Shown here: positions 1-40,954 of the stretch, piece after piece | Layout of the letters: every line of letters starts with the position of its first letter | How positions within the stretch are numbered: position 1 is the first letter of the stretch | Made by a program: the position numbers and the translations under genes | The notes under the pieces: model-generated | Told to the model about the DNA's origin: nothing | Databases searched by the model: none | What the model saw: only the letters and a program-made list of their open reading frames with translations | Virus genome (UHGV): UHGV-0187710 | Reading direction: 5' to 3' (one strand) | Origin: a virus | DNA length: 40,954 nucleotides

Positions 1-32
1 GAGCAAACCAGTAGCGCTCGAAGGAGAGGTGA

Positions 33-1283
33 ATGGAAAGTAAAGTAGTTGTTCCGGCACAAGGCAAGAAGATCACCCTGCAAAACGGCAAACTCAACGT
101 TCCTGAAAATCCGATTATCCCTTACATTGAAGGTGATGGAATCGGTGTAGATGTAACCCCAGCCATGCTGAAAGTGGTCGACGCTGCAGTCGAGAAAGCC
201 TATAAAGGCGAGCGTAAAATCTCCTGGATGGAAATTTACACCGGTGAAAAATCCACACAGGTTTACGGTCAGGATGTCTGGCTGCCTGCTGAAACCCTTG
301 ATCTGATTCGTGAATATCGCGTTGCCATTAAAGGCCCTCTGACCACTCCGGTTGGTGGCGGTATTCGTTCTCTGAACGTTGCCCTGCGCCAGGAACTGGA
401 TCTCTACATCTGCCTGCGTCCGGTACGTTACTATCAGGGCACCCCAAGCCCGGTTAAACACCCTGAACTGACCGATATGGTTATCTTCCGTGAAAACTCG
501 GAAGACATTTATGCGGGTATCGAATGGAAAGCAGACTCTGCCGACGCTGAGAAAGTGATTAAATTCCTGCGTGAAGAGATGGGCGTGAAGAAAATTCGCT
601 TCCCGGAACATTGCGGCATCGGTATTAAGCCGTGTTCTGAAGAAGGTACCAAACGTCTGGTTCGTGCAGCGATCGAATACGCAATTGCTAACGATCGTGA
701 CTCTGTGACCCTGGTGCACAAAGGCAACATCATGAAGTTCACCGAAGGCGCGTTTAAAGACTGGGGCTACCAGCTGGCGCGTGAAGAGTTTGGCGGTGAA
801 CTGATCGACGGCGGCCCGTGGCTGAAAGTTAAAAACCCGAATACCGGCAAAGAGATCGTCATTAAAGATGTGATTGCTGATGCATTCCTGCAACAGATCC
901 TGCTGCGTCCGGCTGAATATGATGTTATCGCCTGTATGAACCTGAACGGTGACTACATTTCTGACGCTCTGGCTGCACAGGTCGGCGGTATCGGTATCGC
1001 CCCAGGCGCAAACATCGGTGACGAATGCGCCCTGTTTGAAGCCACCCACGGTACTGCGCCGAAATATGCCGGTCAGGACAAAGTAAACCCAGGCTCTATT
1101 ATTCTCTCCGCTGAGATGATGTTACGCCATATGGGTTGGACTGAAGCGGCTGACCTGATTGTTAAAGGTATGGAAGGCGCAATCAATGCCAAGACCGTAA
1201 CCTATGACTTCGAACGTCTGATGGAAGGCGCTAAACTGCTGAAATGTTCAGAATTTGGTGACGCGATCATCGAAAACATGTAA
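33..1283 (+). CDS. icd: NADP-dependent isocitrate dehydrogenase; the 3' end is the known lambdoid integration target, so the last part may be phage-supplied
   Basis: 416-aa ORF whose full-length sequence is recognisable as enterobacterial Icd (ends ...[16 protein letters not shown]); GC-balanced host-like composition; followed by a hairpin terminator. Confidence 0.97.
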
Positions 1284-1307
1284 TGTAGGAATTTGTTAAA
1301 ATCATTA

Positions 1308-1339
1308 ACGGGGGCGTAACGCTCCCGTTGTTTTTTGTT
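1308..1339 (+). terminator. rho-independent terminator downstream of icd
   Basis: 8-bp GC-rich stem (acgggggc / gctcccgt, one G-U pair) with short loop, followed by tgttttttgtt, 25 nt after the icd stop. Confidence 0.6.
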
Positions 1340-1395
1340 AGGCTGCTAACGGTTATCAAAACTTTATCAAAATAAGTTATCAAAACGAGGTTGAA

Positions 1396-2013
1396 GTGAA
1401 ACGCATAAGGATAAAGAAACCAAGATGGATTTTTGTTATTTTATTTTTTGTATTTTTAGGTATTCCATTATTTATTGATGGTATCAAGTATACTGATTAC
1501 GCTTCAGAGAATTTGCTGCCTGAATTTACTGGTGTAATACTTGAGTTTGTAATCATTCTTTATGTTATTGATTATATTCAAAAGAAAAATGAGCGTGATA
1601 ATAAAATAAAAGCAGAAAAACGTTTGCGTGAAATGTTTATTTTTTTCTTTAATAAACTGAATGACCACGTTCCTGAAAATTGCAGGATCGGATCTTTTTA
1701 CGGGCGAGAGCATGATAAAAATAAGCGTCAAATGTCATTAATGAAAGCCCATATAGAAAAACATGGGCTAGATGAAAAGGCAATAAGAGAAATTCGTATT
1801 CATTGCAAAGGTGATATTGATTTATTCAATAGTTTTATTCCAGTTGTTGCTACATTAGAAGAGCAGCATTTAAAAGCATGGACGAGAATTTCATATTACA
1901 TGAATGCAATAATTACGGAAAGAGAAACTGTACAATTTTCCGTTATAAAAATCATTGATAAAATACAGACATTTGATGATGCATCCTATAATAATAAACT
2001 GATAGTAGATTAA
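1396..2013 (+). CDS. hypothetical membrane-anchored protein, AT-rich cargo gene between icd and int
   Basis: 205-aa ORF with GTG start preceded by GAGG; hydrophobic N-terminal segment (WIFVILFFVFLGIPLF); visibly AT-rich relative to flanking genes; no recognisable motif. Confidence 0.55.
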   Translation: MKRIRIKKPRWIFVILFFVFLGIPLFIDGIKYTDYASENLLPEFTGVILEFVIILYVIDYIQKKNERDNKIKAEKRLREMFIFFFNKLNDHVPENCRIGSFYGREHDKNKRQMSLMKAHIEKHGLDEKAIREIRIHCKGDIDLFNSFIPVVATLEEQHLKAWTRISYYMNAIITERETVQFSVIKIIDKIQTFDDASYNNKLIVD

Positions 2014-3137
2014 GAGGGTATTTTTTGCCATTCTTTACCTCTGTCATCATGATATTTATCTGTTTGATGCTGGGTTTTATGACCCAGCAATTTTTGTGTA
2101 TCAATTCCCTGGTCTTTGTAAAGACGTTCAGACAATGATCTTTGCTCATGGAATGTAGCGGGTGTTCCATCTCCCCATTTAATACAAGCCTTATCCCTCG
2201 CCTTACTGAAATTCATCGTTAATGTGTTCGATTTAACTTGTGCGCCTCGTTTAGCCTGTGATGTAGCTCGGAAAAAGTGAATCAGATAGGGGCTAACTGC
2301 ATAATCTCGACAGCGCGCAACGACGTCACGTAAACTCCAGTTAATCGCATTGAGGCGAAGAGAAAGAGGTATAGCAATTTTGCTGCCGGTTTTTTCCTGT
2401 TCGATATGCAGATGATCATCCCAGATATCGCTAAATTTCATTTTGGATATGTCACCAAGACGTTGCCCAGTCACAAGGGCAAGCAGCATTGCATTTCCCA
2501 TATATTGATGTTTCTTATCTGCGATATCGAAAATCTTCAGCCACTCTTCGAGACTAAGTCGTTGTCTGGTAATCTTGCGCCTGGGCTGTTTAGTAGCAAG
2601 GGCAGGGTTGTGACCAGGCGGCACTTCACCGTAGTGTTGGGCCTCTTTGAAAACATCGATCAGTACTGAACGAACAACTTGTGCCATTCTTGGTTGACCT
2701 GCAGATAGATACTCTTCAAGAATTTGAGCAATATCCCTGACATCAACAGAAGATATGAGCTTCATTCCCGCACGTTCCTTAAGAAGTGCAACTGGCTTGG
2801 CTTTTTGTTTATACGTATTCTCCTTGATATCACCTGAAGCGAATCTTTCCTCCTGAATTTTCCAGTACCGCTCAAGCCAGGTAACAGTGGTAATTGACTT
2901 ACCCTTGCCGGTAGCAATTCGATCGCTTATAGCCAGTACCTGTCTTGAACGCTGCTCAGCAAGTCTTGCGTTTGCCTCAGTAGCAATTGCTTTAGCCTCA
3001 ACTTCATCAGTACCTAGGCTGTGAAATTTCCCCGTTACAGGATGCTTGTACCTCCAATACACTTTATTGACCTTACGACTGTATAGTGGATAGAGGTTAG
3101 GTATTGATACATTATTTTTACGTGGTCTCGCAGCCAT
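2010..3137 (-). CDS. int: tyrosine-recombinase integrase, lambda Int family
   Basis: N-terminus MAARPRKNNVSIPNLYP and C-terminus FHEQRSLSERLY...LLGHKTQHQTDKYHDDRGKEWQKI resemble lambda Int as recalled; start taken at the internal Met at 3137 (the track ORF extends to 3215); overlaps the xis 3' end as in lambda. Confidence 0.93.
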   Translation of the reverse strand: MAARPRKNNVSIPNLYPLYSRKVNKVYWRYKHPVTGKFHSLGTDEVEAKAIATEANARLAEQRSRQVLAISDRIATGKGKSITTVTWLERYWKIQEERFASGDIKENTYKQKAKPVALLKERAGMKLISSVDVRDIAQILEEYLSAGQPRMAQVVRSVLIDVFKEAQHYGEVPPGHNPALATKQPRRKITRQRLSLEEWLKIFDIADKKHQYMGNAMLLALVTGQRLGDISKMKFSDIWDDHLHIEQEKTGSKIAIPLSLRLNAINWSLRDVVARCRDYAVSPYLIHFFRATSQAKRGAQVKSNTLTMNFSKARDKACIKWGDGTPATFHEQRSLSERLYKDQGIDTQKLLGHKTQHQTDKYHDDRGKEWQKIPS

Positions 3138-3363
3138 CGCTGAGGATCCTTTGCAATTTTGGTGAATCAGATTTCTTGATAACCGGCGCAGCAAGTTCTC
3201 CAACCAATTCCGCATCCTCCCTAACTCTCCAGAGCCTACCTTGCTTCATTGCTGGTGGAGAAAAGAGATTTTGCTTAGCGTAACGGCGCAATGTCGAGAC
3301 GCTAGGTGGATTACTTCTGTATTTATCGGTTGCCCATTCTTCAAGAGTTAACATCTGAATCAT
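3118..3363 (-). CDS. xis: excisionase (Xis-like)
   Basis: 81-aa ORF directly upstream of and overlapping int; N-terminal LTLEEWA...PPAMKQGRLW resembles lambda Xis as recalled; GGAG 8 nt upstream of the ATG. Confidence 0.75.
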   Translation of the reverse strand: MIQMLTLEEWATDKYRSNPPSVSTLRRYAKQNLFSPPAMKQGRLWRVREDAELVGELAAPVIKKSDSPKLQRILSDGCETT

Positions 3364-3408
3364 GCGTTATTCTCCATTTAATAACCCGGCTGCACCCGGC
3401 ATACGTCA

Positions 3409-3711
3409 TTATAAATTATCGCTGGTTAGCTTTGGTGGAACAGCATAGAGAGGCCCAGGTGAGACATCAAAACGGCGCCAGCGTATATTACAGGTTCTCT
3501 CTTCACCTTTTTTGTGCCAGGCAACGACATCTGCCACTGGCTCGGCGTTCCTACCTGCCAACACCTCATCTACTACCTTCAACATATCCGCGAGAATGTA
3601 AGCTCTGTTCCCGCCGTTTGAGTACTGGGTATCATGCAGTAGGTGTTCACGTATCTGGTGTAGGCGATCGAGTGATACAGAACCGTTCGCCGGGTGGTTG
3701 TTAGTTGTCAT
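3409..3711 (-). CDS. hypothetical phage early protein
   Basis: 100-aa ORF in the leftward early block, 4-bp overlap with the upstream gene. Confidence 0.6.
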   Translation of the reverse strand: MTTNNHPANGSVSLDRLHQIREHLLHDTQYSNGGNRAYILADMLKVVDEVLAGRNAEPVADVVAWHKKGEERTCNIRWRRFDVSPGPLYAVPPKLTSDNL

Positions 3712-4037
3712 GCTGCCCCCCTACGTTGATGGCCCAGTGCGTGACGCGCTTCTATCGGGTCCTCTTCTTCGTATTCACCATTGACGCTTTTCACCATCGC
3801 CACGCAGCATTCGTTGCAGCACCGATAGGACATAAGTTCGCCGTCGAATTTCCACGCCGTACTACGGTGAATTTCATCCTTTAAAATTACGCCAGCGCAA
3901 ATGTGGCATTTGTATTCACCTCGAGAGGTAACGATTTTGTTCGATAGTTCTGTATCGCATGGCGTACCGAAATCACCTTCGAAAAGATCAAAGTCCAGTG
4001 CGTCGTCTAAATCCTGTTTGTTGAGTGAGTTAGTCAT
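3708..4037 (-). CDS. hypothetical Cys-rich (putative zinc-binding) protein
   Basis: ORF with CxxC ... CCxxCC pattern (CHIC ... CCNECC); start chosen at the internal ATG 4037; 8-nt overlap with the upstream gene stop. Confidence 0.55.
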   Translation of the reverse strand: MTNSLNKQDLDDALDFDLFEGDFGTPCDTELSNKIVTSRGEYKCHICAGVILKDEIHRSTAWKFDGELMSYRCCNECCVAMVKSVNGEYEEEDPIEARHALGHQRRGAA

Positions 4038-4374
4038 TCCAGGCCTCCAGCTCATTCTGAATCTCTTCGTCGATTTCGTCATTGGTGGCGTCTTCGTTCA
4101 GATAGGCGTGCGCCTCTTTGAAATACTTGTCGCGGCGTTCGTCATACCAGGCAGAGAACTCAGGCGACCAGGCATGGGTATGTCCGAAAAAATCGACTCT
4201 GGCGTTATCTTCTGCGAGACGCTCAACCATGCAGTAAGCTGTGATCAAACCGCATTCACGGATGTACCCACGCAGGTCGCGCTTGCGCCAGTACGGGCTA
4301 TATTTCGAGTCGCAGCGGCTTTTAAATTCGACAGTCCAGCGACGGATGCAACGTGCGTTCAGTGATTTACTCAT
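4030..4374 (-). CDS. hypothetical phage early protein
   Basis: 114-aa ORF, acidic C-terminus, tightly packed in the leftward operon. Confidence 0.6.
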   Translation of the reverse strand: MSKSLNARCIRRWTVEFKSRCDSKYSPYWRKRDLRGYIRECGLITAYCMVERLAEDNARVDFFGHTHAWSPEFSAWYDERRDKYFKEAHAYLNEDATNDEIDEEIQNELEAWND

Positions 4375-4625
4375 TGAGTTGCTCCCTGTCTGGCTCTATT
4401 CAATAACTGGTTAAACATCATGGTTAGGCTGTTACTGCACCCAAATGGCATATCGTTAACACGGTATGTTGGAATGCCCTTGCGAACACCTGACTTCACG
4501 ATCCGGCCGGTGCCATAGAGTTGCGATAATGCGCCAGCGACCGCGGGTGTCTTTTTGTTCATACCTTTGGCGATTTCACCGCTGGTGGTATTCGGATGAG
4601 CCTGGAGATATTCAAATACGGTCAT
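4371..4625 (-). CDS. small putative DNA-binding protein (winged-helix-like)
   Basis: 84-aa ORF; the start ATG overlaps the upstream stop (ATGA). Confidence 0.6.
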   Translation of the reverse strand: MTVFEYLQAHPNTTSGEIAKGMNKKTPAVAGALSQLYGTGRIVKSGVRKGIPTYRVNDMPFGCSNSLTMMFNQLLNRARQGATQ

Positions 4626-4789
4626 GGCGTTTTACCTTTACGTTCCTGTTCCAGTTGCACCAGAGACTCTTTTAATGCTGCGAACGTAGCGTCCAGTCTG
4701 GTGGCAACTTCGCGCATAAGCGGTGCATGCTTTGGTGGCAGTTCAGCAACGGAGGCAAAAGCCTCCGTAACGAGTTCTTTTACCTTCAT
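4622..4789 (-). CDS. small hypothetical protein (55 aa), missing from the 60-aa-minimum ORF track
   Basis: ORF MKVKELVTEAFASVAELPPKHAPLMREVATRLDATFAALKESLVQLEQERKGKTP; ATGA start/stop overlaps on both sides (coupled with the HD gene and with 4371..4625). Confidence 0.4.
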   Translation of the reverse strand: MKVKELVTEAFASVAELPPKHAPLMREVATRLDATFAALKESLVQLEQERKGKTP

Positions 4790-5325
4790 GCGGCGCATTG
4801 GCGCAGCTCCGCCAGTTCGTTAAAGCGGTTCATGAACAGGCCATAGGATTGACCTGGACGGAGAGGGATAACCTGAACGAGATCAGAGCAGGGAATACCT
4901 TCGAGAATTTCCCACTTCGAACCGTTATCGATTTCCAGATCACGGCGCTCGGTAGCTAACATGGTTAGATCGGCGTATTTCACGACGGCAGATTGCTCAA
5001 GCGGGATACCGAATTTAAAGCGGATAAGACCATCAACATAAGTTTCCATGCGCTGGTAGTCAGGCAGCAAGGCTTTGAGCGGGGCTGGAATATCCTGGCA
5101 ATATGCCTCCGCAGCGTCGTGCATCAACGCTTCAAAGGCGAACTCTGGCGGCACAATCTGGCTTACAAGCACAGAGTGCTGGGCCACGCTGTAGAACTCT
5201 GGCAGATGCCCAGCGAATCGACAGATGTTGGAAAGAGCAGTCGCGATATCCTCAACATCGATATCGTCGATTGTGGCGGTCAGGTAGTTAAATTTTTTAC
5301 CGGATAATGTCTGAATGTAGCTCAT
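4786..5325 (-). CDS. HD-domain phosphohydrolase (YfdR-like)
   Basis: H...HD...E metal-binding pattern (AQHSVLV ... ALMHDAAEAY); start at ATG 5325 with GGAG 6 nt upstream. Confidence 0.75.
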   Translation of the reverse strand: MSYIQTLSGKKFNYLTATIDDIDVEDIATALSNICRFAGHLPEFYSVAQHSVLVSQIVPPEFAFEALMHDAAEAYCQDIPAPLKALLPDYQRMETYVDGLIRFKFGIPLEQSAVVKYADLTMLATERRDLEIDNGSKWEILEGIPCSDLVQVIPLRPGQSYGLFMNRFNELAELRQCAA

Positions 5326-5417
5326 GGTTTTCTCCATATTGGCGCGCTGCACCACGCAGATTTTGGTTGCACGAATCCCTCGCCGGATGGCGATAATTAA
5401 TGGAATTACGCTTCAAT

Positions 5418-5441
5418 AAATCCCCGCGGCGCCGGGGATTT
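5418..5441. other. stem-loop between the HD and DUF2303-like genes
   Basis: perfect 9-bp inverted repeat aaatccccg / cggggattt with a 6-nt loop; no strong U-tract on either strand. Confidence 0.4.
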
Positions 5442-5453
5442 AATGCAGAGCAA

Positions 5454-6281
5454 TTAGGCTTTAAAGTTACCGATGAAAGTTTCCACTGATTCACCTTCGA
5501 ACTTGCTGATCAGCAAATCGCGGAATTCATTGGCGATAGCTTCTTCCTGGGCTTCCAGTTGTACTATGCGCAGTACAAAACGAGGTTCATCACCTGTAAG
5601 CAAACTGTTGCGTAAGCTAAAGCGGCGTTCGCCTAAACCTTCATACGGCACACATTTGAATTCGAACGTTACCGGCATTACGTCTTTGCTGCTGGCTTCA
5701 ATACTCTGCATAAGCGATTTTTTGCCGCTGAAATCGCTGTCTTCATGATCCTGCTGGGTTGCCTGCTGGATAGTGATACGACGAACGGACTGAGCGGCTT
5801 GTGAAATCTGCATCGTTCCACCTTCAGCGTCGAACGCTAAGAGGTAATCGCTCCAGTCTTCCAGCCACTCGGCGATTTGTTTTTGTTTCAGACGTTCACC
5901 GTTGATCTGGAGAAGAGCACGGAATGGTGCGGTCTGTTTTAGGGTGATGGATGCAACATTGTCCGCATGACCGGGGTTATCGAGTGTGCCAATGTTGAAT
6001 ACTGAACGGGCTGTCATATGGTCAGCGTCAATAAAGCAGCGTGCTTTTTCAGTGGCGCTGGCATAGCCTTTTGAATAACGAGCAAAATCTTCAATGCTGG
6101 TCGTGGTCATGGCACCGCGGAAGCGGAAACGCTCCAGAGAAAAACGCTCGAGGCTTTCAATGCCGGTACCCTCTGGCAGTAATGCGGTCGGGCAAGCCAG
6201 GCCATGAATATCATTCAGGTGGTAGCCAGAAAGGACCAGGTCTTTTACCTGCTGAAATGTACCGCTGTCTAACTGGGACAT
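5454..6281 (-). CDS. DUF2303 / YfdQ-like phage protein
   Basis: 275-aa ORF; length, position and sequence character fit the YfdQ-type family that sits next to YfdR-like HD proteins in P22/lambdoid prophages (from memory, unverified). Confidence 0.7.
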   Translation of the reverse strand: MSQLDSGTFQQVKDLVLSGYHLNDIHGLACPTALLPEGTGIESLERFSLERFRFRGAMTTTSIEDFARYSKGYASATEKARCFIDADHMTARSVFNIGTLDNPGHADNVASITLKQTAPFRALLQINGERLKQKQIAEWLEDWSDYLLAFDAEGGTMQISQAAQSVRRITIQQATQQDHEDSDFSGKKSLMQSIEASSKDVMPVTFEFKCVPYEGLGERRFSLRNSLLTGDEPRFVLRIVQLEAQEEAIANEFRDLLISKFEGESVETFIGNFKA

Positions 6282-6337
6282 ATAAATTCCTTATTAACTG
6301 ATGATCGAAGAGGTATCAGTGAATTTTTTGTTGCGGA

Positions 6338-6709
6338 TCACTGAGCCGCTTTAAGCTTTCCGTCCACCGCGCCGGTGATGCCGAAGAGTTGCCCCTGATC
6401 CTCCTGGAGGATGGTGAGCTTCCCGCCTTTGTTGACCCACATTGGTGTTTCGGTGGTGTCTTCTTCAGAGACTTTGCCGCGCGGCGTTGGTGTGCTGTAT
6501 TTCAGCTTGTGCTTGATCTTGACGCGTTTCTCTTCGACAGAGTTACCCATGCGCTCAAAATCAAAGGTGAGAACTACCTGGCCTTTGTTACCGTTGTTCA
6601 GAACGCCGAGCGCAGTGGTATTAAGCGCTCCTGCTATTTTGTTCATGAACACTCCGGCATCCAGTTCGCTCAGAAAGTCGGGTACTACGGTCGTGCGGTC
6701 ATTACTCAT
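6338..6709 (-). CDS. hypothetical phage early protein, first gene of the leftward block
   Basis: start taken at internal ATG 6709 (MSNDRTTVVPDFLSELD...); the longer track ORF to 6796 begins with an implausible Cys/Trp-rich extension. Confidence 0.6.
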   Translation of the reverse strand: MSNDRTTVVPDFLSELDAGVFMNKIAGALNTTALGVLNNGNKGQVVLTFDFERMGNSVEEKRVKIKHKLKYSTPTPRGKVSEEDTTETPMWVNKGGKLTILQEDQGQLFGITGAVDGKLKAAQ

Positions 6710-7523
6710 GGTTTTACCCTCGTTAAGGCGGCTGCCACCGCCGTGTTTTCTCCATACACAACAGAGAAGGGCACCTGCAATTGTTGGCGACTGCAATCGC
6801 TATCCTCTTGCCCGGGTGGATTGGGTTATGAGCCCGTCACACGGTGATACCCTTTTCTGTTGCGTAAAAAGGGCGGTACCGAGGTAGAACATTATCTTCG
6901 TCCCCCTTGCATAAGGTTGAAGACCCTGGTACCGCCAAGACTACACACAGCAATACTGGAACTACGGTTATCACGGTCCTAAGCGTGATTTGGTTGTGGT
7001 GGCCGGTACTACGATATTCCGGCATGGGTTGATTATCAGTGACGCACCCTTTCGGGACACTACCTCACGGTTTAGCGCATCAGCCTGCGCATTCACCACA
7101 ACGAAGAGAGCACTGCCGGTGTTCGAATCGAACGAACCTTTTCCCTGCCCAACCCTCCCAACTGAATGGGACTGTCTGGAATCGAACCAGCACTTATGCC
7201 TTGCTCGTCAATGCTCTCGTCGTTGTGCCCTGAAAAAGGCTGGCGGTGACCGGACAAGTGGGAAAACACCGGGCCGCCAGAACAGGGAAGTACTTGTTAT
7301 TGCTTTGGCCTGCTTTTAACCACATCAGGCGCGGTGGTAAGCCATTTGCGAATCATCCGGTTATTCATATGCCACCGGCGGCTACTTCGTGGGCGTCCTG
7401 CCTGTTCGCTGTTGATGAGTTGAATATACTTGTGAGTAATTTTTGTGTAAATACCTTTTGGTATATTTTTATTTACTTTTATAGCAACTAATTGCTTTTA
7501 ATTGGATTTTAATTAAGCAGGTG

Positions 7524-7759
7524 ATGGGTGTTATGCTCAAAAAAACACCAGGTGGCTTGGTATAGAACGTGATGAACTGGAAGAAGACCGTGCGGCATTC
7601 ATCGCTGGTGAAATTGGCGGTGCAGTTTTCGAGTTGATAATCAACGGTGTGGTGATAAGTCGAGATGCGATTGTACATAGCTTGGAGACTAAGCGTCGCG
7701 CGGTTGGAAATGTGATTCACAAAGGAGTGTTGCGGGATGCTGCTATGGTGAGAAAATAA
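7524..7759 (+). pseudogene. small cargo ORF next to cI, interrupted at an A7 homopolymer (needs -1 slippage or one extra A); function unknown
   Basis: ATG 7524/7533 opens a 13-codon frame that stops at 7563; the -1 frame is open from 7517 to the TAA at 7757 and reads as plausible protein (ELEEDRAAFIAGEIGGAVFELIINGVVISRDAIVHSLETKRRAVGNVIHKGVLRDAAMVRK); A7 run at 7539..7545; a terminator follows the stop. Confidence 0.3.
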
Positions 7760-7760
7760 T

Positions 7761-7790
7761 ATTTAACCCGGCGCTTGCGCCGGGTTAAAT
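7761..7790. terminator. bidirectional rho-independent terminator shared by the small plus-strand ORF and cI
   Basis: perfect 14-bp inverted repeat atttaacccggcgc / gcgccgggttaaat around a 2-nt centre, T-rich on the plus side (gttattttct) and A-rich upstream (T-rich on the minus strand). Confidence 0.6.
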
Positions 7791-7838
7791 GTTATTTTCT
7801 AGAAGATGTTAAGTCTGTTTCAAATTCTAACACCAAAA

Positions 7839-8549
7839 TTACAATTTGTTGTAAGCTATTGATTCGTGTAGTAATGCTTTACCCATAATGTACAATTGAT
7901 CCTGGTTTTCTTCTGTTATGTACCAGTCTTTGTACACCGGGTTATCGGATAAAACTGCAAGTTGCAAGCCCTGCATCTGCAAGCGCTTCACATGGAAGTG
8001 CTGTCCGAATACAAACGCATAAACACCATCAACCTTGAAGTTTCTTACCGAAACATCAAAAAACAACCTGTCTCCAGACTGTATAGTTGGACACATGCTG
8101 TCGCCATCGACAGTCATCACTTTTACGTCTTCCTGAGAACGATTTCCGAAAAGTGAACGAGCGTGCTCGGTGGTGAATTCAATGGCGTGTAGAACCTCAA
8201 CAAATTCAGAGAGCATAAAACATCCAGGACCAGCACTCACAGTAAGGTCGAGAACTTCTACACGATAATTGTCGGCTTTGTGAGTGGGTACATCAACATC
8301 CATTTTTGAAGTTGGACTAAGACCATCCATCCATCCCCGGCTGATTTTCAAAGCATCCTCGATCTGCCGAGCAGCCTGCTCCCCAATATTCCGCTTATTA
8401 GGTTTACCAGCAGGGTAAAGCATCCGAGAAACAACAGTCGGATCAAGTCCTGCCTTTTCAGCAAACTCTCTTTGGGTCTTAAAGCGAGTTACTAACTCCT
8501 GAAGTTTGAGGCGTCGTAACTCGAAGATCTTAGGCGTTTCCGTTTTCAT
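7839..8549 (-). CDS. cI: CI-type prophage repressor (HTH N-terminus, LexA/S24 autocleavage C-terminus)
   Basis: N-terminal HTH-like region (FAEKAGLDPTVVSRML); Ala-Gly cleavage site (VSAGPG), Ser motif GDSM and Lys in HVKRL; divergent from a cro-like gene. Confidence 0.9.
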   Translation of the reverse strand: MKTETPKIFELRRLKLQELVTRFKTQREFAEKAGLDPTVVSRMLYPAGKPNKRNIGEQAARQIEDALKISRGWMDGLSPTSKMDVDVPTHKADNYRVEVLDLTVSAGPGCFMLSEFVEVLHAIEFTTEHARSLFGNRSQEDVKVMTVDGDSMCPTIQSGDRLFFDVSVRNFKVDGVYAFVFGQHFHVKRLQMQGLQLAVLSDNPVYKDWYITEENQDQLYIMGKALLHESIAYNKL

Positions 8550-8648
8550 AATTTCATCTTACTTAAATCTACCTTGAGGTAAATGACTTGTGGGTATTGA
8601 CTTGTGTTTACTTGGGGGTATATTTGCTTTTTAAGCACAGGAGGCGTG
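8550..8648. promoter_or_regulatory. cI/cro intergenic switch region with putative rightward promoter and operator-like repeats
   Basis: TTGACT (8597..8602), 16 nt, TATATT (8619..8624), then AGGAGG and the cro ATG; direct repeats TGACTTGTG at 8584..8592 and 8598..8606; imperfect 18-bp palindrome ATCTACCTTGAGGTAAAT at 8567..8584. Confidence 0.5.
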
Positions 8649-8891
8649 ATGGAAACGTTAAGAAATTACCTAAACGCTTTGTCGCTCGAAAAACAGAGAG
8701 AGTTTGCATCACGATGCGAAACCTCTCTTGAGTACTTGCGTAAAGCCATAAGCAAAAAACAAAAGTTGGGAGCTGCTCTATCTGTTTCTATCGAAACGCA
8801 TTCGGGCGGCTCAGTTAGCAGGAAAAACCTCCACCCAGATGATTGGGAAAAGATTTGGCCTGAACTTGATCATAAAAAAACAGCAGCATGA
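8649..8891 (+). CDS. cro: Cro-like / YdaS-family small DNA-binding regulator
   Basis: 80-aa product from ATG 8649 with AGGAGG 5 nt upstream; C-terminal HSGGSVSRKNLHPDDW resembles the YdaS/Cro family as recalled; divergent from cI. Confidence 0.75.
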   Translation: METLRNYLNALSLEKQREFASRCETSLEYLRKAISKKQKLGAALSVSIETHSGGSVSRKNLHPDDWEKIWPELDHKKTAA

Positions 8892-8919
8892 AAGTAACCA
8901 CAGAAGAGAGGAGTTAACC

Positions 8920-9165
8920 GTGGGTAACAGCAGCGAGACAAAAGATACAAACAGCGTGACCGCTAAAAGCGATGAAGGACAAATAACCATTTCCGAAGGA
9001 AAGATGCGGGTTTACATGTCATTCCAGCCAATTGTCCTTCCCCTTATTGGCGAGCTGATAAACGAGATGATCCTTAGAGGGAGATCCGCGGAGGAAATAC
9101 AGGCGGCAGTTGAAAGCGCCGCCCGTGGTTATTCAACGTTCTATCTTTCGTTTGTTCATGGCTAG
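8920..9165 (+). CDS. hypothetical small protein downstream of cro (start uncertain; alternative ATG at 9004)
   Basis: GTG 8920 with AGAGGAG 7 nt upstream; low-complexity N-terminus then a hydrophobic/helical C-terminus. Confidence 0.35.
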   Translation: MGNSSETKDTNSVTAKSDEGQITISEGKMRVYMSFQPIVLPLIGELINEMILRGRSAEEIQAAVESAARGYSTFYLSFVHG

Positions 9166-9398
9166 CACTGCGTACGTTGATATTGCTCTTCGGTTTCTTT
9201 TGATCTGGCGGACTCTATTTCCTTCAGTTTGTTTCGGTAAAGCTCACTGAAGACCAGTTCTGCATTGGTGATCAACTGAAAAACCTCTTCTGGCGACTTC
9301 TGGAATGTTTTGAAGTGACCAGACAAGACAAGATTCATGGCCAGATCGTGAGCGGCTTCTTCGGGAGACTTGCCGTAAGGCAGTGAATTTACAGACAT
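9162..9398 (-). CDS. hypothetical small protein encoded antisense to the rightward early operon
   Basis: 78-aa ORF from ATG 9398 with a strong AAGGAGG 6 nt upstream; its stop overlaps the stop of the convergent gene 8920..9165 (shared CTAG). Confidence 0.45.
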   Translation of the reverse strand: MSVNSLPYGKSPEEAAHDLAMNLVLSGHFKTFQKSPEEVFQLITNAELVFSELYRNKLKEIESARSKETEEQYQRTQC

Positions 9399-9483
9399 GT
9401 CGAACCTCCTTCGGTTCTGTTGGTGTGAGAGCTTGCAGGCTATCACCGTCAGGAAGTTCGGCGCCAATAATGGAGTTGCAGTA

Positions 9484-10032
9484 ATGAACGAACCGCAATG
9501 GAAAGTCGAACGTCAGCCAGCCTGGCTGGTGGTAGCGATTAAAAAAACGATTACCGATCTGCCAGGTGGCTACGCCGAAGCGGCGGAATGGTTGGGGGTG
9601 ACAGAGAACGCATTGTTTAACCGCCTTCGCGTCGACGGGGATCAGATCTTCCCTATGGGATGGGCGATGGTGTTACAGAAAGCCGCCGGTGTCAGCTACA
9701 TAGCTGATGCGTTTTCTCGTCAAACAGATAACGGGATACACGTTCCGGGTGCGGTGCCAGATGACGAAAACGAAGAAATTGGCTTAAAGCTGGCCGAGCT
9801 GGTGGGGCGTCTAGGAGAACTGGTCAACGCTTACCGTTGGTATATCGACGATGGGGTTGTTGATAAGGGTGAGTGGCAGAGCCTTAACGACATTGCATAT
9901 CAGTTCAGGGTAACTCTGATGACCTTTCTGAATTTGATTGCCCGTGTTTACTGCCTTCCAGAAAAGAGTGACGCCCGCGAGTGTGCAGCTCCGGGCGCCT
10001 TGGCGAACAACTCTTCGAGTATGGAGAAATAA
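9484..10032 (+). CDS. phage regulatory protein, CII-like (CP76-type) family, tentative
   Basis: start at internal ATG 9484 (MNEPQWKVERQPAWLVVAIKK...); segment LPGGYAEAAEWLGVTENALFNRLRVDGDQ is typical of that family as recalled; position after cro. Confidence 0.55.
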   Translation: MNEPQWKVERQPAWLVVAIKKTITDLPGGYAEAAEWLGVTENALFNRLRVDGDQIFPMGWAMVLQKAAGVSYIADAFSRQTDNGIHVPGAVPDDENEEIGLKLAELVGRLGELVNAYRWYIDDGVVDKGEWQSLNDIAYQFRVTLMTFLNLIARVYCLPEKSDARECAAPGALANNSSSMEK

Positions 10033-10037
10033 TCCGC

Positions 10038-10364
10038 ATGAACAGTTTAACGGCTTTTAACCGTCTACCGCAACTCAGGATGATCCCTGTTTCGGGTACT
10101 CCGTTGTTTCGGTATGAACGCAGATTATCAAACCGCTGGGTTCCGTGTAACCACAGTAGGGCGGTTTCAATTGTGGGGGTCTACAACCGGAGGGCAAAAC
10201 GCCTGTGCGCGAACTTAACCGAAGGTTCAAAGACTACCGTGGAGTGCCAGTCCGTGATATCCGCTGGGAACCTGAAACACAGCGCGTTATCTATCTGCGT
10301 GATGGCTACCCGCACTAATGCTTCAGCCCACTTGAGCATTTCAGGCGAAAGTTCAGGGAGATAA
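10038..10364 (+). CDS. coding status uncertain: track ORF with atypical composition; an alternative small ORF lies in another frame (GTG 10205..10318)
   Basis: 109-codon open frame rich in Ser/Arg/Cys and rare codons; the other frame reads VRELNRRFKDYRGVPVRDIRWEPETQRVIYLRDGYPH and looks more protein-like. Confidence 0.25.
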   Translation: MNSLTAFNRLPQLRMIPVSGTPLFRYERRLSNRWVPCNHSRAVSIVGVYNRRAKRLCANLTEGSKTTVECQSVISAGNLKHSALSICVMATRTNASAHLSISGESSGR

Positions 10365-10373
10365 CGGACGATC

Positions 10374-11240
10374 ATGAGCCAGATATTTGAAATCGTTCAA
10401 TCGCTGTCGGGGCAAAGGAATAGCATCACCATTCCGGTCCCGTACCTCGATTATTTCTCCGGCGATCAGCAGGCGCATGCTTTGGGCGCTGTGCTAAACC
10501 AGCTCGTGTTCTGGTCTGGTAAATCAGATCTGAATGATGGCTGGTTTTATAAAGAGCACAGCGAGCTTGCGGCAGAGATTCGCGGCGTGAGTGAAGATCA
10601 GGTGCAGCGCCTGGTAAACAAGATTTGTACCCGCTGGCTACCAGGGGTTGTTGAAAAGGCGCAGCGACAGGTAAACGGCACGAAAAAGACGCATTACCGT
10701 ATCAATGGCGAAGCGCTAATCAATGTTTTATTCCCGGCAACGCTGGATTCCGCAGAATCGCGGAACGGGAAACGCGAAGTCGCGGAACCTATTCTCTATA
10801 CAGATCATTACTCAGATCACCACAAACAGATCATTAACCCCTCTTGTCCGGTTGCGCCGCAACCAGACCCTGAGGTGTTGATCACTGATAACGCCATCCT
10901 GGTTTTAACTCATTTGAACCAGGTAAGCGGCTCCCGGTACCAGAAATCTAAAACCTCTCTGGAAAACATACGTGCCCGTCTGCGTGAAGGTTATACCGTC
11001 AGCGACTTAACGCTGGTGATTGACCTCAAGCATGAACACTGGAACGGCAATGACGCGCAGTATCAGTACATGCGGCCTGAAACTCTGTTTGGGCCGAAAA
11101 AATTTGAGGGTTATCTGCAAAGCGGGCTCCGCTGGGATAAGAAAGGCCGTCCCCCTCGTGAAAGCTGGGGCGAGAAGAAACATGACCCGATGAAGTTCGG
11201 CCCGGTAGATACCAAAATTCCAGAGGGATTCAGAGGATGA
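10374..11240 (+). CDS. replication initiation protein (replisome organiser with conserved phage C-terminal domain)
   Basis: 288-aa ORF at the O-gene position; C-terminal region (LTHLNQVSGSRYQKSKTSLENIRARLREGYTVSDL...) resembles the conserved phage replication C-terminus as recalled. Confidence 0.8.
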   Translation: MSQIFEIVQSLSGQRNSITIPVPYLDYFSGDQQAHALGAVLNQLVFWSGKSDLNDGWFYKEHSELAAEIRGVSEDQVQRLVNKICTRWLPGVVEKAQRQVNGTKKTHYRINGEALINVLFPATLDSAESRNGKREVAEPILYTDHYSDHHKQIINPSCPVAPQPDPEVLITDNAILVLTHLNQVSGSRYQKSKTSLENIRARLREGYTVSDLTLVIDLKHEHWNGNDAQYQYMRPETLFGPKKFEGYLQSGLRWDKKGRPPRESWGEKKHDPMKFGPVDTKIPEGFRG

Positions 11241-12559
11241 TTGAAAACAAATACTGCCGCGCGCTGGCCGAACTGCGTTCAAAACCAGCTCACGAATTGA
11301 AAGAAGTTGGCGATCAGTGGCGGACACCGGATCTGCTTTTCTGGGGTATCAACGCGCTATTTGGTCCATTAGTTCTGGACTTGTTTGCTGACGACGACAA
11401 CGCGAAATGCCCGGCATGGTGCACCGCCGAAGATAACGCACTGACGCAGGACTGGACTGAACGTCTGGCAGAACTGGGTGGCGCGGCTTTTGCCAACCCT
11501 CCATATAGCTGCTCGCAGTACCACGAGAAACAGGCGATCACTGGTATGACGCACATCATGAAGTACGCAGCAACCCAGCGCGAGAAGGGCGGTCGCTATG
11601 TATTCCTGATAAAAGCCGCGCCGAGTGAAACGTGGTGGCCGGAAGATGCCGATCACATTGTATTCATTCGCGGGCGCATTGGTTTCGATCTGCCAGTGTG
11701 GTTTGTACCTGCTGACGAAAAACAGAAGCCCACCAGCGCGTTTTTTTCCGGAGCCATAGCTGTATTCGATAAGTCATGGCGTGGCGAGCGATTCAGCTAT
11801 ATCAACCGCACAGAACTGGAAACAAAAGGGCGAGCGTTTATGGCTTTGGCACAGTTTGCCACCAGCAAACCTCAGCCAGCAACCGCCACACCACCTGTAG
11901 CTGACAAGCCAGAAGCAGAGTTGCCACTTACCCAGAAAGATATTTTTGATATCAGCGGTGTTGAGGCGTGGGCATGCGTTAGAGCTGCGTTCGGCGATAA
12001 AGAAGAATACACATTCAGTGAATCGAAGTTTGGGCATACCTGGGCGGCGGATTCTGTCGAAGCACCGGAATTCACTCAGGTATCACCATTAACGATCGAC
12101 AAAGCGAAGCTGCTTATTCGTGAGAGTATTTTGCTCGGTGTGGATGAGTGGCTGTTGTCGATTGAATTCGATGACGCTGCTGCGCGCCTGGATATGTCGG
12201 AACGTATTCGTACTGTTGCCCTTGAAGCATCTGGTGAATATGGCATGAACAGTACTGATTTCATTGCAGCTATGGGAAGCCTGGATGTTTCCAGTTGGTC
12301 CAATATTCGCCAGATCCGCATGCACATCCGTGAGAAAGCTAAACCAGTAGCCGATCAGCTTCCCGAGTCCCGTATATGGCCACTGGAGGTTGGAATTGTA
12401 TTCGACCAGGTGGATGGTGCTGACATGCTGGATGAATCACAGCAGAACAAGCTGAAAGCCAACATCAATCAACTCTGGCTGGAACGAACGGCCACCAGCG
12501 AAATTATCACAATTGCGCAAGGTCTTGTCGACAGCATGCAGGGGGTAACTCATGCGTGA
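11237..12559 (+). CDS. phage Dam-type N6-adenine DNA methyltransferase fused to a roughly 220-aa C-terminal domain of unknown function
   Basis: N-terminal WRTPDLLF ... FADDDN ... FANPPYS motifs; Pro/Ala-rich linker (KPQPATATPPVADKPEAE) then a long extension; ATGA overlap with the preceding gene. Confidence 0.8.
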   Translation: MIENKYCRALAELRSKPAHELKEVGDQWRTPDLLFWGINALFGPLVLDLFADDDNAKCPAWCTAEDNALTQDWTERLAELGGAAFANPPYSCSQYHEKQAITGMTHIMKYAATQREKGGRYVFLIKAAPSETWWPEDADHIVFIRGRIGFDLPVWFVPADEKQKPTSAFFSGAIAVFDKSWRGERFSYINRTELETKGRAFMALAQFATSKPQPATATPPVADKPEAELPLTQKDIFDISGVEAWACVRAAFGDKEEYTFSESKFGHTWAADSVEAPEFTQVSPLTIDKAKLLIRESILLGVDEWLLSIEFDDAAARLDMSERIRTVALEASGEYGMNSTDFIAAMGSLDVSSWSNIRQIRMHIREKAKPVADQLPESRIWPLEVGIVFDQVDGADMLDESQQNKLKANINQLWLERTATSEIITIAQGLVDSMQGVTHA

Positions 12560-12674
12560 AACAGTCTTTTATCGCCCTGCCGGTATAGCGCCTATTTCGG
12601 ATGTTGTTCAACGTGTTCGTCACTATAGCGGGAAAGTTGAGGTATGTTTCAGGAATTATGACGGAGGCTTTTAA
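12552..12674 (+). CDS. small hypothetical protein (40 aa), coupled between the methyltransferase and rusA
   Basis: ATG 12552 preceded by AGGGGG; its stop overlaps the rusA start (TAATG); reads MRETVFYRPAGIAPISDVVQRVRHYSGKVEVCFRNYDGGF. Confidence 0.35.
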   Translation: MRETVFYRPAGIAPISDVVQRVRHYSGKVEVCFRNYDGGF

Positions 12675-13060
12675 TGAGGCTCATACTCCCATTTCCACCC
12701 AGCGTGAACACTTACTGGCGCGCTCCTAACAAGGGGGCGCAGGCTGGTCGTCACCTCATTAGCGCTGAAGGCCGTAAATACCAGAGCGCTGCCTGCGTGG
12801 CGATCATTGAGCAATTACGACGTCTCCCGAAGCCATCGACTGAACTGGCAGCGGTAGAAATCACTCTGTACCCGCCGGATGCGCGCCGCCGGGATATCGA
12901 TAATTACAACAAAGCCCTGTTTGACGCGCTGACGCATGCGGGTGTCTGGGAAGATGACAGCCAGATTAAGCGCATGCTGGTGGAATGGGGACCCGTAGTG
13001 CCGAAAGGTCGGGTAGAGATAACGATCAGCAGATATGAACCGGCGGGTGCAGCCGCCTGA
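12674..13060 (+). CDS. rusA: RusA-family Holliday junction resolvase
   Basis: 128-aa protein with the characteristic RusA N-terminus MRLILPFPPSVNTYW and nin-region position. Confidence 0.92.
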   Translation: MRLILPFPPSVNTYWRAPNKGAQAGRHLISAEGRKYQSAACVAIIEQLRRLPKPSTELAAVEITLYPPDARRRDIDNYNKALFDALTHAGVWEDDSQIKRMLVEWGPVVPKGRVEITISRYEPAGAAA

Positions 13061-13073
13061 TATGGAGAAAAGT

Positions 13074-13760
13074 ATGAGCCAGTTAATCGTGAATGGTGTA
13101 GTAACAATGTCCAGCCGTGATATTGCGGATCTGGTTCAGAGTAAACACAGTGACGTGAAACGCTCGGCTGAGCGTCTTGTTGCTGCGGGAATTTTAACCG
13201 CGCCATTGGCGCAGTTCGATTTTGAGCATAACGGTAATGTGTACCAGGAGTATCGTTTTAACAAACGCGACTCTCTGGTGATTGTTGCCAGACTGTCACC
13301 TGAATTTACCGCCGCGGTCGTCGATCGCTGGCAGGAACTGGAAGAAGGGCAGAGTGTCAGTGTTCCCCGCTCATTACCGGAAGCGCTTCGCCTGGCTGCT
13401 GATTTAGCCGAGCAGAAAGAGCAACTGACGATCCAACTGGCAGCCGCGGCGCCAAAAGTGGAGTTTGTTGATCGTTATTGCTCAGCAAAAGGCTCCATGT
13501 CATTCCGGCAGGTAGCCAAATTGCTTAACGCAAAAGAAACTGAGTTTCGTCTGTTCCTTATTGAACGCAATATCCTGTATCGCCTCGGCGGCACACTTAC
13601 CCCCATGGCGCAGCACATTTCCGCGGGAAGATTTGAAGTTAAGACGGGAACATCGAGCACATCCAATCACGCATTCAGCCAGACGCGTTTCACTGCCAAG
13701 GGAGTACGCTGGATTGGTGGTTTGTGGGCTGAACATATTGCAGGGGGGCAAGCGGCGTGA
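13074..13760 (+). CDS. antirepressor-type regulator (Rha-like N-terminus, KilA-C-like C-terminus)
   Basis: N-terminal MSSRDIADLVQSKHSDVKRSAERLV (Rha-like) and C-terminal EFVDRYCSAKGSMSFRQVAKLL...ILYRLGG (KilAC-like) as recalled; GGAG 6 nt upstream of ATG 13074. Confidence 0.8.
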   Translation: MSQLIVNGVVTMSSRDIADLVQSKHSDVKRSAERLVAAGILTAPLAQFDFEHNGNVYQEYRFNKRDSLVIVARLSPEFTAAVVDRWQELEEGQSVSVPRSLPEALRLAADLAEQKEQLTIQLAAAAPKVEFVDRYCSAKGSMSFRQVAKLLNAKETEFRLFLIERNILYRLGGTLTPMAQHISAGRFEVKTGTSSTSNHAFSQTRFTAKGVRWIGGLWAEHIAGGQAA

Positions 13761-14752
13761 GGGCTTTGTTAACTCCTGAAGTAGCCCATCGCATGGGGAT
13801 TGTGTTGTTTCGTCCCGGCGCGGAACTGATGCACCTCTTCATGCGCGGTCGCGTCCTTCTCGAACCTGAACCAGAAGAAATGGCGTCATTCAGTACAGGA
13901 GCTGTTCCCGCCGCCATTCAGCCGCTGGCTGATGATCCGGTAATGCGGCAGGTCTTCGGGAATGAGCGGGTTATTCAGCGTGCCGGTGGGCTTCCTTCCC
14001 TTGAGCAATGGTTGAGTACCCGGTTTGATTGCCAGTGGCCACATTCATCGTGGCACGACAAGAACTTCACAACAATGCGGCACCCACCAGGAAGCATTCG
14101 CCTGTGCTGGCATTGCGATCACACTTTGTCCGGGCAGCATACTGAACAGCTTGCAGTTATAGCTGCCGGAAACCTGGTATCCTGGATTCTGGAAGTCATT
14201 CGGCGTGATTCTGGTTTTCCCGAGTCGCATATCCTGACGCTTCCGGAACTGTGCTGGTGGATGGTCAGAAACGACCTGGCTGATGTTATTCCGGAAAGCG
14301 TTGCGCACAGGGGGTTGCGCCTTCCGGATGAGAAGATCCGCTCTGTCATGAGGGAAAGCGACATAGTGCCTTCCCCGTCTGCAACCAGCCTCGTGCAGAA
14401 GAAAGCGAAGAAGATCCTCACGCTCTCTGTTGATCCGGAGTCTCCTGAATCTTTCATGCTCAGGCCAAAACGCCGCCGCTGGGTAAATGAGACATACACC
14501 CGCTGGGTTAAAACACAACCCTGTGAGTGTTGCCGACGGCCAGCAGATGATCCGCACCATATCGTAGGGCACGGTTTGGGTGGTACAGCAACAAAAGCCC
14601 ATGACCTCTTCGTGATCCCTCTGTGCAGAGAGTGCCACGACGAGTTACACGCCGATGTACCGGCATTCGAGCAGAAGCATGGTACGCAGCTTGAGCTGCT
14701 ACTGCGTTTTATGGATCGGGCGCTGGCGATCGGCGTAATTGCGAAAGCTTAA
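13757..14752 (+). CDS. DUF968-like phage protein with HNH-like Cys/His C-terminus
   Basis: 331-aa ORF; C-terminal CECCRRPADDPHHIVGHGLGG...CRECHDELH metal-binding pattern; ATGA overlap with the antirepressor gene. Confidence 0.65.
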   Translation: MRALLTPEVAHRMGIVLFRPGAELMHLFMRGRVLLEPEPEEMASFSTGAVPAAIQPLADDPVMRQVFGNERVIQRAGGLPSLEQWLSTRFDCQWPHSSWHDKNFTTMRHPPGSIRLCWHCDHTLSGQHTEQLAVIAAGNLVSWILEVIRRDSGFPESHILTLPELCWWMVRNDLADVIPESVAHRGLRLPDEKIRSVMRESDIVPSPSATSLVQKKAKKILTLSVDPESPESFMLRPKRRRWVNETYTRWVKTQPCECCRRPADDPHHIVGHGLGGTATKAHDLFVIPLCRECHDELHADVPAFEQKHGTQLELLLRFMDRALAIGVIAKA

Positions 14753-15463
14753 GTGTATGGAGCGCAAAGAAGCATGAATCAACAAGACCTGAATTTTGTA
14801 AGAATAGAATTGCGCCGCGCGCTACCTGACCTCTCTGGGGGAACAAAAGGGCAGCTTGAGGCTTTCAGTGAACACCCACCAGCAGACAAAAATGCCACCC
14901 CGCGCCGTGGAATTCATCTCGTCGAACTCGAAGGAGAGAAGGGGCCTCGCTTTGTTAACTCGCTTTCCGCGCCATTGTATGTATTGGAAACACGCAGCCG
15001 CTGCAGGCCAATGCCGCCGATAAAAGATGCGGAATTTGAGTCCGCGCCGTGGCGTAGGGCAGTGTCCGCGCTTAGTGGATACCAGCAGGCCTGGTTGCGG
15101 TACTGCTACGGTTTTGACCTTAGCTATAAGCACCAGGTGATGATGTGTGAATACGTCTGGAAAACTTATCAGAAATGTCTGGGTGATAATTCCCTTCAGG
15201 AGCGCGTAGTAAAGAAACTGATTGGCCTGGTATGGCTGGCAGGGCAGGAAATTGCCGCAACCAGAAATAATGAAACCTATAAAGACTATGCTGGTGCAGC
15301 GTTGGCCCGCATGGTTAGCGTTGATCGTTCGACATGGTTGCGTGTCTATTCAGGGCACTGGGCTGGGTTAAAGGCCGCTTTTACCCAGCTTGATGAATCT
15401 GCGTTGGCAATGGCTCTTGAATACTATGAGGAAGAAGAAGCCCTCAAAGTGGCAGAAATGTAA
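14753..15463 (+). CDS. late-gene antiterminator, Q-like (assignment mainly positional)
   Basis: 236-aa ORF immediately upstream of a short intergenic region with a terminator and then the lysis region; family not confirmed from sequence. Confidence 0.5.
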   Translation: MYGAQRSMNQQDLNFVRIELRRALPDLSGGTKGQLEAFSEHPPADKNATPRRGIHLVELEGEKGPRFVNSLSAPLYVLETRSRCRPMPPIKDAEFESAPWRRAVSALSGYQQAWLRYCYGFDLSYKHQVMMCEYVWKTYQKCLGDNSLQERVVKKLIGLVWLAGQEIAATRNNETYKDYAGAALARMVSVDRSTWLRVYSGHWAGLKAAFTQLDESALAMALEYYEEEEALKVAEM

Positions 15464-15556
15464 AGTAAATTTCACTATCTCCTTCAAACGCGCTTGCAAA
15501 ATGCAACAAAATAAGCCATATTTAAAGCGTATTTGATATGTTGCCAAAGTTTTATA

Positions 15557-15580
15557 AACCCGCCAATGAGCGGGTTTTTG
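15557..15580 (+). terminator. rho-independent terminator downstream of the Q-like gene (tR'-like)
   Basis: 7-bp stem aacccgc / gcgggtt with loop caatga followed by tttttg; a TATAAT hexamer lies just downstream at 15584..15589. Confidence 0.6.
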
Positions 15581-15626
15581 CGTTATAATTCACCGATTTA
15601 AACCAATTGTTTTAAATAGGTGAAGT

Positions 15627-16478
15627 ATGAAAATAGATAATCCCGAAAATCCACTTGAACGAAACGATTTTTCGATGGATGACTTCCATCACTACTTAAG
15701 GGAGTTTGATAAAGCTGTATGTGAAGCGAATGCTGTAAGTCAGGGGGTTGGTGTGCGAATGGCTGAGGCTTTTAAAGGGTGGTCTACATACATTTTTTCA
15801 CGAATCTGCATTCATGCTTCAATAATGATTTCCAACGTACCAAAATCAAGATGGGCTAAGCGGGATTATGACTTTTGGGATTTTTCGGCGATTGCACCTC
15901 ATGTAAGAGCGATTCTGGAAGCTGAGTTATTGTTTATGTATTTATCTGAGAATCCAGATTCAACTGAGGAGTGGTCAGCAAAGTTGAATGTCATGCACAT
16001 GAATGATTGTGTAAAGAGAATTGAGTTATTTACATCTAGTGATAATACGAAAGCATTGGATTTTTATCATGAACAAAAAGATATAATAACTGAGAGACTT
16101 AATAACAACCCTGTTTTTTTATCCCTTGAACAAGGAACCAGAAAACGTTGCTTGACTGGAAAAGCGCTTATGATTCCAAATCGAGATGAGTTATTGGTTA
16201 AACTGGGAAAAGATCCAAAGTCATTTAAAATAATGTTCGATTTTTTATCTCATTATACGCATATACTACCTATGTCATATTATAAAATGGAGCCAAACGG
16301 AAGAGGAACTGGTTGTTTTAACAACTATGACTTTGGCTATATGATTATGGGGATGATTATTTGTACTGAATCCTTGACTAAGTGTACAGATAGATTAGTA
16401 GAACTTTTTCCTGATGTTAGACGGTTGCGAAAAGGAACTAAATCAAAATTCACGTTAGGTCCTAAACCTACAAAATAA
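15627..16478 (+). CDS. hypothetical cytoplasmic protein, AT-rich cargo gene between the Q-like gene and the lysis cassette
   Basis: 283-aa ORF, strongly AT-rich compared with neighbours, no recognisable catalytic motif; followed by a hairpin terminator. Confidence 0.65.
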   Translation: MKIDNPENPLERNDFSMDDFHHYLREFDKAVCEANAVSQGVGVRMAEAFKGWSTYIFSRICIHASIMISNVPKSRWAKRDYDFWDFSAIAPHVRAILEAELLFMYLSENPDSTEEWSAKLNVMHMNDCVKRIELFTSSDNTKALDFYHEQKDIITERLNNNPVFLSLEQGTRKRCLTGKALMIPNRDELLVKLGKDPKSFKIMFDFLSHYTHILPMSYYKMEPNGRGTGCFNNYDFGYMIMGMIICTESLTKCTDRLVELFPDVRRLRKGTKSKFTLGPKPTK

Positions 16479-16505
16479 CAATGAGTCGCTTGCTGCTATT
16501 TTAAA

Positions 16506-16530
16506 GGCTTCCAAATGGAAGTCTTTTATA
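16506..16530 (+). terminator. putative terminator after the 15627..16478 cargo gene
   Basis: stem ggcttcc / ggaagtc with a 4-nt loop followed by ttttata. Confidence 0.45.
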
Positions 16531-16696
16531 ATTTCAGGTTTCGCAAATTATACTTATCTTCACATTTTCATAATAGCGCATAAGCCAGCCCCCCCTCCAT
16601 CAACCACAGCGCCATACGAACTATCGGAGGTGAGGCTAAATTAGTAATCGTTCTTACCTGCACAGGTGCATAAAAATCAGCCTAAAATGCGAGTTT

Positions 16697-17359
16697 TTAT
16701 GAAGAGAGCAGCATGACTTTTTCTTTTGCGGGCGAAGGTGACTGCTCTTTCAAAGGGAAAATTATAAATGCTATAAATGCAGTAAATAATACTATGAAAG
16801 CTAGCACTGTAACTTTCCTTGAAGATGATAGGGCTTTGTTATATTCCTTGGCTATTTTGTTCGTTATATGGATCTTAGTGCTATTTATTTCATCTTTTAG
16901 TATGGATAATTTATTTATAAATTCCTGTGTTTCTTCTCGAGAGTAAAGTTCTGAAGCATCTCTTGGGGTTTCATGTGGATGCCGAGTATAACCAAGTATT
17001 TGTGGTATTAAATTACCATGCGATTGAACTACAGATTCATATTTCTTATAGCAAGCATTATCAAAAAATCTCATTCTTATGCTAAGTTCTCTGAGTTTGT
17101 CAACGTCTAGAGAAACTTGTTCGTTGGCAATAATTAAATCTCCGCGGTTTAATGTATTCTTGTGTTGAAAAATTAGTAAAAGCCATTCTGTATTATTGTA
17201 AAGCTTTTCAAGATTGGCATGTATATCAAGTCCGAGTTTTTCATATGCGGATAATTTGACCTCTTTTTCCTTTGCAGAAAGAGAAGATGAATAAGCCAGT
17301 AATCCGCTTATTATGGCAACAATAAATGTTCCTATAATGGTTAAGGTATTCGAGTCCAT
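16697..17359 (-). CDS. hypothetical membrane protein with hydrophobic segments at both termini, AT-rich cargo gene
   Basis: start at internal ATG 17359 (MDSNTLTIIGTFIVAIISGLLAY...); C-terminal VTVLAFIVLFTAFIAFIIFPL; helical/coiled middle; convergent with 15627..16478. Confidence 0.6.
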   Translation of the reverse strand: MDSNTLTIIGTFIVAIISGLLAYSSSLSAKEKEVKLSAYEKLGLDIHANLEKLYNNTEWLLLIFQHKNTLNRGDLIIANEQVSLDVDKLRELSIRMRFFDNACYKKYESVVQSHGNLIPQILGYTRHPHETPRDASELYSREETQEFINKLSILKDEINSTKIHITNKIAKEYNKALSSSRKVTVLAFIVLFTAFIAFIIFPLKEQSPSPAKEKVMLLSS

Positions 17360-17466
17360 TGTATTCTTCAAAAGTTGGTCAAAAATATATTGTAATATTT
17401 TAATGTATAAAATCAATCATTTCCCCTCATTCTGAGAGGACTCCCAGCAACAAAGAGGGGGGCTAA

Positions 17467-17853
17467 ATGTCCGATCCGATTTCCGGTTCTGGGATGGCTG
17501 GTGGTGTCCTGACGGGGGCCAGCGTCTATGGATTTCTGTCCGGAACCGATTACGGCGTGGTGTTTGGCGCATTTGCCGGGGCTGTATTTTACATTGCAAC
17601 CGCAGCGGATCTAAGTGCAGCGCGCCGACTGGCATATTTTCTGGTGTCGTATATTGCGGGGATCCTTTGTTCCGGGCTGGTGGGTTCAAAGCTGGCTCAG
17701 GCTACCGGCTACAGTGATAAACCACTGGATGCCATTGGCGCCGTAATCGTTTCTGCTTTAGCCGTCAAAATCCTGACATTCCTGAATAATCAGGATGTCG
17801 GCTCGCTGGTGGCGCTGATAACGCGCCGGGGAGGTTCAGGTGGTACAAAATGA
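17467..17853 (+). CDS. putative holin (multi-pass small membrane protein)
   Basis: 128-aa ORF with several hydrophobic helices and charged C-terminus, first gene of the lysis cassette. Confidence 0.6.
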   Translation: MSDPISGSGMAGGVLTGASVYGFLSGTDYGVVFGAFAGAVFYIATAADLSAARRLAYFLVSYIAGILCSGLVGSKLAQATGYSDKPLDAIGAVIVSALAVKILTFLNNQDVGSLVALITRRGGSGGTK

Positions 17854-18121
17854 CCCATCGGCAACTTTTAATGCATTGCTTTGTGCTGGGGTAGTGTTAA
17901 CCCTGATGTTTTACCGTCGCGGCGACTCGCGACATCGACCGTGGATATCTCGCTTAGCGTGGCTGCTTACGGTCATCTACAGCGCCGTTCCGCTGGCGTA
18001 TCTGTGCGGTATTTACCCGTACTCATCATGGGCCACTATCGGGGCCAACTTTATTTTCCTGTCCGTGCTGGTCGCCGTAAGAGGCAACGTGGCACGTCTG
18101 GTTGATCATCTGAGGCACTAA
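17840..18121 (+). CDS. second small lysis-cassette membrane protein (holin/antiholin-like)
   Basis: 93-aa hydrophobic ORF overlapping the previous gene end and ending at the endolysin start. Confidence 0.5.
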   Translation: MVQNDPSATFNALLCAGVVLTLMFYRRGDSRHRPWISRLAWLLTVIYSAVPLAYLCGIYPYSSWATIGANFIFLSVLVAVRGNVARLVDHLRH

Positions 18122-18735
18122 TGAACCAATCACAATTTCAGCAGGCGGCTGGTATCAGCGCCGGGCTTTCTGCGCGCTGGTTTCCGCACATTGACGCGGC
18201 AATGAAAGAGTTTGGCATTACAGCTACGAACGATCTGGCTATGTTCATCGCCCAGGTTGGGCATGAGTCTGCTGGCTTTACCTCGCTGGTGGAAAGCTTC
18301 AACTACTCGGTAGAGGGGCTGAAGAAAACCTTTGGTAAACGGCTTACTCCTTATCAGTGTGAAATGCTGGGTCGTGTCGATGGTAAGCAGGTGGCCCACC
18401 AGCCGCAAATAGCCAATCTGGTTTATGGTGACCGCATGGGGAATAACAGCCAGGGTGACGGCTGGAAATATCGCGGTCGCGGCCTGCTGCAAATCACGGG
18501 TCGTGAGAACTACACCAAATGCGGCACGGCGCTGAAACTTGACCTTATCAGTACGCCAGAATTGCTAACGCAAGAGCGACATGCGGCTCGTTCGGCTGCG
18601 TGGTACTTCACGTTACGCGGTTGCCTGATGTATTCGGGTGACGTGGCACGCGTTACGCAGATTATTAACGGCGGACAGAACGGCATTAAAGACCGCCGTG
18701 AACGTTACGCCAAAGCTAAAGCTGCACTGGTGTGA
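18121..18735 (+). CDS. endolysin, glycoside hydrolase family 19 (chitinase-like lysozyme)
   Basis: FIAQVGHESAGF ... YGDRMGNNSQGDGWKYRGRGLLQITGRENY motifs typical of GH19 phage lysozymes. Confidence 0.9.
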   Translation: MNQSQFQQAAGISAGLSARWFPHIDAAMKEFGITATNDLAMFIAQVGHESAGFTSLVESFNYSVEGLKKTFGKRLTPYQCEMLGRVDGKQVAHQPQIANLVYGDRMGNNSQGDGWKYRGRGLLQITGRENYTKCGTALKLDLISTPELLTQERHAARSAAWYFTLRGCLMYSGDVARVTQIINGGQNGIKDRRERYAKAKAALV

Positions 18736-18742
18736 GGTCAGT

Positions 18743-19012
18743 ATGGGGCTTGAAATGATTATCGGCCTGGTTGTTGCTGTGCTGGCTGCAATTGCAGGTG
18801 CTTTTGGGCTGGGCAAATCACGCGGTACCAGTATCGCTGAAACAAAAGCGGACCAACAACGCACTGAAGAACGTGCAATAGCTATTGAAGCGGTTGCAGA
18901 ACGCCGGGTAGAAACAACAAAAGGAGCCAGGGATGTACAACAGACTGTTAACCATATGCCTGATGACGCTGCTGATCGCGAGCTGCGCAAAAACTGGACA
19001 CGTAAGGATTGA
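18743..19012 (+). CDS. i-spanin (Rz-like)
   Basis: N-terminal transmembrane helix (MIIGLVVAVLAAIAGAFGL) then a charged helical periplasmic region; GAGG 5 nt upstream of the ATG; directly after the endolysin. Confidence 0.7.
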   Translation: MGLEMIIGLVVAVLAAIAGAFGLGKSRGTSIAETKADQQRTEERAIAIEAVAERRVETTKGARDVQQTVNHMPDDAADRELRKNWTRKD

Positions 19013-19154
19013 GGTTATTGACACCGGCTGCGATTGGGTAAAACCCATCTACGGCACTGCTCATGATTGGGAAGTGCTGGACAGGCAGACCAAGAAAGAC
19101 ATTCTTATGCATAACAAAGTGTGGATGTCAAACTGTGGCTCTATAACTTATTGA
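18933..19154 (+). CDS. o-spanin (Rz1-like lipoprotein), overlapping the i-spanin 3' end in another frame
   Basis: signal peptide with lipobox LIASC; overlapped spanin architecture. Confidence 0.65.
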   Translation: MYNRLLTICLMTLLIASCAKTGHVRIEVIDTGCDWVKPIYGTAHDWEVLDRQTKKDILMHNKVWMSNCGSITY

Positions 19155-19805
19155 TTTTGTTTTTTTGTTGTCTACCATATCAGGCAATGTGAAGGCATAT
19201 AGAAGAAATACTTCGGTGAAACCAATCATTTCTTGAGCATCTTCTTTTGAAAATTCTTCATCAGAATGAACTGCTCCATTGGAATCGATTCGAACTATAT
19301 GTGCCCATTCCCTCATTTGATCTGTAATCAGTCCCTTAGCATGCAACATAGAAATCCGTTTAACCAATTTTTCATCTTTTGAGTCATTTCCCAGTAACTC
19401 CCGTGTAGCAATGTCCAAGACTTTACGGCAAAGCATAACGGATGTGTCGAAACGACAGCGCCCTAAGTTGTCTTTTGCTTCTATGAAAGCCATAGCAGCA
19501 CGTGGCGGAGTGTGTTCGGGGGCGTTAAGGAGGGTGGGTTTCGGGATGATATCAATCAACTGGTACTCAGTATTTCCAGGAATGATTACGTTTACATCAT
19601 TATTTTGCCTAGATTTTGCACGAGGTAAATAACCACCGGGATTATTCATTTTTACAATAGCAATACCTGATTGAAAACAGCTTCGACAACAAAATGCAAT
19701 ATTAACTAAAGGCCCGGCGTTGATACGCAGTTCTGCCCATCCTTCAAGGACAGCATTTTCCCTCAGACAATGTGGGCAAGTGATATCGAAAGTGAGAATT
19801 CGCAT
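19128..19805 (-). CDS. zinc-ribbon protein with DUF4145-like (HEPN-superfamily-like) C-terminal domain; candidate abortive-infection/defence cargo
   Basis: start at internal ATG 19805; N-terminal CPHC ... CCRSC; C-terminal FIEAKDNLGRCRFDTSVMLCRKVLDIATRELL ... HIVRIDSNGAVHSDEEFSKEDAQE pattern recalled as DUF4145; opposite strand to the lysis genes. Confidence 0.7.
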   Translation of the reverse strand: MRILTFDITCPHCLRENAVLEGWAELRINAGPLVNIAFCCRSCFQSGIAIVKMNNPGGYLPRAKSRQNNDVNVIIPGNTEYQLIDIIPKPTLLNAPEHTPPRAAMAFIEAKDNLGRCRFDTSVMLCRKVLDIATRELLGNDSKDEKLVKRISMLHAKGLITDQMREWAHIVRIDSNGAVHSDEEFSKEDAQEMIGFTEVFLLYAFTLPDMVDNKKTKSISYRATV

Positions 19806-20550
19806 GACTCTACTCCATACATTAAAAGAAATTGAAAATGAATTACACAATGCACAACGACCTGAGTCTACACTCCTTCAACGATATGAAGTATCGAATG
19901 AGATTAAAAAAAAGGAGTTTGTAGTCGCTTTGATCGGTAAACTGATAGAATTGGACCGCCGTCTCTATGTCACATCATTGAAGCCTTAGTTTCAATTTTA
20001 CCGATTTATCGCTTAAGGGGTAGGACTTCAACACTACTAAGTGAGCATTGCAGCAGGCATTCAGGGGAATGCTGTGACAGTAGTTAGCTAGGGTAAACCG
20101 TTTGCGCCTGGGGATTTTACTTTGCGACGGAAAATTAAAAAACTATATGATTTCTTATCCCACTAGGATGTCTGCGGACTACTACTGACTGTTTAGGCTA
20201 TTACGAGGGGCTCAAACTCAACGTCTGGCATCAACGCAGAACTGAAAAAGTCGCCATGAATGTGGTTACGGTATTTGGTGGGATATAAACGTACCTTCAT
20301 TTCTAAGCTTGATAATCACCTTTGTCCGAATTGCCTACGCGATAGTCATGTAGTTTTAGTCATAACCGTTTACCCTATTGATGTCAAGATAAATTGGATA
20401 ACACTGATGAATCGAACCTCTAAATCCTTTGATGGGCCACTCATAGCTGACTGGTTCAAAAAAGTGTTATCAATGGTATGATAAGTTGAGATGAAAGGTG
20501 TAAATGAACTATAATAATTCAACAGTTAATCTGAGAAAAATGGATTATGT

Positions 20551-20820
20551 ATGTCGAATGTAAAAAAAATAGATGCTATAGTTCAAAATTTATTTGAATT
20601 CAGAGATGCTACAGGTGAACTTACGGATAAAAATATTGTTTTAATACAAAAAATCATAACGAACTTACCTGACTATGCTGGTAAGGATCCATATGAATTT
20701 TATTCATCATTTTCTGAAGATATTAATGAGTCGCTCAAAGCAATTGCCAATTATCATAAGGCACATGCTAAATACATTAATGCCCTCGATAAATTAGCAG
20801 AGCTTAGGTCGGAGGGGTAA
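20551..20820 (+). CDS. hypothetical small soluble protein, gene 1 of an AT-rich two-gene cassette
   Basis: 89-aa ORF, very AT-rich, predicted all-helical; 2-nt gap to the next gene. Confidence 0.55.
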   Translation: MSNVKKIDAIVQNLFEFRDATGELTDKNIVLIQKIITNLPDYAGKDPYEFYSSFSEDINESLKAIANYHKAHAKYINALDKLAELRSEG

Positions 20821-20822
20821 TA

Positions 20823-21200
20823 ATGGCTACGGAAGATATTCAGGCTTTGTTATCTAAAGTTAATGCGTTAAGATTTGAAGATAAAAGAATAGAGAAGGAA
20901 ACAGGAGAGATTGAAAATGAAATTCAGGCTCAATTTCTTCGTGATGGTAAAACAAGGAGTACATTAACCATAACATTTATGAGAGGCTTTTTTGGTCTTA
21001 TCGTTTTTTCTTTTATATTTGTGATAGCTTATAACTATTGCGCAGTGCAATGGGTACTTCAATTACAAAGCAAAGGGCTCATGGAGGCTTCTAAAAGTAT
21101 CGCACTACTTGAGTTAGATAAGGTGTTATCTATTATGGTTAGTGCGTTAGGAACATCTCTTGGGTTTATAATTGGCTATTATTTTAAAGACAAAAAATAA
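20823..21200 (+). CDS. hypothetical small membrane protein, gene 2 of the AT-rich cassette
   Basis: 125-aa ORF: charged helical N-terminus then two hydrophobic segments (FFGLIVFSFIFVIAY and VLSIMVSALGTSLGFIIGYYF); followed by a strong terminator. Confidence 0.6.
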   Translation: MATEDIQALLSKVNALRFEDKRIEKETGEIENEIQAQFLRDGKTRSTLTITFMRGFFGLIVFSFIFVIAYNYCAVQWVLQLQSKGLMEASKSIALLELDKVLSIMVSALGTSLGFIIGYYFKDKK

Positions 21201-21273
21201 ATAATTTAATTTTACATTGCTATTTATGTTTTGCTTTTAAGATTTTTAACTTTCTAGATGTAGAGTTATTGTT

Positions 21274-21305
21274 AAAGCACTGGTATTTGCCAGTGCTTTT
21301 TTATT
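21274..21305 (+). terminator. rho-independent terminator after the AT-rich two-gene cassette
   Basis: 10-bp stem aaagcactgg / ccagtgcttt with loop tatttg followed by ttttatt. Confidence 0.65.
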
Positions 21306-21599
21306 AAAATCCGCGGATTAATGACGGCAATCATGAATACTCCTCCAAAGACTGATCCAACGATACGGGTGTATAAGTCACACTTGTTTAATCTGTGATT
21401 GATGGCACTATAATTTATGTTGCACAACATAAACTGCCGATGGAGGGAATTGAGTGCTGAGCATGTCAGACATAAGTGTGTTGTCGAAGGTCTCCTCAGG
21501 CATGGTTTCTGCATAACGTCGACACTTGAAAGCCTCCATAATGACAATAAAGTATAAGTATTATCATTATTAATTGTCACTTGCCGTTGCGACATGCTT

Positions 21600-21611
21600 G
21601 GGCGGCGACCG
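21600..21611. other. candidate cosN cohesive-end site
   Basis: GGGCGGCGACCG matches the lambda 12-nt cohesive end GGGCGGCGACCT at 11 of 12 positions; sits inside an imperfect inverted repeat cttgggcgg cga ccgcctaag, about 100 bp upstream of the HNH and terminase genes. Confidence 0.5.
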
Positions 21612-21700
21612 CCTAAGTTCTCTTTATAAATGAGAAGTTCCCGCTAGCGACCGTTTCTGATTCTTTTTTTCTACTAAGTTTGTATCAAATAAACAGGATA

Positions 21701-22069
21701 ATGCCGATGCCAGCACGAGCAAAGCGTCCATGCCGGCACAAGGGCTGTGCGGCAGTTACCAACGATGCCAGTGGCTATTGTGATCAACACCGACAGCGGC
21801 ATGCTGGTGATGGCTGGCGTAACTATCAGGCAGGAAAGAGCAGGCAGGAACGTGGATATGGGCGGACCTGGGAAATTAAACGGGTGCGTATCCTTCAGCG
21901 TGATAAGTACCTGTGTCAGAACCATCGCCGGCAGAAGATTGCAAAAAAGGCGACCAGCGTTGACCACATCATTCCAAAAGCTCATGGCGGTACTGATGAC
22001 GATTTCAATCTTGAGTCGTTGTGCTGGGACTGCCACAGAGCGAAGACGGCAAGAGAGCGTATCCGATGA
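21701..22069 (+). CDS. HNH endonuclease (packaging-associated)
   Basis: Cys/His-rich ORF with CQNHRRQKIAKKATSVDHIIPKAHGGTDDDFNLESLCWDCHRAKT; directly upstream of terminase genes. Confidence 0.85.
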   Translation: MPMPARAKRPCRHKGCAAVTNDASGYCDQHRQRHAGDGWRNYQAGKSRQERGYGRTWEIKRVRILQRDKYLCQNHRRQKIAKKATSVDHIIPKAHGGTDDDFNLESLCWDCHRAKTARERIR

Positions 22070-22404
22070 GTTAGACCCATTGCACATATTTTGGTTCACG
22101 GCTCTATACAATAGCTAACTGCCCAAAATAATGGGGTGGTTCATCGCGCCGCGCCAACCTGCACTGCAGCTATTGTGGGCAGTCAGGGCATAACTCTAGT
22201 GCCTGTCCACATAATGAGAGCTGCGGTCGTCGGCGCAGCCTGAATGATGACTTCCATCTTGATTGATGCCCACACAGGCCAGGGGAAGGGGGGATCAAAT
22301 CCCTGACCCCTTTCGCCTTCCAGGACTGCCGCCTGAAGGACATTTTTATACGCAAGAAATAAGGATCTTTTTTCCGGTAGGTTTTAACTATTAATAGAGG
22401 TGTT

Positions 22405-22839
22405 ATGGCTGGTGGAATTCGATCATCAGGCGGAGGGCGAAAGCCCGTTTTACCTTCAGGACAAAAAAGCAAACTGACCAGAATCGCACCTCCCGCTGAG
22501 TTAATGGGGGAGAATGCAATAAGACTGTGGAAAACCCAAAGTAAAATTCTGATCGAAAGAGGCGTGTTTGAACTGGAGGATGCGCCCCTGCTTCTGGCTT
22601 ACTGCAATGCCTTCCATTTAATGCTTGAAGCTGAAAAATTGCTCTCGTCAAGCCTGACGACCGAAAGTGAAATGGGGGGATTAAAGAAACATCCCGCCGT
22701 TAACATCAGAAATGATTCTGTTTCCCAGATAGCCCGTCTTGGCTCGCTTCTGGGGTTGGATCCACTCAGCCGAATTAGGATGCGTGGCAGTGGAAATGAT
22801 CCGGACGACGACGGGAATGAATTTGATGAGTTTGACTGA
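22405..22839 (+). CDS. terminase small subunit (P27-type)
   Basis: 144-aa ORF with basic N-terminus and central LLLAYCNAFHLMLEAEK motif; acidic tail; ATGA-coupled to the large subunit. Confidence 0.85.
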   Translation: MAGGIRSSGGGRKPVLPSGQKSKLTRIAPPAELMGENAIRLWKTQSKILIERGVFELEDAPLLLAYCNAFHLMLEAEKLLSSSLTTESEMGGLKKHPAVNIRNDSVSQIARLGSLLGLDPLSRIRMRGSGNDPDDDGNEFDEFD

Positions 22840-24560
22840 TGGCTACATATCCGAACGTCAATGCAGCGAACCAGTATGCAAGAGATGTTGTTGGCGGGAA
22901 GATCCTTGCTTGTCAGTTAACTGTGCTTGCCTGTCAAAGACACCTTGATGATTTGGAACGTGCGAAGGATCCTGCCTGGCCTTACCGGTTTGATAAAAAC
23001 AAGGCCGAGCGATTTTTGCGCTTTGCTCAGAAGATGCCTCATACGGCCGGTGAATGGGCCAGGAAGAAACTACGAATAGAATTTGAGCCCTGGCAAAAGT
23101 TTGCCCTTGGTGTGCCATTTGGATGGGTTAATAAGAAGTCCGGATTCCGGCGTTTTTCTGAAATATATATTGAGGTGCCCAGGAAAAATGGGAAATCCGC
23201 AATTGCAGCTGCCGTTGGTAATTATATGTTTTGCGCCGATGGTGAACATGGTGCAGAAGTGTACTGTGGCGCCACTACTGAAAAACAAGCCTGGAAAGTC
23301 TTCTCTCCCGCTCTACAAATGGTAAAAAAACTCCCGGCATTGCGACAAAAATACTCAGTCAAACCCTGGGCGAAGAAAATGACCCGTCCGGATGGCTCTG
23401 TTTTTGCGCCAGTCATCGGCGATCCTGGTGACGGCGATTCCCCTTCATGTGCAATTATTGATGAATATCACGAGCATCAGACTGATGCACTTTATACAAC
23501 GATGACTACCGGGATGGGGGCAAGGGAGCAGCCTGTTACTCTGATTATTACTACAGCGGGTTATGACATTACTTCGCCCTGTTACGAGAAGCGTGTGCAG
23601 ATAGTGGAAATTCTCCGCCGTAACCGGACAGGAGAAGAAAACGAGACAATATTTGGCATTATATACGGTCTGGATGACGATGATGACTGGACCAGGCCCG
23701 AAGCGCTGATTAAAGCAAATCCCAACTTTGGTGTTTCTGTTAAAGAGCATTTTCTTCGGGCGAAGCAGTTACTGGGAATATCCAATCCCAGCCAGACTAA
23801 CAAAATTCTGACCAAGCACTTTAACCGGTGGGTAAGTGCAAAAACGGTTTTTTATGACCTGCAAAGATGGATGGCTGCTGCGGATAAAAACCTTAAATTA
23901 TCTGATTTTGTTGATGAGGATTGCTGGCTGGGTATTGATCTGGCCTCGAAAGTAGACCTGAATGCCGTAGTGCCAGTGTTCAGGAGAGAGGTTGCTGGTA
24001 TAACCCATTTTTACTGTGTGGGGCCGCTGTTCTGGGCGCCTGAAGATACAATTTATTCACCAGATCCCACGCTGAAAACCATTTCTGAACGTTACCAGTC
24101 ATTTGTGAAACAGGGGGTATTGATACCTACTGAAGGGGCTGAGGTGGATTATCGGTTAATTTTTGAGTCAATTCTTCAGTTACGCCAGCAGGTTAAAATT
24201 GTCCAGTGCCCGATAGATCCTTACGGGGCAACATCATTGCGCCATCTGCTTGAAGAGGAGGGGCTGGAATCCGTTGAGATCAGGCAAAATTTTACACATA
24301 TGAGTGATCCAATGCGTGAAATTGAGGCGGCGCTGGCATCAGGACGCTTTCATCATGACGGTAACCCTATCATGAACTGGTGCATCCAGAATGTTATAGG
24401 GCGTTACTTACCAGGAAGCGATGACATTGTTCGCCCAGGGAAGGAGAGAAAGCAAAACAAAATAGATGGCGCGGTAGGACTAATGATGGGAGTCGGGCGA
24501 GCCATGCTGAACGGAACTGTCAGTAAATCGGCTTATGATGAGGAAGATATTACATGTTGA
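22839..24560 (+). CDS. terminase large subunit
   Basis: 573-aa ORF following the small subunit, with ATPase-like N-terminal region and nuclease-like C-terminal region. Confidence 0.95.
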   Translation: MATYPNVNAANQYARDVVGGKILACQLTVLACQRHLDDLERAKDPAWPYRFDKNKAERFLRFAQKMPHTAGEWARKKLRIEFEPWQKFALGVPFGWVNKKSGFRRFSEIYIEVPRKNGKSAIAAAVGNYMFCADGEHGAEVYCGATTEKQAWKVFSPALQMVKKLPALRQKYSVKPWAKKMTRPDGSVFAPVIGDPGDGDSPSCAIIDEYHEHQTDALYTTMTTGMGAREQPVTLIITTAGYDITSPCYEKRVQIVEILRRNRTGEENETIFGIIYGLDDDDDWTRPEALIKANPNFGVSVKEHFLRAKQLLGISNPSQTNKILTKHFNRWVSAKTVFYDLQRWMAAADKNLKLSDFVDEDCWLGIDLASKVDLNAVVPVFRREVAGITHFYCVGPLFWAPEDTIYSPDPTLKTISERYQSFVKQGVLIPTEGAEVDYRLIFESILQLRQQVKIVQCPIDPYGATSLRHLLEEEGLESVEIRQNFTHMSDPMREIEAALASGRFHHDGNPIMNWCIQNVIGRYLPGSDDIVRPGKERKQNKIDGAVGLMMGVGRAMLNGTVSKSAYDEEDITC

Positions 24561-24733
24561 TCACTCTTTTAAGTTTTATTATCGGCCTCGCCGGAGCCGG
24601 GTTAGTGTCTGCCGGTGCCTGGCTTATTTCACCTGCAGCCGGGCTTATTACTGGCGGTTCAATCTGCCTGCTGTGGTCATTTTTAATCGCGAAATCGATG
24701 TCCGCCAGCGTAATTAAATCAGGGGGTGAATAA
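24554..24733 (+). CDS. small hydrophobic protein (59 aa) between the large terminase and portal genes
   Basis: ORF MLITLLSFIIGLAGAGLVSAGAWLISPAAGLITGGSICLLWSFLIAKSMSASVIKSGGE; start overlaps the terL stop and its stop overlaps the portal start (TAATG). Confidence 0.4.
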   Translation: MLITLLSFIIGLAGAGLVSAGAWLISPAAGLITGGSICLLWSFLIAKSMSASVIKSGGE

Positions 24734-25992
24734 TGTTCATTCCCCAGATGTTTCGGGGTAAATCTCAGTCTGGTGGTGGTTTCTGGCAGGCGATGCTGGG
24801 TGGGGTGAGTTCCAGCCAGAGCAAGGCGGGGATCATTATCACTCCTGAAACCGCACTGGCGTTATCGGCGGTCCGGGCATGCGTAACGCTTCTGGCAGAA
24901 TCGGTGGCGCAGTTGCCGTGTGAACTTTACAGGCGAGGCGCTAACGGAGGCCGTGAACGGGCGACTGACCACCCTGTTTATGATCTGATTCATTCCCAGC
25001 CCAACAAAAAAGACACCTCGTTTGAATACTTTGAGCAGCAACAGGGCCTGCTCGGGCTGGAGGGAAATTGCTACTCGATCATCGACAGGGACGGGAAAGG
25101 GTATCCCCGCGAATTAATCCCGGTTAATCCCAAAAAAGTCATCGTCCTGAAAGGGCCTGACGGGATGCCCTATTATGAACTCCCCGAAATTGGCGAAACG
25201 TTGCCAATGCGCATGATGCATCATGTGAAGGTTTTCTCGCTGGATGGTTATATCGGTAGCTCTCCGATCCAGACGAACGCAGACGTTCTTGGGCTGAACC
25301 TGGCCGTTGAAGAGCATGCTTCTCAGGTTTTTCGCCGTGGCACAACGATGAGCGGCGTTATTGAGCGACCAAAGGAGGCTCCGACAATAAAGAACCAGGA
25401 GAAGATTGACCAACTTCTTGCTAAATGGACGGATCGTTATTCCGGTATGCGTAATGCCTTTTCTGTCGCATTGCTTCAGGAAGGGATGAGCTACAAACAG
25501 CTATCTCAGGATAATGAGAAAGCGCAGCTGTTGCAGTCCCGCCAGTGGGGCGTGGAGGAAGTTTGCCGACTCTATAAAATCCCGCCTCATATGGTGCAGA
25601 TGCTGGCGAAAGCCACAAATAACAACATTGAGCATCAGGGGCTGCAGTTCGTCATGTATACGCTTTTAGCCTGGCTGAAACGCCATGAAGGCGCATTAAT
25701 GCGCGATCTGCTTTTACCCAGCGAGCGCGGTAGTCTGTACATTGAATTCAATGTATCCGGCCTGCTGCGCGGGGATCAGAAGTCACGCTATGAATCTTAT
25801 GCGCTGGGCCGTCAGTGGGGCTGGTTATCGGTTAATGACATTCGCCGCATGGAGAACCTTCCTCCCATCGCCGGTGGGGACAAATACCTGACGCCTCTGA
25901 ATATGGTCGACAGTAAACAAATCTTACCTGGCAATAACGCGCCAACAGCTAAACAACTGGCAGAAATCGAAACTATTCTGGCCAGAGCCTGA
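24733..25992 (+). CDS. portal protein (HK97 family)
   Basis: 419-aa ORF at the canonical position after terminase; sequence character of HK97-type portals. Confidence 0.93.
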   Translation: MFIPQMFRGKSQSGGGFWQAMLGGVSSSQSKAGIIITPETALALSAVRACVTLLAESVAQLPCELYRRGANGGRERATDHPVYDLIHSQPNKKDTSFEYFEQQQGLLGLEGNCYSIIDRDGKGYPRELIPVNPKKVIVLKGPDGMPYYELPEIGETLPMRMMHHVKVFSLDGYIGSSPIQTNADVLGLNLAVEEHASQVFRRGTTMSGVIERPKEAPTIKNQEKIDQLLAKWTDRYSGMRNAFSVALLQEGMSYKQLSQDNEKAQLLQSRQWGVEEVCRLYKIPPHMVQMLAKATNNNIEHQGLQFVMYTLLAWLKRHEGALMRDLLLPSERGSLYIEFNVSGLLRGDQKSRYESYALGRQWGWLSVNDIRRMENLPPIAGGDKYLTPLNMVDSKQILPGNNAPTAKQLAEIETILARA

Positions 25993-26004
25993 TTATTCCC
26001 CGCT

Positions 26005-26949
26005 ATGCGGGCTGACCTGGTATATCTCATGACAACAAAATTACTTAACCTGCCGCACCTCGCAGAAATGGTCTTCGGTGTGCCTCATTACGCAACACAA
26101 CAGACGATGGACGCCGTGAAGGCGGTATTGCTTCCCCGTATTCAGGGAACGGTGACGGATCCGGTCATTACGATGGCGCTAAATCCGGATGATTCGCCAT
26201 CCCCGGAAGAGCTTCAGCCAGCCGGTGGTATCGCGGTTATTCCCGTTCACGGGATTCTGGTCCCCCGGCGCGGGCAAATTACAGCGATGTGTACCGAACT
26301 GACAAGCTATGAGCGAATCCGCAGCCAGCTGCATTCGGCATTAAATGACCCATCCATCAGTGAAATCGTTCTGGATATTAATTCAGGCGGCGGTTTAGCG
26401 CCCGGGTGCAAAGAGCTGGCTGATTATATTTATCAGTCGCGAGAAATGAAACCGATCACCGCTATTGTGAACTTTAATGCCTTCTCTGCCGCGTATTTTA
26501 TCGCGTCGGCCTGCAGCAAGATTGTCGCCAGTCAGACCAGTGGCGTTGGCTCTATCGGGGTGATCATGGAGCACCTTGATACGTCAAAGCTGGAAGAGAT
26601 CATGGGCGTAAAATTTACTGCACTCTACCGGGGAGATAACAAGAATAATGGCACGTCACATGCCGCGTTGAGTGAATCGGCTCTGACGATGTTCAACAAA
26701 ATGCTCGACGACATGTACGAGACATTTACCTCCTCAGTGGCTGAGTATCGTGGTCTTAAACAGCAGGCAGTGACAGATACCCAGGCGGGAATCTACTTCG
26801 GCGCTGATGCTATTTCTGCTGGTCTTGCTGATGAAGTTTCGGATCCTCAGTCTGCGATTAATGCCATTGCGGCAAAGTACAAACAACCTTCACAAACCAC
26901 TTCCATAAAGCTGCAGGCAGCCGCGATGGACCTGCAAACCAGAATGTAA
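26005..26949 (+). CDS. prohead protease, peptidase S49 (ClpP/SppA-like); alternative start at 26029
   Basis: 314-aa ORF between portal and capsid with S49-like core (DINSGGG ... AYFIASACSKIVASQTSGVGSIGV). Confidence 0.9.
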   Translation: MRADLVYLMTTKLLNLPHLAEMVFGVPHYATQQTMDAVKAVLLPRIQGTVTDPVITMALNPDDSPSPEELQPAGGIAVIPVHGILVPRRGQITAMCTELTSYERIRSQLHSALNDPSISEIVLDINSGGGLAPGCKELADYIYQSREMKPITAIVNFNAFSAAYFIASACSKIVASQTSGVGSIGVIMEHLDTSKLEEIMGVKFTALYRGDNKNNGTSHAALSESALTMFNKMLDDMYETFTSSVAEYRGLKQQAVTDTQAGIYFGADAISAGLADEVSDPQSAINAIAAKYKQPSQTTSIKLQAAAMDLQTRM

Positions 26950-27024
26950 CCCGGCGCTCACGCGTCATTACCACCAGAAAGCAGCCTTAGTGCTGTTTTT
27001 TTATACCTGAAAAGAGAGAAAACT

Positions 27025-28308
27025 ATGCCACAGATTGAAGAATTACGTCGTCAGCGTGCGGGTATTAATGAGCAGGTTCAGGCCCTGGCCACGATTGAAA
27101 CTACCGGTGGAACGCTGACAGCGGAGCAGTTAACCGAATTTGCCAGCATGCAGCAGCAGTTCACGGATATCAGCGCCAAAATTGAGCGTCTGGAAGCGGC
27201 TGAACGTGCCGCGGCGCTTGTTGCCACACCGGTTAGAGGCACACAGCAGGCTCCTGGTGTCATCGTTAAGGCGGAGCCAAAGCAATATACCGGGGCAGGC
27301 ATGACCCGTCTGGTGATGTCGATTGCAGCAGCGGAGGGTAACATCCAGGAGGCTGCAAAATTTGCGGCGGAAGAACTGAATGACCCGTCTGTCTCGATGG
27401 CCATCAGCACTGCCGCTGCGTCAGGCGGCGTTCTTATTCCGCAAAACCTTCACAGCGAAGTGATTGAGCTACTGCGCGATCGTACCATCGTTCGTAAGCT
27501 GGGCGCGCGCTCCATTCCGCTGCCGAACGGCAATATGGCGCTGCCGCGTCTGGCCGGTGGAGCGACGGCGAACTATACCGGGGAAGGTAAGGATGCGAAA
27601 ACATCAGAAGCGCGCTTTGACGATGTGAAACTCACTGCGAAAACCATGATTGCGATGGTGCCCATCTCAAATCAGCTCATTGGCCGCGCAGGTTTTAACG
27701 TTGAACAACTGGTATTGCAGGATATTCTGACGGCGATTTCTGTTCGCGAAGATAAAGCTTTTCTGCGTGATGATGGTACCGGTGATACGCCGATCGGTAT
27801 GAAAGCGCGTGCAACGGAGTGGAATCGCCTTAAACAATGGGCTGGCGCAGATTTATCCCTGAATTCTATTGATGCATACCTGGATGACATCATCCTGATG
27901 GCTATGGACGGGAACAGCAACATGATCAGCTGCGGCTGGGGCATGTCGAACCGGACCTACATGAAACTGTTCGGGCTGCGCGACGGTAACGGCAACAAGG
28001 TTTACCCGGAAATGGCCCTGGGGCTGCTGAAGGGATATCCGGTTCAGCGCACCAGCGCTATCCCGGCAAACCTCGGTGACACCGGCAAAGAGTCAGAAAT
28101 TTACTTCGCTGACTTCAATGATGTGGTTATCGGTGAAGACGGCAGCATGAAAGTGGCATTCTCTCAGCAAGCCGCCTACCAGGACGGGGACGGCAATATG
28201 GTTTCCGCGTTCTCCCGTAACCAGTCATTGATCCGTGTGGTGACTGAGCACGATATCGGCTTCCGTCATCCGGAAGGTCTTGTACTCGGGACAAAAGTGC
28301 TGTTTTAA
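27025..28308 (+). CDS. major capsid protein, HK97-type with N-terminal helical delta (scaffold-like) domain
   Basis: 427-aa ORF after the protease; coiled-coil-like N-terminus then capsid-like body; followed by two hairpins. Confidence 0.9.
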   Translation: MPQIEELRRQRAGINEQVQALATIETTGGTLTAEQLTEFASMQQQFTDISAKIERLEAAERAAALVATPVRGTQQAPGVIVKAEPKQYTGAGMTRLVMSIAAAEGNIQEAAKFAAEELNDPSVSMAISTAAASGGVLIPQNLHSEVIELLRDRTIVRKLGARSIPLPNGNMALPRLAGGATANYTGEGKDAKTSEARFDDVKLTAKTMIAMVPISNQLIGRAGFNVEQLVLQDILTAISVREDKAFLRDDGTGDTPIGMKARATEWNRLKQWAGADLSLNSIDAYLDDIILMAMDGNSNMISCGWGMSNRTYMKLFGLRDGNGNKVYPEMALGLLKGYPVQRTSAIPANLGDTGKESEIYFADFNDVVIGEDGSMKVAFSQQAAYQDGDGNMVSAFSRNQSLIRVVTEHDIGFRHPEGLVLGTKVLF

Positions 28309-28320
28309 CCGGTCCTGCAC

Positions 28321-28344
28321 GCTGTGCGACCACGGTCGCACAGC
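28321..28344 (+). other. perfect 10-bp stem-loop immediately downstream of the capsid gene
   Basis: gctgtgcgac cacg gtcgcacagc; no U-tract directly after it. Confidence 0.5.
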
Positions 28345-28368
28345 GTAAAAAGCACGTAATCCCCCAGG

Positions 28369-28390
28369 CCCGCAGCAGCGGGTTTTTTCT
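28369..28390 (+). terminator. rho-independent terminator after the capsid gene
   Basis: stem cccgc / gcggg with loop agca followed by ttttttctttt. Confidence 0.6.
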
Positions 28391-28406
28391 TTTCAGGAGC
28401 AAAACG

Positions 28407-28781
28407 ATGACAACGAAAGCGAAAAAAGAAGCGGCGGCGGCTGCAGCCGTTGATGTGAAAAAGCAGGATGACCTGCCGACGGAACATACGGTGGACGGGG
28501 ATGGCGGCCAGAATACTGCCGCTGGTTCAGGTAATGACGGTGTTGATCTGACCGGAAGTGAAACAAACGGGGCCGCGGGCCTGACGGGAGCAGAAGTGAT
28601 GCGGAAAGCGGTTTTTTTCCTGGGACCATACCATCGTTATTCACGCGGTGATACGGCCTGTTTTGATGCTGAGTACGCAGAGGAACTGGTTGAACGCCAT
28701 ATCGCGGTATGGCCAAAAGATGCGAAAAAGGCGATGAGTCCCCGCAAGGGAGCCGATAACCATGATACTGAAATTGGATGA
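28407..28781 (+). CDS. hypothetical head-module protein
   Basis: 124-aa ORF with Ala/Gly-rich low-complexity N-terminus, between capsid and connector genes. Confidence 0.5.
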   Translation: MTTKAKKEAAAAAAVDVKKQDDLPTEHTVDGDGGQNTAAGSGNDGVDLTGSETNGAAGLTGAEVMRKAVFFLGPYHRYSRGDTACFDAEYAEELVERHIAVWPKDAKKAMSPRKGADNHDTEIG

Positions 28782-29079
28782 TGTGAAAACCCAGCTCCGT
28801 CTGGAGCCGGAGTTTACGGAGCATGACGACATGCTCCGTAAAATGATGGCGGCTGCGCAGAAGAGTATTGAGCGTGACTACTACTGCAGACTGGTGAGAA
28901 GCGATGACGAACTGCAGGCGCTACCGGAAGGGGTACGCGGTTTTGTGGCGAATGAAGATATCCAGCTGGCCATGCAGTACCTGGTCGGGGATGCGTATCT
29001 GAATGGTTTCACTGGTCAGTGGCTGGAGACGGATGCCGTCCAGTCTCTTCTTTTCCCGTTGCAGGAGAATACCGTATGA
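28762..29079 (+). CDS. head-tail connector protein (gp6-like)
   Basis: 105-aa ORF with N-terminal LKLDDVKTQLRLEPEFTEHDDML typical of this family as recalled; position. Confidence 0.7.
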   Translation: MILKLDDVKTQLRLEPEFTEHDDMLRKMMAAAQKSIERDYYCRLVRSDDELQALPEGVRGFVANEDIQLAMQYLVGDAYLNGFTGQWLETDAVQSLLFPLQENTV

Positions 29080-29426
29080 GCCTGAAGCCGGAGGAGATGA
29101 CCTGCCGCCTTTCGATTGGGTATATGCAATCCGGACGGGGGCCGCTGGGTGAACACCTGCCGGAAAAACTGGTCACGACCGGGAAAGCCTGGGCGAAGCG
29201 CGAACTGGTGTCAGGCAGAAAGGTTCGCACACTGGATCAGCAGCAGGTTGTTGAAACGTGTCTTTTTACCACTCATCCGAACCTGAATATTGATATCGAC
29301 TGGAAAATAACGACGTCTGACCGGGTTTATACCGTTCGTAACGTCGAACGTCTTACTGACCGCATTATCATCACGGGGGAGGCAGACGCACGTCATGATC
29401 GAGCTGGCATTAAAGACATCACTTGA
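29076..29426 (+). CDS. head-tail adaptor / head closure protein
   Basis: start at internal ATG 29076 with AGGAG 8 nt upstream; about 116 aa; position after the connector. Confidence 0.65.
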   Translation: MSLKPEEMTCRLSIGYMQSGRGPLGEHLPEKLVTTGKAWAKRELVSGRKVRTLDQQQVVETCLFTTHPNLNIDIDWKITTSDRVYTVRNVERLTDRIIITGEADARHDRAGIKDIT

Positions 29427-29823
29427 ACGCCTGACCGGGCTGGTTGTTTACCCTCTGCTCCTGCCCGATAAGCTGCTGGAGGGGGTTACTTACCAGCGGA
29501 TTTCCGATCCTGAAATTGAAGTGGGTCTGGTACGTACGGGTCTTGTCACGGCGCGATTCCAGATAACCCTGTATCTCACCGATGATTACACCGGACTGTT
29601 ACGACTGGATCAAAAAATCTGGCGTGCATGGCGGCCGGTTGTCCACGGGCAGATAGAAGGGTTTCCGGTGCAGTACGTGGCGCGGGGCAGCATTCAGCAG
29701 GATAAAAATGTGCTGACCAGCGGCAGTGTGCAGTACCGGCTGGCACGTGACTTTTTCTTTACGTACGCGCAAAGCGCTGACGCTAATGGTGTCGGGGAGG
29801 TCGGCGATGAGAATATCCGTTGA
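29395..29823 (+). CDS. tail completion / head-tail joining component
   Basis: 142-aa ORF in the conserved structural order, overlapping both neighbours. Confidence 0.6.
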   Translation: MIELALKTSLERLTGLVVYPLLLPDKLLEGVTYQRISDPEIEVGLVRTGLVTARFQITLYLTDDYTGLLRLDQKIWRAWRPVVHGQIEGFPVQYVARGSIQQDKNVLTSGSVQYRLARDFFFTYAQSADANGVGEVGDENIR

Positions 29824-30223
29824 GGTTGAAGGACTGGCGGAGCTGGAGAAAAGCCTGCTGGCGCTCGGGGAAAACATTGCCCTGAATATCGTACGCGACG
29901 CCGGTACGAAAGCCATGCAGCCGGTGGTGGATGAAATGATAAGGCACGCGGGATTTAACCCTGATAATGACGGGGAGCATATGCGTGACACCATCCGGGT
30001 AAGAAGCCGTAGCCGTGTCAGGGATGGCCGCTGGCCGACCCTGATGACATTCCGGGCGGGCCCCTCAGCACCGCACACGATAAAAGCCCGCGCGCAGGAG
30101 TACGGTACGTATAAACAGGTCGCCATACCCTTTATGCGACCAGCTCTCGATAACAATATTCCCAAAATCCTTAGCACGCTTGCACGTGAAATTCGTGCGG
30201 GCATTAACAGTTATAAACAATAA
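29807..30223 (+). CDS. HK97 gp10-like tail-attachment protein
   Basis: start at ATG 29807 with GGGGAGG 6 nt upstream; N-terminus MRISVEVEGLAELEKSL... typical of the gp10-like family as recalled. Confidence 0.7.
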   Translation: MRISVEVEGLAELEKSLLALGENIALNIVRDAGTKAMQPVVDEMIRHAGFNPDNDGEHMRDTIRVRSRSRVRDGRWPTLMTFRAGPSAPHTIKARAQEYGTYKQVAIPFMRPALDNNIPKILSTLAREIRAGINSYKQ

Positions 30224-30237
30224 GCACGAGGTCAGAC

Positions 30238-30708
30238 ATGACAGGTAAAACATCATCTGAGTACGCGACCCTTCCGGCAGGATCGGCCGTGAAGTGGGGG
30301 ATGCCCGGCGACAATGTCGCGGCGCTGAAGCCACTGAAAAGCTGTACCGGCGTGGGGGCGATGGGGTTACAGGGTGGTTTTGTTGACTGTACCACGCTGC
30401 TGGACACCCAGAAGCAGTACATTTCGGATCTGCCTGACGGACCGGATAAGACGCTGACGTTTGTTGATGATCCGGAAGACCAGAATCTGACGGATTTTCT
30501 GAACGCAGCAGAGCGTCGCGAGGTGGTGCAGTTTTACGTTGAACTGCCCAATGGTCGCACATCAACGTCAGTTATTGCGCTGGCGGGCTGGCAGATGGCG
30601 GAAATCAAGGCTCCGGCGAGCGCAGCCATCCAGCTCGAGGTGAAGGGTAAGCAAAACTCCATTACATGGGGAAGTAAAGCCACTACCCCGGTTACCCCAA
30701 AACCATAA
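30238..30708 (+). CDS. major tail (tube) protein
   Basis: 156-aa ORF immediately upstream of the G/GT chaperone pair and tape measure gene. Confidence 0.6.
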   Translation: MTGKTSSEYATLPAGSAVKWGMPGDNVAALKPLKSCTGVGAMGLQGGFVDCTTLLDTQKQYISDLPDGPDKTLTFVDDPEDQNLTDFLNAAERREVVQFYVELPNGRTSTSVIALAGWQMAEIKAPASAAIQLEVKGKQNSITWGSKATTPVTPKP

Positions 30709-30775
30709 TCGCCCGGCGCCACACGTTAAACGCATCATTTCCTGTTACCCCTTCTGTAAATAAGGACTCTGATAA

Positions 30776-31123
30776 ATGAAAAATCTGAAAAGCGCGCTGC
30801 TGTCTGCCACCCGTACGGTTGCGGACTGTACCCTGCTGGGCGTGCCGGTGCACATCCGTCGTATGAGTGCACTCGAGGCGGCAGACTACGACGATGCCAT
30901 CGCAGATGCCCGCGCAGCGAATAATGCGCTGGTCCCCGCCCGACTCAGTGCCGGACTCATCCTTTCAGTGCTGGTGGATGAAAACGGGAATGCCATTCCA
31001 CCCAAAAGCCTCCCCACCGTGGATGAGTTGCTGGCCGTACATGATAACGCCGCCCTGATTGAGGCTGTGTCAGTTATTCAGCGGCACAGTTACGGGACGC
31101 TGGAGGAGGCGCAAAAAAACTGA
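30776..31123 (+). CDS. tail assembly chaperone (G-like)
   Basis: 115-aa ORF ending at a slippery A AAA AAC heptamer directly upstream of the tape measure gene. Confidence 0.75.
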   Translation: MKNLKSALLSATRTVADCTLLGVPVHIRRMSALEAADYDDAIADARAANNALVPARLSAGLILSVLVDENGNAIPPKSLPTVDELLAVHDNAALIEAVSVIQRHSYGTLEEAQKN

Positions 31124-31362
31124 GGCAATCTCCCTGGCTGTTGCTGGCTTACCAGCTGGCTGACCGCCTGGGAGAACCCGATCCACTGAAAATTCTGTCT
31201 CTGCCAGCTTCTGTTCTGATGGGGTGGCTGGCGTTTCTTAATCTTCCGGAAATTAATGGTATGGCACCTGGCGACCCGCCCGACAGCGGACTGAATGTAC
31301 CTGCCATTTCACCGGATGATACTGCCGCGGCCTGCGCTGCTTTTATGAGGGTGATGAAATGA
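30776..31362 (+). CDS. tail assembly chaperone G-T fusion made by programmed -1 frameshift at about 31114..31120
   Basis: -1 frame after the A AAA AAC site (a7 run 31113..31119) is open and continues as ...KKLRQSPWLLLAYQLADRLGEPDPLKIL... to 31362, where it overlaps the tape measure start. Confidence 0.6.
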
Positions 31363-34331
31363 GTGGTAATGCCGGAACGCTGGCGGTCAGTCTGCATGTG
31401 AACAGCGCCTCTTTCAAAGCCGACCTTATGGATGCTTATCAGACCGGCAGCCGTGAGGCCCGGCGATTTGCTGAGTCCACTCGCAGGGAAATGAAAGAGA
31501 CCGGGGATGCCATCGGCAGTGTGGGTACCAGTGCCGGAGGGCTGGGACGCACTTTCGAAGGCCTTTCCTCGCGCCTGAAAACAGGAAGCGGCGGCTTTGA
31601 TCAACTGCGTAGTGCTCTCAATGGTTTTGCTGCCACGGGGAATGTGTCCGCCAGTACGCTGGCTAATGCCCTGGTACCGGCGATATCCCGGACGCTGACG
31701 GGGGCTGAACAACTGAAAGGTGTGCTCGCTCAACAGCGGGACGCGTTCAGCAAAACCGCTCAGGCGGCATATGATGCCGCCCGGGCGCAAATCCAGTCGG
31801 CGCAGGCGGCAAAGCAAAAAGCACTGGATGTGGCACAGAGCGCGGCAAAAGACTATGAAGCAGCGAAGGCTGTCGAAGAAAATGCCGTGGCGCTGGCGCG
31901 TCATTACGATCAGCAGCAGAAAGTCAATAAAGAGTACGGTCTTGCGGTCAGTTACAGAGAGGAATACCGGAAGATAAACGCGCAGCTTAAAGAGTCAGAC
32001 ATGGCGGCCAGCGTCGCCAAACAACGGGTGGCTGCGGCGGGAAAGGCAGCGGCAGAAGCGGAGGCACTGGAAGCACTCGGAAAGTCGAAGCTCTCGGATG
32101 CCATGCGTCTTATCAGCGCCAGGAACTATGAGATTTCTCTGTCAGCGCGTGCCGCCGCTGCGGGTACCGCGTTGCTGAACGGTGCACTGGCGATGGTAGG
32201 CGGGCCGGTCGGTCTGGGGATTATTGCGCTGGTTTCTGGCGTGACGGCACTGTGGTCTGCCTACAGCAAAGCTGAAGAAAAAACGAAAGCCCTGAATGCG
32301 GCATTACTGCAAGGCAATAGTGGCGCGTCACTCAGCCTGACCCGGATCCGGGCGCTGAATAAAAGCCTGGGTGACACGGATGGCTCCATGAAGGCAGTGA
32401 CGGCTGCGGTTAAGGCCGGGTTCAGCGGCGAGATGCTGGATCGCGTGTCCTCAGTCGGTAGCCAGCTGGAATCACTGGGGGGGAATGCGGATGAGCTGGT
32501 CCGACAGCTGTCATCCATCAGTGGCGATCCGGTCAAAGCGATGCAGGATGCCACGCAGCAGGGGTACGAATTTAATGCTGCGCAGATAGAGCAGATTGCC
32601 ACCCTGGCCCGCCTGGGTAAAACCGCCGAGGCGGTGGCGCTGGTGCAGAAAATCATGCTTGATGACGTTGCGGACAAAATGAAGGAGCAACAGCGTCAGA
32701 CTGAGGAGAGCATTGGCTGGTGGGAGAAGCTGAAGAAAGCTGTTTCTGAAGGGCTTGAGGGCTACGCTTCAGCGCAGATTGAGACCAGTCGCGCGATGGC
32801 GGCCGCGGTGGGGGTGGATATTGATGAGCCCGCCCGAAAGCTCAAAGAGAAGCGGGACGAAGAGAAAAAACAGGAGGAAGACCGGGCTCAGGCCGCCCGT
32901 CAGCGCCAGGATGAGCAGAGCAAAGAAATCACCGCCCAGATAAATCTGGCCGCCTGGATCAAGGCCGGGACGGATAAAACCCGTCTTGCAGCAGAAGCCA
33001 CCGCCGATCTCAGTACCCGCTATAAGGCCGGAAAAATCACCGCTGATGAGTACGCTTCTGCCCTGAGAGGGATAGACAAACTCTACGGTGATAAAAAAAC
33101 CGGGGTGTCCGCCCATCAGGACAGCGAGGGTGTTCGCCGTCTGGCGCAACTGAAGCAACAGGAAGTGGTGCTGAAAGCGCAGGGGCGTGAAACGGAGCGG
33201 ATGGGTGAAAGTCAGAAAAAATTACTGGCTTTTGAACAGGAAATCGCGTCTTACGCCGGGAAAAAACTGACAAAGGCCCAGGAAAGCGTACTGGCTATGC
33301 AGGATCAACTGCGTGCCCAGCTTGAAACTAACGCAGCCCTGGAGAAGCAAAACGCACAACGTAATCTGGCTGTGACGCTTGAAAAACAACTCCGGGATGT
33401 CAGGGAGGAAACGGCACGCCGTCAGCAGGAGCAGAATAACGCTGCTGCTCAGGTGACGATGAGCGACCGGGAATATGAGCAGATGGTCACCCTGCAACAG
33501 ATCCGTGAGGATTTTGCGCAGAAACAGAAAGCGCTCGATGAGGAGGTAAAAGACCATTCATCAGTGCTTTACCAGGCACAGACACAGGCGCTTGCCGAAG
33601 AAATGCAGAGGCAGACTGAAATCGTCAAAAAAGGCGCCGAAGACAAAAAAGCGGCTGAGGAGGATTTTGCGGGAGCCGCCGCCGCAGGCATGAAGAACTG
33701 GATGGACAAGGCCGGTAACTATGCACAGCAGATAAAGGACGCAGTGTCGAACGCCATGGACGGGCTGGCGGATAACATTGTCGCCACCCTTAACGGCAAT
33801 AAAAGCTCATGGCGTGACTGGGGGACGATGATACTCCAGACCATTCAGAAAATTCTGGTGAATGCCGCGCTGGTTAACGGCCTGAAGGCACTGGGCGGAT
33901 CACTGGGTGGTGCCGGAGGGATCCTGGGAGGGATTGGCAGTGCAATTTCCGGTGTGGTGGGTAATGCCCGGGGGGGCGTCTATGACTCTCCGGGACTCAG
34001 TGCTTACAGCTCTACTGTCGTCGACAGGCCCACGCTGTTTCCGTTTGCCAAAGGGGCGGGACTGATGGGGGAAGCGGGGCCGGAAGCGATTATGCCGCTG
34101 ACCAGAGACAGTAAAGGTCGTCTGGCCGTCACCGCGACGGGAATGGAAGGGACGGGAGGTGGCGTGGTGGTTAATCAGCAGTTCAGTGTGCACATACAGA
34201 ATGACGGCAGTAACGGTGAAATAGGCCCCGGCGCGCTGAAGATGGTGTATGAGATTGCCGAACAGGCAGCAATGAAAACACTGACTGTGCAGGGGCGTGA
34301 TGGTGGCAGGCTGAGCGGAGCATACAGATGA
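31359..34331 (+). CDS. tail tape measure protein
   Basis: 990-aa ORF, long Ala/Gln/Glu-rich helical regions and Gly-rich C-terminal part, positioned after G/GT. Confidence 0.93.
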   Translation: MSGNAGTLAVSLHVNSASFKADLMDAYQTGSREARRFAESTRREMKETGDAIGSVGTSAGGLGRTFEGLSSRLKTGSGGFDQLRSALNGFAATGNVSASTLANALVPAISRTLTGAEQLKGVLAQQRDAFSKTAQAAYDAARAQIQSAQAAKQKALDVAQSAAKDYEAAKAVEENAVALARHYDQQQKVNKEYGLAVSYREEYRKINAQLKESDMAASVAKQRVAAAGKAAAEAEALEALGKSKLSDAMRLISARNYEISLSARAAAAGTALLNGALAMVGGPVGLGIIALVSGVTALWSAYSKAEEKTKALNAALLQGNSGASLSLTRIRALNKSLGDTDGSMKAVTAAVKAGFSGEMLDRVSSVGSQLESLGGNADELVRQLSSISGDPVKAMQDATQQGYEFNAAQIEQIATLARLGKTAEAVALVQKIMLDDVADKMKEQQRQTEESIGWWEKLKKAVSEGLEGYASAQIETSRAMAAAVGVDIDEPARKLKEKRDEEKKQEEDRAQAARQRQDEQSKEITAQINLAAWIKAGTDKTRLAAEATADLSTRYKAGKITADEYASALRGIDKLYGDKKTGVSAHQDSEGVRRLAQLKQQEVVLKAQGRETERMGESQKKLLAFEQEIASYAGKKLTKAQESVLAMQDQLRAQLETNAALEKQNAQRNLAVTLEKQLRDVREETARRQQEQNNAAAQVTMSDREYEQMVTLQQIREDFAQKQKALDEEVKDHSSVLYQAQTQALAEEMQRQTEIVKKGAEDKKAAEEDFAGAAAAGMKNWMDKAGNYAQQIKDAVSNAMDGLADNIVATLNGNKSSWRDWGTMILQTIQKILVNAALVNGLKALGGSLGGAGGILGGIGSAISGVVGNARGGVYDSPGLSAYSSTVVDRPTLFPFAKGAGLMGEAGPEAIMPLTRDSKGRLAVTATGMEGTGGGVVVNQQFSVHIQNDGSNGEIGPGALKMVYEIAEQAAMKTLTVQGRDGGRLSGAYR

Positions 34332-34672
34332 CAGCGCAACTGAAAACATTTCACTGGTCGCCCAGAGAAGGGATGAAGATGGCATCAAAGCCGTCTGTTG
34401 TCACGGTGAGATTTGGTGACGGGTATTCGCAGCGCAGGGCGGCAGGGCTGAATGCGCAACTGAAAACGTGGTCGCCGGTATTCCGGGTTCAGGGGGAAAG
34501 GGAGATTCGCGCCCTGAACGATTTTCTGGATGCGCATGCAGGGTACCGGGCTTTTTTGTGGCGACCGCCGCTGGTGAACCGGCTGGTCAGAGTGATATGC
34601 CCTGAATGGGATGTCAGCAATCTGGGGGGGTACACTGATTTCTCATGCAGGTTTGAGCAGGTCGTGATTTAA
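34328..34672 (+). CDS. minor tail protein M
   Basis: 114-aa ORF, ATGA-coupled to the tape measure gene; lambda M-like size and position. Confidence 0.85.
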   Translation: MTAQLKTFHWSPREGMKMASKPSVVTVRFGDGYSQRRAAGLNAQLKTWSPVFRVQGEREIRALNDFLDAHAGYRAFLWRPPLVNRLVRVICPEWDVSNLGGYTDFSCRFEQVVI

Positions 34673-34788
34673 AGATCGAAGAATCGATCTGATCGATCGA
34701 TATATTTAATTGAACTTATTCAGCTGCTGGTGATGTTGTTCAGGCGCACGCCATGGTGCGCCTTATAAACAAACTGAAGGGAAACAAT

Positions 34789-35319
34789 ATGAATAAGTTA
34801 GCAGTGGCTGTTCTGGCTATGTCGGTTCTTGGTGGTGTCGGGGTTGCAAGTGCCGCTGATTATAAAAATACCGTGTCTCTGGGATATGCACATACACATT
34901 TGTCTGGTTTGATTTCAGGAAATGCAGCTGGTGCGAATCTGAAATATAACTGGGAACATCTGAATAGCGGGTTTGGCGTAGTGGGATCGCTTACCTATAC
35001 CGAAGCTGATCTTAATAATTATTATTACGGCTATCGGGTTGGCGAAGTTAACTACACGTCTTTCCTTGTGGGGCCGTCATATCGTTTTAATGATTTTCTG
35101 AGTACCTACATCATGCTCGGAGGGGCCAGTGGCGAAGTGAAAGATAATTTTGGGCACAGTGAATCTAAAACGAGTTTCGCCTATGGGATCGGTATCCAGG
35201 TTAACCCGGTAGAGCATTTTGCAATCAATGCCTCATATGAGCATGCTAAATTCAGTACTCAACTGGGTGATGATATTGATGCCGGAACCTGGGTTTTGGG
35301 TGTGGGTTACAGTTTCTGA
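34789..35319 (+). CDS. Ail/Lom/OmpX-family outer membrane beta-barrel protein (virulence-type moron)
   Basis: signal peptide MNKLAVAVLAMSVLGGVGVASA, alternating beta-strand pattern and C-terminal aromatic (GVGYSF); inserted between tail genes M and L. Confidence 0.88.
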   Translation: MNKLAVAVLAMSVLGGVGVASAADYKNTVSLGYAHTHLSGLISGNAAGANLKYNWEHLNSGFGVVGSLTYTEADLNNYYYGYRVGEVNYTSFLVGPSYRFNDFLSTYIMLGGASGEVKDNFGHSESKTSFAYGIGIQVNPVEHFAINASYEHAKFSTQLGDDIDAGTWVLGVGYSF

Positions 35320-35340
35320 CAGTATTCAATATTCCAATAA

Positions 35341-35368
35341 AAAACCCTCCACTGTGAGGGTTTTTTAT
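35341..35368. terminator. terminator between the ail/lom-like gene and convergent sodC
   Basis: stem aaaaccctc / gagggtttt with loop cactgt, flanked by T-run (plus strand) and A-run. Confidence 0.65.
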
Positions 35369-35433
35369 TGGGTAAATTTTCCGGCCTCCTCCTAAAGGTG
35401 CTGTCCGGTGTCTTTTTGTTGTATTACCTGCTG

Positions 35434-40954: not shown

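What the first reader, a model, noticed from the sequence alone, without database searches (positions are those of the whole stretch)
19128..19805. Zinc-ribbon plus DUF4145/HEPN-like gene on the opposite strand between the spanins and cos (lambda bor-equivalent slot)
A 225-aa minus-strand gene sits between the lysis cassette and the packaging site, where lambdoid phages typically carry non-essential cargo. It has N-terminal CxxC and CCxxC clusters and a C-terminal region that I recall as DUF4145, a predicted HEPN-type domain often tied to abortive infection and RNA cleavage. Its strand and position argue that it is not part of the lysis or packaging operons. Its start ATG shares a CATG with a divergent 61-codon ORF (19804..19989), which may be an artefact of the palindrome.
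Basis: partly seen in the sequence, partly recalled or inferred. Interest (0 to 1): 0.62.

Follow-up and report, generated by a model that had tools for sequence, protein, structure and literature searches.

The report
Prophage zinc-ribbon RNase with hidden partner
A prophage carries, backwards inside its own late operon, a gene for a zinc-ribbon plus HEPN RNase that resembles the known anti-phage suicide enzyme RAZR, and its start codon overlaps that of a small, previously unnoticed but widely conserved partner gene that may let the prophage control this weapon during its own growth.

The parts
19128..19805 (-). Gene for the zinc-ribbon plus DUF4145/HEPN protein (225 aa here; 218 aa in relatives)
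19641..19805 (-). N-terminal Cys4 zinc-ribbon domain (residues 1-55; C10, C13, C40, C43)
   Evidence: The four Cys are invariant in 97 homologues. The AF2 model has three long beta-strands, E20-27, E33-40 and E46-53. Profile matches to RPB9/RPA12/TFIIS zinc ribbons are weak, E 0.05-0.3. They are in register with the RAZR zinc-finger domain in the 9y9c alignment.
19161..19505 (-). C-terminal DUF4145/HEPN helical domain (residues about 101-215)
19266..19292 (-). Predicted catalytic segment R172-I-D-S-N176-G-A-V-H180 (R-x7-H)
   Evidence: R172 and H180 are invariant and N176 nearly so. The segment aligns with RAZR R146-IVGN-QAV-H154. Alanine substitution of those RAZR residues abolishes defence (PMC13017515).
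19160..19166 (.). T7 homopolymer (A7 on the coding strand); the 1-nt insertion replaces the C-terminal KKQNQ* with KKTKSISYRATV*
   Evidence: Alignment with L001, L003 and L004. L016 is 99.965% identical over 11.5 kb but has A6 and a 218-aa product.
19804..19989 (+). Conserved small partner gene (61 aa, predicted three-helix protein, PHROG 8371)
   Evidence: Present with the same overlapping start in about 60 of 95 loci, over DUF4145 identities from 100% down to 47%. I10, R19, P20, E21, L24 and I48 are invariant. The coding signature is clear: synonymous fraction 0.33 in frame against 0.07 out of frame, with an excess of third-position differences. There are 59 database homologues, all called hypothetical. 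AF2 pLDDT is 86.4.
19803..19806 (.). CATG in which the two divergent start codons overlap by 2 nt
   Evidence: Seen in the sequence. Conserved in all loci that have the partner. Independent gene calls show the same overlap in Alcaligenes, Yersinia, Stx phage 75/02 and phage PhiR12_3.
19813..19816 (-). GGAG Shine-Dalgarno of the RNase gene, lying inside codons 4-5 of the partner ORF
   Evidence: Read from the sequence.
19990..20063 (.). Right-hand end of the DNA block shared with related phages (18750-20063); a possible site for the RNase promoter, none identified
   Evidence: blastn against L001-L005; alignment A3; promoter scans inconclusive.

Best explanation
The gene encodes a RAZR-like abortive-infection RNase carried as prophage cargo. 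SHOWN: it has a Cys4 zinc ribbon, a linker and a DUF4145/HEPN domain with an invariant R-x3-N-x3-H site. It is a low-GC insert lying antisense inside the Q-dependent late operon of a lambdoid prophage. Its homologues sit antisense in phage operons in two different slots. Its start codon overlaps that of a conserved 61-aa three-helix protein gene, which runs with the phage operon and is often translationally coupled to the next phage gene. INFERRED by analogy with RAZR/PD-T7-4: in the lysogen the RNase is made from its own promoter (not located) and stays inactive. On superinfection its variable zinc-ribbon domain recognises a phage protein assembly. The HEPN domains are then positioned into active composite sites, RNA is cleaved, translation stops and the infection is aborted. 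INFERRED from the geometry: when the carrier prophage itself is induced, read-through transcription from pR' (or from pR in the early-slot variants) runs antisense across the RNase gene and sense across the partner ORF. RNase expression should then fall while the small protein is made. The most likely role of the small protein is to restrain or re-tune the RNase during the carrier phage's own lytic growth, as self-immunity or regulation. The frameshifted C-terminal tail probably does not matter.
For: Domain and active site. Relation to RAZR: the PADLOC PD-T7-4 model gives E=1.6e-3 for this protein, matches 14 of 24 close homologues (best 1.3e-5) and 50 of 103 distant ones (best 1.8e-11). A family profile finds the solved RAZR chain 9y9c_OA at E=3e-7, with the zinc-finger and HEPN parts in register. 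BLASTP against RAZR-Ec gives 29% identity and E=3e-4, with the RxxxNxxxH segment aligned. hhalign gives 77.6% probability and E=1.9e-5. RAZR biology comes from PMC13017515. Prophage cargo: integrase, CI, O, Q, lysis, HNH/TerS/TerL and portal map. GC is 0.41-0.43 here against 0.53 in the lysis genes. A 97%-identical gene sits in the same slot in phages with a different (lambda Nu1/A) packaging module. The other slot lies between P/DnaB and ninB. 80% of flanking ORFs are on the opposite strand. Partner gene. Its stop overlaps or abuts the next co-directional phage ORF in 24 of 47 distinct loci. A precedent for a prophage HEPN Abi that must avoid self-targeting is HepS of Gifsy-1 (PMC13043305). 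A zinc-finger plus HEPN E. coli protein distinct from PD-T7-4 (DS-38) has been validated as a defence system.
Against: No phenotype, RNA cleavage, trigger or transcript was measured. Sequence similarity to RAZR is weak and rests on the HEPN half. The zinc ribbon is followed by an insertion of about 25-30 residues that RAZR lacks, so the trigger may be quite different. No convincing sigma-70 promoter was found for either gene. The partner is absent from whole clades (Klebsiella type, 45-48% identity; L022; L023-25 and L066). It is truncated or has lost its start in the closest relatives (L001-5, L017, L018), although the RNase gene there is intact. It is therefore not essential. Its integrity does not track the portal type of the carrier phage. 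Its fold gives no functional clue. The window copy carries a G2R change and a frameshifted tail, so this particular copy could be impaired.
Confidence: 0.6

Rival explanations
1. The two genes form a classical toxin-antitoxin pair: the HEPN protein is a constitutively toxic RNase and the small protein is its obligatory antitoxin.
Against: The genes are divergent and cannot be co-transcribed. The partner is truncated or absent in many loci where the RNase gene is intact and keeps its catalytic residues. No MNT-type neighbour is present. Overexpressed RAZR alone is not toxic (PMC13434031).
Confidence: 0.08
2. The small protein is a transcriptional regulator or an obligatory co-factor or sensor of a two-gene defence system, rather than a self-immunity factor.
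For: Divergent small regulators are common. The partner occurs almost only next to this RNase subfamily. It is helical with a long C-terminal helix and basic tails.
Against: No HTH or other DNA-binding family matched. Loss of the partner with retention of the RNase argues against an obligatory co-factor. Translational coupling to downstream phage genes in 24 of 47 loci places it in the lytic operon, not in a lysogen-expressed unit. One orphan copy exists without any RNase gene.
Confidence: 0.2
3. The protein is a nucleic-acid-binding regulator of the phage (the PHROG label is 'DNA binding protein') with no role in defence, and the HEPN domain is non-catalytic.
For: PHROG 1305 is annotated as a DNA binding protein and RefSeq copies carry that name. 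Zinc ribbons often bind nucleic acids, and many HEPN domains are non-enzymatic.
Against: R172, N176 and H180 are invariant or nearly so across 97 homologues and about 90% conserved in 103 distant ones, which is the mark of an active HEPN site. The gene is accessory, low in GC, antisense to phage operons and found in two unrelated slots, as expected of cargo and not of a core regulator. The PHROG label has no experimental basis that I could find.
Confidence: 0.07
4. This particular copy is a decaying pseudogene: the homopolymer frameshift and the G2R change have inactivated it.
For: T7 against T6 alters the last residues. Gly2 is otherwise conserved in the partner-bearing clades.
Against: The frameshift falls after the last conserved column (M210/V211), in a tail that varies across the family. 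The ORF remains open, all invariant residues are retained, and the partner ORF is intact here. The extra T may be a metagenome assembly error.
Confidence: 0.1

Closest known systems
RAZR (PD-T7-4), ring-activated zinc-finger RNase of E. coli (Zhang et al., Nature 2026, PMC13017515; PDB 9Y9C)
   Same: Both have about 210-220 aa, an N-terminal CPHC...CxxC zinc ribbon, a Pro-rich linker and a C-terminal DUF4145/HEPN domain. Both have the unusual R-x7-H spacing with Asn at +4: RIVGNQAVH in RAZR and RIDSNGAVH here. Pfam and PADLOC link the two.
   Different: Identity is only 29% over the HEPN half (E=3e-4), and the zinc ribbons are not significantly alike. An extra segment of about 25-30 residues (helix 61-66 and hairpin 73-87) lies between the ribbon and the linker. 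RAZR is described as a single gene. Here a conserved partner gene with an overlapping start is usual. The trigger and oligomeric state are unknown.
DS-38 of the DefensePredictor screen (bioRxiv 10.1101/2025.01.08.631726)
   Same: DS-38 is an experimentally validated E. coli defence protein with HEPN and zinc-finger domains, and only its HEPN domain aligns with PD-T7-4. That is the relation found here. E. coli and ECOR prophages carry 50%-identical homologues of the window protein.
   Different: Identity with this family could not be tested because the DS-38 sequence is not held. No partner gene is mentioned in that paper.
HepS of the Salmonella prophage Gifsy-1 (Sargen et al., Nature 2026, PMC13043305)
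   Same: It is a single HEPN-domain abortive-infection RNase encoded by a lambdoid prophage and activated by a structural protein of the incoming phage. The prophage has to avoid triggering it.
Lambda bor and the moron concept (own knowledge: Barondess and Beckwith 1990; Juhala et al. 2000)
   Same: The gene occupies the same position, downstream of Rz/Rz1 on the opposite strand. It is a non-essential, low-GC insert that varies among related phages.
   Different: bor encodes a lipoprotein and is unrelated in sequence and function. No moron promoter or terminator was identified for the RNase gene.
P22 sieB/esc with the sas antisense RNA, and 'excludon'-type divergent overlapping transcripts (own knowledge; not checked in the paper library)
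   Same: These are prophage abortive-infection functions whose self-killing is prevented by a linked product and by antisense transcription, or divergent genes whose transcripts must overlap at their 5' ends.
   Different: There is no sequence relation. Here the two products are separate ORFs on opposite strands that share CATG. Transcript overlap is deduced from the geometry and was not observed.
HEPN-MNT type II toxin-antitoxin modules
   Different: There is no MNT neighbour, the genes are not in an operon, and the partner is dispensable.

Membership tests
Pfam DUF4145 (PF13643; HEPN clan) | Score above the curated gathering threshold | tested here: met
   42.4 bits against a cutoff of 23.1, E=7.4e-11, residues 120-198. 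Some homologues also hit PF05168 HEPN.
HEPN superfamily | Alpha-helical HEPN core fold | tested here: met
HEPN superfamily | Conserved R-x(4-6)-H catalytic motif | tested here: met
   R172 and H180 are invariant. The spacing is x7, not x4-6, the same departure as in RAZR R146/H154.
RAZR / PD-T7-4 | N-terminal Cys4 zinc-ribbon domain | tested here: met
   C10, C13, C40 and C43 are invariant. The model has a beta-ribbon. RPB9/TFIIS-type matches are weak, the same comparison as in the RAZR paper. Zinc binding was not tested.
RAZR / PD-T7-4 | Recognition by the family's sequence model (PADLOC PDLC04109) over the full length | tested here: not met
   E=1.6e-3, 15.9 bits, covering only residues 102-218. 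The best score among 127 relatives is 1.8e-11. hhalign gives 77.6% over the HEPN domain only. This is a sister family, not a called member.
RAZR / PD-T7-4 | Single-gene system | tested here: inconclusive
   A conserved partner ORF overlaps the start in most loci, but it is missing or decayed in others where the RNase is intact.
RAZR / PD-T7-4 | Higher-order oligomerisation and activation by phage ring proteins of about 170 A (portal, Gp77) | not testable with these tools
   Requires multimer modelling or biochemistry. The carrier prophage encodes its own portal at 24733-25992.
RAZR / PD-T7-4 | Abortive-infection phenotype with non-specific ssRNA cleavage | not testable with these tools
   Experimental only.
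DS-38 (DefensePredictor) | Sequence identity or homology to the validated protein | not testable with these tools
   No accession or sequence is held.
HEPN-MNT toxin-antitoxin | Adjacent co-transcribed MNT nucleotidyltransferase antitoxin | tested here: not met
   No MNT domain appears among the neighbours in the window or in 10 annotated related loci.
Prophage moron (lysogenic-conversion cargo) | Accessory insert with deviant composition, present in different phages and slots independently of the flanking modules | tested here: met
   GC 0.41-0.43 against 0.53. The same gene occurs with lambda-type or HK97-type packaging modules. Late and early slots are both used.
Prophage moron (lysogenic-conversion cargo) | Own promoter and terminator | tested here: inconclusive
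   No consensus promoter lies upstream on the minus strand. The 3' end overlaps the Rz1 stop, with no terminator.

The most novel reading that the evidence does not exclude
The RNase and the 61-aa protein form a two-gene switch cassette. The lysogen makes the RNase. Any lytic read-through of the carrier phage silences the RNase gene by antisense transcription. The same read-through translates a dedicated three-helix inhibitor that keeps the RNase from firing on the carrier's own ring-shaped or structural proteins. This would be a genetically hard-wired self-immunity device for a prophage-borne abortive-infection enzyme. The rare orphan copies of the small gene (Salmonella locus L099) would then be phage anti-defence genes aimed at this RNase family.
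Probability: 0.28. Interest if true: 0.78.

Novelty: new variant of a known kind. Interest (0 to 1): 0.58.

Why it matters
Prophage-encoded abortive-infection enzymes raise a current question: how does the carrier phage avoid killing its own lytic cycle? For HepS the answer was a non-triggering structural variant. Here the geometry suggests a different answer that can be tested directly. The RNase gene always lies antisense in a phage operon, and its start codon overlaps that of a small conserved gene that belongs to that operon. The family is widespread in Enterobacterales prophages, including Stx phages (48 of 5426 complete E. coli genomes). Current defence finders would not call it as PD-T7-4 (the PADLOC model scores only E=1.6e-3), and it is sometimes labelled 'DNA binding protein'. 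Gene callers frequently miss its partner. If the partner is an inhibitor, it would be the first antagonist of a RAZR-type RNase. It would also affect how such genes should be cloned, because 'native promoter' fragments would carry the partner along.

Tried and rejected
1. DNA searches of window 18900-20300 found nothing in the phage collection and only a 94-nt spanin match in E. coli. Context had to come from protein-based searches.

2. Foldseek of the whole model against the PDB gave no significant hit and did not return RAZR. The first PDB sequence search, with the close-homologue profile, missed 9y9c. Only the wider profile found it.

3. The RAZR-Ec sequence had to be pieced together from P0307, the 9y9c alignment and P0285. 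It was checked against the residue numbers in the paper.

4. No credible, positionally conserved sigma-70 site turned up in the promoter scans of the window and about 80 loci. A recurrent weak site at -75 is explained by the RYE codons of the partner.

6. I tested whether partner integrity follows the carrier's portal or terminase type, as a simple self-immunity model predicts. It does not. Lambda-type carriers include intact (L021) and truncated (L001-5) partners, and HK97-type carriers include intact (window) and truncated (L018) partners.

7. Rfam and tRNA scans of the region were empty.

8. The DS-38 sequence could not be obtained.

9. I considered a mirror-tree co-evolution test of the partner against the zinc ribbon and dropped it, because physical linkage would confound it.

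10. The TTG-extended 240-aa form (19850) was rejected. The extension is not conserved, it overlaps the partner ORF, and the ATG has a GGAG Shine-Dalgarno.

Full report
OBSERVATION. The ATG is at 19805 and the stop at 19128-19130, giving 225 aa. A GGAG lies 7 nt upstream. The CPHC and CCRSC clusters and the RIDSNGAVH segment are present. The ORF list also shows a TTG-started 240-aa version. I reject that version because the extension is not conserved and the family N-terminus M-G-I-L-T-F-D aligns from the ATG. The plus-strand 61-codon ORF at 19804..19989 shares CATG (19803-19806) with it.

There is one correction. The T-run at 19160-19166 has seven T in the window and in the identical IMG/VR contig L015. 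It has six T in L001, L003 and L004 and in L016, a prophage 99.965% identical over 11.5 kb. The extra base changes the usual C-terminus KKQNQ* (218 aa, stop at 19148-19150, overlapping the Rz1 stop by 7 nt) into KKTKSISYRATV*. This lies beyond the last conserved column and in a tail that varies across the family. I regard it as neutral or as an assembly error (inference).

WHAT THE PROTEIN IS. Pfam places residues 120-198 in DUF4145 (E=7.4e-11, 42.4 bits, cutoff 23.1). DUF4145 has been recognised as a HEPN family since Anantharaman et al. 2013, who also listed zinc-ribbon fusions (PMC3710099). PHROG 1305 matches end to end (E=8e-43) but carries the uninformative label 'DNA binding protein'.

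There are 146 close homologues of 212-223 aa in Enterobacterales, all named 'DUF4145 domain-containing protein'. An exhaustive profile search finds 2725 cluster representatives at E<=1e-3, and 145 at E<=1e-30. Most have the same length and full-length coverage. In 97 aligned homologues, C10, C13, C40, C43, R172 and H180 are invariant and N176 nearly so. All of these are still about 90% conserved in 103 distant representatives.

The AlphaFold2 model (pLDDT 85.8) has three parts:
- a beta-ribbon (E20-27, E33-40, E46-53);
- a short helix and hairpin (61-87);
- a helical domain (101-223).

RELATION TO RAZR. The only PADLOC model touched is PD-T7-4 (E=1.6e-3). It also matches 14 of 24 close relatives and 50 of 103 distant ones, with a best score of 1.8e-11. 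PD-T7-4 has been renamed RAZR. It is an N-terminal Cys4 zinc-finger domain plus a DUF4145 HEPN RNase with catalytic R146 and H154. It polymerises around phage portal or Gp77 rings and then cleaves RNA non-specifically, aborting infection. Its zinc-finger domain sets specificity and is the most variable region (PMC13017515).

A profile of distant members of the window family finds the solved RAZR chain 9y9c_OA (E=3e-7), with both halves in register. I rebuilt the RAZR-Ec sequence from database fragments. It reproduces the residue numbers given in the paper. BLASTP against the window protein gives 29% identity over 135 residues (E=3e-4) and aligns RIVGNQAVH with RIDSNGAVH. Profile-profile comparison gives 77.6% probability (E=1.9e-5), over the HEPN domain only.

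The window protein therefore has the RAZR architecture and active-site signature, including the unusual R-x7-H spacing. It belongs to a distinct sister family with about 25-30 extra residues after the ribbon. A validated E. coli defence protein, DS-38, is described in exactly these terms: zinc finger plus HEPN, with only the HEPN domain aligning to PD-T7-4. I could not obtain its sequence, so its identity with this family is only a lead.

CONTEXT. The window is a lambdoid prophage with this gene order:
- integrase 2010-3215 (-);
- CI-like repressor 7839-8549 (-);
- O-like replication protein 10374-11240;
- Q 14753-15463;
- two holins, an endolysin and the spanins, 17467-19154;
- HNH 21680-22069, TerS 22405-22839, TerL 22839-24560;
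- portal 24733-25992.

GC falls from 0.53 in the lysis genes to 0.41-0.43 over the cassette and to 0.32 in the next insert. The gene is convergent with Rz1 and antisense to everything around it.

The 97%-identical gene P0001 occupies the same slot in phages whose packaging module is of the lambda Nu1/A type instead of the HK97 type. Klebsiella phage 2b LV-2017 has an unannotated 47% homologue there too. Many other homologues sit between the replication genes (P or DnaB) and ninB, again antisense. Examples are Stx phages 75/02 and POCJ13, and Serratia, Providencia and Yersinia prophages. Across 89 distinct loci, 547 of 687 flanking ORFs (80%) are on the opposite strand, by a crude ORF-based count. 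In E. coli the cassette is present in 48 of 5426 complete genomes.

THE PARTNER GENE. In Stx phage 75/02 the homologue (50% identity) is again preceded by a divergent small gene whose ATG overlaps its ATG. That product aligns without gaps to the window's 61-aa product. I then examined 95 loci.
- About 60 loci have an ORF of 55-93 codons starting in the same CATG, over RNase identities from 100% down to 47%. They share the motif DRPEFTL(M/L)QRYE...QK..FV.ALIGKLIEQDR.
- Independent gene calls show the same 2-nt overlap in Alcaligenes (Betaproteobacteria), Yersinia and the ECOR13 phage PhiR12_3.
- Among 36 distinct sequences, differences concentrate at third codon positions (21356, against 14396 at first and 11798 at second positions).
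- The synonymous fraction is 0.33 in frame and 0.07 in the shifted frames, and every other frame is full of stops.

This is a protein-coding gene under purifying selection, not a by-product of the palindrome.

Its 59 database homologues are all 'hypothetical'. It matches PHROG 8371, of unknown function, and nothing in Pfam, PDB sequences or PADLOC. It is predicted to be a three-helix protein (pLDDT 86.4) with only generic structural neighbours.

It runs with the phage operon. In 24 of 47 distinct loci its stop overlaps or abuts the start of the next phage gene, often ninB, which is the hallmark of translational coupling.

It is not universal. It is absent from the Klebsiella-type clade and a few others. 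It is truncated or has lost its start in the window's closest relatives (L001-5, L017, L018), although their RNase genes are intact. One orphan copy without any RNase gene exists in a Salmonella prophage.

MECHANISM. Shown: the domain architecture, the conserved catalytic and zinc ligands, cargo status, constant antisense placement, and a conserved partner gene with an overlapping start that belongs to the phage operon.

Inferred from RAZR and from general knowledge of HEPN Abi proteins: the RNase is made in the lysogen and is inactive until its zinc-ribbon domain binds a protein assembly of an infecting phage. The HEPN domains then form active sites, RNA is degraded and the infection aborts. 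I put about 0.8 on 'anti-phage HEPN RNase' and about 0.35 on 'the trigger is a portal-like ring'.

Inferred from the geometry and from established lambdoid transcription (Q-antiterminated pR' and N-antiterminated pR read through everything downstream): on induction of the carrier phage, RNA polymerase crosses the RNase gene antisense and the partner ORF sense. Each ribosome-binding site lies inside the other gene, so the two mRNAs must be complementary around both start sites. RNase expression should then fall while the partner is produced. I therefore propose that the partner restrains or re-tunes the RNase during the carrier's own lytic growth (probability about 0.3).

The dispensability of the partner, and the lack of correlation with the carrier's portal type, weaken the simplest form of this idea. 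No promoter could be assigned.

RIVALS. A classical toxin-antitoxin pair is unlikely. The genes are divergent, the partner is dispensable and there is no MNT neighbour. A regulator or co-factor role for the partner remains open. A non-defensive 'DNA-binding protein' is unlikely, given the invariant catalytic residues and the cargo behaviour. Inactivation of this copy by the frameshift is possible but unlikely.

NOVELTY. The RNase itself is a new variant of a known kind: a RAZR-like zinc-ribbon/HEPN Abi protein that may already have been validated as DS-38. In the literature I could search, nothing describes the constant antisense embedding in phage operons. Nor does anything describe the conserved partner gene with an overlapping start. 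These features make the self-targeting problem of prophage Abi systems, addressed for HepS in PMC13043305, directly testable in a second system that may work differently.

Noticed in passing
window 19160-19166: The homopolymer is T7 here and in the identical contig L015, but T6 in all relatives, including the 99.965%-identical prophage L016. It frameshifts the last codons of the RNase gene (218 aa becomes 225 aa) and may be a metagenome assembly error.
   Followed up: yes
window 20486-21299: A separate moron of very low GC (0.32). It has a near-consensus promoter (TTGAGA-18-TATAAT, 20486-20515), two plus-strand genes (20551-20820, 89 aa, PHROG 21707; 20823-21200, 125 aa, hydrophobic, PHROG 20796) and a strong terminator hairpin at 21274-21299. 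Function is unknown and PADLOC gives no hit.
   Followed up: partly
window 15600-17420: A second low-GC island (0.33-0.37) lies between Q and the holins, the slot where Stx phages carry toxin genes. 15627-16478 (+, 283 aa) has a sub-threshold DUF5677 match (E=2.3e-4). 16697-17416 (-, 239 aa) matches nothing in Pfam, PHROGs or PADLOC.
   Followed up: partly
L099 3001-3213 (Salmonella enterica prophage, GCA_024689885.1): An orphan homologue of the small partner protein (P0444, 70 aa) has no DUF4145 gene or remnant nearby. It lies downstream of a SocA_Panacea-domain gene, between Q and the holin. It could be a stand-alone anti-defence gene.
   Followed up: partly
L001-L005, L017, L018 (closest relatives of the window cassette): The partner ORF is decaying while the RNase gene stays intact. 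There is a 9-nt deletion plus an early stop (45 aa) in L001-3 and L005, ATG changed to ATA in L004, and products of 32 and 39 aa in L017 and L018.
   Followed up: yes
proteins P0270-P0389 (RAZR-type homologues): Most database entries closest to RAZR-Ec residues 63-157 are 146-166 aa long and start at the Met equivalent to M63, so they lack the zinc-finger domain. They may be mis-called starts or genuine ribbon-less variants. This was not resolved.
   Followed up: no
L006 5141-5702 (Shigella Stx phage 75/02) and L103 2017-2700: In Stx-type phages the cassette sits beside a RelE/ParE toxin plus regulator pair on the RNase strand, forming a small cargo cluster in the nin region next to a Ren-like exclusion gene.
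   Followed up: no
L007 5001-5639 (Klebsiella phage 2b LV-2017, KY271395.1); L102 2501-3082 (Burkholderia phage phi644-2): In deposited phage genomes the homologous RNase gene is unannotated (Klebsiella) or annotated only as a 3' fragment (phi644-2 gp55).
   Followed up: no
window 19800-19802 (codon 2 of the RNase gene): The window, L015 and L016 have Arg at position 2 (CGA), where nearly all partner-bearing relatives have Gly. The change also alters the base at position -2 of the partner's start codon.
   Followed up: no
L016 (IMGVR_UViG_2663762810_000004): In this near-identical prophage, the sequence matching window 14295 is joined directly to that matching window 4827, in the same relative orientation. 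About 9.5 kb of the early region, including repressor and replication genes, is missing relative to the window, so that copy is probably defective.
   Followed up: no

What the first reader, a model, noticed from the sequence alone, without database searches (positions are those of the whole stretch)
20486..21305. Self-contained AT-rich two-gene cassette (small helical protein plus small membrane protein) immediately upstream of cos
Two tightly linked genes (89 aa soluble, 125 aa with two hydrophobic segments) are far more AT-rich than the surrounding phage genes. They are preceded by a long non-coding region carrying a promoter-like TTGAGA, 18 nt, TATAAT (20486..20515) and followed by a strong terminator (21274..21305). 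This looks like an autonomous horizontally acquired module in the slot between lysis genes and cos. A small cytoplasmic protein paired with a small membrane protein fits superinfection-exclusion, abortive-infection or toxin/antitoxin-like modules, but I recognise no known family.
Basis: partly seen in the sequence, partly recalled or inferred. Interest (0 to 1): 0.62.

Follow-up and report, generated by a model that had tools for sequence, protein, structure and literature searches.

The report
Two-gene membrane moron in prophage
This is a real, AT-rich, self-transcribed pair of small genes (a soluble helical protein plus a two-pass inner-membrane protein) carried as cargo between the lysis and DNA-packaging genes of a lambda-like prophage; the pair moves as a unit through many prophages and matches no described family, so it is a good but unproven candidate for a membrane switch that protects the lysogen against other phages.

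Summary
Gene A (20551-20820, 89 aa, soluble, helical) and gene B (20823-21200, 125 aa, two transmembrane helices) form a 32% GC unit inside 47-50% GC phage DNA. Upstream lies the only 11/12 sigma-70 consensus match in the 41-kb window. Downstream lies a strong intrinsic terminator.

The host element is a lambdoid prophage integrated next to icd. The cassette sits after the lysis genes and before a lambda-like cosN 11-mer, HNH and terminase.

The pair behaves as one mobile unit. In 34 of 37 distinct loci a full-length A-family gene abuts or overlaps B. The cassette follows at least five unrelated endolysin types and precedes three terminase types. It also occupies the HK97-gp15 slot and a Q-to-lysozyme slot. 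Related phages have the slot empty or filled with other cargo. This fits the classical definition of a moron.

B belongs to an unannotated superfamily of 233 clusters reaching Planctomycetota and candidate-phyla bacteria, always with a small upstream ORF. It has a variable cytoplasmic helix and an invariant glycine-zipper TM2 (LGTSLGFIIGYYFK).

No homology was found to Pfam, NCBIfam, PADLOC, PDB, BFVD, RexAB, HK97 gp15 or holins.

The function is inferred, not shown. Most likely it is a prophage-expressed, Rex-like or toxin-antitoxin-like membrane exclusion module.

The parts
20486..20515 (+). Sigma-70 promoter-like element TTGAGA-18 nt-TATAAT; the predicted transcription start is about 28 nt upstream of the ATG of gene A
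   Evidence: 11/12 match; it is the only match of at least 11/12 in the whole window, and the chance per 90 nt of local composition is about 0.002. Function as a promoter was not tested.
20551..20820 (+). Gene A: an 89-aa soluble, all-helical protein with motifs L..FR near the N-terminus and Y(N/H)K..xxY..A..KL near the C-terminus; the proposed cytoplasmic partner or regulator of B
   Evidence: family of at least 33+34 homologues, all next to B. AlphaFold2 model with 3 helices, pLDDT 66; dN/dS 0.10-0.44; phrog_21707, E 5e-8.
20811..20817 (+). Shine-Dalgarno GGAGGGG for gene B, embedded in the 3' end of gene A (A's stop codon is at 20818-20820, B's ATG at 20823); this suggests translational coupling
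   Evidence: Read directly. In the other loci, the end of A lies from 35 nt inside B to 13 nt before B's ATG.
20823..21200 (+). Gene B: a 125-aa inner-membrane protein. It has a variable N-terminal cytoplasmic helix (residues 1-45), TM1 (about 50-75), a loop of about 25 aa, TM2 (about 100-121) carrying the invariant motif LGTSLGFIIGYYFK (G110-x3-G114-x3-G118), and a basic C-terminal tail
   Evidence: alignment A2; identity is 19% over residues 1-40, 59% over 41-125 and 100% over 111-120. AlphaFold2 pLDDT 78, helix 3-83 plus helix 98-122; hydropathy and flanking charges; phrog_20796, E 8e-49; 233 clusters; dN/dS 0.02-0.05 in the TM part.
21274..21305 (+). Intrinsic terminator: an 11-bp GC-containing stem, a 4-nt loop and a T-run
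   Evidence: About 20 of 31 related loci have an unrelated hairpin plus T-run within 200 nt of B's stop codon.
20154..20475 (+). Left boundary of the cassette: a decayed HNH endonuclease pseudogene (three reading frames, internal stop codons)
   Evidence: blastn 67-70% identity to E. coli prophage HNH genes; tblastn covers HNH residues 4-92, E 5e-9.
21600..21610 (+). Right-hand context: a lambda-like cosN 11-mer GGGCGGCGACC, just upstream of the intact HNH gene (21680-22069), TerS (22405-22839) and TerL (22839-24560)
   Evidence: The identity to the lambda cohesive end is from my own knowledge.

Best explanation
The interval is a classical phage 'moron': an independent, horizontally mobile transcription unit (promoter 20486-20515, gene A, gene B, terminator 21274-21305). 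It sits in the variable slot between the lysis cassette and cos/HNH/terminase of a lambdoid prophage integrated at icd.

Shown here:
- A and B are genuine genes under purifying selection.
- They are inherited together and are probably translationally coupled.
- B has the composition of an N-in/C-in two-pass inner-membrane protein. Its cytoplasmic N-terminal helix is poorly conserved. Its second transmembrane helix carries an invariant GxxxGxxxG glycine zipper.
- A is a small soluble helical protein. In some genera it carries its own N-terminal membrane anchor.

Inferred:
- The cassette is transcribed from its own promoter in the repressed prophage.
- A binds the N-terminal helix of B at the cytoplasmic face of the membrane.
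- B is a membrane effector that oligomerises through TM2.
- Together they act as a small two-component phage-exclusion module, working like lambda RexA/RexB or a toxin-antitoxin-type abortive-infection switch. A, or the A-B contact, senses a cytoplasmic cue from an infecting phage. B then perturbs the membrane (ion leak or depolarisation), which aborts the infection and protects the lysogen population.
For: Moron anatomy:
- GC is 0.32, against flanks of 0.47-0.50.
- The promoter match is unique in the window and is followed by a terminator.
- Related phages with the same lysis cassette have the slot empty (Citrobacter phage Chris1) or filled with glycosyltransferase cargo (Escherichia phage CharmingMan).
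- The definition of a moron is taken from PMC3594210.

Mobility as a unit:
- 34 of 37 distinct loci carry a full-length A-family gene that abuts or overlaps B.
- Upstream neighbours include Rz, GH24-type lysozyme, GH19, GH108 and M15 endolysins and at least 7 holin families.
- Downstream neighbours are Terminase_4/TerL, Terminase_2/Terminase_6N or GpA-type terminases.
- The pair also occurs after the tail-assembly chaperone in Proteus and Providencia, the same slot as the HK97 gp15 moron, and between Q and lysozyme in Morganella.
- It is AT-rich (0.31-0.40) in every host, whatever the flank GC (0.37-0.56).

Real genes: dN/dS is 0.10-0.44 for A, 0.06-0.25 for the B N-terminus and 0.02-0.05 for the B transmembrane part.

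Membrane effector:
- Two transmembrane segments are flanked by positive charges on the N- and C-terminal sides.
- The AlphaFold2 model is a helical hairpin with a long N-terminal helix.
- TM2 is invariant and contains G110/G114/G118. That glycine zippers drive channel-like oligomers, as in pinholin S21, is from my own knowledge.

Specificity on the cytoplasmic side: the variable parts are A and the cytoplasmic N-terminus of B, whereas the periplasmic loop is more conserved. Providencia and Xenorhabdus A variants are membrane-anchored, which places A at the membrane.

Lysogen-benefit context:
- The pair is found only in temperate or prophage settings: 1 of 50,697 isolate phages, and that one is temperate.
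- The same slot in this window also holds a DUF4145 gene with a weak PADLOC PD-T7-4 match.
- A distant member sits beside a type I restriction-modification system plus an AAA_13 ATPase.
- Two loci have AAA_21/RloB genes next to the pair.
Against: - No expression or phenotype data exist for this cassette.
- There is no hit to any PADLOC model, no homology to RexA/RexB and no structural match.
- The promoter consensus is strong in the window but weak or absent upstream of many relatives. Only about 8 of 31 have a match of at least 9/12 within 25-50 nt of the ATG. Some copies may therefore depend on late-operon read-through.
- In Morganella, B is intact while A is reduced to its last 40 or so codons. 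This is hard to reconcile with B being a lethal toxin that needs A.
- dN/dS is below 1 everywhere, so the variability of A and the B N-terminus may reflect low constraint rather than an arms race.
- No charge complementarity between A and the B N-terminus was seen.
- The frequent position directly after lysis genes is also compatible with a lysis-related role.
- Several distant members sit among housekeeping genes rather than in defence islands.
Confidence: 0.4

Rival explanations
1. Superinfection exclusion at the DNA-entry step. B sits in the inner membrane and blocks genome injection by incoming phages, as HK97 gp15, P22 SieA or T4 Imm do. A is an assembly or stability factor.
For: B is a small inner-membrane protein encoded on a moron. 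[quoted passage not shown] The pair occurs only in temperate contexts.
Against: There is no homology to HK97 gp15 (hhalign probability 0.2). Known entry blockers are single proteins, whereas here a soluble partner is almost always kept. The periplasm-facing loop is relatively conserved and the cytoplasmic parts are the variable ones. This is the opposite of what is expected if specificity lay in contacts with incoming tail or tape-measure proteins.
Confidence: 0.2
2. Accessory lysis regulator. B is a holin-like or pinholin-like two-TM protein and A is its cytoplasmic antiholin (compare T4 holin T and RIII). Both would be expressed late from the Q-dependent operon to tune lysis timing of the phage itself.
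For: Most copies lie immediately downstream of Rz/Rz1 in the late operon. In Morganella, B lies directly upstream of lysozyme/Rz, the position a holin would occupy. The N-in/C-in two-TM topology with a glycine-zipper TM2 resembles class II holins such as pinholin S21 (that resemblance is from my own knowledge). Promoters are weak in many relatives.
Against: The window already has a complete lysis set: Phage_holin_8, Phage_holin_3_7, a GH19 endolysin and Rz/Rz1. The pair accompanies at least 7 unrelated holin families and at least 5 endolysin types, so a specific holin partner is unlikely. It also occurs in the tail-gene slot and in non-phage chromosomal loci of Planctomycetota and candidate-phyla bacteria. 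There is no hit to any Pfam or PHROG holin family (best is phrog_7045, E 0.36). It has its own promoter, terminator and a deviant GC content. It is absent from virulent phages in a collection of 50,697 genomes.
Confidence: 0.15
3. A selfish addiction module or host-fitness cargo unrelated to phages. Either it is a toxin-antitoxin pair (B a membrane toxin, A a labile protein antitoxin) that stabilises the prophage, or it is a membrane-stress or envelope-fitness factor for the lysogen.
For: The small upstream gene overlapping a downstream gene is typical type II toxin-antitoxin geometry. The module is patchy, mobile and AT-rich across phyla, including tiny candidate-phyla genomes and housekeeping neighbourhoods. 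It is rare within a species: 2 of 5,426 complete E. coli genomes.
Against: A has no recognisable DNA-binding (HTH, RHH or AbrB) domain, which type II antitoxins usually carry for autoregulation. B persists without an intact A in Morganella. No toxin or antitoxin Pfam or PADLOC family matches.
Confidence: 0.15
4. Not a functional unit: chance ORFs in AT-rich junk DNA next to a decaying HNH pseudogene.
For: The neighbouring DNA is decayed (HNH remnant). Neither protein has an annotated family.
Against: Both ORFs are conserved as proteins across Enterobacterales with saturated synonymous divergence and dN/dS of 0.02-0.44. B has 132 close homologues and a 233-cluster superfamily. Ten residues of TM2 are invariant.
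Confidence: 0.01

Closest known systems
Phage morons as defined for HK97/HK022 (prototype: the HK97 gene 15 moron)
   Same: It is extra DNA relative to related phages. Its GC content differs from its neighbours. It has its own promoter-like site and terminator. It lies between late genes of a temperate lambdoid phage and encodes a small inner-membrane protein. [quoted passage not shown]
   Different: It has two genes instead of one. There is no sequence relationship to gp15, a 62-aa protein with one TM (hhalign probability 0.2). Expression from the repressed prophage and exclusion activity are untested.
Lambda RexA/RexB abortive-infection (exclusion) system
   Same: It is prophage-borne, with a two-gene order of soluble protein then small polytopic inner-membrane protein. 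The logic is plausibly the same: a cytoplasmic sensor gates a membrane effector. This is a similarity in how it might work only.
   Different: There is no homology (hhalign probability 0.3 and 0.2) and no PADLOC Rex hit. The proteins are much smaller: 89 aa against 279 aa for RexA, and 125 aa with 2 TM against 144 aa with 4 TM for RexB (the RexB TM count is from my own knowledge; lengths are). The location is the late region, not the immunity region.
Class II holins/pinholins with antiholins (phage 21 S21; T4 holin T with cytoplasmic antiholin RIII)
   Same: B has an N-in/C-in two-TM topology with a GxxxGxxxG-type zipper in TM2. It has a small soluble helical partner. It is frequently located beside lysis genes. 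The pinholin and RIII properties are from my own knowledge.
   Different: There is no hit to any Pfam or PHROG holin or antiholin family. The window already has two holin-family genes. The pair is independent of holin type, has its own transcription signals, and occurs outside phages.
Prophage two-gene soluble-plus-membrane defence pairs in mycobacteriophages (Butters gp30/gp31, Sbash gp30/gp31), recalled from memory
   Same: A small cytoplasmic protein is paired with a small membrane protein, both expressed from a prophage as accessory cargo, and they defend against heterotypic phages.
   Different: This comparison was not tested here because the sequences were not at hand. The host phylum is different, and no PADLOC match was found.
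PHROG families phrog_20796 (B) and phrog_21707 (A)
   Same: B matches phrog_20796 end to end (E 8e-49). A matches phrog_21707 weakly (E 5e-8). The genes have therefore been seen before in phage genomes.
   Different: Both PHROGs are annotated 'unknown function'. No paper in the searchable library mentions the signature motif.

Membership tests
Phage moron (Hendrix/Juhala definition, as summarised in PMC3594210) | Extra DNA that is absent from otherwise related phages at the same position | tested here: met
   The same holin_8/holin_3_7/GH19/Rz lysis cassette is followed by an almost empty slot in Citrobacter phage Chris1, by glycosyltransferase cargo in Escherichia phage CharmingMan, by A-B alone in K. 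aerogenes prophages and Klebsiella phage P7641, and by DUF4145 plus A-B in the window.
Phage moron (Hendrix/Juhala definition, as summarised in PMC3594210) | Nucleotide composition differs from that of the surrounding genes | tested here: met
   GC is 0.32 against 0.47-0.50 in the flanks of the window. The pair is 0.31-0.40 in all 39 distinct loci, with flanks of 0.37-0.56.
Phage moron (Hendrix/Juhala definition, as summarised in PMC3594210) | Own promoter | tested here: inconclusive
   The window has an 11/12 consensus match 35 nt upstream of A, unique in 41 kb. Only about 8 of 31 relatives have a match of at least 9/12 at 25-50 nt. Activity was not measured.
Phage moron (Hendrix/Juhala definition, as summarised in PMC3594210) | Own terminator | tested here: met
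   A hairpin plus T-run lies at 21274-21305. About 20 of 31 relatives have an unrelated hairpin plus T-run after B.
Phage moron (Hendrix/Juhala definition, as summarised in PMC3594210) | Expressed from the repressed prophage | not testable with these tools
   This needs RNA-seq or a reporter assay in the lysogen.
Lambda RexAB exclusion system | Sequence homology to RexA and RexB | tested here: not met
   hhalign of A2 against RexB gives probability 0.3, and A5 against RexA gives 0.2. PADLOC gives no hit.
Lambda RexAB exclusion system | Infection-triggered membrane depolarisation that aborts the infection | not testable with these tools
   This needs membrane-potential assays during phage challenge.
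HK97 gp15-type superinfection exclusion protein | Sequence homology to gp15 | tested here: not met
   hhalign probability 0.2.
Holin / pinholin (any Pfam or PHROG holin family) | Match to a holin family profile | tested here: not met
   Pfam gives no hit at E up to 1. The best PHROG holin match is phrog_7045 at E 0.36, below significance.
Holin / pinholin (any Pfam or PHROG holin family) | Small membrane protein with at least one TMD, encoded next to the endolysin and required for lysis | tested here: inconclusive
   A two-TM N-in/C-in topology is predicted. In the window B lies 2 kb downstream of the endolysin, beyond Rz/Rz1 and a DUF4145 gene. It is directly upstream of lysozyme only in Morganella. 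A requirement for lysis was not tested.
Type II toxin-antitoxin module | Two small, tightly linked or overlapping genes, with the antitoxin first | tested here: met
   The junction ranges from a 35-nt overlap to a 13-nt gap, and A is always upstream.
Type II toxin-antitoxin module | Antitoxin with a DNA-binding domain (HTH/RHH/AbrB) or membership of a known toxin or antitoxin family | tested here: not met
   Pfam, NCBIfam and PADLOC give no hit for A or B. The A model is a plain helical bundle.
Type II toxin-antitoxin module | The toxin gene is not maintained without its antitoxin | tested here: not met
   Morganella loci keep an intact B with A truncated or fused so that only about 40 C-terminal codons remain.
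Known anti-phage defence systems (PADLOC-DB v2.0.0) | Match to any defence-protein model | tested here: not met
   Neither A nor B matches any family at E up to 1. Newer DefenseFinder models were not available.

The most novel reading that the evidence does not exclude
A-B is the enterobacterial, prophage-borne branch of an ancient, phylum-spanning and completely unannotated two-gene membrane module. A small helical protein is paired with a two-TM protein carrying the signature motif LGF(I/V)IGYYFK, in at least 233 clusters at 50% identity. On this reading the module is a new minimal abortive-infection or toxin-antitoxin family. The glycine-zipper TM2 would form a gated ion leak, and the small partner would set its trigger specificity.
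Probability: 0.3. Interest if true: 0.7.

Novelty: new variant of a known kind. Interest (0 to 1): 0.5.

Why it matters
Morons in the lysis-to-terminase slot are a recognised reservoir of lysogenic-conversion and anti-phage genes, and most of their cargo is still uncharacterised. This cassette is a clean test case for four reasons:
- It has only 214 codons in two genes.
- It has its own transcription signals.
- B has a sharply defined invariant membrane motif next to variable cytoplasmic parts.
- Its superfamily reaches far beyond phages.

If it proves to be a defence or toxin-antitoxin module, it would add one of the smallest known sensor-plus-membrane-effector systems. It would also give a sequence signature for annotating several hundred orphan gene families. 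If it proves to be a lysis regulator, it would be a new holin-like class that is independent of the canonical holin.

Tried and rejected
Family and structure searches that gave nothing:
- Pfam, NCBIfam and PADLOC scans of A and B gave no hits.
- PDB sequence-profile searches gave only noise: rhodopsin and designed helical bundles at E of at least 0.02.
- Foldseek of the B model found nothing at E up to 0.001 against BFVD or PDB.
- The afdb50 library was unavailable.
- The A model was too uncertain (pLDDT 66) to use for a fold search.

DNA and RNA searches that gave nothing:
- Megablast of the cassette found no match in 50,697 phages or 5,426 E. coli genomes.
- Rfam and tRNA scans of the region found nothing.
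- No flanking direct or inverted repeats suggest transposition. A 14-nt inverted repeat inside the HNH remnant does not fold better than shuffled sequence (z -0.9).

Analyses that were uninformative:
- Distance-matrix comparison (mirror-tree) of A against the B N-terminus was saturated, with Spearman 0.24 against 0.44 for the TM part.
- Charge complementarity between A and the B N-terminus was not significant (rho -0.25, p 0.18).
- Homology between enterobacterial A and the small upstream ORFs of distant B homologues could not be shown (hhalign probability 0.7). I therefore claim only conservation of position and size there.

Homology ideas rejected: RexA/RexB and HK97 gp15.

Literature: full-text search for the motif, and searches of two defence-screen papers, gave nothing.

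Not analysed: seven IMG/VR loci that matched by tblastn but not by my motif filter (L043, L047, L054, L060-62, L065).
Full report
**1. What is in the sequence**

The window is a lambdoid prophage integrated beside icd. Its features, in order, are:
- icd (Iso_dh) at 33-1283
- a lambda-type integrase at 2010-3215 (-)
- an S24 repressor at 7839-8549 (-)
- antiterminator Q at 14753-15463
- two holin-family genes at 17467-18121
- a GH19 endolysin at 18121-18735
- Rz/Rz1-like ORFs at 18638-19154
- an HNH gene at 21680-22069, TerS at 22405-22839 and TerL at 22839-24560

A is 20551-20820 (89 aa) and B is 20823-21200 (125 aa). They are 2 nt apart, and a GGAGGGG ribosome-binding site for B lies inside the end of A.

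GC falls to 0.29-0.34 across the pair, against about 0.50 on both sides.

The promoter-like site TTGAGA-18-TATAAT (20486-20515) is the only match of at least 11/12 to the sigma-70 consensus on either strand of the whole window. A site this good is expected in about 0.2% of 90-nt stretches of the same composition.

A clean intrinsic terminator follows at 21274-21305.

Two refinements apply. First, the 'long non-coding region' upstream is largely a decayed HNH endonuclease gene (about 20154-20475). That this is the lambda cohesive-end sequence is from my own knowledge.

**2. The two proteins**

A is soluble (maximum 19-residue hydropathy 0.31). It is predicted to be all-helical with three helices, at modest confidence (pLDDT 66).

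B has two hydrophobic stretches, at about residues 50-75 and 100-121. Positive charges flank them on the N-terminal side and in the C-terminal KDKK tail, which gives an N-in/C-in topology. AlphaFold2 (pLDDT 78) models one long helix (3-83) that runs from the cytoplasm into TM1, then a short loop, then TM2 (98-122).

Across 33 homologues, the first 40 or so residues of B are barely alignable. R45, T49, F52, F56, Y70, N71, W77 and L81 are invariant, as is the whole block G110-T-S-L-G-F-I-I-G-Y-Y-F-K122.

Mean pairwise identities over 31 pairs are:

| Region | Identity |
|---|---|
| A | 25% |
| B residues 1-40 | 19% |
| B residues 41-125 | 59% |
| B residues 111-120 | 100% |

G110, G114 and G118 form a GxxxGxxxG glycine zipper. 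That such zippers drive channel-like homo-oligomers, for example in pinholin S21, is from my own knowledge.

Both genes are under purifying selection. dN/dS is 0.10-0.44 for A, 0.06-0.25 for the B N-terminus and 0.02-0.05 for the B membrane part. They are real genes, and the variability is not demonstrably positive selection.

**3. The pair is one mobile unit**

B has 132 close homologues, all 'hypothetical', in Enterobacterales prophages. It matches phrog_20796, a family of unknown function.

I collected loci from encoding contigs, GTDB genomes and IMG/VR. Of 37 distinct loci with upstream DNA, 34 have a full-length A-family gene (89-133 aa). Its end lies from 35 nt inside B to 13 nt before B's start codon. 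All of these partners join a single HMM family.

The three exceptions are Morganella remnant prophages. There, only the last 40 or so codons of A survive, free or fused to an unrelated N-terminus, while B is intact.

Providencia and Xenorhabdus A proteins carry a conserved extra N-terminal transmembrane segment. This places A at the membrane.

The pair is AT-rich (0.31-0.40) in every host, whatever the flank GC (0.37-0.56).

**4. Contexts**

Pfam scans of the three nearest genes on each side show what lies next to the pair.
- Upstream: Rz, Phage_lysozyme, GH19, GH108 and M15 endolysins, and at least seven holin families.
- Downstream: HNH plus Terminase_4/TerL, Terminase_2/Terminase_6N, or GpA-type terminases.

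The cassette is therefore tied to a slot, not to a particular lysis or packaging system.

It also appears in three other settings:
- between the tail-assembly chaperone and a cargo island ahead of the tape-measure gene in Proteus and Providencia, which is the slot of the HK97 gene 15 moron
- between Q and lysozyme in Morganella
- inside a prophage on a Klebsiella plasmid

Phages sharing the window's lysis cassette differ at this slot. It is nearly empty in Citrobacter phage Chris1 and holds a glycosyltransferase in Escherichia phage CharmingMan.

The pair is rare. It occurs in 2 of 5,426 complete E. coli genomes and in 1 of 50,697 isolate phages, the temperate Klebsiella phage P7641.

These properties satisfy the published definition of a moron: extra DNA, deviant GC, own promoter and terminator (PMC3594210). 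Expression in the lysogen is the one criterion I cannot test.

About 20 of 31 relatives also have an unrelated hairpin plus T-run after B. Good promoter matches are seen in only about 8 of 31.

**5. A wider superfamily**

An exhaustive profile search found 233 clusters at 50% identity with E up to 1e-3. Nearly all are stand-alone proteins of 100-150 aa that keep the pattern TRS..F-(TM1)-YN...LGF(I/V)IGYYFK. None has a Pfam domain.

Members occur in an alphaproteobacterial MAG, Pirellulales, Anaerohalosphaera, Dojkabacteria, Parcubacteria and unnamed metagenomic contigs. In 9 of 9 loci examined, a 75-109-aa ORF lies directly upstream on the same strand.

One of these loci adjoins a type I restriction-modification system plus an AAA_13 ATPase. 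Others lie among housekeeping genes.

I could not show that these upstream ORFs are homologous to enterobacterial A (hhalign probability 0.7). The conservation is therefore of position and size only.

**6. Comparison with known systems**

There is no homology to lambda RexA/RexB, to HK97 gp15, to any holin family, to any PADLOC defence model, to NCBIfam, to PDB sequences or to BFVD or PDB folds. No paper in the searchable library contains the motif.

The cassette works most like two known kinds, by analogy only:
- a Rex-like two-component exclusion system, with a soluble partner plus a small membrane effector, both prophage-borne
- a pinholin/antiholin pair, with two transmembrane helices and a glycine-zipper TM2

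It is a member of neither family.

**7. Most likely mechanism and rivals**

I favour a prophage-expressed membrane module in which A controls or senses through the variable cytoplasmic helix of B, and B acts through its invariant TM2. The outcome would be phage exclusion of the abortive-infection or toxin-antitoxin-like type (confidence 0.4). Four points support this:
- the moron anatomy
- the restriction to temperate elements
- the fact that the variable surfaces are cytoplasmic while the periplasmic loop and TM2 are conserved
- defence-type neighbours in the same slot (DUF4145 with a weak PD-T7-4 match, AAA_21/RloB, a type I restriction-modification system)

Three points count against it:
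- there are no expression or phenotype data
- promoters are weak in many relatives
- B survives without A in Morganella

The rivals are:
- superinfection exclusion at DNA entry (0.2), disfavoured by the conserved periplasmic loop and the near-obligatory soluble partner
- a lysis-timing accessory (0.15), disfavoured by independence from holin type, presence outside phages, own transcription signals and absence from virulent phages
- an addiction or host-fitness module (0.15)
- non-functional ORFs (0.01), refuted by the conservation data

**8. Verdict**

It is a textbook moron whose two-gene cargo is an undescribed but widespread family. The function is inferred, not shown. Interest is moderate (0.5). 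Unknown moron cargo is common, but this one is compact, sharply defined and directly testable.

Noticed in passing
window 20154-20475 (+): The 'non-coding' DNA upstream of the cassette is a frameshifted, stop-containing remnant of a terminase-associated HNH endonuclease gene. It aligns to residues 4-92 of an E. coli prophage HNH across three reading frames. An intact HNH gene lies at 21680-22069. This suggests that the cassette, cos and the intact HNH arrived by recombination next to an older HNH copy.
   Followed up: yes
window 19128-19850 (-): A second AT-rich cargo gene lies in the same slot. It encodes a 225-240-aa DUF4145 protein with an N-terminal CxxC...CxxC motif. It matches PHROG 1305 ('DNA binding protein', E 1.5e-43) and matches PADLOC PD-T7-4 weakly (E 0.002). 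It is a possible defence gene.
   Followed up: partly
window 15627-17416: Another AT-rich island (GC about 0.35) lies between antiterminator Q and the holin. It holds a 283-aa ORF (weak DUF5677 match, E 2e-4) and a 239-aa ORF on the minus strand with no family hit. In related prophages this slot holds other cargo: M78 peptidase plus DUF4411, a KAP NTPase, or DUF6650.
   Followed up: partly
window 1396-2013 (+): An AT-rich 205-aa ORF with no significant family hit lies between icd and the integrase gene, at the prophage edge.
   Followed up: no
window 21596-21618 (+): An exact lambda-like cosN 11-mer GGGCGGCGACC (21600-21610) lies inside a GC-rich hairpin, about 70 nt upstream of the HNH gene. 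It was found only in this prophage lineage among the 70 loci held at the time of that search.
   Followed up: partly
window 21272-21595 (-): A minus-strand promoter-like site (GTGACA-18-TATACT, 21580 to 21551, 10/12 match) and a 107-aa ORF with no family hit run towards the cassette terminator. The terminator may act in both directions, or there may be a small antisense or divergent transcript.
   Followed up: no
L019-L021, L052, L053, L063 (Xenorhabdus/Providencia), A genes about 5481-5990: The A homologues in these genera are 131-138 aa and carry a conserved N-terminal transmembrane segment (IFFPLxAxWxxWK). The 'soluble' partner is therefore membrane-anchored in some lineages.
   Followed up: partly
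L013-L016 (Morganella morganii), 3580-5378: In a remnant prophage, A is reduced to its C-terminal 40 or so codons, free in L014 and fused to an unrelated N-terminus of about 190 aa in L013, L015 and L016. B is intact and lies directly upstream of a lysozyme fragment and Rz, the position a holin would occupy.
   Followed up: partly
L069 1-5537 (metagenomic contig SRR30597345_31706): A distant B homologue (178 aa), with a 94-aa upstream ORF, lies immediately downstream of a type I restriction-modification hsdS / AAA_13 ATPase / hsdM cluster. This looks like a defence-island context outside any prophage.
   Followed up: partly
L025 5569-5811 (Dojkabacteria MAG): Here the small ORF upstream of the B homologue looks like a ribbon-helix-helix protein (MKGKLAVTLPRNLTRKIEDI...). 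It would be the only partner resembling a classical antitoxin. This was judged by eye only.
   Followed up: no

What the first reader, a model, noticed from the sequence alone, without database searches (positions are those of the whole stretch)
21596..22405. Lambda-like cos cohesive-end sequence with flanking inverted repeat upstream of the HNH endonuclease and terminase genes
GGGCGGCGACCG at 21600..21611 matches the lambda 12-nt cohesive end at 11 of 12 positions and is embedded in a near-symmetric element (cttgggcgg cga ccgcctaag). It lies in a non-coding stretch just upstream of an HNH endonuclease, terS and terL, which is the arrangement of HK97-like cos packaging systems. This fixes the ends of the virion chromosome and shows that the cargo at 19128..21305 sits at the extreme right end of the phage genome.
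Basis: partly seen in the sequence, partly recalled or inferred. Interest (0 to 1): 0.4.

Follow-up and report, generated by a model that had tools for sequence, protein, structure and literature searches.

The report
Vestigial lambda cos beside the working cos
The lambda-like sticky-end sequence is real but looks like a decayed leftover; this prophage's own packaging enzymes most likely cut 730 bases downstream, at an HK97/P27-type site between the HNH and small-terminase genes.

Summary
GGGCGGCGACCG is at 21600-21611, inside the near-palindrome 21597-21617, as reported. The count alone is weak: 12 of 100 shuffles give an 11/12 match. The flanks show true homology, though. Window 21553-21668 aligns colinearly with lambda cos -49..+68, and relatives carrying the same element match lambda cos at E down to 5e-25.

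It is very unlikely to be the working cos:
- The window has no Nu1/gpA. Its terminase is the HK97/P27 type (TerL 56%, TerS 44%, HNH 86% identical to phiKO2).
- cosQ and most of cosB are missing.
- Across relatives the element drifts at about the synonymous rate of the adjacent HNH gene, and the 12-mer is degenerate in several lineages.

The working cos is predicted in a 92-bp conserved block at 22282-22373, between HNH and terS. The record ends of HK97, phiKO2 and PY54, the cos-site annotated in the phiP27 record and the 10-nt gap mapped in SfI all fall on the same alignment columns. That gives a cohesive end at 22327-22336 (TGCCGCCTGA, presumably a 3' overhang).

HNH is therefore the last gene of the virion chromosome. 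The low-GC cargo lies about 1-3 kb from the right end, not at its tip. This is an ordinary cos with an evolutionary footprint beside it; virion ends were not mapped.

The parts
21553..21668 (+). Decayed homologue of a lambda-type cos region (lambda -49..+68), most likely vestigial.
   Evidence: Direct local alignment to the lambda junction scores 32 against shuffles at 17.0 +/- 2.5 (1 of 2000 reach it); it is the best-scoring place in the window. The same element in relatives matches lambda at E 2e-18 to 5e-25. Multiple alignment.
21600..21611 (+). cosN-like 12-mer GGGCGGCGACCG: 11/12 to the lambda cohesive end, with position 12 as in N15.
   Evidence: The same 12-mer occurs in L043, L062, L065, L100 and L101. 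Other relatives carry degenerate forms such as GGGCAAGAACCG and GGGTGAGAACCG.
21596..21618 (+). Hairpin over the 12-mer (10-pair stem including one G-U, 3-nt loop) followed by TCTCTTTATA. Terminator-like on the + strand only. Its dyad (21607) lies 1.5 bp from the cosN dyad (21605/21606).
   Evidence: Flagged as terminator-like. The RNA fold is -17.9 kcal/mol on + (z -2.66) against -12.2 on -. The hairpin is not conserved in L043 or L014.
21618..21663 (+). Remnants of the lambda I2 spacer (TTCTCTTTATAAATGA, 21618-21633) and of R3 (CCGTTTCTGATTC, 21651-21663).
   Evidence: Alignments. Lambda subsites as defined in PMC4669245.
21707..22069 (+). Packaging-associated HNH endonuclease (alternative start 21701). 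Predicted to be the last gene of the virion chromosome.
   Evidence: Pfam PF01844, E 7.5e-13. 86% identical to phiKO2 gp60, 66% to PY54, 57% to SfV; a weak local match to HK97 gp74 (39% over 46 aa, E 1.7e-6).
22066..22266 (+). Pseudogene of a phiKO2 gp64-like protein with two CCHC zinc knuckles. It has stop codons at codons 3 and 22.
   Evidence: Translation; phiKO2 gp64; indel-free alignment.
22282..22373 (+). HK97/P27-type cos region, a conserved non-coding block: G-run plus GGGATCAAATCCC, then GGACTGCCGCC, the predicted cut site and a downstream T-tract segment.
   Evidence: A stand-alone conserved island in L015, L018 and L039 (76-79%) and in E. coli prophages (93%). Its 25-mer occurs exactly in 61 IMG/VR contigs. 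Alignment with the HK97, phiKO2 and PY54 ends.
22327..22336 (+). Predicted 10-nt cohesive end TGCCGCCTGA, with the top-strand cut at 22336|22337. A 3' overhang is presumed by analogy.
   Evidence: The HK97, phiKO2 and PY54 records all end at the alignment column that equals 22336. The phiP27 record's 'cos-site' CGCCCGCCCC and the SfI 10-nt gap TGCCCGCCCC (PMC3636060) occupy the same 10 columns. HK97 and PY54 have 10-nt 3' overhangs.
22352..22373 (+). Putative TerS-binding segment, GCAAGAAATAAGGATCTTTTTT (+16..+37 from the cut). Assigned by position and T-tract only.
   Evidence: HK97 TerS binds +15..+29, a G next to an A-tract (PMC11331095). The segment is conserved in phiKO2-like loci.
22405..22839 (+). 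Small terminase, P27 family.
   Evidence: Pfam PF05119, E 5e-15. 44% identical to phiKO2 and 41% to PY54. phrog_83.
22839..24560 (+). Large terminase, HK97 type.
   Evidence: Pfam PF03354 and PF20441. 56% identical to phiKO2 and 25% to HK97 gp2. The only PDB match is 6Z6D, the HK97 TerL, E 3.5e-30.
19000..21600 (.). Low-GC island (30-44% GC) between the lysis genes and the lambda-type vestige. It holds the cargo genes and ends about 0.7 kb from the predicted right end.
   Evidence: Composition. DUF4145 protein at 19128-19850. Intrinsic terminator at 21274-21299.

Best explanation
Two cos-like elements flank the HNH gene.

(B) The working site is the HK97/P27-type cos at 22282-22373.
- TerS (22405-22839) probably binds the T-tract segment about 16-37 bp downstream of the cut.
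- TerL (22839-24560), helped by the HNH protein (21707-22069), makes staggered nicks around 22327-22336.
- This leaves a 10-nt cohesive end, TGCCGCCTGA, presumably a 3' overhang.
- Packaging then runs rightward into terS, terL and the head and tail genes. The chromosome ends with lysis genes, cargo, HNH and the gp64-like pseudogene.

(A) The lambda-type element at 21553-21668 is a leftover.
- An ancestral lambda-type phage right end (lysis genes, morons, cosQ-cosN-I2-R3) was joined about 100 bp right of cosN to an HNH-cos-terS-terL module that replaced Nu1/A.
- In this window cosQ and the left flank have decayed, and the low-GC cargo island abuts the 12-mer.
- The remaining GC-rich core happens to form a hairpin with a T-rich tail. 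It may act as an intrinsic terminator between the morons and the late packaging genes.

Shown: the sequence homologies, the gene types, and the agreement of reference termini in the alignment. Inferred: that cutting occurs at 22327-22336, the polarity of the overhang, the TerS site, and the terminator role.
For: 1. Terminase type. TerS is Pfam Terminase_4 (P27 family), TerL is TerL_ATPase plus TerL_nuclease, and there is an HNH gene. Identities to phiKO2 are 86% (HNH), 44% (TerS) and 56% (TerL); TerL is 25% identical to HK97 gp2. The only PDB hit is 6Z6D, the HK97 TerL.

2. No lambda-type terminase. tblastn with Nu1, gpA and N15 gp1 against the window gives a best E of 0.45.

3. Position of cos in reference phages. 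HNH is the last gene and terS the first in HK97, SfV, phiKO2 and PY54. The phiP27 record annotates a cos-site between HNH and terS.

4. Homology of the site. A multiple alignment of 19 sequences has 15 invariant columns, and the HK97, phiKO2 and PY54 records all end at the column that equals window 22336. The phiP27 cos-site and the SfI mapped gap TGCCCGCCCC fall on window 22327-22336. The Vibrio phage PhiPS02 record also starts at that column.

5. Spread. The block follows HNH in 19 of 29 genome loci scanned with a strict pattern, spanning Citrobacter, Klebsiella, Enterobacter, Photorhabdus, Xenorhabdus, Providencia and Shigella. Its 25-mer is exact in 61 IMG/VR contigs.

6. Mechanism in the model system. 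HK97 has 10-nt 3' overhangs, TerS binds at +15..+29, and gp74 HNH stimulates cos cleavage.

7. Vestige status of the lambda-type element.
- cosQ (GGGTCCT) is unrecognisable in the window, and the HNH gene starts at about +102/+108, where I1, R2 and R1 would be.
- The 12-mer is degenerate in several relatives.
- Pairwise identity of the element averages 0.742, against 0.747 at HNH third codon positions, over 45 pairs.
- All copies share one junction to the HNH upstream region.
Against: - No virion DNA data exist for this phage, so the cut site rests entirely on homology.
- The polarity and length of the overhang are taken from HK97, PY54 and SfI.
- The SfV record starts about 17 nt upstream of the shared column, so record ends are not always exact.
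- The T-tract lies about 8 nt further from the cut than in HK97.
- The lambda-type 12-mer is better kept in this window than its flanks. Compared with the distant relative L039, the element is more conserved than HNH third positions (0.66-0.74 against 0.47-0.53). Some constraint, or repeated recombination with functional lambda-type cos sites, is therefore not excluded.
Confidence: 0.8

Rival explanations
1. One reading: the lambda-like site at 21600-21611 is the working cos. It would be cut to give 12-nt 5' cohesive ends, with HNH, terS and terL as the first genes of the virion chromosome.
For: The 12-mer matches at 11/12, and the one change is at position 12. Changes in positions 7-12 have no measurable effect on cleavage by lambda terminase (PMC4669245). 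The flanks are truly homologous to lambda cos. The site is non-coding.
Against: - The window has no Nu1/gpA-type terminase.
- cosQ is absent, and I1, R2 and R1 are replaced by the HNH gene.
- In relatives the 12-mer decays while the packaging module stays intact.
- No reference phage with this terminase type has its ends here; all have them between HNH and terS.
Confidence: 0.04
2. The lambda-type element is kept because it does something other than serve the phage's own terminase. Possible roles:
- an intrinsic terminator insulating the late packaging genes from moron transcription;
- a shared 'linker' sequence that promotes homologous exchange of packaging modules with lambda-type phages;
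- a site that a co-resident lambda-type helper terminase can cut.
For: - The terminator-like hairpin and T-rich tail are on the + strand only.
- The element recurs in at least 16 of 59 IMG/VR contigs and in 3 genome loci, always upstream of HNH.
- Mosaic breakpoints fall at it: homology with L014 and L043 begins at 21603 and 21600, and the low-GC island ends there.
- L093 keeps a perfect lambda 12-mer with cosQ, and L039 has the exact N15 12-mer.
- Against L039 the element is more conserved than HNH third positions.
Against: - Overall the element drifts at the synonymous rate (0.742 against 0.747).
- The hairpin is not conserved in L043 or L014.
- cosQ and the 12-mer decay independently in different lineages.
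- In the window, the parts a lambda-type terminase needs for initiation (cosB) or termination (cosQ) are missing (for the requirements).
Confidence: 0.13
3. The phage packages by the headful (pac) mechanism, so neither element defines fixed ends.
For: None specific. Termini have not been mapped.
Against: The HNH + P27-type TerS + HK97-type TerL combination and the conserved block are shared with phages shown to have fixed cohesive ends: HK97, PY54 and SfI.
Confidence: 0.03

Closest known systems
cos of phiKO2 and PY54 (linear-plasmid prophages with HK97-type packaging genes)
   Same: - Same gene order: HNH, optional small genes, cos, terS (P27 family), terL.
- HNH, TerS and TerL are 86%, 44% and 56% identical to phiKO2.
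- The cos block aligns base for base, for example GGGGGGATCAAATCCCT.ACCCCTTTCGC and GGACTGCCGC.
- Both record ends fall at the column that equals 22336.
   Different: - The last bases of the predicted cohesive end differ: TGCCGCCTGA here, TGCCGCTTCA in phiKO2 and TGCCTGTCCC in PY54.
- phiKO2 has intact genes gp61-gp64 between HNH and cos; here only a gp64 pseudogene remains.
- The host phage here is an integrated lambdoid prophage at icd, not a linear plasmid.
HK97 cos (10-nt 3' overhang; TerS gp1, TerL gp2, HNH gp74)
   Same: - cos lies between HNH and terS, at a similar distance from terS (49 bp in HK97, 68 bp here).
- It shares the G-run plus GATCAAATC, GACCGCCGCC at the cut, and a downstream T-tract.
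- TerL is homologous.
   Different: - The proteins are distant: TerL is 25% identical, and blastp gives no HK97 TerS match.
- The T-tract lies about 8 nt further from the cut.
- HK97 has no lambda-type element upstream of gp74.
phiP27, SfI and SfV cos
   Same: The 10-nt cos annotated in the phiP27 record (CGCCCGCCCC) and mapped in SfI (TGCCCGCCCC) occupies the same columns as window 22327-22336. The flanks share GGGTCAAATC upstream and ATTTTTA downstream.
   Different: HNH is only 57% and TerS 29% identical to SfV. In SfV and phiP27 the HNH gene follows the preceding gene after only about 30-60 bp, which leaves no room for a lambda-type element.
Lambda and N15 cos (cosQ-cosN-I2-cosB, 12-nt 5' ends, Nu1/gpA terminase)
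   Same: Window 21553-21668 is colinear with lambda -49..+68. It has the 12-mer (11/12, position 12 as in N15), an I2-like TTCTC..TAT..ATGA and an R3-like CCGTTTC.
   Different: cosQ is lost, I1, R2 and R1 are absent, there is no Nu1/gpA, and an HNH gene starts at about +102/+108. The element drifts roughly neutrally among relatives.

Membership tests
Lambda-type cos (cosQ-cosN-cosB cut by Nu1/gpA) | A 12-bp cosN core related to GGGCGGCGACCT | tested here: met
   11/12 at 21600-21611. The only change is at position 12; changes in positions 7-12 have no measurable effect on cleavage (PMC4669245).
Lambda-type cos (cosQ-cosN-cosB cut by Nu1/gpA) | A 7-bp cosQ (GGGTCCT) about 24-30 bp upstream of cosN; it is highly conserved in functional lambda-like phages | tested here: not met
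   The window has AATTGTCAC at the aligned position. cosQ is present in L090 and L093, partial in L043, and lost in others.
Lambda-type cos (cosQ-cosN-cosB cut by Nu1/gpA) | cosB (R3, or R3-I1-R2-R1) followed by a Nu1-type terS gene | tested here: not met
   Only an R3-like remnant is present (21651-21663). The HNH gene starts at +102/+108.
Lambda-type cos (cosQ-cosN-cosB cut by Nu1/gpA) | A cognate Nu1/gpA-type terminase encoded by the phage | tested here: not met
   tblastn with lambda Nu1, lambda gpA and N15 gp1 against the whole window gives a best E of 0.45. Pfam assigns Terminase_4 and TerL_ATPase/TerL_nuclease instead. The window does not hold the whole prophage, but the packaging module is complete.
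HK97/P27-type cos (10-nt 3' cohesive ends; TerS + TerL + HNH) | A non-coding site between the HNH gene and terS | tested here: met
   The block at 22282-22373 lies between the HNH stop (22069) and the terS start (22405). Reference phages have the same arrangement.
HK97/P27-type cos (10-nt 3' cohesive ends; TerS + TerL + HNH) | Sequence homology to experimentally mapped cos sites of the family | tested here: met
   The alignment has 15 invariant columns. The HK97, phiKO2 and PY54 record ends, the phiP27 cos-site annotation and the SfI gap coincide on the same columns.
HK97/P27-type cos (10-nt 3' cohesive ends; TerS + TerL + HNH) | HK97-type TerL, P27-family TerS and a packaging HNH protein | tested here: met
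HK97/P27-type cos (10-nt 3' cohesive ends; TerS + TerL + HNH) | Virion DNA with a 10-nt 3' overhang at this site | not testable with these tools
   This needs virion DNA. It is inferred from HK97, PY54 and SfI.
HK97/P27-type cos (10-nt 3' cohesive ends; TerS + TerL + HNH) | A TerS-binding site a short distance downstream of the cut (HK97: +15..+29, a G next to an A-tract) | tested here: inconclusive
   GGATCTTTTTT is present at +27..+37 and conserved in phiKO2-like loci. The spacing differs from HK97, and binding was not tested.
Rho-independent terminator (for the 21596-21618 hairpin) | A GC-rich stem-loop followed by a U-tract on the transcribed strand | tested here: inconclusive
   The hairpin has a 10-pair stem with 6 GC pairs and the tail TCTCTTTATA, and it is flagged by the scan. 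The fold is -17.9 kcal/mol, z -2.66. The U-tract is interrupted, the hairpin is not conserved in L043 or L014, and there is no transcript evidence.

The most novel reading that the evidence does not exclude
The lambda-type cosQ-cosN-I2-R3 segment kept just upstream of the packaging HNH gene, in this window and in at least 19 other prophages or viral contigs, may not be junk. It could be a maintained 'adapter'. One version is a shared homology patch at which lambda-type and HK97/P27-type packaging and head modules are swapped. The other is a second cos that lets a co-resident lambda-type helper terminase cut, and so mobilise, a phage that normally packages with an HK97-type machine.
Probability: 0.1. 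Interest if true: 0.6.

Novelty: new member of a known kind. Interest (0 to 1): 0.3.

Why it matters
Placing cos correctly fixes the virion gene order: terS is first and HNH is last. It also predicts a different kind of cohesive end, 10 nt and probably 3', rather than lambda's 12-nt 5' end. That matters for mapping termini, for engineering the phage, and for saying where the cargo sits.

The case is also a caution. A near-perfect lambda cos 12-mer, even one that is truly homologous to lambda cos, does not identify the working cos unless the terminase type agrees.

The decayed lambda-type cos next to an HK97/P27-type packaging module is a clear footprint of a packaging-module replacement in lambdoid phages, and it recurs in many enterobacterial prophages. 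I did not find this arrangement described in the few literature searches I ran, which is not an exhaustive check.

Tried and rejected
1. I first treated the 12-mer as a chance match (12% of shuffles; absent from most HNH-bearing relatives). I dropped this once the flanks proved homologous to lambda cos.

2. I considered that homology starting exactly at lambda +1 might mark an ancient join at a virion DNA end. I dropped this because the direct alignment extends to lambda -49, and relatives keep the upstream half.

3. An Rfam scan of 21150-22450 at E up to 5 returned only sub-threshold hits, each far below its family's gathering score and so taken as noise.

4. A degenerate pattern for the cos block was mis-specified and found nothing, not even the window's own block. 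I replaced it with alignments and an exact 25-mer search.

5. The small ORFs in 21272-21595 have no Pfam or PHROG match and were left as probably non-coding.

6. The Salmonella phage F1055 record starts inside terS, so its ends are arbitrary and were not used.

7. The phiKO2 genome paper (requested by DOI) and a PMC id I recalled for the HK97 gp74 paper (Kala et al. 2014) were not held. The phiKO2 termini are therefore taken from the record coordinates only.

8. The contig ends of C. braakii loci L022 and L030 lie about 100 bp beyond the cut column, so they look like assembly breaks rather than termini.
Full report
**What is in the sequence.**
- GGGCGGCGACCG lies at 21600-21611 and matches the lambda cohesive end at 11 of 12 positions.
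- It is embedded in cttgggcgg-cga-ccgcctaag (21597-21617).
- The surrounding 21306-21700 has no ORF with a Pfam or PHROG match.
- Downstream come an HNH endonuclease (21707-22069, PF01844), a P27-family small terminase (22405-22839, PF05119) and an HK97-type large terminase (22839-24560, PF03354 + PF20441).
- A portal, an S49 protease and an HK97-fold capsid protein follow.
- The prophage sits next to icd and carries a lambda-type integrase.

**Is the 12-mer more than chance?**
By count alone it is not. An 11/12 match is expected 0.13 times per window, and 12 of 100 shuffles give at least one. The flanks change the answer.
- Three related prophages found through the HNH protein carry the same element about 100-190 bp upstream of HNH: L043 (Citrobacter portucalensis), L014 (C. 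werkmanii) and L039.
- They match the true lambda end-to-start junction. L043 covers lambda -51..+67 at 76.5% (E 2e-18), L014 covers +4..+67 (E 1e-8), and L039 covers -58..+34 (E 5e-8).
- The L043 element hits the cos region of 86 lambdoid phage records, including one annotated 'cos site'.
- L039's 12-mer, GGGCGGCGTCCG, is exactly the N15 cohesive end.
- The window itself aligns colinearly with lambda -49..+68 over 21553-21668. The score is 32 against 17.0 +/- 2.5 in shuffles; 1 of 2000 reaches it, and it is the best place in the whole window.

**Why it is not the working cos.**
A lambda-type cos needs cosQ, cosN and cosB, and it needs a Nu1/gpA terminase (PMC4669245).
- The window has no such terminase. 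tblastn with Nu1, gpA and N15 gp1 gives a best E of 0.45.
- cosQ (GGGTCCT) is unrecognisable in the window.
- The HNH gene begins at about +102/+108, where I1, R2 and R1 would lie.
- In a 16-sequence alignment the 12-mer is degenerate in several lineages (GGGCAAGAACCG, GGGTGAGAACCG, GGGGAGACGACCG), and cosQ decays independently. The packaging module downstream stays intact.
- Pairwise identity of the element averages 0.742, against 0.747 for third codon positions of the adjacent HNH gene, over 45 pairs. That is roughly neutral drift.
- All copies share one junction to the HNH upstream sequence. This points to a single ancestral event in which an HNH-cos-terS-terL module replaced Nu1/A about 100 bp to the right of cosN.

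**Where the working cos most likely is.**
In phages of this terminase type with linear records, HNH is the last gene and terS the first.
- HK97: HNH at 39054-39413 of 39732, terS at 50.
- SfV, phiKO2 and PY54 have the same layout.
- The phiP27 record annotates a 10-bp cos-site between HNH and terS.

The window's proteins belong with these. HNH, TerS and TerL are 86%, 44% and 56% identical to phiKO2, and TerL matches the HK97 TerL structure 6Z6D.

Between HNH and terS the window has a 92-bp block, 22282-22373.
- It is conserved on its own, with unrelated flanks, in L015, L018 and L039 (76-79%) and in E. coli prophages (93%).
- A strict pattern finds it downstream of HNH in 19 of 29 genome loci from many genera.
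- Its 25-mer, GGATCAAATCCCTGACCCCTTTCGC, is exact in 61 IMG/VR contigs. The lambda-like 21-mer is exact in only 2, and both are copies of this same phage.

In a 19-sequence alignment the HK97, phiKO2 and PY54 records all end at the column that equals window 22336. Three further records agree.
- The phiP27 annotated cos-site CGCCCGCCCC occupies the columns of window 22327-22336.
- So does the 10-nt gap TGCCCGCCCC found by run-off sequencing of SfI virion DNA (PMC3636060).
- The Vibrio phage PhiPS02 record starts at the same column.

HK97 and PY54 have 10-nt 3' overhangs. I therefore predict a cohesive end TGCCGCCTGA at 22327-22336, with the top-strand cut at 22336|22337.

In HK97, TerS binds +15..+29 next to an A-tract, and gp74 HNH stimulates cleavage (PMC11331095 and PMC9410871). 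The window has a conserved GAAATAAGGATCTTTTTT at +19..+37. I take this as the likely TerS site, by analogy only.

**What the palindrome itself may do.**
Its dyad (21607) is 1.5 bp away from the cosN dyad, so it is not the cosN symmetry. On the + strand it gives a 10-pair hairpin (one G-U pair, -17.9 kcal/mol, z -2.66) followed by TCTCTTTATA, and the scan flags it as terminator-like. On the - strand it is weaker and has no T-tail. L039 shares the right arm; L043 and L014 do not form the hairpin. A role as a terminator between the morons and the late packaging genes is plausible but unproven.

**Consequences for the cargo claim.**
The low-GC island (30-44% GC) runs from about 19000 to 21600 and ends at the 12-mer. 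With cos at 22336, the right end of the virion chromosome reads in this order:
- lysis genes;
- cargo (19128-21305);
- about 300 bp of unique AT-rich DNA;
- the lambda-type vestige;
- HNH;
- a gp64-like pseudogene;
- cos.

The cargo is near the right end, 1.0-3.2 kb from it, but not at its tip. It would have been at the tip in the inferred lambda-type ancestor, in the position that bor and the last small predicted ORFs (lambdap78, lambdap79) occupy in lambda (the position of bor is from general knowledge; the ORFs are).

**A recurrent architecture.**
The pairing of a lambda-type cos homologue, then HNH, then an HK97-type cos is not unique to this window. At least 16 of the 59 IMG/VR contigs retrieved with the HK97-type 25-mer have the lambda-type element 0.65-1.3 kb upstream of it (E 4e-7 to 5e-25 against lambda; two of the 16 are partial copies detected only with the L043 or window query). 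L093 even has a perfect GGGCGGCGACCT with cosQ.

This is best read as shared ancestry of one module join. The exception is the distant relative L039, where the element is more conserved than HNH third positions. That leaves a small chance of constraint, or of repeated recombination with functional lambda-type cos sites.

**Limits.**
No virion DNA was examined. The cut site, overhang polarity, TerS site and terminator role are all inferences from homology. The SfV record boundary lies about 17 nt from the shared column, so record ends are not always exact. The phiKO2 paper was not available, so its termini rest on the record coordinates.

**Verdict.**
This is a new member of a known kind, with a modestly interesting evolutionary footprint beside it.

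Noticed in passing
window 22066-22266 (+): Pseudogene of a phiKO2 gp64-like small protein with two CX2CX4HX4C zinc knuckles. It aligns without indels to phiKO2 and L015. Codon 3 is TAG (TAT in phiKO2), codon 22 is TAA, and the first knuckle has lost a Cys. The second knuckle's frame is intact but has no start codon.
   Followed up: yes
window 21553-21571; lambda -56..-42; relatives: A Fur-box-like palindrome upstream of cosQ (TGATAATCATTATCA in lambda, ATAAGTATTATCATTATTA here) is among the better conserved parts of the lambda-type element across relatives. The resemblance to the Fur box is from memory. Its function here is unknown.
   Followed up: no
IMG/VR loci L062, L065, L075, L078, L081, L085, L086, L090, L091, L093, L100-L103, L113, L119; genome loci L014, L039, L043: A lambda-type cos homologue lies just upstream of the packaging HNH gene in many prophages that also carry the HK97/P27-type cos block. 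All share the same junction to the HNH upstream region. L093 retains a perfect lambda 12-mer and cosQ.
   Followed up: partly
window 19000-21600: Low-GC island (30-44% GC) between Rz and the cos vestige. It holds a DUF4145 protein (19128-19850, minus strand; phrog_1305; only weak PADLOC hits, PD-T7-4 at E 0.002), two small PHROG families of unknown function (20551-21200) and a strong terminator at 21274-21299.
   Followed up: partly
window 33-3215: The prophage lies next to an isocitrate dehydrogenase gene (icd, 33-1283) with a lambda-type integrase at 2010-3215 (minus strand). From general knowledge, icd is the attachment site used by e14 and phage 21. The att sites were not mapped.
   Followed up: no
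L043 (Citrobacter portucalensis A60) 2840-3390: This locus keeps the best-preserved lambda-type cos among the genome loci (a cosQ-like site plus the 12-mer). Its HNH gene is truncated after about 65 codons and is followed by a 927-aa ORF on the other strand. It looks like the edge of a defective prophage.
   Followed up: partly
SfV record NC_003444 ends (L007, L008); PhiPS02 record PV649651 ends (L004, L012): The SfV record starts about 17 nt upstream of the cos column mapped in its close relative SfI. The PhiPS02 record carries a 76-nt duplication at its two ends that begins exactly at the predicted cut column.
   Followed up: partly
L022 and L030 (Citrobacter braakii ATCC 51113 contigs): Two contigs end about 100 bp beyond the cos column. 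Going by the numbers in the contig names, the 21-kb phage contig has roughly 83x coverage against roughly 23x for a chromosomal contig, which hints at a replicating or induced prophage in that culture.
   Followed up: no
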